A stretch of 52,130 bases of DNA from Nemertoderma westbladi (Eukaryota > Animalia > Xenacoelomorpha): assembly GCA_032718475.1 (NCBI GenBank), contig JAUCBJ010003209.1, positions 1 to 52,130 of the forward strand. Reading direction: 5' to 3'. The notes under the pieces are model-generated. The model saw only the letters and a program-made list of their open reading frames with translations. It was not told the origin of the DNA and searched no databases. A program made the translations under genes and the position numbers. Below are positions 1-52,130 of the stretch, piece after piece (the first letter of the stretch is position 1; the number at the start of each line of letters is the position of its first letter).

Positions 1-27
1 CTACCGCTAGAGGGTGAAATGTCTGAA

Positions 28-596
28 TGTTAGCTTATCCAATTCCGCTAACACAAACCCATAGAGTGAGCCATAAAGCAATATTGGGAGCACGAGGTTG
101 ATTACCAATCAACCTCGTGTCAGCCCAGTAAACGGGGACAATAGGCCCCAAAGGAGACACACACAATAAGGGTCAGGGGTTACTCCCCTGACAAGAGAGA
201 GAATAGCTGGGGTGAACGGGAAACACACCAGGGAAGGTGAAGGGGCGAGAAGTGGGATATCAACCAATCAGAGGGGGGAAAGGCATCGATTGAGTAGCAA
301 TATGGCCAACCGTGCAGTATATTACCTGTTGGTGCTCCCCTATTCAGTCAGTTATCTCAGTCGGTCAGTACAGTCAGGTAGTACGGTGACAGTTAGGACC
401 GTCACCGCCGTCATCACATTACCGGTACCAGTGCAGCAGTATTCAGTGCTATCTGCTATTGTACCTATACGCTATATGTTATCTCAATTTATATCCTTAA
501 CAACAACGTCAGAACAACAACTCTTTTCATCCACACGGCGGGGACGCGTACTTAACCAATACCGGATAAACCGGGATCCTCTCGGATCCCGTCACA
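28..596 (+). repeat. 5' LTR of the small LTR element
   Basis: TGTTAG...GTCACA, near-identical to 1260-1828. Contains hairpins at 91-119, 384-407 and 572-591. Confidence 0.93.
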
Positions 597-1259
597 GTCC
601 TAACTAGTTAGCAAAGCTAGTGGAGTAGAGTTTGCAGAGCTAGTGGAGTAGAGTTAGTAGAGCTAGTTAGCAGAGTTGGTAGACTCAGAGGAGTCAAGTA
701 GAGTTAGTAGAAGTAGAGAGTTAGTAGGAGTTAGTTAGACTTAGTAGAAAGTTAGAGTCAGTAGAAAGTTAGAGGCTCTCAGTTAGAGCTAGAAGTAGTA
801 AGAGTTAGTAGTTAGCAGAGTTAGTTAGATAGTTAGAGTTAGTAAGCAGTAGGTAGATTATGATAGCACAGGGGTAGCATTAGAGATTAAAGCCTTAGGG
901 AGTGACAAGAGAGTGGAGAGGTGATAGTGCGGAGTGCGAAGAGAGCGTGGGCACAATTCAAGTGTGGGGGAGGAGAAGTGAGAGGAAGAGTGTGGGACGA
1001 GGAGGTCCGGGGGTATGCGAGAGTTGGAGTAGAGTGGTGAGAGTGTTGGGGAAACAAAAATTGTGTGAGAGAAGCGCACAATCGGCCCGACACGAGACGC
1101 CAGAGGGTAGTGACATCATACCCATAGGGAGCGGCCTGGAAAGCCGACTCCGAAAAAATAGACCCACCACACACCCGATAATAGATCGGGATCCAGCGGA
1201 ATTGTAGCGCACTTGAGTTGGATGCTATCTTCTTACCGGGAAGATAGCATGGGGGGGAG

Positions 1260-1828
1260 TGTTAGCTTATCCAATTCCGCTAACACAAACCCATAGAGTG
1301 AGCCATAAAGCAATATTGGGAGCACGAGGTTGATTACCAATCAACCTCGTGTCAGCCCAGTAAACGGGGACAATAGGCCCCAAAGGAGACACACACAATA
1401 AGGGTCAGGGGTTACTCCCCTGACAAGAGAGAGAATAGCTGGGGTGAACGGGAAACACACCAGGGAAGGTGAAGGGGCGAGAAGTGGGATATCAACCAAT
1501 CAGAGGGGGGAAAGCCATCGATTGAGTAGCAATATGGCCAACCGTGCAGTATATTACCTGTTGGTGCTCCCCTATTCAGTCAGTTATCTCAGTCAGTCAG
1601 TACAGTCAGGTAGTACGGTGACAGTTAGGACCGTCACCGCCGTCATCACATTACCGGTACCAGTGCAGCAGTATTCAGTGCTATCTGCTATTGTACCTAT
1701 ACGCTATATGTTATCTCAATTTATATCCTTAACAACAACGTCAGAACAACAACTCTTTTCATCCACACGGCGGGGACGCGTACTTAACCAATACCGGATA
1801 AACCGGGATCCTCTCGGATCCCGTCACA
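1260..1828 (+). repeat. 3' LTR of the small LTR element
   Basis: Preceded by the PPT and followed by the TSD CTGAA. Confidence 0.93.
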
Positions 1829-1936
1829 CTGAAAGTTAACATCTTCTCCAACTTGTTATTTACTAACGGTTTAGACTGAAACTTGGTAGGCTTCTACTAC
1901 AGCATAGGCTGTACCTTTTCGGAGTCACAGAGTTCT

Positions 1937-1997
1937 AAGTGGTTAGCATAACTGAACGTTTTTCGGGAGACGCGGGTTCGATCCCCGCTGGTGGCAG
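1937..1997 (+). mobile_element. tRNA-derived SINE head / Pol III promoter remnant
   Basis: A-box-like gtggttagc and B-box ggttcgatccc at tRNA-like spacing. No complete cloverleaf. Confidence 0.5.
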
Positions 1998-2879
1998 TCC
2001 GTATCTGCCGCTAGAGGGCGAAATATCTGATAGTGAACACCTCATCCCATTTGGTTCTTTTTAATCCTATTGAGCTGGAACTTGGCAGGAGTCTACTACA
2101 GCCTATTCTGTATCTTTACGGAGTCCCAGAGTCGTCTACAGTTCTTCAGTCTACCGCTAGAGGGTGAAATGTCTGAATGTGAACATCTACACCAATTTTG
2201 TTATTTACAATCTGTTTAAGCTGAAACTTGAAAGGCAGGCATTTTACTTCACCATAAACCCAATCTTTACCAAACTGCAGCGCCGTCTGCATTTCACCAG
2301 TCCGCAGGTAGAGGGTGGATCTGAAAGTGATCATTTTCTGGAAATTTTGTTATTTACAATCTGCCTAAAGTTGAAACTTGACAGTTATCTCTTATGGGGG
2401 TGGTGTTTTATTTAATGATGGTGTCTGTTCCGTATGCAGTTCTCAAATCTCCCACACATATTCATATATCATCTGCACGTGCACTAGAAAGCTGTGGCCC
2501 GAAGGGCCACAGGCTTTCTAGTATATAGATAAGTTTAATTCAGAGTTATAATTGTCAGTCAGATTACAGTATTAATAATAAAATTCGAAACGGTACGGCA
2601 GTACGATAGTTATAAAGTATGATCATATATATAGAGATAACATAAGATAAATATATTTCAACTGCAGATCGCAGCCATTATCAATCACTGAATCAGATAA
2701 TTCATTGGTAACCGGTAGTGGTACATTCTGTTGCTTAAATATAAATTCTTATACAGTATGAGATAGTAGTGAATATTGCACAAAACGAACTTACTACAGA
2801 ACCAATTATTACTATTACACCAAATAAACACGTGAATGAAATCACCCAACTACAGTCGAATCGCAACTTTTAACACACA

Positions 2880-4095
2880 ACATAGTATAATCCACAACTG
2901 TAACTGCCGATGATGATAACAAACTCCAGTGAAATACAATAACAGGAGTGGCCATAACTGCCGATGCTGATAACTCATTGCCATGCCATACAATAACAGG
3001 CGTGGCCGCACCACCAATGATGACAACTTACTGCCATAACATACAATAACAGGAATAGCTGTCACTGCCAATGATGATAACTCATTCCCATGACATACAA
3101 TAACATGAGCAGCCATCACCACCTATGATGATAACTCACTCCCGTGGCATAAAATAACATGAGTGGCCGCACCACCGATGATGATTACTCACTGCCCTGA
3201 CATACAATAACATAACAGGAGCGGCGATCACGACTGATTATAATAACTCACTCCCATGACATACAATATCATAACAGGAGCGGCGATCACTACTGATTAT
3301 GATAACTCACTCCTGTGATATACAATAACAGGAGTGGCCGCACCACCAATGATGATAACAGTTCTCCTCTGACATACTATAACAGTGGCAGCCGTCACTG
3401 CCGATGATGATAACTCATTTCCATGACATACAATAACATGAGCAGCCATCACCACCTATGATGATGTCTCACTCCAATGACATACAATAACAGCAGTGGC
3501 GGTCACTGCTGATGATTATAACTCCTCTACTGACATACAATAGCAGGAACGGTTATTACTGCCGATGACCGCCAAGATGATAACTTACTCCTGTGACATA
3601 CAATAGCAGGAGCAGCTGCACCACTGATGATGATAACAAACTCCTGTGACATACAATAACAGGAGTGGCTGCACCATTGATGATGATAACAAACTCCAGT
3701 GACATACAATAACAGGAGTGGCCGCTACTGCTGATGATGATAACTCATTCCCATGACATACAATAACATGAGCAGCCATCACCACTTATGATGATAACTC
3801 ACTGCCATGACATACAATAGCAGGAATGGCCATTACTGCTGATGCCTGCCAAAGATGATAACTCACTCCCGTGACATACAATAGCAATAGTGGCCATTAA
3901 TGGTGATGACCGCCAAAGATGATAACTTACTCCCGTGACATACAATAGCAGGAACAGCTGCACCACTGATGATGATAACAAACTCCTGTGACATACAATA
4001 ACAGGAGTGGCCGCACCACCAATGATGATAACTCACTCCTCTGACATACAATAACAGGAGTGGCTGCACCACCGATGATGATAACTTACTCCCAT
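2880..4095. repeat. Minisatellite, ~53-bp unit (~20 diverged copies)
   Basis: Unit gatgataacaaactcctgtgacatacaataacaggagtggctgcaccattgat, with internal inverted repeat actcctgt/acaggagt. Confidence 0.9.
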
Positions 4096-4199
4096 TTCGT
4101 TTCACAATATAAGTTACATAAATCAAATCACAGTGAACCAGTTTTTTTTTATCGTAGTGCATATATCGTTTTTGGTGCTAGTGTATTGTGACGAATGAT

Positions 4200-4430
4200 T
4201 TTAACTCTCGATATTTTTACTTGCGATAATTTTATTCACGGCATTTTTACTCTTGATATTTTTACTCTCGATATATTTTACTCTCGATATTTTTACTTTC
4301 GATACTTTTACTCTCGATATTTTACTCTCGATATTTTTACTTTAGATATTTTTGCTCTCAATATTTTTTAAACTCTCGATATTTTTAAACTCTCGATATT
4401 TTTAAACTCTCAATATTTTTAATCTCAATA
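4200..4430. repeat. Minisatellite, ~15-17-bp unit
   Basis: Repeated tttttactctcgata. Confidence 0.85.
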
Positions 4431-4552
4431 TTATTTGTGCTTTGCTTTTTTGGCACACATCGAAAATACACTTTGACACATCTTAAAATTTATTTTCAGA
4501 CATTCTATATTTGCGTGTGTTATTATTTATATCTTCATTATTTGCATTGCAG

Positions 4553-5773
4553 GTTTCCGAGTTAGGCCATCAGCTGAATGACATGGTGCTACATTGTAGT
4601 TTTAATGGTAAACCATGCAATGTGTTTAAGGAGTTCCAACATAAAAACTATGGCAACTGTTTTACATTCAATGCACGAAAAGATGATAAACCATTAGTAG
4701 ATCAACATATTACACAATTCCTTGAACAGAGTTTGAAACTGACATTGAATGTTGAAACTAGTGAATATTTTGGGTTCATGTCACATTCTACAGGAATCAG
4801 GGTGTCTGTTCATTCAGCCTCGGAACACCCGGAACCCTTTACTGATGGAATTACTATTTTACCTGGGAGACACACACATATAGCTGTAAAGAAAATGGTC
4901 AAACAACTAGAACCTCCGCCATATATACAATGTCTGGATAACTTGGAAATTACCAAAGCCCTCCAGGAGTACACTGAATATAATAATATTTATAGTTATT
5001 CTTCTTACCTATGTAGGCAGTATTGTTTGCAAAAGAAGATGCTAGAAGAATGTGGATGTATAGATGATTACTTTATAAAGGAAGATGTATTTGTATGTGG
5101 AATAATAAATACAGAATTTTCAATAAATAATTCCGATTGTGCAAAATTCATCAGAGAAATGTTCAATGCTAACAACTATACATGCAACCAATGCCTACCA
5201 CCATGTAATCAAACATATTATGACATTGAAACTAGCCAATCATTGTGGCCATCAGAAAAGTACCTGGGTCATGTGCTTTTGAAAACAATGAAAGAAACGA
5301 AATCTTCAGCTTTTGTAAAGTGGTTTATGGATATAGCAGACATCGCATGCACCGAGTCATTAATGAAATGGGTTGATTCATCCATTAACAGTACATTCAG
5401 TTCCCACCAATCCATCCTTCATGATACATGCAAGCAAAACTTCCAATCTTTTATACTTTCAAATAAAGATTATCGGCAATTTATTTTGAAAGAATTTCGA
5501 AATAATATAGCTAGCCTGGAAGTCGCTTTCAAGACAATGGATGTTCATACAATAACAGAGTCTCCTAAATATTTGTGGCAGGATCTCCTTAGCAACATTG
5601 GTGGTGCTTTAGGTTTATGGATAGGGATGAGCTTGCTGACAATATTTGAGTTCATTGAATTACTATGGGTTCTTCTCTTTAGAGGAAATATCCTCGGGAA
5701 GATAACAGGAACACTGTGTAAATGGCGAAAATCCCAAATAATAAACCCAAACATTGAAAATCATATATGTTAA
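4553..5773 (+). CDS. Terminal coding exon of a DEG/ENaC/ASIC-family amiloride-sensitive channel subunit (C-terminal ~406 aa; upstream exons outside the window)
   Basis: Acceptor tttgcattgcAG at 4551-4552, phase 0. Motifs CSFNGKPC, YGNCFTFN, GIRVSVH, Cys-rich thumb (CRQYCLQKKMLEECGC...CLPPCNQTYY), WPS, and TM2 LLSNIGGALGLWIGMSLLTIFEFIE. Uninterrupted ORF to TAA. Confidence 0.93.
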   Translation, partial: VSELGHQLNDMVLHCSFNGKPCNVFKEFQHKNYGNCFTFNARKDDKPLVDQHITQFLEQSLKLTLNVETSEYFGFMSHSTGIRVSVHSASEHPEPFTDGITILPGRHTHIAVKKMVKQLEPPPYIQCLDNLEITKALQEYTEYNNIYSYSSYLCRQYCLQKKMLEECGCIDDYFIKEDVFVCGIINTEFSINNSDCAKFIREMFNANNYTCNQCLPPCNQTYYDIETSQSLWPSEKYLGHVLLKTMKETKSSAFVKWFMDIADIACTESLMKWVDSSINSTFSSHQSILHDTCKQNFQSFILSNKDYRQFILKEFRNNIASLEVAFKTMDVHTITESPKYLWQDLLSNIGGALGLWIGMSLLTIFEFIELLWVLLFRGNILGKITGTLCKWRKSQIINPNIENHIC

Positions 5774-5829
5774 TAATCCTGGACAATTAATTACCCCACA
5801 CTTCCTCCCGTAGTGCTCATTTAAATGGC

Positions 5830-6475
5830 AATGGTTCCGGTCAATGGATCCGTCCAATTAAGCAATGGGTCCGGCCAACGGGTCCGGTCAATTGAGCAAT
5901 GGGTCAGGTCAATGGGTCTGGCCAACAGGTCCGGTCAATTGAGCAATGGGTACAGTCAATGGGTCCAGCCAACGGGTCCAGTCTATTGAGCAATGGGTCC
6001 GGCCAACGGGTCCAGTCAATTGAGCAATGGGTCAGGTCAATGGATCTGGCCAACAGGTCCGGTCAATTGAGCAATGGGTACAGTCAATGGGTCCAGCCAA
6101 CGGGTCCAGTCTATTGAGCAATGGGTCTGGCCAACGGGTACGGCAAATTGAGCAATGGGTCCGGCCAATGGGTCCGGTCAATTGAGCAATGGGTCTGGTC
6201 AATGGGTCCGGTCAATTGAGCGGTCCGGCCAACGGGTCCGGCCCACGGGTCCGGCCAATTGTGCAATGGGTCCGGTCAAGGGATTCGGTCAATGGGTCTG
6301 GCCAATGGGTCCGTCCAATTGAGGAATGGGTCCGGCCAACGAGTCCCGTCAATTGAGCAATGGGTCCGGCCAACGGGTCCAACCAATTGAACAATGGGTC
6401 CAGTCAATGGATCCGGTCAAATGGTCTGGCCAATTGGTCTGGCCAATGGGTCCGCCCAGCCAATGGGTCTGGTCA
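5830..6475. repeat. Minisatellite, 13-bp unit with ~34-bp higher-order repeat
   Basis: caatgggtccggt / caacgggtccggc units interleaved with caattgag. Confidence 0.9.
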
Positions 6476-7202
6476 GTAGCTTCTGCCTCAAACACATCTT
6501 CTTATATTGGCTTCCCCTCTCTAGACTTATTACCGTAATTATTTTTCTTTCAAACTCGTGAACTCTAATTATTATGTGGATTTTCACAATTAAGACTTGC
6601 ATAAAGATTTTTAGATTTTTTTAGATTTAAAGATTTTTAGGCCTATAGTTTGGGGTAAAATTACATCTATAACTTTATACAGTACAAATTGTATGTCACA
6701 TATAGCATGGCAGCATGGTTTATCAATTTACAATACTTAGACAAAATTAAATAGACAAAATTTACAGCATACTGAAGATTAGGCCTTCATTGTAGTTCAG
6801 CTTTCGACAACGAATTCCTAATCAGCGATTTTGGTAGAATTTAATACATAATAGAATAGTTACAAGTTCAACGTGAAGTAGTCCTGCGCACTAACTGGTG
6901 CTGGCTGCTCATCTACGACTTCCAACTCTGGGAGTCCGACGAAGCAATCCGGACGAGACCAGAACACCATTCCTCCACTCCTCTACTCTTCCACTCTTGT
7001 CGTCTACTCAGTTGTCCTCAGTGGTCCCTTCGTTGATTAACAACATAACATTTAGATAACAGGGGATGGACGAGCTGTCATTTTGTCTGTCAATGTTTAA
7101 ACTCTTCAGTTATTCGTTGTGTTAATGTTTAAACTGTTAATCTGTTCGTTGTTGTCAAACAGTTTCTTCCATGTCTCTCTGCCAGAGTTTAATCTCCCCG
7201 GA

Positions 7203-8920
7203 GTACTACTACTACTACTAGGATCGGCATGCTGCATTGCAGCTGCATTTTTAAGAATACTGTGCCGGCTTATCGACAAAATTGCACCGCCACAACTCCC
7301 TATCACCCATGACATTTGCTATATCATCCGCATCTTCAAGGCCCGTGTCCTTTAAGATGCGTCTCAAGAAAGTCATGGGCTGTCCACCATGCTTATTCAC
7401 TCCATGAGGCTGCCAAAGTACACGATTATGCACTGGCTGGTCCTACGGCGAAAGCAATGTCCTGCAAAGCGGAGGCGATTTTGTTCTAGTGTCAAGCTTG
7501 GGGGAACCAATGAGACACCTCCAATGTTATATAGTGTCTGGTTGGAGATGTGTGCATTGTACTTGACACAATGAACCCGGCGTAGCATTCTTGTGAATGT
7601 GCCATCCAGAGATTTGGTGTCCTCAGCAGTTAGAGCCCAGCATGGACTCCCATAGAGGAGTACTGGAACTACTGCTGCTCTAAATAATCGGACCTTAAGT
7701 TTCCGATTAATTCGCGGTGACTTCCAAATCCTGGAAAGCCTATTCAAGGCTGCCCATGCCTTTCCCTTATGTATTCGAAAGTACTTGGACCTGACTTCCG
7801 GATCCATGATCCCAGGTAACAGAAGTCGTCCACATGCTCAAGCATACCATCATACCAAGCTCCCTCTAGTGATTCTGAGAGTACTCCTAAGTCATCAGCA
7901 AAGTCTAGATCGGTTGGGTACTTGGCAGGATTTCTTCGACTTCTGGAGCCAGTAGGTGGAGTTATCATCACCCTATCATCATTATGATGATCTAAGGACA
8001 TGCGTAGAACACAGTCAACCACAATTATGAACAAGAATGGTGCAAGTGTGTCTCCCTGGGGGACGCCCCATAACACTTCAAATGGTTCTGTGTCACCCTC
8101 AACAGTTGTCAAAATGTTGTCGAACCATCGTAAACTGATCTGATTGCTGCAATAATTTCATCAGAGGAATCCCATATAATGAAAGTATGTTGAGCATACG
8201 TGAGCGAGAGACTGAATCAAAGGCCTTGAAGAAATCAACAAAGATAACAGCCAGATGCCTGTCTTTCTTTTTTGATAACTCTTCAATTATCCTTCTAAGT
8301 GCCAAAATGGGCTCCATGGTTCCACGACCTTTACGGAACCCTTTCTGATTTCCACGGAGCAGTCTCTCAATGGGATCCCTGATACGATTTAATAGAATTC
8401 TATTGTATAGTTTTGCAGCTATCGAGATCAATGAGATTCCCCGAAAAGAACCATAGTGTTAGGTTGCCCTTCTTGGGAACTGGCACCAACTTATTTGTTT
8501 TCATTTCTTGTGGGACTCTTGTTGTTCGGTACATGTCTACTATGATGGGATAGATGAGCTTTAAACACTCAGATATTTTAAAGACCTCAGGGGGAACACC
8601 ATCTACTCCACTGGCACGATTGGTCTTAATGCTCTTTGCAGCAGCCTTCACTTCTGCAAAGGAGATATCGCCAATTCGAATATCTGGGAGTACAGACTCA
8701 GACACTTTTACTTCTATAAAGTTATCAGGCAATACCCTGTCATTATTTAGGAGCTTTTCAAAGTGGGCCTTCCAACCATTAAGGCGATCGGCTGGTGATT
8801 CAGCCTTAACCTTGGTGGTTGGTTGGCTTTTCCGCTCAGTAAGCAAGTTGATCGATTTCCATGCCTGGGATGATTGCCTGCTGTCGTCAGCTTCATTGAT
8901 GGCATCAACCTGTTGGTTTA
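7203..8920 (-). mobile_element. 5'-truncated, frameshifted RTE-clade non-LTR retrotransposon
   Basis: RT fragments QKGFRKGRG, FVDFFKAFDSV, GVPQGDTLAPFLF, DFADDL, FCYLGS, LLYGSPCW split across 4-5 frames. (TAG)n tail at 7203-7220 on the minus strand. Confidence 0.9.
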
Positions 8921-9539
8921 TTAGTAGTGTTGAGAACTGTAACTGTAATTATACTGTAACTGCAACTGTAACTGAATGATTTTGATGATTTTTTGATACT
9001 GTAACAATAGCTGTAACGGAAACTGAAATTAACAAAAATCGATTCAGTTCACAAACACACAATTAACATGATCATTTAAAACAGTATTGTAATAGTGTAG
9101 AGTACAGTTTAATAAATTAATAACAGTAGTGGTTACTGTTAGCGCTTTTAGTAAATTATGTTCCTTCAATCTCAATTTCATATATTTGTGACTTGGAGCA
9201 TTCAAAGCTGAGAATTCATGCATTTATAACGTTCTAAACTTCTGGTCTGACACAATAAACGGGATTGCGCTAGTGTACCTGTCAACAAGGGCCGCTTACT
9301 GTATCGATCGCTTCCCCTTTGCCTTCCTCTCATAAGTTGGTTTACTCTATAACTTATTTGGTTCAATACGGTATTTGATTATCTATTGTATTTAACTGAG
9401 ATACGATACCGGGAGGGTGTGACAACACAATATAACAAGCAAATGGCTGACTAATTAATTCTATAAGGACTCAAGTGCAGTATTTGTGTTTCTCTTTAGG
9501 AGAAACGTATAGTGACTTGCCTCTATGTACGATTTTCAG

Positions 9540-10809
9540 GGGTGTAAAATACATTGGAAAATATTTAAAAATGATATGATTACTATAAATGGCTGTTTAG
9601 TCCTCTCTGCGTAGGAAAAAAATGAAAAAAACAAGTAACCAGCACTTTTCAGTTAGAACACAAATTCCATTAATTCACTTATACGATGCTATAAATTCGC
9701 ATTTTCAGGTTTTCGAGGGCGCTGATTTTAATGGAATACATTTCCAATATGCCAGATCATTGCTACTTTATTTTTCGGCGTAATTTGGCAAATTTTGGTG
9801 CTAGCACCAAATTTCGTACCCATCACCAAAAAGTACAAGTTTGCGATGTCCAGTGCTGTTTTTATTCAGGACCCTCATAAACCCGTATAACGCAAGAAAC
9901 AAGGTGATACTATCTACTGATCAATTTGCATATTTTCCAAAATTTGGTGCTGGCACAACAACTTTCAGTCACCCGCGAAAAATACAAGTTTGAGAACTCT
10001 TATTGAAATTTTTACTGATTACATTGAATTCAGAACCATCACAAACCCGTTTAACGCAAGAAACAAGGTGACACAATCAGTTTATATATTTGATGGTTTT
10101 CAAAATTTGGTGCTAGCACCACATTTTGCACCCACATCCGAAAAATATAAGTTTGATATGTCTAGTTCGATAATTATATATTCCATTGAATTCAGAACAG
10201 CCATAAAGCTCTAAAACGCAAGAAATAAATTGTCACAAGCAATTTTATATATTGAATAGATTTTCAAAATTTCACGCTAGCACCAAAATTTGCACACAGC
10301 ACCGAAAAATACAAGTTTGATACGCTTGGTGCAACTCGTATATATTTCATCGAATCCAGAACCACAAAAATCCAAATTGCGTAAAAAACAAGTTTCAAAC
10401 AATCAATTTACAAAATTGACATATTTCAAAATTTGGTGCTGGTACCAAAATTTGGCACCCACCGAAAAAAACAAGTTTGAAATTTCTAAATCAATTTATA
10501 TGAATTCCATCCAATTTCTAACACCAAAAAACCGGTGTAAATCAAAAATAGAGATGTTACAATTCATATTTAATGAAATGTAATTTTCAAAAAACGTCTC
10601 AAAAAAAGTGCCAAAAGTAGGGTTAAAAAATGGTGCTATAACGCGAAAAGTACCCAATATTTTTGAAAACGGTTTTCACTACTAGGAAGACAATAGATTT
10701 TTAGGAAAAGTCATAAAATTTCAGATTTCCAACTGCGTTTGTTTCAGAATTATAATAAAAAAACCACGGGGAGGGTCATATTGACCCCCCCCCCCCGGGT
10801 TTAATAGGG
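9540..10809 (-). mobile_element. piggyBac-like non-autonomous element, partial copy (one terminus)
   Basis: Terminus ...ccgggtttaataggg|TTAA (10810-10813). Inverted homolog of 17397-18547. Internal ~120-bp subrepeats centred on the palindrome aatttggtgctagcaccaaatt. Confidence 0.75.
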
Positions 10810-11179
10810 TTAACGGATATATATTTTACATTATTAATTATTAATGTTACTGGTACTATTAACATCATAATCACACTAGAGCCACACTGGAAATTAAATT
10901 TTGATCAAGTTTACCATTATAAATTACAAAATTACAATTAAACTTAAAAGTGAAAGGAGCAGCTTATCGATGTGGGTCTAATCAAAACAATAAATATATG
11001 ATTACTAAAACAAATTACGAATTAAGGGAAATGAGCAGGATTCAGAAGCATGGCTTTTATAACCAAAACAATAAATGATAACAGTACAAGCACTGAAACA
11101 AGACGTACTGTAAAATGTGGGTGCCTTTAGTGTGATCTTGTGACGTGCCACTTTCATTACATACTATCAGTACACTCTT

Positions 11180-14100
11180 ACCAATAGCGGGCAGCTCTGT
11201 AGGCACAGGTCAGCAAACGGTGACAAGTGCCCAGGCTCTGGTCCTTCAGTACGGGTAGATCAAAGTAATTGCTCTGTTCTCAACCCCAGGATAGACCCTC
11301 AATGATAGATGTCCCATCACCACTAGGACCACATCCCATTGAGGAATCAACTACTCATCTTTTGAAACTCATCAGAAATGCCAGAGTGAGACTACTAAAA
11401 TTTATGACACTGAGTCCAAGACACTGAGTAACTGCATACATTCAGTGCTCAAGAATAATGATCATTCCTCATGGTCCAGACTGCTCCTTATGCCATACAT
11501 TTGCCTGAAGCGCCCTGGGCGAGGGGGACAGAAACAACGCAAGTCACTATCTTCACTTGTTAACATAACAACAATTGTGCCATTTTTAACTCTATGACTG
11601 ACTTAATGACACTTTTTAAACCAAAAAAGTCTAATAACAAAGCTGAGAATAAGAGTACCCCAATTGATAGAGATGATGTGAATAGACTCCTGGCTTCAGC
11701 AGTATCGCAGAAGCTAGATGCAGGCGATGTAAAGGGAGCTATCCGCATAGCGACATGCGAAGACTCTACAGCTGCATTTGATAAGTTGACTCTAGAAAAA
11801 CTCAAAGAGAAATATCCACCAACTCTCCCACACCGACGCCCCTTTCCAGACCAACCAGCTGATGTAAACCCGGTAACTGTTACATCGAAATCTGTGAAAG
11901 CATCAATCGATAATTTCAAACCTGGTTCTTCTTCTGGTGGTCTCTCAGGCTTAAGCCCACAGCATTTGCAGGATGCTATCTCACAGCGCTCTGGTGAAGC
12001 AGGCCTCGCACTCCTTGCGGACTTAACATCCTTGGTTATTCTGGTGCTCTCGGGTGATGTCCCAGATTCGGCTTTCCCTGTTATTATTGGTGCTTCAGTA
12101 ACTTCCTTTAACAAAAAGGATGGTGGCATCCACCCTATAGCAGTAGGGGAAACCATACGGCGACTGGCCGCTAAGTGTGCCACCCAGGCAGTCTCAGATA
12201 AGTTCAGCAGCGAATTTGCACCATCACAACTTGGATTTGGTACCCCTGGGGGTTGCGAGGCAGCTGTGCATGCATGCACTGCGAAGCTTTGTGCAATCAG
12301 CTGCGGAACAAGATGTCTTCCTAATGCTTGATTTTAAGAACGCTTTTAATACTTTGATGAGAAGAGATCACGTTGCAGATTGTATTGCAGATAATGCCCC
12401 AGAGCTTCTCCCATTTTATAGGTTATGTTATGGCAGAACGACCCACCTCTCATTTGGACAAGATCTGTTGCTTTCTGAGGAGGGCTTCCAACAAGGGGAC
12501 CCCTTTAGCTGTCTTTGGATTTTGCCTAGGACTCCACCAGAATCTTGACAAATTCCAGACAAAATTCAACGCAGGATATATTGATGAGGTTACAGTTGGA
12601 GGCCACTGGGAAAAGGTACACTCCAATCTTTCAGAACAGCATGCAGCGACATAGGGATATCTCTTAATGAGTTAAAATGTGAGCTAACCAACAAGTCAGG
12701 TGAGGAAAAACCCAATGTTCACTTCATTCCAGAAGATCTTTCCAGGAATCAAGTTGACTAGATTAGAGGATTTAGAGCTACTTGGTGCCCCCATTTGCCC
12801 CGAAGCCCTTCTAATGTCATCTCTAAGAAGTTGGACAACCTCATTCTGTTTCACAATCGTCTCCGTCTCCTTGACAACCATGACACCTTTTTCCTCCTCA
12901 AAAACTGTCTAGCCGTACCCAAACTTACATACATGCTCTGTTCATCACGAAATTTCAACGAACCCCATCTACTTAGCAAGATCGACAACAGTATAAGGGA
13001 GTCTCTAGAAGAGATAACGAACGTTAAACTGGAAACTGAAACCTTGGATCAAGCAATCCTTCATTGTCGACACGGTGGCCTCGGAATCCCTTCTGTGACA
13101 GAAACTGCGCCTTGTGCATACCTCTCATCATTACATAAGAATGAATCGTTAATTAAAGAGATTTATCACTCTCCTAGTGAGAACAAACACCATGGAGAAG
13201 CCATAGACTGTTGGAAAAGCATGATCCCAGAGGCAAATACTCCAGAAGATCCAAAGAGACAGAGAAACTGGTCGGAACCAATAACAGTTTCACGGTTTGC
13301 TCTCGCTCCTGGAAGTATCAGACGAAACATCAGCTGCACGCCTGAGAGGTTGCAAGGTCCAAGGATCTGGGGACTGGCTCAACACCTTGCCATCTTCCTC
13401 CCTGGCCTGAAATTATCTAATGAAGATGTCTGCTCTACGGCTGGGCGCACAAGTCTGTATCCCACACCCTTGCGTGTGTGGCGCTGCCGTAGACTCATCA
13501 GCTCTACATGCTTTCACCTGCTACCACATTAAGATCCGCCACCAACGTCACAGGCTCGGGAATGATGCAATTCATCGGGCACTTGCGTCTGCAGAGATTT
13601 CTAGCACCTTAGAACCTGTCGGAATGTGCAGAAGTGATGGTAAGAGACCGGACGGGGCCACAATGCTCCCATGGGTGAGAGGCAAGCCTCTTATTTGGGA
13701 CTTTACCTGCGTCCACCGCCAGGCTCCCTCCTACTCCCAAACAGCACTCCAAGATGGTCCTACTGTAGCAGACATGACTGAAGATAGGAAACTAATGAAA
13801 TACGGCGAACTCTCACGTAATTATATATTTCAACCTGTAGCTGTCGAATCACTGGGTGGTCTTGGTACCTCTACGATAGCATTCCCCCGTGAGCTAGGGC
13901 ACCTGTATACAGAAGGTATCTGGCAACAAGAAATCGATTGAACACTTTCGTCAACGTTTAGGGGTTTGTATCCAGGTCGGTAATGCTGCATGCGTCAAAG
14001 AGTTCTTTGCTGCACATTCCGAGTCTTTTAGAGAAATTTTATTTAAATATTAACTGCTTCTTTTTTTACGTTTTTCTGTTTTAGTGTTTTTTTCGGATTT

Positions 14101-14466
14101 TATTTGGTTTATATTTTTTATTGATGTAATCGTCATAGTCGATGCGTGCACACTCCCCGCCTCACTGTTAGTTTTTGTTTGTCGTACTGTGTTTTATTGT
14201 TTTTGTTTGTTAAGTGACGTTTCTTTTACTATGAAATTTAACGTTATAAAGTTACAATACTATTATATTTACTACGAGACTGCCTGTGCAGTTATTAGTT
14301 TTTTTAAAATATAAAATGGTGATTAGCATAATGTGTTTTCCCGTTCTGGCCTGGTCACCATCTACAAAGCGTTTGCATGCATCCCAACTATTGCTTTATA
14401 TTGTATGACTATATAATATAAATGTGCTTAATCTATGTAGAAATTGTTGTTAAATAAAAAAAAAAT
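11180..14466 (+). mobile_element. Decayed CRE-clade non-LTR retrotransposon (RT plus restriction-like endonuclease)
   Basis: HPIAVGETIRRLAAK, QLGFGTPGGCEAAVH, LDFKNAFN, QQGDP, YIDE, CxC...H..C knuckle, RH, KRPDG, WDFT, E..K..KY. Several frameshifts. Poly(A) at ~14451-14466. The 5' boundary is approximate. Confidence 0.85.
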
Positions 14467-14859
14467 TAAGTCTAATATTTAATTTATTATTTACTTGAAA
14501 TTCATTAAAGTTAGTTAGTTAGCTATCTATTTTGAAACAAATGTTCTAGAAATGGTCTATAAATTGTGTTTGAATAAATATTAATTGTATGTAAATAGAA
14601 TAGGATCGCCCTGATAAGAGTGTAAATACTCCCTAAGGGCGCCTGCAACACCAAATACAAATATAAAATATCATCTATAAGTGATTAAAATCATTGTCGA
14701 ATTTGACCGAAATGCCATCGAGTGCAATACTCAAGACACTAGGGCAGATATACATTTCGGTTAACTGAAATTAGTGACAAGGAGGGGGGGGGGGGGGGGG
14801 GGGGGGGGGCTAACCAGCCTACCCATAGCCAAAGGCCAGCAGAAGCCCTAAGTGGAGAG

Positions 14860-15537
14860 TGCCAGCAACAAATTGTTGAAAATAAGCAAATTGATCAGTA
14901 GATAGTATCATCTTGTTTCTTGCGTTATACGGGTTTATGAGAGTCATGAATCCGAGGGAATCAAGAAAAATAGCACTGGACATCGCAAACTTGTACTTTT
15001 TGGTGATGGGTACGAAATTTAGTGCTAGCACTAAAATTTGCCAAATTACGCCGTAAAATACAAGTAGCAATGATATGGCACATTAGAAATGTATTCCATT
15101 AGAATCAGCGCCCTAGAAAACTTGAAAATGTGAATTTATAGCATCGTATAAGTGAATTAAAAATTTTGTGTTCTAACTGAAAAGTGCTGGTTACTTGTTT
15201 TTTTCATTTTTTTCCTACGCAGAAAGGACTAAACAGCTATTTATAGTAATCATATCATTTTTAAATATTTTCCAATGTATTTTGCGCCCCAGAAAACCTG
15301 TGTTGAAAAACAATTAGCCGAAAAATGTAACTTTCAAATTTTATGCAAATTGTGCACTACTTGTAATTTTGGTGCTGCAATATAACCACCCCAGTACATT
15401 TTCTCGAAATTTTTATTTTCGGTCGGATCCAGACTAGTGATACCTACGTCCAAACAAAAAATCAGATGTTTTCGTAAAAATTTGTAGATTTTAGAGGGGG
15501 GGGGGGGGGGGGGGGGGGGGGGTCAATATGACACCCT
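14860..15537 (+). mobile_element. Fragment of the same piggyBac-like non-autonomous family (right-hand part)
   Basis: Homologous to 18265-18547 and 20068-20190, and inverted relative to 9540-9960. Confidence 0.75.
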
Positions 15538-15560
15538 TCTTTTATTTAAAAAAAAAAAAA

Positions 15561-15700
15561 GGAGGGTTAGAACAGTTGGATGATCTATTGGTTGTATGTT
15601 CGAACCCCGCCTGGATCCATTCAGCCTTTCCTTAAGTGGGGTCGATCAAATGAGAACCAGTTGAATTACTGAGTAGGAGTAGCGTCCACCACTACTACTA
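15561..15700 (+). mobile_element. tRNA-headed SINE-like segment upstream of the RTE element
   Basis: B-box gttcgaaccc (15598-15607), followed by ttcagcctttcc..ggggtcgatcaaatgagaaccag, which from memory resembles the conserved central domain of RTE-associated (Sauria/Meta-type) SINEs. Confidence 0.45.
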
Positions 15701-18547
15701 CTGTAATCGGCTTGCTACATTAGGTCAGGTCAGGTCCCCAGATCCTGCTACCACTATGGCAGTAATGTGGTACTACCTGTACCTGTCAGCCCAGTAGGGC
15801 AGGCCCGATAAACATAGCCTATTCATTATTTAGTTGATCAAGAGTGAGTTGGTTTAGCCCCGTCAACTAAATAAGTCATTGAGGGCTATAGCGCCTAGGG
15901 CACCATTGAAGGCAAAGGCTTGATACGCATCTGCATTAGAGATGATACACGCCCTGCCCTGTCTATATTGGATGCTCCTCTACCAGTGTAAGGTAACCTA
16001 ACCCAGGAGGCACACTTGGTTCAGGGTGTAACAAATGGACCCCTACAGTCGGCAGCAGGGCTGTAGGCCATGGATAAACGGAAGGTAATCAACCAACGGT
16101 TAGACATGCTAACAAGGTCGGCGGAAGGTAATCAACCAACGGCGACCTACTGCGAAGAGCTTGTAGGAGTTGCGACCACAAGCGGTTTACTCCCGCAACT
16201 GAAAGATATGAGTATGAGAACCCTCCAGGAGAAATACCGGCTCGGTCGTCGCCCGGGTCAACAAGGACCGCGTCCCTCAGTGGTACACCAGGCTGGGATC
16301 GATAAATTGGCTACTGGAACAGAAGACAGAGAAGAAAGAAGAACCAACCTGTTGAAATGTAAAAAGACACTAAAGATTGCTACAATGAACGCACGCACGC
16401 TGAAAGCACATACCAAACAGGGTGACATGGTCGCTCTGGCAATGGAATATAACATCGACATCATCTGCATCCAAGAACATCGGATTTGTCATGAAGACAC
16501 TGCCATGAAGCACAATGACATTGGAAATGGATGGACGTTAGTAACTAGCTCAGCAGTAAGAAACTCGGCCAATGCATCAATTGGTGGAGTAGGAATTCTG
16601 CTAAGCCCATTTGCACTTAAGACTCTAAACAACATCGAATCTATAAATTCCAGGGTTATGATCGCAACATTTGATGGGAATCCCAAGGCAACAGTTATAT
16701 GTTGCTACAGTCCAACCAATGCATCAGAGCCAGAACAAGCAGTCAAGTTTTATGAAGAACTGACTGGACTTATAAAGGACATTCCGAAACACAATGTTAA
16801 AGTCATTGCTGGTGACATGAATGCGCAAATTGGCCCAGAAGACATCAAGGGTTACACCTATAACACCAGTTCCAACAGAAATGGGTACTTACTTTTAGAC
16901 CTAATGGAAGAATGTGAATTGATACCAACAAACAACACATCGAAAAGAGTATGGGGAAGCTATGGACCTTTCAATACCCTAATGGAACCAAAGCACAACT
17001 GGATTACATCCTTATAAACAAAAAGTGGAGAAACAGCATGATCAACTGCGAGGCATACAGCTCGTTCAACCTAATTGGTTCGGACCACAGAATTGTGACT
17101 GCAGAGATCAGACTCAGTTTGAGAGCCAGCAAACCCAGGACAAGCAAGCAAATCAAATATGACTGGGAGAAACTCAGAACTGACAATGCTGTAAAGGATG
17201 CTTATACAGTAGAAGTTCAAAACCGCTTTGAAGCACTTCAGTAAATGGATGAAGACCAATCCACCGATTCAATATACCAGAATATAATAACAGCCCACAA
17301 GGAATCAGCTAAGAGGCATATCCCCCAGAAACCTAAACGAAAACAGTATGTGCCATGGCAAAATTCTGAGGTTACTTGTAAGAGAGATGATCTTAACCCT
17401 ATTAAACCCGGGGGGGGGGGGGGGGGTCAATATGACCCCTCCGTGGTTTTTTTTATTATAATTCTGAAACAAACGCAGTTGGGAATCTGAAATTGTATGA
17501 CTGTTCTAAAAAATCTATTGTCTTCCTAGTAGTGAAAACCGTTTTCAAAAATATTGGGTACTTTTCTAGTTATAGCACCATTTTTTAACCCTACTTTTGG
17601 CACTTTTTTTTTGAGACGTTTTTTGAAAATTACATTTCATTAAATATGAATTGTAACATCTCTATTTTTGATTTACATTGGTTTTTGGTGTTAGAAATTT
17701 GATGGAATTCATATAAATTGATTTAGAAATTTCAAACTTGTTTTTTTCGGTGGGTGCCAAATTTTGGTGCCAGCACCAAATTTTGAAGATTTTGGAGATT
17801 TTGTAAATTGATCGTTTGAAACTTGTTTTTTACGCAATTGGGGTTTTTTGGGTTTCTGGATTCGATGAAATATATACGAGTTGCACCAAGCGTATCAAAC
17901 TTGTATTTTTCGGTGCTGTGTGCAAATTTTGGTGCTAGCACGAAATTTTGAAAATCCATTCAATAGATAAAATTGCTTGTGACAATTTATTTCTTGCGTT
18001 TTAGAGGTTTATGGCTGTTCTGAATTCAATGGAAAATATAATTATCGAACTAGACATCTCAAACTTGTATTTATCGGATGTGGGTGCAAAATGTGGTGCT
18101 AGCACCAAATTTTGAAAACCATCAAATATATAAATTGATTGTGTCACCTTGTTTCTTGCGTTATACGGGTTTGACAGGGTTCTGAATTCAATGGAATCAG
18201 TAAAAATTTCATAAGAGTTCTCAAACTTGTATTTTTCGCCGGTGGGTGAAAATTGTTGTGCCAGCACCAAATTTTGGAAAATATGCAAATTGATAAGTAG
18301 ATAGTATCACCTTGTTTCTTGCGTTATACGGGTTTATGAGGGTCCTGAATCCGATGGAATCAATAAAAACAGCACTGGACATCGCAAACTTGTACTTTTT
18401 GGTGATGGGTACGAAATTTGGTGCTAGCACCAAAATTTGCAAAATTACGCCGAAAAATACAAGTAGCAATGATCTGGCATATTAGAAATGTATTCCATTA
18501 GAATCAGCGCCCTCGAAAACCTGAAAATGTGAATTTATAGCATCGTA

Positions 18548-20066
18548 CGGATGAAGTGGTAGGCATTCACCAGCGGCAGCATAGTGTAAAGATGATAGAA
18601 AAAATAATAAAGTATTGAGGGTCTTTAGCTGGTTATATTATATTAGATAAAGATACAATAGTAAACGTTTTCGACCTACCGGTCTGCATCAGACTATGTA
18701 CTGGCAACTAACAGGAAAAGGTGGGGGTCTATATATATATATATAAGTTTTAAAGGGGAATACCTGATAGGTGAATCCCAGAAAGGTTAACGTGTATGTA
18801 TGTACTGTATAACGTAAGGTAATTGTGATAGGGAAAGTACACCGAGTTAGTTATAAGCTGTCAATCTAAAGTACAAATATAGGGTTGCAGGTTGGGTTAT
18901 AAGGTTGGGAGAAGTTGATAGGGAAATCCCAGGAGTGGTCATGTGTCTACATACTGAATGGTATAATTGGATTAGGTAGGTTACATAGGATTATGAGGTA
19001 TCTACTTAAAGCGCATGGTTAGGTAGAATGCAACATAATGATAGCTGTAATTTTTACAGAGTAAGAAAACACAAGAAACAGAAAAACCAAGACAAAAACA
19101 AAAAGGAAGGTAGGGGAAAAACACATAGAGACCGGAAATTCGCTATAGAGGGCACTGTAGTTGTGTAAGATATAGAATATAGGGTGTATTATATAAATCC
19201 TTGGGTTTAGATTGCTGGTCTAGCTACGTTAAGTGGGGGGTTGTATGTATAGATTAGGTTAGCTTCCGTCGCTAGTAGTTCGGGTATGTTTGTGAATTGT
19301 TTTAAGGTTGCGGTGCGTAGATTTTCTAAACTACAACCGTATATGTGCCTAGCTAGGAGTATGTCTTCGTGTGTTTTTCCGTCATTGGCTCGTGAGGGGT
19401 AGTGTCGTATGTTGTTGCGGTGTCCATTAAAGCGTTCGTGAAGTTTCTATCTCGTTTGGCCTATGTAGTATAGAGTAGGGTGGCAGTGGCACCAGGCCAA
19501 GTAACATACAGTGTGGGACTTACATGTATAGTGTCCTTTTATCTTTTCACCCCATGGTGTCTGTTGTATGTTAGTGATAGTTTTGCATGTAAGGCAGCGG
19601 CTAGAGTTACATGGCTCATTAGTGGTGTTATTTGCGTTTGAGTTTTATTTTTAGTTAGTATTTGTCCTAGTGATGTGGGGTTCTTCGTGACTACATTAAT
19701 GTTGATGTCGAGATCGTAGTTTTTGGAGTATCTACGTACAGTATTTTGGAATATGCCCTTCATCTGTTGGTTAGTGGATAGGTAAAATGTGGGTTTCGAG
19801 TTAGTGTCTTTAGGTCTAGTTTGGGGAGTCCAATGTCTAAGTTTGTTAAGGAGGTTCTGGGGGTACTGCCTGAGTAGACATTCGCCAAGGAATTCGTCTC
19901 TGAGTTTGGTATAGTCGTTAGGCTCGCTACATCTGCGGTGGATGCGTAGGAGTTGGCTACGAATTACGGATAGTAGTAATTTCTTATCATGGAAGCTATT
20001 GTAGTGAATCGGGAGTTTATTTCTAGTTGGTTTTTTGTATAATGTAGTTGTTAGTCTTTCGTTGTT
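18548..20066 (-). mobile_element. Penelope-like element 3' fragment (RT thumb, Cys linker, GIY-YIG endonuclease), pseudogenised
   Basis: Manual minus-strand translation gives TTLYKKPT..IHYNSFH, PCNSSRCLTCK, YTCKSHTVCYLAWCHCHPTLYYIGQT, ERFNGHR and EANLIYTYNPPLN. Replaces ~260 bp of the host piggyBac-like element. Confidence 0.85.
18654..18700 (-). ncRNA. Minimal type I hammerhead ribozyme motif of the Penelope-like element
   Basis: Minus strand reads auagu-CUGAUGC-a-gacc-ggua-gguc-GAAA-acguuu-acuau: stem I auagu/acuau, stem II gacc/gguc, palindromic AAACGUUU. Core position 9 is C rather than A. Confidence 0.7.
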
Positions 20067-22953
20067 AATAATTTTTTTCTTCTGTCGGATCCAGACAAGT
20101 GATACCTACGTACAAACAAAAAATCAGACGTTTTTGTAAATATTTGTAGATTTTAGAGGGGGGGGGGGGGGGGGGGGTCAATATGACCCCCCCCCCCCCC
20201 CGGTATTTGTACAACATTTTATAGCCCGGTACTAATAGGGTTAAGACTTAAGAAAGTTAAAACCAAACAACCAACAACCGAAAACATTAACAAGGTTGAG
20301 AAAGCTAAGGACGATCTTAAATTGGCCTACAACATCAGCCAGGAAAAGTACATACAGGATAAAACTGAAGCAATTCCAACTGCTCACACACAGCAACAAT
20401 CAAGACTTACCTGGCAAACTGTAAATGAGGTATCTGGTCGGTAAAGTTGTGCAAAGGGGCGCCTCAAAGCCGATAGTCCTGAAGAACGTGTTGGGAAGTG
20501 GAAAAATCACTTCAGCAACTTGCTTGGGCAGCCACCAAACATCGAGGTCAGCCCTACAAGGAAAATATATGACAAGACACTACCTATAGAAACAGGGGAC
20601 TTCACACCTGCCGAACTCCAAAGAAGCATTAAAAGCATGTCCAATAATAAAGCGAGTGGATTGTTGATTGGAAAGCCAGCGGAGGTATGGAAAACCGGAG
20701 TGCTAAACAGACCATTATTGAATGTTTGCAACCGGATGTTAAAAGGGGAAAAGCCACCACCAATTTGGACTAAAGGTCAACTAAAGCCTCTCCCCAAGAA
20801 AGGAGACATCGGCATACCAACAAACTATCGTGGGATCTGTCTGCTTGTGGTAGCTGCCAAAATATACAATAAAACGATTCTATATAGGATTAGGCCTCAC
20901 ATAGAGAAACTACTGCGTAAGAGCCAAAACGGATTTCGACCAAGTAGATCAACAATAGCTCAGATACTTGCACTACGGAGACTGATTGAAGGAATTAAGT
21001 CAAAGAATCTCCCCGCAGTCATGATTTTTGTGGACTTCAAGAAGGCATTCGACTCCATCCATAGAGGTAAAATGCTTGAAATCCTAAGAGCTTATGGAAT
21101 ACCAGAAGTAATTGTTGCTGGCATTGGATTGTTATATTGTGACACAGAAGCGCAGGTACTCTCACCAGATGGTGAAACTGAGTTTTTCTCAATCCTGGCT
21201 GACGTACTGCAAGGTGACACATTAGCACCATTACTATTTGTAATTGTGCTGGATTACGCAATGAGGACGGCCACAAAGGGTGAAGATCTGGGATTCACAC
21301 TTCAAGAATGCAGAAGTAGTAGATATCCGGCAACTACAGTCACAGACACAGACTTTGCGGATGACATCGCCCTGCTCTCTAATACGCTAGCAGATGCACA
21401 GCTTCTACTAAATAAAGTGGAGAGGGCTGCTAAGGAGGTTGGATTGCATATAAATGCTACAAAGACCGAATTCATGACCTTTAATGTTGATGGAAACTTG
21501 ACAACCATTGATAATAATCAACTAAGGAAGGTCCATGACTTCCAGTACCTTGGATCATGGATAGAGAGTAGCAAAAAGGACATAGAAGTTAGGAAAGCAA
21601 AGGCTTGGGTAGCTCTATCAAAAAATGATACCATCTGGAAATCAGATCTCTCCAGGCACCTGAAGACTAAGTTCTTTCGAGCCACAGTGGAAAGTGTATT
21701 TTTATACGGGGGTGAGACCTGGACACTGACTAAATCACTTGAACAACGAATTGATAGTTGCTACACAAGACTACTAAGGGCAGCCCTAAACATCAGCTGG
21801 AGACAACACATGACAAACGCCGAGCTTTATGGTACAATACCACCTGTATCAACCATCCTCAGGTCATACCAGATCTACTTCTCTGGCAACCAACTCATGG
21901 AAAGCGTAGTCATGGACGACCGGCCATAACATATATAGATCAACTTGAAATGGATACTGAACTTGGGAGAAACGAAATTGCGACAACTATGGAGAATCGG
22001 GAAGCCTGTAAGGATCTCATTTCCACTGTCCGAGTTCGCTCGACCTAGTAGTAGTAGTACATTGGAGCTGCATATTGAGATGATATGTTGGCTTAATGAA
22101 ACATTTGTGCCACTACCATGCGAGCCACAATTTGCATACTGCAATGCCGCTTGCATTAAGAATGTTGTGCCGGCTTGTTGACATAATTGCGCCGCCATAA
22201 CTCCCTCACTAATAACTTTGCGAGATCAACCGCATCTTCAAGGCCAGTGTCCTTTAAGAGGCATATCAAGAATTCATGGACTTTCCACCATGCTTATTCA
22301 CTCCATGAGGCCGCCAAAGCACAATATTATGCACTAGTTGGTCTTCAAGGCTAAAGCAATGTCCTGCTAAGCGGAGGCGGTTCCGTTCAAGTGACAAGCT
22401 AGGGGAGACTAATGAGACACCTCCAATGTTACATAGTGTCTGGTTAGAGATGTGTACTTGACACCGTGAACCCGATGTAGCATTCTTGTGAATGTGCCAT
22501 CCATACACCATGTCCTGGAATATAGTATCATTATTCAGGTACATGCCCCCCCCCCCCAAATTTTTCTACAAATCTTAATGAGATTGCATGAAATTTGAAA
22601 CAGAGATAGTTTTACCTCCCTCCTTCTCCGTGGGTGAGCCATAATTATTATTTTTGCTTTCAATCTTTAGCTACAAGTGTTTGAAAAATGTGTCTCCGGC
22701 GATATTTCACAGGCCACAGTGCAATCATTCTTCAACCTTATGGTGACCAATAGAAAGCTGCTCATGCAAGGATCCAAATATGAAAAAATATTTGAATTTG
22801 GTTGGGAAACACCTGAGATATGGGCATTCGAATGTTGCATGTATTTGCTTCCCCTGCAGGCCACCTATTCTATTTAATTAATGTACCATATTCTAGAACA
22901 TTTTGTTTATTCCATAGGTAGAGGAGCAACGCAATAATGCAATACTTCTTTAA

Positions 22954-23665
22954 GGGGGGGGTACACCATTTTCGGACAACTCTTCGATTTATCACTCTCA
23001 GCGTTTCAAAATTGTTTGGTTTTGGCTATAATTTGGAATATAAGTGCCTAAGATGCTATTCTACATGACAGGTTAGAAAATTTTTATTTTTCGCTATTTA
23101 ATATTAGTTAATACTAGTTAACAACAAAAAAAACTTGGTTGCGCTTAAAACCCTAAGGCTTTTTCAGTTTTGAATCTAATCACATGAAAGTTTTTTTATA
23201 TGATAGATCAAAGATGGGGCAACATAACTATCAGGCGAAATTTTGTGAAAATAATTCTGCACCGCTAGGTGGCGCTGCAAATTTATGCCTAATTTTTAGG
23301 TTTGTTATAAATAGTATTAAATTTTATTAACAAATAATTTCGAAAAGTTGTCTGATACTTTTATGCAGGGTGGCTATGTAGACACCCACAGAAAGTTTCA
23401 GACTAATTGCTCAAAAATTGTAGAAGTAGTAGGGTTTTGAAGTTGACAATTTCATAAAAAAAATATTTTGAGATAATCGACCTTTCATTATACATAGTAA
23501 TAGTAATTTCAATAGGAATCCCTAAATGGAAATTGTTATAACTTAAAAACTAAAAGAGCTATTAAATAGCGGTTTTCAGATTTGGAAACACCATTCAATG
23601 GTGCATTATAATAGATCATAAAAAAAATTTCGACATATTTTTGACCAAAATGGTGTACCCCCCCC
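22954..23665. mobile_element. Kolobok-like non-autonomous DNA transposon
   Basis: TTAA TSDs at 22950-22953 and 23666-23669. TIR GGGGGGGGTACACCATTTT / AAAATGGTGTACCCCCCCC. Purine-start termini with a TTAA target fit Kolobok rather than piggyBac. Confidence 0.75.
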
Positions 23666-23697
23666 TTAATTATACTATTACGTAGCTATTCATAAAT

Positions 23698-26600
23698 GAT
23701 TGATTTAATTATATTATTATATTCCTATTTATTTAAAATTTATTTATTTATTTAAAATAGCTAGCTACAACTATATTTTGCAGTAATGAATGGTTTTAAA
23801 CTCAACCAGAAAGATCTAGATCTTGGTATTCCATTCTCCAAATCGTGGCGATGTTGCCAGTGCACCACGCGGGGAGGCTGTAATAATAGGATATGTAGTT
23901 GCATCAAAGCCAAGAAGTCATGCAACCACTGCATTCTATGAAAAATTTTGGGCAAAAACCCAAAGAATTTGGGAACTTGTCAGATACACGAAACCGGTTC
24001 GGCTTTGGAGGTTGCAAAAGGTAACAATACAAACACTCTGATTTTAGATGGTGATCTAGACCGTACACTTGTACCAGACGGCACTAACTATACGACAGAT
24101 GCGGATTTGTCAATGGATACTTCGCTTCTTGATCGTTCACATGTGTCAGATTATACAGTTGATATTGACTTGTCACTGGATCTTACACTGATGCCCAGTC
24201 CAAGGGAAAATGAGGCACTTCCCCTATCACTGGACCATCATTCTCCGAACAGAATTTGCCTTTCTCTCCCGAGCAAAATCTTGAGTCAGCATTCGGCGGC
24301 GTTAGGGTAAATGCTACTGGCACCTCTACTGACCCTTTCTGGGCAGATTGCTACGAGCGTCTAACAAGGATTCCGAGTCGGTGGTACATTGTTCCAGAGG
24401 CAATGTTGGCCGGAAGGCTGCTGGTTTGTTCTCAGATAAGATCAGTTTGCTGAATAGAGGAATCCACCCATCGGAACATTTTCTTTGTTTTGCTGCCTCC
24501 ATGTTTCAGAGAGATCCTGGGGTTTTCAAGGGGCCTGACATTCGGCGAACTGTGCTGCGCCGCTTCGGAATGTGGAGTGCGGTGAATACGAACAGCTGAT
24601 TCGGGATGCAGAGTGATGCAACTCTAACTGCACATCTTCGAAGGGACGCTCTAAGAAATCCACCACAGGTAATACCACCCGCATTTTCAACCAGAAGGTA
24701 CTGGCGAGACAGAACCGGGCCGCACTCCGAGGGGTTACTGATAGGGATGGAGGAGGGGTCCTAGACCCCAACTCTCAGGCTGAGGGCTACTCCGACGGTG
24801 TGTAAGTTCGCCAGGTCCTGAATCAAAGCATCCTAACCCAACCTCACCTCCCCAAGATATCTTTATTACTCCAGAGGATGGACTCCCACCCTTTGAGGAA
24901 GTTGACATCACCGCTCAGGTCGTCCTCTCAAAGTTGCTCAGTCTCTTCAGGGTAGCGCCGGACCAGTGGGTGGTAATGAGGAGTTCTGGCATGCTTTGCT
25001 AACCCGCTACGATACCCACAGTAGTCGGCTTCAGGAGGCCTTCGCGGCCCTTGGTTGTCTTTTGGCGAATTCTGTAGTACCCTGGGGGGAGATTTGGGCC
25101 CTCCAAGCTTGTCGCCTCGTCGCTCTTGACAAGTACACGGGGTGCGACCCATAGGGATTGTGTAGGTCCCATATAGACTTCTTGCTAACTGCATGGTGTC
25201 GGCCACCAAGTACGATATAAGTCAGACGTGTGGAGTGGATCAGCTATGTACAGTACTGGTGTTAAGGTGGGAATAGAGGGGGCAGTACACTCGATGACAG
25301 AGCTATTCGACAATGAGGATTCAGACTGTATATTGCTTGTTGATGCAAAAAATGCCGTCAACTCCATCAGCCGTTCAGCTTCATTGTGGAACTGCCGAGT
25401 CAACTGGCACAGGTGCTCCCGGTTCATGATCAATGCCTATAATGGCCATGCAGCCCTCTATATCCATGGTGACAACCGACCCATATGTAGCAAAGAGGGC
25501 TACATCCAGGGTGATCCACTGGCAATGGGCGGATACGGGTGCACCACTCTACCACTGATTTGGGCCCTTCGTATTATGCCAGGCGATTCGACATTAGTTT
25601 CTGAAATGATTACTTCTTTTCCGACATCTGTGACAATGCCAACGTCTTCCATTACATATCTAACTTCTACCCCAGCTCCACCAACCGCAACGACGCCGAC
25701 TTCTACTCCAGCTCTGACATCCGTGATGCCACAGAATTCTACTCCGGCTCTGACATCCATGACAACTTCTACTCTGGCTCTGACAACCGAAACGACACCG
25801 ACTTCTACTCTCGCTCCGACAACCGCAACAACGCTGACTTCTACACCATCTTTGATATCTGCGCCGATGCCAACTGCTGCCAGTGCTGGTATGCCGATCA
25901 TGCGTCAGCAGTAGGCAGAATAGTGGCTGTACAATGTTGGATAGCAGATAGGTCCATCCATTGGCTATTGACCCGAGCCAACCAAAAGTCAGCTCGTCAT
26001 AAAGCATGGAATGGAAGACACCGCTCAAGAGTTGTTTGGCTCCGACGGAGTCAGCATTGTTTACAGCCATCGCTTTCTTGGTGGCTATGTTGGTGATGCG
26101 CCGGTAAGAAGAAATTCGTCTCTGAAAAGGTGATGGGCTGGACAAACTCGATAGAGGTTCTTTCGAACGTTGCCACACAGTTTCCTCAGACTGCACACTT
26201 AGAAATGAGTCGATGTTTGCAGGGTGAGTGGGACTATGTCCTCCTTGTTTGTAACCCAGAAGAGGCCGAACTCACCCCTGTCTGGACAGCCATTGTCGAC
26301 CTCTACTTACCAGCACTATTTGGGACTACTCCCGGACCAACACTCGAGCCCCTTCTCCTTCTCCCAGTCCGTCAAGGCAGTGTGGGTATCCGGGATCCCA
26401 TCACGCGATCTGGATCCACCCACCTCACATCGATTTCCGGCACAGCAAAGGTAGTGGACGCTATTAAGACTGGATTCACGTTGCAGACCACGCCGCCTGC
26501 CTCAAGGCGGGCCTCACTGACTGCCGACAGGCACAATACATCACCTTCAAAGCCACCATCGAGTCCTCCCTAGCTGCACTCCCTTCGGAGCAGGGTCGAA

Positions 26601-28067
26601 CTGTTAACCAGGCCTCACAGTATAAGACTGGTGGTTGGCTCTCGGACCAACCATCACAAACAGACCACACCGACCTAGACCCGCAGCCATTCCATGATAA
26701 CCTCGCCCTGCGGTATGGCCTCGCACCCCCTGACTGCTTCCCACTTACTGCGAGGGCTGTGGCGAGTCATTTGATACGGCACACGCCCTCAGCTGCAAGG
26801 TCGGGGGGCTGGTCATTAGTCACCACAATGAGATCCGGGACGTCTTCGGCGACCTACTGGTGGGGGCCTTTGGTTCAAACAATGTCGAAAGGGAGGTCCC
26901 CTGTCTGGAGGTCACCTGGACTCCCAGGGGCATGTGGTCGAGGGGGTGAGGGCTGATCTGGTCTCACGGGGTGTTTGGGCAAACCAGGTTTTGGCGTCTT
27001 TCGACGTCTCGATTATAAATATTGATGCCACTTCCTACATTCGCTCCAACAGCTCCGCTGAGACTTTACTCGCCCAGAGGGAGCAGGTCAAACGCATCCA
27101 CTACCAGGAGGCCTGCAACACACGCAGGATGCACTTCACACCGCTCGTGTGTTCCACTGATGGAGTGTGGGGTGCGGAGGCGGCGGTCTTCATCCGGCAC
27201 CTTGCTGAGACTCTGCAGTCTAAGCAGGTCGGGATGAGGCAGCGTGGGTTGGAGGTGGTGCTTGGTGTGGTGAGGACGGCTGCAGTTCGGTCTCCTTCGG
27301 GCGACCTCTCTGTGCCTGAGGGGTGGGAGGGGGCCTTGGCGTGATCTCGGGTTTGGGGATGGGGCGGGGATCCGGGGGATAGACCAGGACATGTACTAGG
27401 GGGGGGGGGGGGGGGTTGCTATTGTCTCCCGGTTTGCTGGACTCCCAGGGGCATGTGGTCGAGGGGGTGAGGGCTGATCTGGTCTCACGGGGTGTTTGGG
27501 CAAACCAGGTTGTGGCGTCTTTCGACGTCTCGATTATAAATATTGATGCCACGTCCTACATTCGCTCCAACAGCTCCGCTGAGACTTTACTCGCCCAGAG
27601 GGAGCAGGTCAAACGCGTCCACTACCAGGAGGCCTGCAAAACACGCAGGATGCACTTCACACCGCTCGCGGCGGTCTTCATCCGGCACCTTGCTCAGACT
27701 CTGCAGTCTAAGCAGGTCGGGATGAGGCAGCATGGGTTGGAGGTGGTGCTTGGTGTTGTGAGGACGGCTGCAGTTCGGTCTCCTTCGGGCGACCTCTCTG
27801 TGCCTGAGGGGTGGGAGGAGGCCTTGGCGTGATCTCGGGTTTGGGGATGGGGGCGGGGATCCGGGGGATAGACCAGGACATGTACTAGAGGGAGGGGGGG
27901 GGGGGGGTTGCTATTGTTGTCGTTCTTCGGGGGGAATGGGCAAGACTATTACTTAATATTGTATAACCAGGTTTACTTATTGGCAGTTACCGGTTGAGTT
28001 TGCTGAACTGTAGTTTTAAACGCTCAATTATTGTTAAAAAAAAAATGTTAAATTAAAAAATAACAAG
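23698..28067 (+). mobile_element. Decayed CRE-clade non-LTR retrotransposon, second family
   Basis: CRLVALDK, GIEGAVH, LVDAKNAVNS, QGDPLAM, LPVRQGSVGI, RADL..RGVW, FDV, E..K..HY. A-rich tail at 28035-28060. Candidate 13-bp TSD gctattcataaat (23685-23697, 28068-28080). Confidence 0.82.
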
Positions 28068-29923
28068 GCTATTCATAAATAAACAAAATGTTCTAGAATA
28101 TGGTATTTTTATTTAATAGAATAAAATAGCCTCATGCAGATGCAAAACCATGCAACATTTGAACGCTCAAATCTCAGTTATTTCCCAACCAAATTCAGAT
28201 TATGTTACATTTATGGAATCCTTACATGGTCAACTTTCCATCAGTACCAACAAATAACTATAAGGTTGAAGAATAACTGGAGAGTAACTGGTGAAATATC
28301 ACAGGAGACACCTTTTTTAAACGCTTGTAGCTAAAGATTGAACGCAAAAATAAAAATTCTGGCTCACCCACGGAGGAGAAGGGAGGTGAAACTATCTCTG
28401 TTTCAAATTTCATGCAATCTCATTAAGATTTGTAGAAAAATTTGGGGGGGGGGGGGCGTGTACCTGAATAACGACACTATGTTCCAGGACATGGTGTATA
28501 TTTGGTGTCTTCAGCAGTTAGAGCGCAGCATGGTCTCCCATATAGGGGAGTATTGGTTCTACTCAATACTTTTTAGGGTATTTTTAGGATTAATATTTGA
28601 AATTTCTACAGCTTTTAGTCTGATTCGAACCCGCGCCACAAACACTATTAACAAACAACTATTGTGTAAGCAGATCAAGCGCCGTATCCACTCGGACACT
28701 GCGACACTATATACTATATATTTAACAGGGAAATTAGTTCAAAAGTAAAAAGTCATGTAATCATCGATAGTTTAGCCAGGGAGAAAAATATGTCGAAATA
28801 TTGTGAGATGTGACGTTTACGTTAATATTATCATGTACATGATGTTCTGTATAATACGTCCAAGAAAGAGCGCTCTTACAAAACCGATTGTGCGTGATGT
28901 AAAGTGCAGCACAAGCAGCATATAAAGTAGAGTTTTTAGGGAAAGAGAGAAATGCCATATAATAATCCGCGCTAATATAATAATTGCATGTTAAATATCA
29001 ATATTACTGAGTTTGTATTTTATCGTATAATTCACATAAATCTGGCTTGTTTAGGTACCGGTAATGTAGTTGTTATTGTTGATAAACCTTATTAAAATAA
29101 ATGCAATCCGTCTCCAGAGTTGTACTGAAAGGGAACGTAACAATGGTGGCAGTAACTACATGCTAGCTAACGTTTATTACGACCAGATGTGACTCATTCG
29201 AACAATAATGGTCGCTTGTATGTATCGATCCAATTTCTACACAATTTTACTCTCGTCGTTGGTAGAATGGGAACAGTCTGTGAGTCGTAAAGCAAATAAT
29301 TTGTTTATTGCTTTGCGATTCTCATAAATGTATTATCATATTTATTTATAACTCTTTCTGAGATTTAACATTTCTAATGACTCATCATGACAATGCACAT
29401 CAATTATTTTATTTTATTTTTTGAACCATTTTATTCAGAAATTTAAATGTTATTCATAATTAATATTTTACCACACCACTTCAATATTAAAATTATTATT
29501 TAATACAATTATTCGTATTTTCTCTATTGTAATAAATATAATACAATAATATATTAAATTACAGTAAACTTGATTACATCTGCAGAATGTATCTCTAATA
29601 ATACGTGAGTTAAGTTCAATAGGTTGAGTTCAATAGGTTGAGTACAGTAGGTTGAGTCCAAGAGGTTGAGTTCAATAGGTTGAGTTCATTGGGTTGAGTT
29701 CAATAGGTTGAGTTCAATAGGTTGAGTTCAATAGGTTGAGTTCATTGGGTTGAGTTCAATAGGTTGAGTTCAATAGGTTGAGTTCATTGGGTTGAGTTCA
29801 GTAGGTTGAGTTCAATAGGTTGAGTTCAATAGGTTGAGTTCAATAGGTTGAGTTCATTGGGTTGAGTTCATTGGGTTGAGTTCAAAAGGTTGACTTCATG
29901 GGGTTGAGTTCATTGGGTTGAGT

Positions 29924-31521
29924 CAGGGCCTTCATAAAATAACAGGCCTGGACACAGAGCTGCCCTCAAAAAAATAAGAGGCCAAGTAGGAAGTTTTCAA
30001 GAATAAAATCATAAAGGATTTACACAAATTGCCAATGGAGTTATGTTCTAGAACAAAAATAATTTAATATTTTATTAAATACTTGTTGTGTGTTGTGAAA
30101 TTTTGAAATTATGGTTAGACACTGCAGTGTCAATAACTGTGAAAGTGGGAGTCAGCGGAGTGCATTGAGAACTGTTTTTGCTCCACCAAAAAACGTCGAA
30201 AAGAGAAAGTTGTGGCAAGAGGCACTACGCGAAAATGGTGTAGTGACATTAACTGATAGTATGGGAGTTTGTGAGAACCCTTTCATTCCAAGTCATGTGA
30301 TTGGAACAGGGCAAAGAAAGCGCCTTCATAGAGATGCAACACCGTTTTCGTGCCGGGGTAATGTGGGAGCAAGCTCAAATTCATTTGCATCAACTGCAGA
30401 GAAGAGAAGACTTGTAAATGAGGGTGAAAGACTAGATGCGGAGATCAGAGAGTTTTTGTCAAGTGACATAATAGTGTCCACATCTCAATTCGATGAGGGC
30501 GAACTATCTGAACCAAACAAGCTATTCTATAACTTAATCCAAAATAATGAAAATGTCGTTCATCTTTTCGGAGAGCATGGTGAAAGCGAAGCTGGTTCTT
30601 TAGTCAGTTTAGACAGCAATGGCATGGTGAAAGTTTTCGTTAACGGTAAGAAAATTACGTTGCCGGGGCACTTGACAAAATGGGAGAAGATATCTCGATA
30701 TAGTGAATTGAATAGTGTGTTAACCTTTGCCAAAGAAGTCGAATGGAATGAAATACATAATGCTACAATAGAAAGCGTTGTGAAAGACCTACAGGGACTT
30801 TCAGATGAGGTAGTTGATGAAAAGCAAAGTAAGTTATTTCGATTTTGCGCAGATCAAATTGAGTTAAGCTGCACTCCTCCAAATCGTCGCCGTTTTGGTA
30901 AACTAGCTGACTTATTGTGTTTCTCGGTGATTTTGCATGCAATTTCCGCTGCTGCTTATCGCGAACTGTCAGAGTTACTATATTAATGGTATTATAAAAA
31001 AAGTTAGCTTACTTTATAACGAAATGGCTTTATATATAGATAGATATAGATATATAGATAGATATAGATGTATAGGCTACTGTATATAGCTTACAGATAA
31101 CGAAAAATAGCCCTTACTTACCCGTTGCTAGGGCGAAAGTCATACCCGATATAGTGGGGTGGGTGTTGGTAACATAGCCCCAAACTTGTTAGTTCAGCCG
31201 TTGCTAAGGAGAAAATCTATGTTGCTATGGTAACTGACTTAAAAATGTGTCCATTAAACTCCCCATACACGATATAGTACTGATTTCTGTTGATCCAATG
31301 GCCACAAAGTTGTTTGTTTACCCATTGCTAAGGAGAAAGTCACTGTTGCTATGGTAACTGTGACTTAAAAATGTGTCCATTAAATTCCCCATACACGATA
31401 TAGTACTGATATGTGTTGGTCCCATGATCATAGAGTGAAATGAAGTAACACTTCCTACTTGGCCTCTTTATTTTTTTGAGGGCAGCTCTGTGTCCAGGCC
31501 TGTTATTTTATGAAGGCCCTG
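29924..31521 (+). mobile_element. Internally deleted P-element-like DNA transposon
   Basis: ~70-bp TIRs CAGGGCCTTCATAAAATAACAGG... (29924-29994, 31450-31521). 7-bp TSD GTTGAGT. Contains a THAP-domain ORF. Confidence 0.88.
30111..30986 (+). CDS. Truncated THAP-domain P-type transposase (N-terminal part only)
   Basis: MVRHCSVNNC...FAPP..EKRKLW...VCENPF...RLHRDATP THAP signature. Ends at ISAAAYREL with no DDE catalytic domain. Confidence 0.8.
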   Translation: MVRHCSVNNCESGSQRSALRTVFAPPKNVEKRKLWQEALRENGVVTLTDSMGVCENPFIPSHVIGTGQRKRLHRDATPFSCRGNVGASSNSFASTAEKRRLVNEGERLDAEIREFLSSDIIVSTSQFDEGELSEPNKLFYNLIQNNENVVHLFGEHGESEAGSLVSLDSNGMVKVFVNGKKITLPGHLTKWEKISRYSELNSVLTFAKEVEWNEIHNATIESVVKDLQGLSDEVVDEKQSKLFRFCADQIELSCTPPNRRRFGKLADLLCFSVILHAISAAAYRELSELLY

Positions 31522-32191
31522 GTTGAGTTCAATAAGTTGAGTTCAATAGGTTGAGTTCATTGGGTTGAGTTCAATAGGTTGAGTTCAATAGGTTGAGTTC
31601 AATAGGTTGAGTTCATTGGGTTGAGTTCAAAAGGTTGAGTTCATGGGGTTGAGTTCATTGGGTTGAGTTCAATAGGTTGAGTTCAATAGGTTGAGTTCAT
31701 TGGGTTGAGTTCATTGGGTTGAGTTCAATAGGTTGAGTTCAATAGGTTGAGTCCAATAGGTTGAGTTCATTGGGTTGAGTTCAGTGGATTGAGTTCATTG
31801 GGTTGAGTTCAATAGGGTTGAAATCAGTGAGTTGAAATCAGTGTGTGGAGATCAATAGGTTGAGTTCAATGGGTTGAGTTCTGTGGATTGAGTTCAATGG
31901 GTTTTAATCAGTGAGTGGAAATCAGTTGATTGAATTCAACGGGTTGAGTTCATTGGGTTGAAATCAGTGGTTTGAGTTAAGGACGTTTCTTTTAGTTTTA
32001 TTTCTATAGTAATTGAGTTAATTGTATATTTTTGAGGGAGTAGAGTAGGTAGTGTCTACTAGAGGTTCGAGTATCATAATAAGCGAGTAATTAAAACAAT
32101 TAAAACAAATTAAAAATCAATATAATTACTAAACATAACCCAAAGATAATGAAATTAATGAACCTCCTTGAGTAGCCCCTAGCGGAGGAGC

Positions 32192-33067
32192 ATGAGACCC
32201 TCGAGTGTGGACCGTCGGTATATGGGTGCCGGTAGGGAACCTCGCTACTGGCAGACTGCTGAGTACCACAGAGACCGCAATGAACCCAGGAGCTCCAGTC
32301 TGGACAGCCAGACTGCCGCGTCCCGTAGCGACACGGTACCGGTACTGCAACCTCCGAGACGGTACCAGTCATCCACCGAGAGTCGGACCTCCCGGAGTGT
32401 CCGAGTTCGCTCCCCCCGGACGGAATCCGTCGCCAATAATCCTTCCTTCAGACCCTCCAGTCCCGTGATTCTCCTAAACCATGGCAACAACAACCAACCC
32501 GAAACCATTCTATCCAACGGTACGCAACTAACCATTATTCGATCACCTGTAGTTAAAAACATAGTTAGCAGGAAAATTCAGACAACCACTGCAAAACACA
32601 CAATACCAATATCAAAGATTACAGATGCGACAATAGACTCTCTGAAAAATAATAACGGCGTGGCATTTAGTTCTCTTAACTGCGCAATAAACCAGCCACC
32701 CAAGTTGCAGATTCAGCTACCACCTGGAGTCAAACCGAAAGTAAATGTAGAACAGAAAATATATTTGAAAAACTTAGGAAACAATCCGAATTTCTCATCG
32801 AATAACGAATTTCTGAAAGTCAACTTGTCACAAAGGAAAACAAACTATTCGAATGATCAAGACTTTAAATCCATTCATAGCAACAATAAGATTACCCATG
32901 GATCTACGTGTAATGATAACTCTGATCGAAGAAAAGATAAACGTAATCACTCGGATATGGACGATGTTGTTAAATTAGGTTTATTAATAAGCTTTGTAGT
33001 CGCTGTTATATTTCATTTTGAACTTTTCAAGAGTTTTGCCTGCATGGTGTTCAAGTTGTTCTTTTAA
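32192..33067 (+). CDS. Orphan 291-aa ORF: Ser/Arg-rich N-terminus, hydrophobic C-terminal segment
   Basis: 876-bp open frame between AT-rich flanks. No recognisable domain. Confidence 0.35.
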   Translation: MRPSSVDRRYMGAGREPRYWQTAEYHRDRNEPRSSSLDSQTAASRSDTVPVLQPPRRYQSSTESRTSRSVRVRSPRTESVANNPSFRPSSPVILLNHGNNNQPETILSNGTQLTIIRSPVVKNIVSRKIQTTTAKHTIPISKITDATIDSLKNNNGVAFSSLNCAINQPPKLQIQLPPGVKPKVNVEQKIYLKNLGNNPNFSSNNEFLKVNLSQRKTNYSNDQDFKSIHSNNKITHGSTCNDNSDRRKDKRNHSDMDDVVKLGLLISFVVAVIFHFELFKSFACMVFKLFF

Positions 33068-33322
33068 TTTTATATTGAATGTATTGAATACCTATAGGCT
33101 TCTATCATTATTGTCCATCTCTTAGTGGTTGTTTTGATCTGTTGGTAAAATTTTTATTACAAATGAGTTGATAGTTATTAATAATTACTTTATATATTGT
33201 ATTGCATCATGTTTTGTAATATATGGGAATGCTTTCTGATTCCAGGTTTTTAAAGGCTACCAATTAAAGTCATACAAAAATTGATAAAAATTTCACAAAA
33301 AAATTATACTACACTAATTTAA

Positions 33323-33901
33323 CCCTATTAAACCCGGCGTGGGGTCAATATGACCCCCTCCCCGTGGTTTTTTTGATATAACTCTGAAACAAACGTAGTG
33401 GAGAATCTGAAATTTTCCGACTTTTCCTAACATGAATTCCACGAAATGTCAACCAAGGAACAAAAAAAGTAACTTTCTCTAATCCAATTTTTTTTCCCAT
33501 TGGTCGAAACTGTAAACATTTAGGATCTCAAAAATGGTTAAATTACAGAAATTGCTTCATTGGGTGAATTTTTATAGCCTCTGAAACATTTGGCAAAATA
33601 TTTCAAAATTTGCTACTTTCTATTTTCGATTATTTGGGAAGTTTATGTGTCTTTTTTCTCTTAATAATCACATGTCTAGGTCAATAGAACAGTAAAACAT
33701 TTCTCTTTGGCCTTCCTACTCACGATTACGAAGGTCACTTCATCTAATATCTTGTGATTTCTATATTTTTTTAAATTTCAAAAAAAAATAGATACACCCT
33801 TGCGAATTTTGTAATTCCGTTACGAAAATGTTCTATTTTTCTTGGTACAGTATTACAAGTTCTACTACCATCAGATATTGAATGTTCAATAATCTCTGCA
33901 T
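33323..33901 (+). mobile_element. Left end of a related piggyBac-like element
   Basis: TTAA|CCCTATTAAACCCGG..GGGGTCAATATGACCCC matches 17393-17500, then diverges. Confidence 0.7.
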
Positions 33902-34000
33902 TACGGTGGCCCACAACGGACAACACAAACCACAAAACGAATGCATAGTGTTCTATGGGGCATAAGTTGCTGTTGAATGCGCCGTGAAAGCCACGGCACT

Positions 34001-35190
34001 TGTAAAGGCTTTTGCGGAATTAGCTGGTTATTTTTCCCGCAAAGTACTCTGTAGGTGTTTTAACGGACATAAAAAGCCGTTTCCTTACTGTACCGGTGTT
34101 TTAGTGGACATCCATTTCTTCTGTATGTGTACTTTAGCGGACATAACTAGCGATTTTATGTCGCAATAAGCCAAAATCCTCTTGATACAGTGTAGTTACC
34201 ATGACGACATCTAACAGCTGATATGTACACGTGTAACTTTTCCTTTGTTTCTTTGTTCGGTCAACCAATCGGAACGATTCTCAGGTTATTTGGACAGAAA
34301 CCTCCGGGAAATCGCGCAATGCATTACGGTTTATGTTTACCTTTTTTCCTGATGCCAGAAGACCGGCTTTGGAATTTCTGTGTTTCAGGCTTTAGCCAAA
34401 CATTAGTAGGCTTTGATCATAGAAACGTATAACTGTTATCATATCACATCCTATCAAACGAATCACACTTGTCATATGGTCATATCTCATACAAACACCG
34501 CATTATTTTTACTGCTATTTACTTTACTTTATATTTACTTTATTAATTATATCAGTTGATGGAATATTATTATATTTGGATAATATCGATAAATAATCAT
34601 AAAACCCCAATCTTCTTGATATACTGAAGGTAAGAGACAGGTTACATAAAGCAATTGCGACTTACATTATATTGGTTTTGGAGTGAATCTAATGCTATTT
34701 CATAGGCACTACATGTGTCGGTTGCTGTTCTCTTTATATGTGACTAAAATTAGTGAAGGTCGGCAGATCGGTGTGCAGCATTGTGCGGTAGTGTGCATGA
34801 TTGTGACAGATAACAAAGCATCTCCTAAAGAATGCGCTTTATACGTGAATCATTAGCCATCCCGTTGTGTTTAGTGTAAGTCATAACTCTGTTTACATAC
34901 TTAGAGCGCCACGTCCTAAAGGAACTGTTGATATTTCCCGAAAGTGAATAATATTTGTCAGAGATTATATATTAACGATCAGTCGAATAATACAGTAGGC
35001 CTACACCGCAATAAGGTCAGAGCTTCCGAATCCAGTCTCCCGGGTATATCCAGCGGGTGAATGGTCGCGCATAGACTGGCTTCGGCTAATGTAGTGTATC
35101 AAATACTCGTCATAGGCTAAAGTCGATTTATAATCTAGAAGACACCTAAATTTGGCAGGTTAAACTGCTAAAGGTCTGAAAGCGCGAACA
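34001..35190 (+). repeat. 5' LTR of the BEL/Pao element (1190 bp)
   Basis: TGTAAAGG...GCGCGAACA, direct repeat of 49754-50932. Confidence 0.96.
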
Positions 35191-36782
35191 ATAACAGTTA
35201 TAATATTCTGATTGCAGTGTAGGCAATAAATATAGTTGTCTATTGTTCTGGTAAGAACAATAACAGTTATACCTTCTTTATTGCAGTAGGCAATAAAGAC
35301 GAAAAGTACCGGTCGACCGGTAATCAGTAGGCCTAAATACCTAAATACCCGAACCGGTACTTACAGCAGTACAGGTACATCAGTATTATTCGATTTTGAT
35401 AATTATATACCGGTAGGTCTTGATATTTAATCAGGGAGGGCCTGCCCTGGTTTTTTATTGGGATTTTACTTATTTCTGTCAGTTTTATTTATCTGTAAGT
35501 TAATATTGAGCAGAAGACGTGTAAGCCTGCTCAGATTGTACAGATAATTTGTAGGCTGGACTGTTGTCTGACTGTTGTTAAGTCTGAAGAGATTACAGTG
35601 TGTGTAGAGTGTATGTCCGATAAAGTACTAGTTAGGAAAGTGGGTGGCATCCAGTGCTGTAAGGTAAATCCCCCTGAAAGAATAAGTCGTACTACTCGGT
35701 TAGAACGCATACTAACTAACCATTTCGGAGTCTGCATATACTGTGGTTTATTTAGGTTTGATAGTAGTCTGCCAGCGTTTGGTCTGTATTTTGTTTGTGT
35801 AGTCTGTAAGGGTAGCGTAATATTTATTATTCAGAGTTTATGCGATTATTCGCAACAATCATACCCCATGTTTATTCCTACAGTAATTGTGCTTGTTATA
35901 TATACCGTTATAGTTAAATTAACCCCGGTACTACATCAGGGCTGTTTGGCATAGGTAAAGACTGGAGATTTTATGCTTTGGTCACTCCGGCAGATACCGT
36001 GGTTCCTTTAGCTGTACAAGTATTTTTAACTGCTGATTATTTGTTGTATAAGTACTTGTACCTAATTTAGGGTTTAGTGTACAGTGCTTTCCGAAGGTAA
36101 TTAGTGTGTAGGCAGTATATTTGTGTTGTAAAGTGGTTAATAGGCACGTTGGCTCTGGTAGGCCGCGGTAATTAACTTCTAGGTAGGAACACTCCGTGAT
36201 ACATAACGTAGTACTTATAGCGATACGGCTATAAGTCGTCAGACGGTGGTATTTTTCCTATCTGGACAACGCAGTATATTTACTACTGCTTTGTTATTTT
36301 CAAATACCGTAGTATCCTGTCTGTTTGTAATAACCAGATATTCTAACCCTTTGTTAGGCTGGTTTGTAGACTTCTTGTAAAATTACCCTAAAAATTCGTA
36401 CGTGTAATTTTTGTGTTTATTTAGAGATTGTAATCTCACCCCGAATTGTATGTAATTTGTAGTATTAAGTAACTTAGGCAAATTAGAATTATTTGTTTTA
36501 GTGTCCAACAAGTAGCACTTCACTGAGAGCGTACAGCTTCTGTGCAGTGACTCCTTCCCAGAAATAATAACATTTATTTCAAATATTGACAAAAACCCAT
36601 TAAACGAGTATATATATATTATAAATCAACTCAAACTGATTTATAAAATAGTAGGCCTGTCATACAACAATTAGGTCTTAATATCAGTTGGACTACTGCT
36701 TAAATAACGGTAATAAGGTAAAGTAAAGTAACCAAGTAACCCCCCTAAAATTCAGAAATTCAATTATTCTAAAATAATTGAC

Positions 36783-37392
36783 ATACCGGTATTTACAATA
36801 GGCTTATTATATTTATTTCTATAAATTTGAGCTGAAATTATATACCGGTATTCTGTAATTAATTCTAGTCTGTAATTATACTTATATATATACTATAAGT
36901 GTAAGCTGTATACCGGTATTCACGATAGGCTTATTATATATTTATATATTTGCGCTGAAATCATATACCGGTATTCTGTAATTAATTCTAGTCTGTAATT
37001 ATACTTATATATACTATAAGTGTAAGCTGTATACCGGTATTCACAATAGGTTTATTATATATTTATATATTTGCGCTGAAATTATATACCGGTATTCTGT
37101 AATTAATTCTAGTCTGTAATTATACTTATATATACTATAAGTGTAAGCTGTATACCGGTATTCACGATAGGCTTATTATATATTTATATATTTGCGCTGA
37201 AATTATATACCGGTATTCTGTAATTAATTCTAGTCTGTAATTATACTTATATATACTATAAGTGTAAGCTGTATACCGGTATTCACGATAGGCTTATTAT
37301 ATATTTATATATTTGCGCTGAAATTATATACCGGTATTCTGTGACAAACCTAGTCTGTAATAATACTTATATATACTATAAGTATATACTGG
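36783..37392. repeat. ~120-bp tandem repeat (~5 copies) in the BEL 5' leader
   Basis: tataccggtattctgtaattaattctagtctgtaattatac... recurs about every 120 bp, with two taccggta palindromes per unit. Confidence 0.9.
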
Positions 37393-37531
37393 TACTCTAA
37401 TATATTGTATATATATCATATTACATAGAGTAACGATATCGGTAATTAATTACTAGGCTAACAGTGATACTGAATTACTAGACTTGCTTTAACTGTAATA
37501 TAGCAGTAGGCATTCAACTGTACAAACAAAC

Positions 37532-40500
37532 ATGTCTGACACAAAGCAAAACCTGTCAGACAGTCTCCTAGATACAACCATCTGTGACCCAGACAGGAGT
37601 GTGGAACGTGTGAGACCGAAGTTCAACTCACCTCCTACTGTAAGAAAGATCATCCCTCCAGTAGTAGTATCAGACCCTAGGCTAGTCCAACACCGTAGGT
37701 CTATCATAGGCACTCGAGCTCGGGTCAAGCGGGACCAAGAGGCAGCTGTTGAACAGCAGCAACACTCGAGCCGAGAGCTTGTTTCTCAGCGGCCCTACAG
37801 CTCCAGTAGTGCGGATACTGTAGAGCTGACACCCGAGCGCGGAGCAAAGATGGCAGATGCGGTTTATTCGGACCCCCTTCTCATCCTTCCCGCAGCCGTA
37901 CTCACTAGGGTATTGATTGCGGTGGAGGAACACCAGATTGATTGGGCGAGAAGTAAGCGATCGACCAAGGATAGTTATGCGGGATACACAAGGGAAGAAT
38001 TGAAGTCTATTGTCGAGTCGCAATAGAACTTCCCCGGACCCGGACTCCCGTTTGGCTTATCGCAAGCTGCCTGGGAAGACATACACAGGATGGGAGTGAC
38101 AAAAGAAACCAGCGATCCAGCTGTGTGGAAGAGGTCAGCAGCAGGATACGTACATGGATTCTTCAGCTCTATGGAGCGATTAGAGGAACAACTGTTTCGA
38201 CAACCCCAAGGACCTCAAGAGCAGGGAGAGCTGCTTTATCAAGTTAGAGAAATAATTCTAAGAATCAGACTAATCTTATCGGCCTTTGAGGAGGCTTCGA
38301 AAAGAAGACAAGACACGTCGTTGCAAGTTGCCGTAAAGACTTGGTTTCAGCGGGTGAGTCTCAAAGTTCAAGGAACTGCCCAGTGGAAATCTCAGCTGGC
38401 TGAGCGCTCAACCCATGGAGAATCAACAGACGCTACCTTTTCCCAAGTGGAAAGTGAAGTGACAGCAGAGAAACCGCATAAGAGGGATGCTATTGACATC
38501 TATCTGTCAGACTATCAACGATTTCTAGGTGATGAAGAGTTGAGGAGACGGTTGTCTGGACTTCGCCCTAATAGTGAAGGAGCTAAGCTTGTGTTGGACG
38601 CAATAGATGCGGAAATGTTAGCTGCGAACCAAGCTAAATTTGATGAAAGACTCCGCATCGCTAGGGTCCAAGAAGAACAAGTCAAGAAAAAACGTATAGA
38701 AGACAGACAGCAGCAGCGGCAATGGCAGAGGCAGAAGTGGAAAGAAAAGCGGCAGAGGCAGCGGCAGAGGCAAAGGCGGCAGCGGCAGAGGCAAAAGCCG
38801 CAGCTGCAATAATAGAAGCGGAAAGAAAGCGAGCAGTGGCAGAAGCAGAACGAAGAGCATCTGAAAAGACCACCCAACTAGAGTTGGAAAATATTCAAGA
38901 GAATCAAGACTGCATAAATAAACAGTTAACAGCTAGTCAAATGCAGATGATGAGTCGATCTACTCCCAAAAGACAGGGATATACATCATCTGATGAAGGC
39001 GATACCACCGATCCTGAAGGCGGAGGAAATAGATCTCGTCCAAGCAGACATAGAAGAATGTCCCACCGTCAGAAATTGCCTGATTTGCCCCCAGCTGTTA
39101 GAAGGCAACTAACTAACACAGACTTAGGTAGTACAGAACCCACAGAACCCACAGACCAAATAATTAAAATAGAAAGACTCCCTACTATAGTAGATGAGCC
39201 TGAAATAATTAGGCCTGTTCTCGAAGCCACCCCTTCGGTGATAGAGACACCTGTACTCCCAGAACCTACCTCTAAATTCCCTTTGCACAGTACTAAACTA
39301 CCTATGCCCAGTAGGACTGTTCACGAGTCCGAACCCGTCCTGGACGCCGAGCAAGATATCAATAATTTATCGCCCGTTGTCTCTCGCTCGTCCGCTACTA
39401 CGTTGGCGACTCCCGCTTCGGCGGTCGAGTGGGTAGCAGAGGGACGACGGGAGATGGGTCTCCTGCTCGGGCAGTTGAGGGAACACCACAAGTGCTCCTC
39501 TCAGCAGGTCCGGGAGATGGAAGGATCTGTTCAGCAGTTCAAGGGCACAGTAAGGGAAAGTAGGTTAGAGTTGCAAGAGGTGCAGCAGAGTATCGCATTA
39601 GAACGCGACAAATTAGTAAATACCCAAAGGGGTATACCATCAACCCCGGTAACAATGTGTCAACCTGTTAGGTCTGAAGTATTTCATGCGCAAGGTGTGG
39701 AGCCTACACGCATCTATACTGCTAGTGAAGTAGAAACTCCTATAGTAAACCCTATTAAGGGTAATTATAAACCTGTTGACAATGATATTCCATATAGACC
39801 TGATATAGACCACTACAAGCCTATGCGGGAAGAACTAGAGTAGGTTGGTACATTACTGGCCCTCATGGAAAGGTTACCAAAAGAACGGGTATACCAAGTA
39901 AGTGAATGGGAAGCGGAGAGCAGTGAGGTAGACGACCCAACTGAGGGAACACCATACTCCTCAGATAATGACGACATCCACCAACTCTTCGACGAAGAGA
40001 ATACCATCGATCTCCTTACGGAAAACGAGACTTGGCAAAACCAAGTGAACCTATGTCAACTCATTCGTCCATCAGGACAAGTCGACTATAACGACGAACT
40101 GAATGACGTAGTAGAGCGCTATAACGCAAAGACTTGGGATGAACACGCCGTACGATTCTTTACTCAAGAGGCTGTAGAGCCCAATTCCTACGATAAGGCC
40201 CTATCGGTAGAAGAAGAAAGAGCCAAGCAGATCCAAGAGACAACTACACGTTTTCTTAAAGATCAAGGTAGATATGAAATCGGTCTACCATTCCGAAAGC
40301 GAGAACCAAAATTCATAAACAACCGACCCTTGGCGGAGAAAAGAATTGCTCAACTACATCGACGCCTTACGGCAAATGCTTCAGCTAAAGAAATGTATCA
40401 GACTCAGTTGAAGAAATTTATTAACAAGGGATATGTGGAACGAGTACCGGAAGAAACACCCATAACTGAGAGAACGTACTATTTAACACATCATTACGTT

Positions 40501-43500
40501 CCCAAACCCGGTAAACCCCATGAAGTACAGGTAGTATTTGACGGCTCCGCCCTCCACATGGGCCAATCCCTTAATTCCGAGTTGTTACCAGGACCCAACT
40601 TACTCCAATCCTTGTTGGGAATACTCTTAAGATTAAGACAATATTCAATCGCTTTCGCCTCCGATATAGAAGGCATGTTCTTACAAGTCAAGGCGGTGGA
40701 TAGGGATCGAGACAGCTTACAATTTCTGTGGTGGCCGGAAGGAGACCTCAATCAGAAACCGGTGGAGTATGGGATGACCATCCAGGCTTTTGGGATCATC
40801 TCAAGCCCTTCAAACGCCTGTTCAGTGGTGCGCACCACTGCTGATGACAACCGGGACGCCTTCTCTAAAGAGGTGATCGACAACATCAAACGGGATATAT
40901 ACATGGACAACAATTTAAAGTCCCTTCCATCAGTTCAAGAAGCCATTGATGTCGCCAAAGGAACGGTAGAGTTCTTAAAAAGAGGTGGATTTCGATTAAC
41001 TAAATTCACCAGCAACTCCCGTGAGTTTCTGGAATCTATCCCGGTAGAAGATCGAGGAGCGAAAGATCTAGACCTAATCAAAGACGATCTTCCAGAAACC
41101 AAGACACTTGGTTTGAAATGGGACACAGAGAGAGATATCCTGTTTTTCCAGCTAAAACAGCGAGATAATCCAGTTCGGACTAAACGGATTTGTTTAAGTA
41201 TCCTGAGCACTTATTTCGATCCATTGGGATTTATTAGCCCAGTTATATTGATTGCTCGGAGCTTAGTACAACAAATGTGGCTTGAAAACCATTCATGGGA
41301 CGATCCACTTAAGGGAGAACTATTAAAGAAGTGGATGAAATGGGAAGATTCTCTACCAGCCATCGAGAACTTTATAATTTTCCGTTCATATTTTGGTCAT
41401 GTTCTCCCTACGTATTCCTATCAACTCCATGTGTTTGGAGACGCCAGCGATATGGGAATAGGTATAGTAGCCTACCTGAGAGTGGAAACTCCGGATGGAA
41501 TCAAAGTCGCCTTGGTTACCTCTAAGGCATTGATAAACAACAAGTTGAAAGTTCCTCGAGCGGAGTTAAAAGCGGCTCTATACGCTACAGCCATCGGCCG
41601 GAATGTAACAGAACAGATCGAATATCCACTGGAGAAAACTGTCTATTGGACCGATGCTTTACTCGTGTTGGAGTATATAACCAATGAAGTCTGTCAGTTC
41701 AGTGTCTTCGTTACCAACAGAGTAGCCATTATACTTAGTCGCACGAAGATGGATCAATGGAGACATTGCCCCGGAACGATTAATCCAGCAGACATCGCCT
41801 CCAGGGGAGCAACTCCACAAGAACTGATAGATACTCCAGACTGGTTAGGTGGACCTGACTTCCTAAGCAAAGAAGAGGATGAATGGCCTCCTCATCTTAC
41901 TACGGCGGAGATTAGACAGGCCAAGGGAGCGGAGAAAGTCAAACCTAAAACTCGGGCGAGTAAATCGAAGTTATTTAAACCCGTGGTAGATCTGTCTGTA
42001 CTACATACTTCCGGAGACGACGCTTTGGATCCAAAACCCACAGCCACAAATAAGTCTGTTGTGGAAATCAGAGAGAAGGATTGGAAATCTGGAATACCAG
42101 ACGTCTCGCAAGGACTCTCACCTCTCCTGCAGAGAGCGATATATCACTACAGTTCCTGGAATCGGCTCTGTAAGGCCGTTACATATTTAAAGCGATGTTT
42201 TCATCATCACTACTCCAGGACGAAGACCAATAGTGATACCGCTCCACTGACATCTGTGCAGGTCCATGTTGTTAAAGATCTTCCCAAATATAAGATATCC
42301 GACAGGTTTCTGAAGGAGAAGATCAGTTATCAGGAGCATGAAGAAACCAATAAGCAGATGCTGAGACTCCTGCAATGCTATGAGGATTCCGATAAGTATT
42401 TCCTGTTGTTGAGAAATCCACAGATGCACTTAAGGGATCGTTTCTCTAGCACAATGATAGATGGGTTGATACGTGTTGGAGGAAGATTAACTAATGCTCC
42501 ATTATCCTTTGACACTAAGTTTCCCATACTCATTAGAAATCTTGAAATACAAATCAAGATGATTGTAGATGTTCACAGCAAACTTTACCATGCTGGTAGA
42601 GAACGAGTTCTTAGTGAAATTCGAACTCGCTATTATTTTTATAAACCCCGTAGAGCTCTGAACCAAGTTCTTAGGAACTGCATACCCTGTAGGAAAGCAT
42701 TCAGTAGGCCTTTAACACAGCGAGAGGCAGAATTACCTAGGGAACGAGTAAGCTTCTATGAACCACCCTTTACTAATACCGGTGTAGATTTATTTGGCCC
42801 TATTGAAGTATATCGTGCTAGGACTATAGTCAAGAGATGGTGTGTCATCTTTGTTTGTATGACTTGTAGGTAGAGCTATCCATCTAGATATGGTGAACGA
42901 TTTATCTACCAACAGCTTCCTATTGAGCTTACGACGAAAGATCGCTCGCTTTGGAACTAGTAACACGATGAGATCTGATAAGGGAACGAACTTCATTGGT
43001 GCCAACAATGAAATCAAGGCTTACGTCAAAGATTGGAACCAAAGACAGGTGGACGATCAGCTAAGGGTAACAGCATCTAGCTGGACCTTCAACGCCGCCG
43101 ACGCCCCTTGGTGGGGAGGAAGTTGGGAGAGATTAATCAGGAGCGTGAAGACCGCATTTCACTTTATAGTGCCGTGCCGCGCGTATCTCACCGACGAACT
43201 TTTGCGGACATTAATGGAGGAAATCGCCGCCTATCTCAACGAGAGACCGCTTATGCCAGTCTCATCGAGTCCCGATTCCCTGGAAGCACTAACACCCGCG
43301 CACTTCCTACTGAAGAAACCTGTAGCCATGCTCCCACGATCGGAAATCACAGACGGAGACGAATACTGCCGACAAACTTGGCAACTTATGCAGTTGTTAT
43401 CCCTTCGTTTCGCTGACCATTTCGAAAAACATTATCTGCCCACGCTACAACTTCGAACTAAGTGGTTTGCGCAGCAAGAAAACGTCAGCGCTGGAGACAT

Positions 43501-43789
43501 GGCCCTTATTGTGGATTCAGATCTTCCACATAAGCGGTGGCAGACAGGTCGTATCATCGAGACTCACATCTCGGATGATGGTTTGGTGCGATCGGTAGAT
43601 CTCGTCATCATGCGACGTAACTTTAAGAAACCGGGAATTGTCTTCGAGACACAGCAGCTCAATCGCCCAGTTGGCCGTTTATGTTTACTGGAAAGAGACC
43701 GAGAACTCTCCGGAAACTATGGAAGGCAAGATACTCTTCCCACGACCACCTCCCTGATCCAACAAACATCTAGGGACTCCCCAACGTAA
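37532..43789 (+). pseudogene. BEL/Pao gag-pol polyprotein, disrupted
   Basis: Same-frame stops at 38024-38026 and 39841-39843; frameshifts near 38700 and 42870. Motifs GRYEIGLPF, VVFDGS, LLPGPNL, DIEGMFLQV, YMDN, KTLGLKWD, FDPLG, LHVFGDAS, PRAEL, WTD, NPADIASRG, H..LYH...C..C, GVDLFGP, SDKGTNF, GGSWER. Confidence 0.93.
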
Positions 43790-45429
43790 CAGCGTCTGGA
43801 GTGGGTGTGTGACTATATGATTTCATATATTCTTATTATTTTATATTTATGTATGTATTATTATGTAATTTTATTATAATCGTTTTCTTTAATTTTATTT
43901 AGTAGAATGTTATTTTAGCGATTATTTAGTAGATTAGTGCAATATATATTAGTGTTTATTACTTAATTACTTATATATTATATATTTAGAGCAACGGCGA
44001 GAAATAATTCTTTTTCTCTTTCCTTACTGTCCGTATTACATTACAAATACGTAACTACAGTAAGATGAAATATCCGTACTTATTAAAGTACAATAAAGCT
44101 CCTACTATATTCAAGTATTATTGGTAAAGTAGAGTATTAGGAATGCAAAATTCAGATCCTCATGTCTCGGCTAAACCAAGCTCTGGGTAGACCTTGGAAA
44201 CGACTTGCCTCTTCTTACTGACATTGCTTCGTGCGATATTGCTCTCATACCGTATATTAAATAATACATATAGTAGCGTGATGTCCCTTTAACAGTAGCG
44301 CATAACGCAAAATAAATCTGTTAAACCCTTTGACCATCTGTAATTCTAGTCGATTAAGATATCGCGGCACCCACCGATATACTTGAAAAACAAAATTCTA
44401 GAATCAGTGGTTAATGTCCCCAGACATGTTCTGGAATAAACCGGTGCCCATCCTAAATATTAACTATTAATATTTATAAAATCTGTCAAATTTCAGATCC
44501 TTTAAAATTCTAGTCGATTAAGATATCGTAGCACTTACCGATACTCTTAAAAGACAAATTTCCTAGAATCAAGGATCCCAGTCCCCAGACATGTTCTGGA
44601 ATAAAATTATGTCTATTATAATATTAAATAATAAAATTTACGGGAATAAATGTAAATTCATCTTTTTAATGAATTTGATAAATTGTCATTTTATACAATT
44701 TATAACATTCCCAAAATTCCATTAATTAATAGATCATGGGATCATGGGAGATTCACCCTATTAAGTGTATTAGTGTGCGAGAATCTTCAATATATAGTCA
44801 ATAGCTGATAAAATTTATAAAATCATGTATAAAGGGGATATTGACAATTAAAGAATTACTATTAAATAGCATCCCAGATCTGTATGCATGAGAATTACCC
44901 TAATTCTACTGCTAGCTTTCCATAATGTCACCATAGCAACAACCACGCTAGAATTAGAAGTGAGTTAAAAGAACAATAGAAAGCTTACCCCATTGAATAG
45001 CATAGGGAATAAATAGCACACTGCTAGTATCCAAGGATACATAATAATAACGTGGCATTCTGGAAGGCACTTGACTAACGGACAAATGGCCCGAATGTGT
45101 ACAATTTGTGACAGTTGTGTGGAATTTGTGCATTTATAGGTGAATGTTACTACTAAAGTGTGTTTACAGTAGCGAGTCGCAATTGTGAAAGTAGCACTAA
45201 CTCTGCAGCAAGAACCTGAAGTAAATCTAAGCCTTTGGGACGGACAGTGGAGTGACTTGTGCCGGTTATCGTTGTCGTTGTGTAGCTACTACGTTGGCGA
45301 AAACACAGCGACGACGGTACATCGGCGCTGAGGTTCTTGCACTGTCCGGGGGCAGAGAGGGGTAGGCAGCGACGGCCGCTAGCCTAAATATAAACTCATT
45401 ATAATATTGAAAAAACTCATATAGCAGAT

Positions 45430-48400
45430 ATGACTGAGTTGATAGAAGATGATCTTGGTATCAGGGAGCGATATACTCTACCTTTACAAGCGTTTATTGA
45501 TAGCTTGATACGCGGCGACGCTGGTCCAACTACTACGGAGGACGATGGTCGTTATATCGAACCGCCAATGTCCCAGGAGCAACTTACGCGTGAATTGGAC
45601 TATAGAAAATTCACCGCTCGCTATACGCATCGTAATGGTACGTATATGGACTTCTTAACTACTGGCCATCCTATCGATTTACACGATACGGACGATGTAG
45701 ACACCGAAAGGGAAATGGTTTTATTTAAATATCATACCCAGCGGAGTCGGAACGATAAACCGAGAATAGAACACGAGAATTCTATTTGAAACAGACTCGA
45801 AAGGGAAGACGTTGAAGAGCCGGATAAACGCAGCGACTTCAACGATTATCTGGAATTCCTGAGAGAAACATATCTCAATATTGCCAGTCAACAAAATCTA
45901 GAAACTCGATATCCTCAAGATATACATCATGACCCTATGATAGAACTCAAACGACTCTATTTCACTATGATGTATCTTACCGCCGATCGACCGCTACCTG
46001 TCGTCCCCGATAGCTTCGAACAGATGGAGGAATATTGTAAAACTGGAGAACGATCACCCGCGTTTCCCCTGCAGGACGTGCGTCTTTGGTATTACTGCGA
46101 CGAATGCCCTAGACCCAATCAGCAAACGGAAAGACATAAACATCTGCAGAGACGTTGCGCTAAACACAGTTTTACACGATATACTTATGGGAGTTTCGAG
46201 CGAAACCTGTTCGACGTATCACCTACGCTCGCTCGACTCAAACGATCCTTAAATAAACCAATGATCAGAGTTCCGGAATACTCAGTCAGACCTCCTCATT
46301 CCTCAGTGAGACCTCAAACGCTTGATCCTAATAGTATAACGGATCCCCCTGAACTGTACTCGCTATTTAAAGATCTTGTGTTACCCGAACAATTAATCGG
46401 TGGCACTCCGGTAGTGGGCTCACTAGATATTCGCCAACCCTACCTAGCCGGATTAGGACGCGGTCATCTAATATCGCCGTTTAACCCGTACAACCGTCCA
46501 GGCTTAACCCCGATACAACCCGTTACCGAAGTCGAAGAGAGCGTTGTACGAAACGCGTTAGACGCTATTCGGCAGAAAATCGGAAAGGGAACTTACGATT
46601 GTTTAGAGAAACGCAAATTGCAGCAACAAGTCCAAGCGGTGAAAGAATTAGCTTTACCCCAGTTCGATAGAGAAATCCAGAATCTCGAGGAAGACATCGA
46701 ACGTGGACGAACCTGCTCTTTACAAGAGTTCCTAGACGAGCGTTTACAACAACAAGCGGAGGAAAATCAGCTCGAGGAGAAACACATAGAAATGGATGAG
46801 AGAGAAGAAGCAGCTTTAGCCCAGCCAGAAGCTCAAATTCTTATGACGGATCTCTATTCTAAAACCATCATCCATCCTTCGATGGTTCCCCACAAACTCT
46901 TCGCCACGGCACAGCCTCAACCGGTTGATATCAACCTAAGATCTCGAGATCTTATCGCTGACGCTCCCATGTTGCAACGTCCACCAATCGAGGCCGCTCG
47001 TGTCGATGGTATACTCGTTGAAACTCCGGACAATAGAGCGGATCTTGTCCGTCGTATGGTACACGATGTTAACATACGCGCTAGACCTTTACCGGACTCG
47101 TTTTATGGGATCAAAGATCACCCTTATTACGTCAATCTAACGCAATATTACATGGTAAAACCGGAAGATCCTACACATAGTCTGAGGTTTCTACCACTAA
47201 TAAATCCTCTCGATCTTGTCGAACTCGAACAACTGCAGAGACATCTGGATCAGTTAGTTAAAGTAAACTCATTTCGAAAACCCTATAATGTTTCCAGGAT
47301 AGAGAAAGAGACAATAGCTCCGTATAATCGTGATGGAATCATCAAAACTCGATTAGTACACTGGAATCTCGACGTGTTATTCGAGGAGGAAAGAATACAA
47401 CGATATGGAGATGTAGAGACATATACTACACAATATTTAAAGTATAGAGATCTACCTAATGCTAGCGAATGCGCTACCTTGTGGCATCCAGTGGGAATGA
47501 CTCTAGAAAACGCCACTAAAGAGTGGAATGAGACTCTTAACGTTATCGAGATGTATGGAGTTGTCACTTACGATAACGAAGGTAGCGTTCCGGTTGGAGA
47601 ACTGGGAACTACGCGAATGATACATATACGAGGACTAGCTGGTTCTACCCACGTATTTACTCGAGCGTGTTCCGATGTGATTGATTATTCTTTTGAGACC
47701 CTTACCGAGATACAAAAGAAACTCCGACATGGACAATTCGAACTCGCGCAGCGTTACGTCACCGACACCGAGCGCAAACCAGCCATGGGTATCGATGGAT
47801 CGATGTTACCCCAGCCCGTGCTCGAGATGTTGTTTAACGAAAGAATCCTTAAAATCGGCTCAGCTGTTTATGGAGATCTCCAAAACGACTTTCGGAACAT
47901 GGAGAACATTCCATACCCTTTCGTCGATACTCAGCTGATTGCTCCCTGGGCAGAAGGCCGAGGTTTCTTCCGCACTATGTATGCAAATACACCCAGCGGC
48001 ATTACTAAAGTACAACGAACCTCCATCGGACATCTTGCCTTTCAAGAATACGGATGGAATTTCAAGGTTGGAAATCCTATCAACTACCAACAAGTATATG
48101 GAGATCATTATTCTCGATTATACTTTGACGGACCATTGACCGCACCTGGCGCCGTGTATAGCTTTATGAGTGTTCCACTTCGTCCCTCCTTAGCTATATA
48201 CACGATCTTTGAAAACGCCGCACTTGCCGGTTGGCTAGCCGATGTGTGCAGTCGTACCATACGCGCCCATCCCTTAATACTTGGAACCAAACTCGCCAAG
48301 CTAGATGAACACAATAAATTCATCCGCTTCGAATGTTTCAGGCGCTTTCTGACTCCGTTCCGTAACGTTGATAGTCAGTTCAAGGACCGCGCTCTGACCA

Positions 48401-49675
48401 AACTCAGCCTAAGAGACTCAGCTGCGGAGAAGTTAGACAGCGCGGGATTCGCCCTTTTCAAGGACGTTTGTATACAGAACTTACATTCATCTGTTATACA
48501 AAGACCTCGAATACCCACGGGTTATTCTGTCGTGGAAGTTCAGACAGTGGGTTCGCTTGCGGAGACAGCCGCACCTATCTCAGCTATGCAATTGGAAGAC
48601 GAACCAATATGCTTAGAATCTGAGGAGATTCAGCCTACAGCGCCCCGGAGCAGCGATAACGACTACGTCTTGGAATGGTATCAAGGTCCACAATGTCTCA
48701 CCGCATACGATTATCGGCACGCCAACTATGTTTCTCGAAAACGTTGCCGATTATGCGCATCGAGAGATCATTTCACCCCTATGGACTCAGATCGTACCCT
48801 GCTCCTATTTCCATGAACAACCGATGATGGAGATCTATTGTGCGTATTGCAGACTCAATAACTCGCACATTTTTGCAGTCTGCCCCCAATTTATGACTCA
48901 ATGCCACCACTGTCAACTTAAAGGACATGCCAGTTTTAATTGCCCTTTTAACCGCGATCTGGAAAGCGTAGATGAGATGATTACCCTGCGCTACATCCGA
49001 GCTTGGGAAGCGAACGCGGATTTACATTGTGAGTCACGCCATCGCTATTACCCTGGACGCGCCTACGATGGAGTTTACGCGTTCCATCCTTATCTATTCG
49101 CGTCTGTTGAACAAAAAACACGCACACCGAGTTACGAACTAATGAAGCGTGTTGGTGAGTGTATTTCCACCAAATTTGTTCGAAAATATCTCAGGAACGT
49201 CAATCCTAACGATATTAATTCATACCATTTGATCAATTTCATCCGTCAAGACCCTGAGTATGGCGATTTATTTATCAACTCGCACCCTGAGTTACAGGAA
49301 GTATCTTGACAGCCCTACGAATATCGAGACCGAGAACGCGAGCTGGAAAGAACCATTAAACCGAGGAAGTTTCTCACCACTCACGGTCCACCTACCGCTA
49401 TTGTCCAGACGACTCGTCAGGGACCAGTAGGAGCTGCTGTCCTAAGACGCGCCCTAAAGGCCGTTAGACCTCGCTCCACTGAAGTTGATATTGATCAACC
49501 AGGTACCTTGACCGGCAGATACACCGATCGTAATCCTAAACCTACTGATGCAATTGTATTGCACCCTTCACCCAGGAGTTATAGCCCTCCTAGTAAAGTG
49601 GCTCGCCCCAAAGAGAAAAGGACTCTTGCTAGCCTCAAAAAACTGCGTAAACGCCGTCCGCGTAAGAAAGACTAA
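45430..49675 (+). pseudogene. Extra ORF of the BEL element (~1,400 codons): DEDDy-type 3'-5' exonuclease plus CCHC zinc knuckles
   Basis: 45430-45789 and 45937-48816 are one frame separated by a single TGA. Frameshift near 48780-48810; then 48728-49309 reads past one TGA to TAA at 49673-49675. Motifs VVTYDNEG, LPQPVLEMLFNERILKIGSAVYGDL, FVDTQ, SIGHLA, YTIFE; CAYCRLNNSHIFAVC, CHHCQLKGHASFNC. Confidence 0.78.
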
Positions 49676-49753
49676 CTGTTTAGAGTATTTTTATATTTTA
49701 GAAACTGTGATTTTTTATATTTTATAGAATTAAATCCCATTTTCTGGGAGCGG

Positions 49754-50932
49754 TGTAAAGGCTTTTGCGGAATTAGCTGGTTATTTTTCCCGCAAAGTAC
49801 TCTGTAGGTGTTTTAACGGACATAAAAAGCCGTTTCCTTACTGTACCGGTGTTTTAGTGGACATAAAAATCCATTTCTTCTGTATGTGTACTTTAGCGGA
49901 CATAACTAGCGATTTTATGTCGCAATAAGCCAAAATCCTCTTGATACAGTGTAGTTACCATGACGACATCTAATAGCTGATATGTACACGTGTAACTTTT
50001 CCTTTGTTTCTTTGTTCGGTCAACCAATCGGATCGATTCTCAGATTATTTGGACAGAAACCTCCGGGAAATCGCGCAATGCATTACGGTTTATGTTTACC
50101 TTTTTTCCTGATGCCAGAAGACCGGCTTTGGAATTTCTGTGTTTCAGGCTTTAGCCAAACATTAGTAGGCTTTGATCATAGAAACGTATAACTGTTATCA
50201 TATCACATCCTATCAAACGAATCACACTTGTCATATCTCATACAAACACCGCATTATTTTTACTGCTATTTACTGTCGGTTATTAATTATATCAGTTGAT
50301 GGAATATTATTATATTTGGATAATATCGATAAATAATCATAAAACCCCAATCTTCTTGATATACTGAAGGTAAGAGAGACCGGTTACATATAGCAATTGC
50401 GACTTACATTATATTGGTTTTGGAGTGAATCTAATGCTATTTCACAGGCACTACATGTGTCGGTTGCTGTTCTCTTTATATGTGACTAAAATTAGTGAAG
50501 GTCGGCAGATCGGTGTGCAGCATTGTGCGGTAGTGTGCAGGATTGTGACAGATAACAAAGCATCTCCTAAAGAATGCGCTTTATACGTGAATCATTAGCC
50601 ATCCCGTTGTGTTTAGTGTAAGTCATAACTCTGTTTACATACTTAGAGCGCCACGTCCTAAAGGAACTGTTGATATTTCCCGAAAGTGAATAATATTTGT
50701 CAGAGATTATATATTAACGATCAATCGAATAATACAGTAGGCCTACACCGCAATAAGGTCAGAGCTTCCGAATCCAGTCTCCCGGGTATATCCAGCGGGT
50801 GAATGGTCGCGCATAGACTGGCTTCGGCTAATGTAGTGTATCAAATACTCGTCATAGGCTAAAGTCGATTTATAATCTAGAAGACACCTAAATTTGGCAG
50901 GTTAAACTGCTAAAGGTCTGAAAGCGCGAACA
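49754..50932 (+). repeat. 3' LTR of the BEL/Pao element (1179 bp)
   Basis: Preceded by a short PPT gggagcgg (49746-49753) and followed by the TSD GCACT. Confidence 0.96.
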
Positions 50933-51316
50933 GCACTTTACGAAATGTGCCATGGAAATCCACGGCACTTTACGAAATGTGCTGTGAAAGCCACGGCGAT
51001 TTGAGAAATGTGCCGTGAAAGCCAAGGCACTTTACGATATGTGCCGTGAAATCACGGCACTTTATGAAATGTGCCGTGGAATTCCACGGCACTTTACGAA
51101 ATGTGCCGAGGAAATCCACGGCACTTTACGAAATGTGCCGTGGAAATCCACGGCACTTTACGAAATGTGCCGTGGAAGCCACGGCACTTTACGAAATGTG
51201 CCGTGAAAGCCCCTGCACTTTACGAAATGTGCCGCGGAAATCCACGGCACTTTACGAAATGTGCCGTGGAAATCCACGGCACATTACGAAATGTGCCGTG
51301 GAAATCCACGGCACTA
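50933..51316. repeat. 31-32-bp palindromic minisatellite (~12 copies)
   Basis: Unit cggcactttacgaaatgtgccgtggaaatcca, with inverted repeat cacggcac/gtgccgtg. Confidence 0.92.
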
Positions 51317-51398
51317 CGTGAGTTTTTTAATTTATGGCGGGTTGTTTGAATTTAAAACCTATTGTTTATGTTTAAAACCCTTAATACTTTCTGTATAG

Positions 51399-51990
51399 GC
51401 GTATACCGGTACGACTTGAAACTGACAGAGGAACCGAAAACGGCGTTATGGCGGCAGCTCATAGTTATTTTTCCCAGAATCTAGATGCACATAGATACGT
51501 TAGTTCGCCACGCAACCAAAGAGTAGAAGCGTGGTGGTCTTATCTCCGGAAGTCGTGGTCAACATGGTGGATTAATTTTCTCACTCATCTCGTCGAAAAT
51601 GTAGAATTTGATCCGGGGAACCTGATTCACATCGATGTAATATGGTTTTGCTTTGCCAGTACCATACAGAAAGAGTTAGATGATATCGCTATTGCCTGGA
51701 ACAATCATAGTATTAGGAAGTCTCGATACGATACTATATCAGGAAAACCCTTATATAACTTTCTTTATCCCTCGGGTGATTATACCAACCTCCAAAGACC
51801 GGTCGGATAGATTGTTTATACGGAAGTTCTAAACTATGTCTCAAACTCGATAAACTCCGCCAATGACAGTTACAATAGTGATAATGAATCTTATATTAAG
51901 TATATTTTTAACTCACTTGGCATTACGCCTCCTACAACTTGGCAGCAATCACTGAATTTATTCCGATTCATTATAAACCAGTGGTGAGAC
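51399..51990 (+). pseudogene. Integrase-core/DDE transposase fragment (IS3EU-like)
   Basis: After acceptor-like ttctgtatAG the frame reads IPVRLETDRGTENG...SSPRNQRVEAWW...WNNHSIR. In-frame stop at 51808-51810. Confidence 0.7.
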
Positions 51991-52130
51991 TAACGGGGTG
52001 CTTAGATCGTGGCTTTTCCAGTTAACATTATTCCACTTTGTATAAAACAAGTGATGTGGTTGGAGAAACCTGCTAGGGGCTGCTACTACATTTACTTTAC
52101 ATATTTGCTGTTGTCGGCAGTGGTTGCCGG

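Follow-up and report, generated by a model that had tools for sequence, protein, structure and literature searches.

A candidate self-encoded primer in a damaged BEL/Pao retrotransposon of Nemertoderma westbladi and in its relatives

BEL/Pao retrotransposons are generally described as tRNA-primed, and the ICTV profile of Belpaoviridae accordingly gives an 18-nt primer-binding site (PBS) for tRNA-Arg or tRNA-Gly (PMC8742986). How, then, would such an element start minus-strand synthesis when the bases directly after its 5' long terminal repeat (LTR) pair with its own LTR? This question is raised by an element in a 52,130-nt stretch of Nemertoderma westbladi contig JAUCBJ010003209.1, forward strand (hereafter the window; all features below are on the + strand). 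An earlier note on this DNA had proposed that the element represents a tRNA-independent BEL lineage, and we examined that proposal in the window and among relatives of the element.

Element architecture and the post-LTR junction

The BEL/Pao element occupies positions 34001-50932 (16,932 bp) and is a damaged copy flanked by a 5-bp target-site duplication (TSD), with GCACT identical at 33996-34000 and 50933-50937. Alignment of both repeats placed a 1190-nt 5' LTR at 34001-35190 and a 1179-nt 3' LTR at 49754-50932, each beginning with TG and ending with CA, with 12 mismatches over 1171 aligned positions. This difference of about 1%, together with GCACT on both sides, points to a recent insertion of 16.9 kb. 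The element is inserted into a tandem array of a 32-bp repeat, which extends to either side of it (33980-34000 and 50933-51320). Neighboring features of the window (4487-5773, 16067-21929, and 29483-33067) are an amiloride-sensitive channel-like frame, pieces of a non-LTR endonuclease and reverse transcriptase (RT), and a THAP-domain frame flanked by two 14-bp tandem arrays. ARAGORN predicted no tRNA genes within the window.

Between its LTRs, the element carries a long leader with a 121-nt tandem repeat (family D6, 36764-37342), reading frames in three pieces at the gag position (37499-39843), a broken Pol of BEL/Pao type with RT, RNase H, and integrase (39844-43789), and an 8-nt purine-rich tract that adjoins the 3' LTR and is a candidate PPT (49746-49753). 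Pol matched PF05380 (E 7e-36), PF17921 (E 4e-7), and PF18701 (E 2e-19). The integrase contains a frame change and the RT motif is non-canonical, and stops and frame changes occur across the gag/pol region. Among the 120 Pol homologues listed out of 310, the closest were BEL/Pao proteins of marine invertebrates, fish, and schistosomes (33-43% identity), and PF05380 was present in all 120. We take these nearest homologues to be the Sinbad/Suzu-like BEL/Pao group. The gag-position frames had no informative Pfam match, and Pfam and motif searches there found no zinc knuckle or protease motif ahead of RT; the gag/protease region is either divergent or lost in this copy, a layout that is unusual, or deleted, for BEL/Pao.

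An extra reading frame, also in pieces, follows the integrase (45394-49675). A word search returned no homologue for it and HMMER a single weak match, between residues ~670-820 of its 1008-aa piece and protein P0121 (30% identity, E 4e-5), which itself has sub-threshold Pfam matches to a 3'-5' exonuclease and a zinc knuckle. The atlas lead for this frame was PF01612 (score 0.88), and two CCHC-like knuckles lie at 48863-48965. These weak leads suggest a possible 3'-5' exonuclease-like region with zinc knuckles. That its product could trim a primer end is only a lead.

Apart from the two repeats of this element, the window contains no copy of the LTR, and blastn found no match to it among 96 relative loci. 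Two DNA runs yielded 22,612 and 6,366 distinct contigs on the LTR and leader, a depth that is no copy number; thousands of distinct contigs nevertheless suggest a large and diverse family.

Directly 3' of the 5' LTR, with no spacer, lies ATAACAGTTATA (35191-35202), the first copy of the candidate PBS. The earlier note had described this site as lacking TGG and as having an exact complement in both LTRs, and both observations were confirmed: no TGG occurs within 57 nt of the LTR end, the nearest being at 35249, 58 nt away, and the exact reverse complement lies at 34428-34439 and again within the 3' LTR at 50187-50198. The segment at 34428-34439, which is contiguous and intron-free, is the candidate self-primer (hereafter the partner). 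A second copy of ATAACAGTTATA is found at 35260-35271, bringing the matches in the window to four, compared with a mean of 0.02 in 100 shuffles. The placement at the LTR boundary without a spacer was also borne out, with a match to the LTR that peaks at 12 nt exactly at offset 0 and measures 5-7 nt at offsets -6 to -1. Five of 14,534 interior positions have an LTR match of at least 12 nt; the two junction copies account for three of these, and one unrelated site (36719-36720, 13 nt) for the other two. By this interior background, a 12-nt match would fall within seven offsets of the LTR end by chance in approximately 0.1% of cases. The 12-mer is A/T at 10 of 12 positions, forming an AU-rich duplex of -11.4 kcal/mol, and its 11-nt core is a near-palindrome and hence, allowing one mismatch, a direct repeat as well. 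No spliced joint in the window LTR beat the contiguous match, even with any GT-AG pair allowed.

The junction itself is duplicated. As the earlier note had reported for 35255-35271, a 69-nt tandem duplication (35186-35323, 82% identical over 45 nt) contains the LTR end and PBS twice, and the second PBS copy extends to a 13-nt match (35260-35272). The note's pairing of 35241-35248 with the junction held as well, and the fold-back reaches farther, to 35231-35248 (~17 nt), an imperfect antisense of the junction that folding predicts to be a hairpin competitor of the LTR partner. In equilibrium folds, the partner pairs with PBS copy 2 (P 0.48-1.0 per base), and copy 1 has P of at most 0.14 with any partner; in a fold without the LTR partner, copy 2 pairs with 35231-35248. 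Since the 3' LTR ends at the equivalent of the first junction (35190), either the cDNA would have ended at copy 1 or the duplication would have arisen later. AATAAA follows in both duplicated units.

Related contigs carry other junctions. Three listed contigs of run X3 skip 35195-35272 and have 9-10 other letters instead, with a shorter side of only 22 letters, and two listed contigs of run X4 have a different loose end after the LTR. TGG was absent from all variant post-LTR sequences among the related contigs listed, and such differing TGG-less sequences argue against one fixed tRNA. The variant motifs had no other partner in the window LTR (6-7 nt).

Of the other signals in the window LTR, the best donor-like site (34876), the second-best (34630-34635, predicted with a rough donor matrix), and the only TATA-like hexamer (34966) all lie downstream of the partner, and neither AATAAA nor ATTAAA was found. 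An acceptor-like site is present at 35286, just 3' of PBS copy 2. Splicing to it from the strong donor-like sites at 34630 or 34876 would remove the PBS and leave a translation-only RNA. A GC-rich U5 helix (35065-35070 with 35182-35187) is predicted to close next to the PBS, with P of 0.8-1.0 at the three bases listed, and we take it to be reminiscent of the U5 stems in Tf1 and retroviruses.

Pairing and a predicted LTR intron among relatives

Relatives were collected with an alignment of 33 Pol sequences, which gave 80 of 535 confirmed metagenome-contig loci and 16 genome-contig loci; a search of viral contigs returned none. Loci L081-L096 are BEL/Pao elements, several of them full-length, in contigs filed as bacterial genomes, and are probably host-animal contamination. 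LTR ends could be assigned in 28 of these 96 loci. One of them, L034, was initially taken as TGG-type but turned out to be an assembly overlap within the RT frame and was removed. L012 and L020 carry a TGG site preceded by a T-rich spacer, and such sites were seen by eye in four more loci (L026, L040, L042, and L071). The spacers of L012, L020, L026, L040, and L042 are ~3-7 nt long, and the sites that follow presumably resemble the 3' end of tRNA-Tyr, not the tRNA-Arg or tRNA-Gly given by ICTV.

The other 25 relatives with set LTR ends have no TGG site. Their contiguous matches to their own LTR are mostly 5-9 nt long (11 in L024) and start after a pyrimidine tract and AG. When the bases 5' of an upstream GTRAG-type donor were joined to the bases that follow the AG, the matches grew to 10-15 perfect pairs, and for this reason we adopted a splice-acceptor reading of the T-rich-AG context and dropped the idea of an initiator motif at the 5' end of the RNA. 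At least 10 pairs with the own LTR were found in 22 of the 25 TGG-less relatives. L025 has 12 pairs after correction of its LTR end, L044 has 10 with its 5' LTR, and in L082 the pairing covers 11 positions, one of them mismatched in both LTRs; L030 was recovered after the acceptor filter had been relaxed to require 11 pyrimidines in 20 instead of 12.

When families were reduced to single representatives, 18 of 19, including the window, had at least 10 perfect pairs with their own LTR. Among the related TGG-less families, 17 of 18 have 10-15 such pairs. The partner spans a predicted LTR intron in 15 representatives and is contiguous in three (the window, L004, and L028). In five representatives (L004, L018, L023, L060, and L087), a CA chosen by eye defined the 5' LTR end, which is partly circular, and L027 and L081 end at the contig end; the other twelve representatives were fixed by paired LTRs, and L025 and L095 were excluded for uncertain ends. 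Pairing was specific to the family: at least 10 pairs occurred in 8 of 342 cross-pairs (six of the eight inside the L002/L007/L055 trio) and in 2 of 570 shuffled sites, and the TGG-bearing L012 and L020 match their own LTR over only 5 nt. In the remaining loci, non-coding regions were scanned blind, and 8 of 53 gave matches, versus 1 of 53 on the opposite strand; many of these regions contain no LTR, and three of the 8 matches repeat or closely follow families already counted. Compensatory change across related BEL families, which the earlier note had suggested looking for, was found in four sister pairs, with both sides changed and pairing kept at two positions each in L074/L076 and L084/L089 and at one position each in L007/L055 and L060/L082. 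The relatives that provide this compensatory evidence share only ~40% identity in Pol with the window element.

Predicted splice sites were ranked with an approximate scoring matrix in 21 elements that had been pre-chosen with a motif filter. When every GT-AG combination was admitted, the donor behind the longest match was the top-ranked one in 16 of 21 and one of rank 2-4 in three; in the other two it was a poor site, whose match exceeded that of the canonical pair by 1 nt. The acceptor ranked first in 10 of 21 and within the top nine in all 21. The 3' end of the partner is A-pyrimidine in 19 of 21, as it is in the window partner (34428-34439). In 18 of 21, a poly(A) hexamer is present downstream of the acceptor. 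In 3 of 14 relatives, the donor is preceded by a TATA-like box at a distance of 52-224 nt. The paired segment starts 0-5 nt after the LTR end, the same place as the TGG-type sites.

Phylogenetic analysis placed the TGG elements in one supported clade (SH-aLRT 98-99), separate from the self-pairing relatives, and priming state changes once on the unrooted IQ-TREE tree without an outgroup. The first IQ-TREE tree covered 52 of 117 rows, and the second tree and the constrained search covered 30; the FastTree tree still labels L034 as TGG-type. The window element sits on a long branch, beside the TGG clade in FastTree and outside it in two IQ-TREE runs, and constraining it into that clade gave a log-likelihood 26.6 higher than a quick free search (p-AU 0.92). 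It is unstable in these trees and may adjoin the tRNA-primed clade. The relatives' evidence applies to the window element by analogy of anatomy, not by proven close descent. Intron-free partners (the window, L004, and L025/L028) fall on separate branches, which fits repeated loss or gain of the intron. As a proposal about the lineage, tRNA independence is well supported by the relatives, in which pairing is family-specific and changes on both sides; for the window element itself, its support is the exact match at offset 0 and three TGG-less post-LTR sequences from contigs.

A candidate self-priming mechanism and its alternatives

The site lies where minus-strand synthesis starts, replaces a tRNA site, and matches only its own LTR, which makes self-priming the best reading. 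We consider it likely that an LTR-derived RNA primes minus-strand synthesis in the window element in a Tf1-like manner, using a contiguous partner, and our confidence is higher for self-priming in the intron-bearing relatives; both judgments are drawn from sequence. In Tf1, bases 1-11 anneal to the PBS, and RNase H cleaves directly behind them (PMC7175516). In the window element, an RNA starting at or upstream of 34428 would anneal its partner segment to the PBS, probably helped by a chaperone; it would act either in cis, by folding back on itself, or in trans, as a short transcript of the LTR alone. As in Tf1, this RNA would then be cut immediately beyond the duplex, after 34439, by RNase H or another nuclease, and RT would extend the cut end through U5 and R. 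Plus-strand synthesis would copy the primer back into the PBS, so that the match would be kept perfect. Because this copy is broken, the enzymes would be supplied in trans.

Most relatives would build the partner by splicing out the LTR intron. The intron is kept in both DNA LTRs, so the 3' LTR template would stay unspliced, and the primer would therefore come from the spliced 5' copy or from a separate short LTR-only spliced RNA acting in trans. The full partner in relatives mostly spans the predicted splice joint, and an RNA start at 34428 is not what they suggest. A joint reading, which as a whole we neither favor nor disfavor, is that much of the marine BEL/Pao radiation encodes its own primer, built by the spliceosome through removal of the LTR intron and possibly acting as a separate short spliced RNA in trans on the unspliced genome. 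Intron-free forms such as this giant lineage with its orphan ORF would then be derived or parallel, and tRNA priming in the sister clade may be a later acquisition.

The pairing might instead be real and selected but serve something other than priming, such as dimerization through the near-palindromic core, a switch between translation and packaging, or, in relatives, guidance that keeps the two splice sites together; something else would then act as primer. Such roles would suit the near-palindromic core in the window, the palindromic cores of several relatives, the competing hairpin at 35231-35248, and equilibrium folding, in which the cis duplex dominates the spliced leader of only 7 of 21 relatives. 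However, the paired segment always lies at the position of the TGG-type sites, within 0-5 nt of the LTR end, it replaces a TGG site rather than accompanying one, and matches of up to 15 nt reach well past the palindromic core, and we judge a purely non-priming role unlikely. Slightly less probable still, in our assessment, is priming at 35191 by a host tRNA half, a tRNA fragment, or a small host RNA, with the LTR match being incidental. Part of the partner (34428-34439) presumably resembles the anticodon loop of tRNA-Asn, which would favor a host RNA, and half-tRNA priming exists in Copia lineages according to the available text of PMC6317226. Against this, post-LTR sequences vary among the related contigs and across all relatives, each matching only its own LTR, and the site in the window is A/T at 10 of 12 positions.

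We give the lowest probability to a family that is primed by tRNA and has lost its PBS, or had it overwritten, in the window copy, the 12-nt match being a product of chance or of local template switching. The copy is indeed broken, with a rearranged and duplicated junction, its grouping with the TGG clade was not rejected (p-AU 0.92), and one unrelated 13-nt interior match exists. However, the chance rate is ~0.1% for the seven-offset window, the variant junctions among the related contigs listed also lack TGG, and the LTRs differ by ~1% with an intact TSD, which suggests that RNA with the window's junction was recently reverse transcribed. Self-priming from the LTR remains our preferred explanation for the element.

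Comparison with known priming systems

A self-encoded primer in BEL/Pao, if true, would extend self-priming to a third LTR superfamily, beyond Gypsy and Copia. A splice-completed primer, if true, would link initiation of reverse transcription to host splicing, a point of control that we did not find described. Self-priming would also explain how such elements might escape PBS-dependent LTR finders. Additionally, because both priming states occur within one BEL/Pao group, these elements bear on the proposal that hairpin priming is ancestral to tRNA priming, in which, by its available text, BEL/Pao was not modeled (PMC3601003). Our literature search found no report of self-priming or a splice-joint primer for BEL/Pao, although subscription papers, Repbase/GyDB, and supplements may mention one. 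The available text of the Sinbad paper has no occurrence of PBS or tRNA (PMC554778), and that of a BEL/Pao survey has none of primer, PBS, tRNA, intron, or splic (PMC3118150).

The closest parallels are elements with a PBS complementary to their own RNA over ~11 nt, no tRNA site, and a primer released by RNase H cleavage, which the available texts describe for Tf1/Tf2 of Schizosaccharomyces pombe, the Tf1/sushi group, and Tcn1 (PMC7175516, PMC6317226). The window element resembles the Tf1/sushi group in having a PBS complementary to its own LTR sequence, but its Pol is of BEL/Pao type and not that of a Ty3/gypsy chromovirus, so it is not a member. Most of its relatives differ further from the Tf1 group in that the full partner spans a predicted splice joint, and we found no description of such a partner for any element. 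In the TAR lineage of Ty1/copia (Houba and Osr-1), self-priming is likewise predicted from complementarity between PBS and LTR; in contrast to the elements described here, this lineage belongs to the plant Copia superfamily, and a splice-joint partner is absent from the available part of its account (PMC6317226).

Replication of BEL/Pao elements is called poorly understood by ICTV (PMC8742986). The window element agrees with Belpaoviridae and Semotivirus in its RT-RNase H-integrase order, PF05380 and PF18701 domains, LTRs within 0.2-1.2 kb, 8-nt purine tract, and 5-bp TSD. It differs in that no PBS for tRNA-Arg or tRNA-Gly follows its LTR, in its length of 16,932 bp compared with genomes of 4.2-10 kb in the profile (PMC8742986), and in its extra 3' frame, and the canonical Gag knuckle and protease motif were not found ahead of its RT. 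By its Pol sequence, the window element is a BEL/Pao-type lineage, but not a typical semotivirus.

Follow-up and report, generated by a model that had tools for sequence, protein, structure and literature searches.

The BEL/Pao element and its third gene

The window, which is the whole 52,130-nt stretch of DNA analysed here, holds a 16,932-bp LTR retrotransposon on the plus strand that lies within a 32-bp satellite. Its 5′ LTR (34001–35190, 1,190 bp) and 3′ LTR (49754–50932, 1,179 bp), located by self-comparison, both run from TG to CA and align with 12 substitutions over 1,171 aligned bases and four indel events, corresponding to about 1% divergence. The pair is bounded, as expected of BEL/Pao elements, by a 5-bp target duplication, GCACT, at 33996–34000 and 50933–50937. 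The 5′ LTR is followed by a long leader (35191–37498) containing a 121-bp tandem array (36783–37383). BEL/Pao elements are expected to have a primer-binding site for tRNA-Arg or tRNA-Gly at this point; a search by the TGG pattern found no TGG-type site adjoining the LTR, matches in a primer-pattern scan were at chance level, and no tRNA gene was found in the 52,130-nt window.

A broken ORF1 (37499–39843) occupies the gag position and is charged and helical-looking, with neither a Pfam gag family nor a CCHC knuckle. The pol gene that follows (39844–43789) carries the reverse transcriptase motif YMDN at 40900, the reverse transcriptase–RNase H–integrase order, and Pfam matches to Peptidase_A17 (E 7e-36), Integrase_H2C2 and DUF5641 (E 2e-19), which together mark the element as BEL/Pao and, with the LTR pair and target duplication, bear out the original assignment. 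A single frame change lies in pol near 42870, and ORF1 and pol are both broken in this copy, in which neither Pfam nor pattern searches found an aspartic protease motif ahead of the reverse transcriptase or a nucleocapsid knuckle in ORF1 or pol. An AT-rich, LTR-like stretch was also observed after the pol stop, at about 43800–44100. The element resembles described Belpaoviridae (PMC8742986) in its 1.2-kb LTRs, domain order and BEL-type Pfam domains, but at 16.9 kb it is longer than the 4.2–10 kb given for that family, has a third gene that is not env-like, and lacks, in this copy, a detectable gag knuckle, protease motif and TGG-type primer site.

The third gene, ORF3, lies on the same strand between the end of pol and the 3′ LTR and spans 45430–49675, or about 1,415 codons. 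Three-frame translation recovered the frame as originally described, with two TGA stops and one frameshift: it opens with ATG at 45430, is interrupted by TGA at 45787–45789, is open from 45790 to 48816, changes frame inside the first zinc knuckle (the two frames overlap over 48617–48816), meets a second TGA at 49307–49309 and ends at 49675. The frame stops 78 bp short of the 3′ LTR, which is preceded by a short purine-rich tract, GGGAGCGG, at 49744–49753. This copy is therefore unable to make the whole ORF3 protein; its nuclease domain (47482–48381) is nevertheless unbroken.

Several parts can be recognised along the frame. A Cys/His cluster, CDEC...CAKH, at 46090–46170 in the N-terminal part is a candidate zinc site with no Pfam match. 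It is followed at 46540–46830 by a charged segment in which 45% of residues are E, Q, K or R; this is the coiled-coil-like region proposed earlier, and a coiled coil is its probable form. The RNase D-like DEDDy-fold domain predicted at 47524–48249 contains two insertions and the residues D47572, E47578, D47875, Y48199 and E48211, each located where it had first been placed. Downstream, at 48745–48943, pattern searches located the anticipated knuckle cluster, consisting of one knuckle cut by the frameshift (half Cx2Cx4H at 48745) and two whole CCHC knuckles (Cx2Cx5Hx4C at 48839 and Cx2Cx4Hx4C at 48902). The frame ends in the basic C-terminal tail that had also been noted, KKLRKRRPRKKD (49637–49675), which is NLS-like and may act as such. 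No transmembrane helix or signal peptide is evident in ORF3, where no 19-residue segment exceeds a hydropathy of 1.19 and the protein starts with an acidic stretch, and for lack of a hydrophobic helix the protein is not an env, in agreement with the first reading of the sequence.

The predicted nuclease domain and its remote relatives

No Pfam exonuclease matched the window protein at E<=10, PDB sequence searches returned no nuclease, and a word-based homolog search with ORF3 residues 420–900 gave nothing at E<=0.01. When 1.84 billion representatives were searched exhaustively, a single match passed E<=0.001, the singleton protein P0001 (648 aa, E 5.3e-5, 30% identity), which is encoded on a contig of 9,449 bp. 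This protein has the same order as ORF3, an exonuclease-like region, a spacer and three knuckles, and shares its five motif residues (D-x-E, D and Y-xxx-E), including the ExoIII Glu. Its knuckles align with those of the window at a score of 75 that none of 1000 shuffles reached, and also align with retroviral nucleocapsids. The part after the knuckles shows no significant alignment (1838 of 2000 shuffles reach the score), nor does the ExoI match (523 of 1000). With P0001 as query, a word-based search found only P0001 itself and a PDB sequence search no nuclease.

Further searches for relatives of the domain found little. A profile of the window and P0001 found nothing among proteins of 122–448 aa, and contig scans were empty for viral contigs, prokaryote genomes and a first metagenome scan, a second metagenome scan giving one fragment (L001). 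A single match in plasmids was rejected as due to chance.

Profile comparisons point to RNase D, with matches that are weak but agree with one another. The only two NCBIfam families matched by the window domain are RNase D families (E 0.0032 and 0.02). The window and P0001 profile gave 62 matches at E<=0.1 in 60 of 301 bacterial genomes, and 58 of the 62 fall on ExoII; the best 30 are all RNase D-family frames. In hhalign the window domain aligned with a profile of 54 RNase D loci at a score of 44.7 (probability 88.8). None of 60 shuffles scored above 25.7, the reversed sequence scored 13.7, and six other pol or ORF3 stretches reached at most 19.7. P0001 aligned with the RNase D profile over ExoI, ExoII and ExoIII at a probability of 52.7, and a short NrnC-like profile matched neither protein (probability <4). 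In the Atlas, and as leads only, the window came closest to a cluster named PF01612 (0.83, 51% of members), whereas for P0001 the best named cluster was PF01612 with zf-CCHC (0.86).

In a motif-trimmed alignment of 72 rows, D17, E19, D118 and Y226 are invariant, and D47875 of the ExoII motif aligns with an invariant Asp. Further blocks typical of RNase D and other DEDDy domains are common to ORF3, namely LP...K.G....D, P..DTQ..A and a P-L-x7-Y leading into ExoIII. Motif order, spacing and predicted fold agree with bacterial RNase D (TIGR01388, PF01612) and with WRN, EXD2, Nibbler, EXD1 and Rrp6, but identity to such domains is only about 20%, and ORF3 differs from them in its two insertions, its ExoIII Glu and the absence of a detected HRDC. 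For the latter, no Pfam match followed the exonuclease, the eukaryotic HRDC profile being applied through Pfam only, and a bacterial HRDC-region profile scored 11.5 against a shuffle mean of 11.3.

The three motifs are not equally secure. ExoII is the block for which support from sequence comparison is strong. The ExoI assignment (VVTYDNE) fits by motif, in end-anchored alignments and in model confidence, and is not significant by itself against P0001; local and untrimmed alignments instead bring the RNase D ExoI onto a second stretch near 47680–47720 that has no D-x-E, whereas global alignments prefer the register first proposed, placing an insertion of 29 residues behind the third strand. 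ExoI placement, the weak point of the assignment, is thus suggested by the motif rather than by statistics. At ExoIII, all 70 reference rows have Asp, but both the window and P0001 have Glu, with the Tyr kept, so that the usual Y-xxx-D becomes Y-xxx-E and the site reads D-E-D-E. This motif had been called degenerate; the YxxxE is where it was reported (48199 and 48211), but with a Glu common to the remote homolog it is not merely degenerate.

Structure prediction gave a compatible picture. From the single sequence the model was poor (pLDDT 29.6), and the useful model was guided by an alignment with 70 bacterial RNase D and NrnC-like rows trimmed at the motifs. Its mean pLDDT was 60.6, with about 85 at ExoI, 83–95 at ExoII, 66–81 in the ExoIII helix and poor values in the insertions. 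The best Z scores were 11.8, 11.6 and 11.6 for diDNase, RNase D and the Pol I exonuclease (rmsd 3.2–3.3 Å over 143–147 residues), and values from 11.8 to 10.1 extended across diDNase, RNase D, Pol I, NrnC, WRN, EXD1, Egalitarian and Nibbler. Foldseek placed EXD2, Nibbler and RNase D at the top, none at E<=0.001 in the PDB, and among viral models found a Pandoravirus DnaQ-like exonuclease at 3.7e-4. Because RNase D rows went into the model, there is some circularity in its fold matches, which indicate compatibility with a DnaQ-like fold rather than independent proof of it. The predicted RNase D (DEDDy) fold thus retains the core of the original prediction, with a strong ExoII, profile matches to RNase D and a guided model that is compatible with the expected fold. 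Its wider claim of kinship with RNase D, WRN, MUT-7 and EXD proteins narrows to bacterial RNase D as the best sequence match, the structure matches being tied and giving MUT-7 or EXD no particular place.

Purifying selection on the predicted nuclease domain

Other copies of the family were seen through short contigs of public runs. Such contigs cover 30 of 30 bins of the element in four of four runs of organism A, which places ORF3, as had been asked of it, in other members of the family. The 901-bp nuclease stretch alone was matched by 1,480 and 4,096 contigs in two of these runs, figures that count contigs and not copy number. A relative at 80–99% identity was also found in organism B, across 29 of 30 bins (12 contigs).

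No indel is listed among the copies over the 901-bp nuclease stretch. Of its 193 differences, the best-supported 40 were read in all three plus-strand frames. In the ORF3 frame 35 of them are synonymous, where 29.7% would be expected at the same transition share (binomial p 4e-14, rough pN/pS 0.06); either remaining frame gives 3 of 40. In run X1, 38 of these 40 differences have a share below 90% and therefore separate copies from one another. None of the 40 hits a motif codon, although the remaining 153 could. This synonymous excess among copies indicates that the gene was functional in the family and shows that its nuclease domain is under purifying selection; neutral evolution, named beforehand as the contrary outcome, was not seen.

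The list for the whole element contains 11 differences in ORF3, five of them synonymous, including both of those within the knuckle frame. Of the six replacements, five distinguish this copy from nearly all others, as expected for decay after insertion.

Functional interpretation and precedents

ORF3 is a real, selected accessory gene, present here as a decayed copy of a gene conserved in its BEL/Pao family. Four acidic residues and a Tyr, together with nucleocapsid-type knuckles and a basic tail, are most simply read as an RNA-binding 3′-5′ exonuclease that serves the element. We give a probability of about 0.5 to the reading that the product has an RNase D fold and trims RNA 3′ ends for the element itself. 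In such a protein the knuckles would hold single-stranded RNA, the D-E-D-E site would still bind two metals, and the basic tail would carry the protein to the nucleus. The substrate would be RNA of the element's own cycle, namely transcripts or primers within the ribonucleoprotein, whose 3′ ends the nuclease would trim. DEDDy enzymes act on DNA too.

Trimming within the element's own cycle is ranked above two other readings. An active nuclease might instead be aimed at the host and weaken silencing of the element by trimming or destroying small-RNA guides or the precursors of such guides. Nibbler and EXD1, which function in small-RNA pathways, are among the structure matches of the guided model, and in organism A the family is abundant and highly varied, as the contig numbers for the nuclease stretch in two runs illustrate; but those matches are tied across the whole DEDDy group. 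A silencing-related role was also raised by Rodriguez et al. for the rotifer DEDDy ORFs, for which the same account found that copy number was not clearly linked to ORF3 (PMC5408684), and a nuclease directed at the host is considered unlikely. Alternatively, the fold may have little or no catalytic activity and be retained for RNA binding, as a scaffold in the manner of EXD1 or Egalitarian; with the knuckles it could handle export or packaging of element RNA and perhaps replace the nucleocapsid knuckles missing from ORF1. The Asp-to-Glu change at ExoIII in both known members, the two large insertions in the fold and the absence of a knuckle from ORF1 and pol of this copy would suit such a role. 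Against it, the two members, only 30% identical overall, both keep the Tyr and an acidic residue at all four positions, and D-E-D-E sites are active in RNase HIII and PhoExo I (PMC4538837), which have an RNase H fold but are not DEDDy enzymes; a literature search for a DEDDy example found none. The scaffold is likewise improbable.

Two more readings concern the status of the gene itself. It is very unlikely that ORF3 is a separate repeat inserted into, or recombined with, this single BEL/Pao copy rather than a regular part of the family. Contigs bridging pol and ORF3 are absent among the pieces listed, and the AT-rich stretch after pol is LTR-like, but both genes lie within a single LTR pair, about 1% apart, and a single target duplication, self-comparison found no inner terminal repeats around the third gene, which closely approaches the 3′ LTR, pol and ORF3 are similarly broken, and every bin of the element is covered in all four runs. 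To take ORF3 for a diverged env, or for a frame that is open by chance and does not code, would agree with the env position and with the lack of a Pfam family above cut-off; this is almost certainly wrong given the missing hydrophobic helix, a synonymous bias confined to the ORF3 frame and a homolog of the same architecture.

With RNA-end trimming retained as the preferred function, the closest precedent, anticipated in the original prediction and found in PMC5408684, lies in bdelloid rotifers. According to that account, RNase D-like DEDDy ORF3s occur in Juno, Vesta and Athena/Terminon elements, with the motif DEED and activity not demonstrated. As in the present element, where the nuclease is predicted, the Juno and Vesta ORF3 is described as an RNase D-like DEDDy exonuclease, encoded by a third ORF after pol, without a transmembrane domain and with one acidic residue changed to Glu. 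The hosts differ, being rotifer-specific retrovirus-like lineages there and BEL/Pao here, as does the motif, written DEED for the rotifer ORFs (compared by description only) and D-E-D-E here. The rotifer ORF3s are reported to lack coiled coils and to have their knuckles in gag, whereas the nuclease here is part of a protein of 1,400 codons that also has a charged segment and a cluster of knuckles. Finally, the rotifer ORF3 variation tested there (env and GDSL) was neutral within the genome, whereas purifying selection acts on the nuclease domain here.

Two reviews mention DEDDy ORF3s in rotifers only, in the text available (PMC6431247, PMC5718144). Dada DNA transposons of Laccaria and Ectocarpus also combine a mobile element with a DEDDy exonuclease and a CCHC finger, but they differ in element type, and their exonuclease lies within the transposase and retains DEDD (PMC3706591). 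The word 'exonuclease' does not occur in the main text of a BEL/Pao survey (PMC3118150) or of a 2026 env survey (PMC13524379), and no published case of an exonuclease ORF in a BEL/Pao element was found in searches that were thin on subscription papers, Repbase reports and supplements. While a DEDDy ORF3 in LTR elements is already known, the BEL/Pao host, the D-E-D-E site, the knuckle cluster, the lack of an HRDC and the length of 1,400 codons together set this one apart as a new form. A bolder extension, in which a large BEL/Pao lineage would have replaced env by a previously undescribed family of D-E-D-E, RNase D-like nuclease-knuckle proteins serving as counter-defence against small-RNA silencing, with the knuckles moved from gag to the third gene, seems quite doubtful.

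Little is known of the accessory genes that LTR retrotransposons carry besides env, and the rotifer case, as published in the text available, gave no sign of selection or activity. The present element adds a second superfamily, BEL/Pao, in which such a gene is under strong purifying selection, and points to a natural D-E-D-E variant of the active site. The selected nuclease domain is unbroken in this copy and could be assayed without repair, which opens to direct test a question posed in 2017: do such proteins aid replication or counter silencing?

Leader and gag region

At 35186-35297, no TGG-type primer site was found immediately after the 5′ LTR; in its place is an imperfect duplication of 45 bp that takes in the end of the LTR. 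Short contigs from public runs of the same organism revealed that some copies of the element skip 78 bp here. Farther downstream, a search of positions 37499-40250 of this copy for gag knuckles, a capsid family, and a protease motif found none of these. ORF1, the broken frame at the gag position, is charged and proline-rich, the pre-RT region follows it almost directly, and the knuckles of this copy are confined to ORF3, the third gene of the element. The missing gag and protease features mark this copy either as a deletion derivative or as bearing a trait of its family.

ORF3 among copies and a similar metagenome fragment

Contigs bridging 45797-48594 indicate that some copies lack the entire nuclease domain of ORF3, while others bridging 45457-45667 come from copies without 209 bp of its N-terminal part. 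Some likeness to this domain is seen in L001, a metagenome fragment in which the region 644-1088, split in an intron-like pattern, carries the D-x-E motif together with an ExoII block that shares 56% identity over 25 residues with its counterpart in the window. Its match to the DEDDy exonuclease family PF01612 is weak (E 0.05), and the fragment does not constitute independent support because it was selected by pattern.

A channel-like frame and mobile-element remains

Elsewhere in the window, an uninterrupted frame of 428 codons (4487-5773) matches, at E 4e-62, the family of amiloride-sensitive sodium channels. Domain matches also identified mobile-element remains at 16067-17017, 20445-21929, 30099-30986, and 51385-51810, comprising a LINE-type endonuclease and RT, a THAP domain, and an rva_4 integrase core.

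The pol-ORF3 spacer

The ATG of ORF3 has an AG 2-3 bases upstream. The spacer also holds a 100-bp direct repeat (44342-44605, 83% identical), possibly belonging to an internal promoter. Directly 3′ of the pol stop, positions 43790-44150 contain a purine run and then TG, after which come about 300 bp that are very rich in AT and include AATAAA. The stretch recalls an old polypurine tract plus LTR, has no second copy within the element, and is possibly the scar of an ancestral 3′ end that predates the addition of the ORF3 module.
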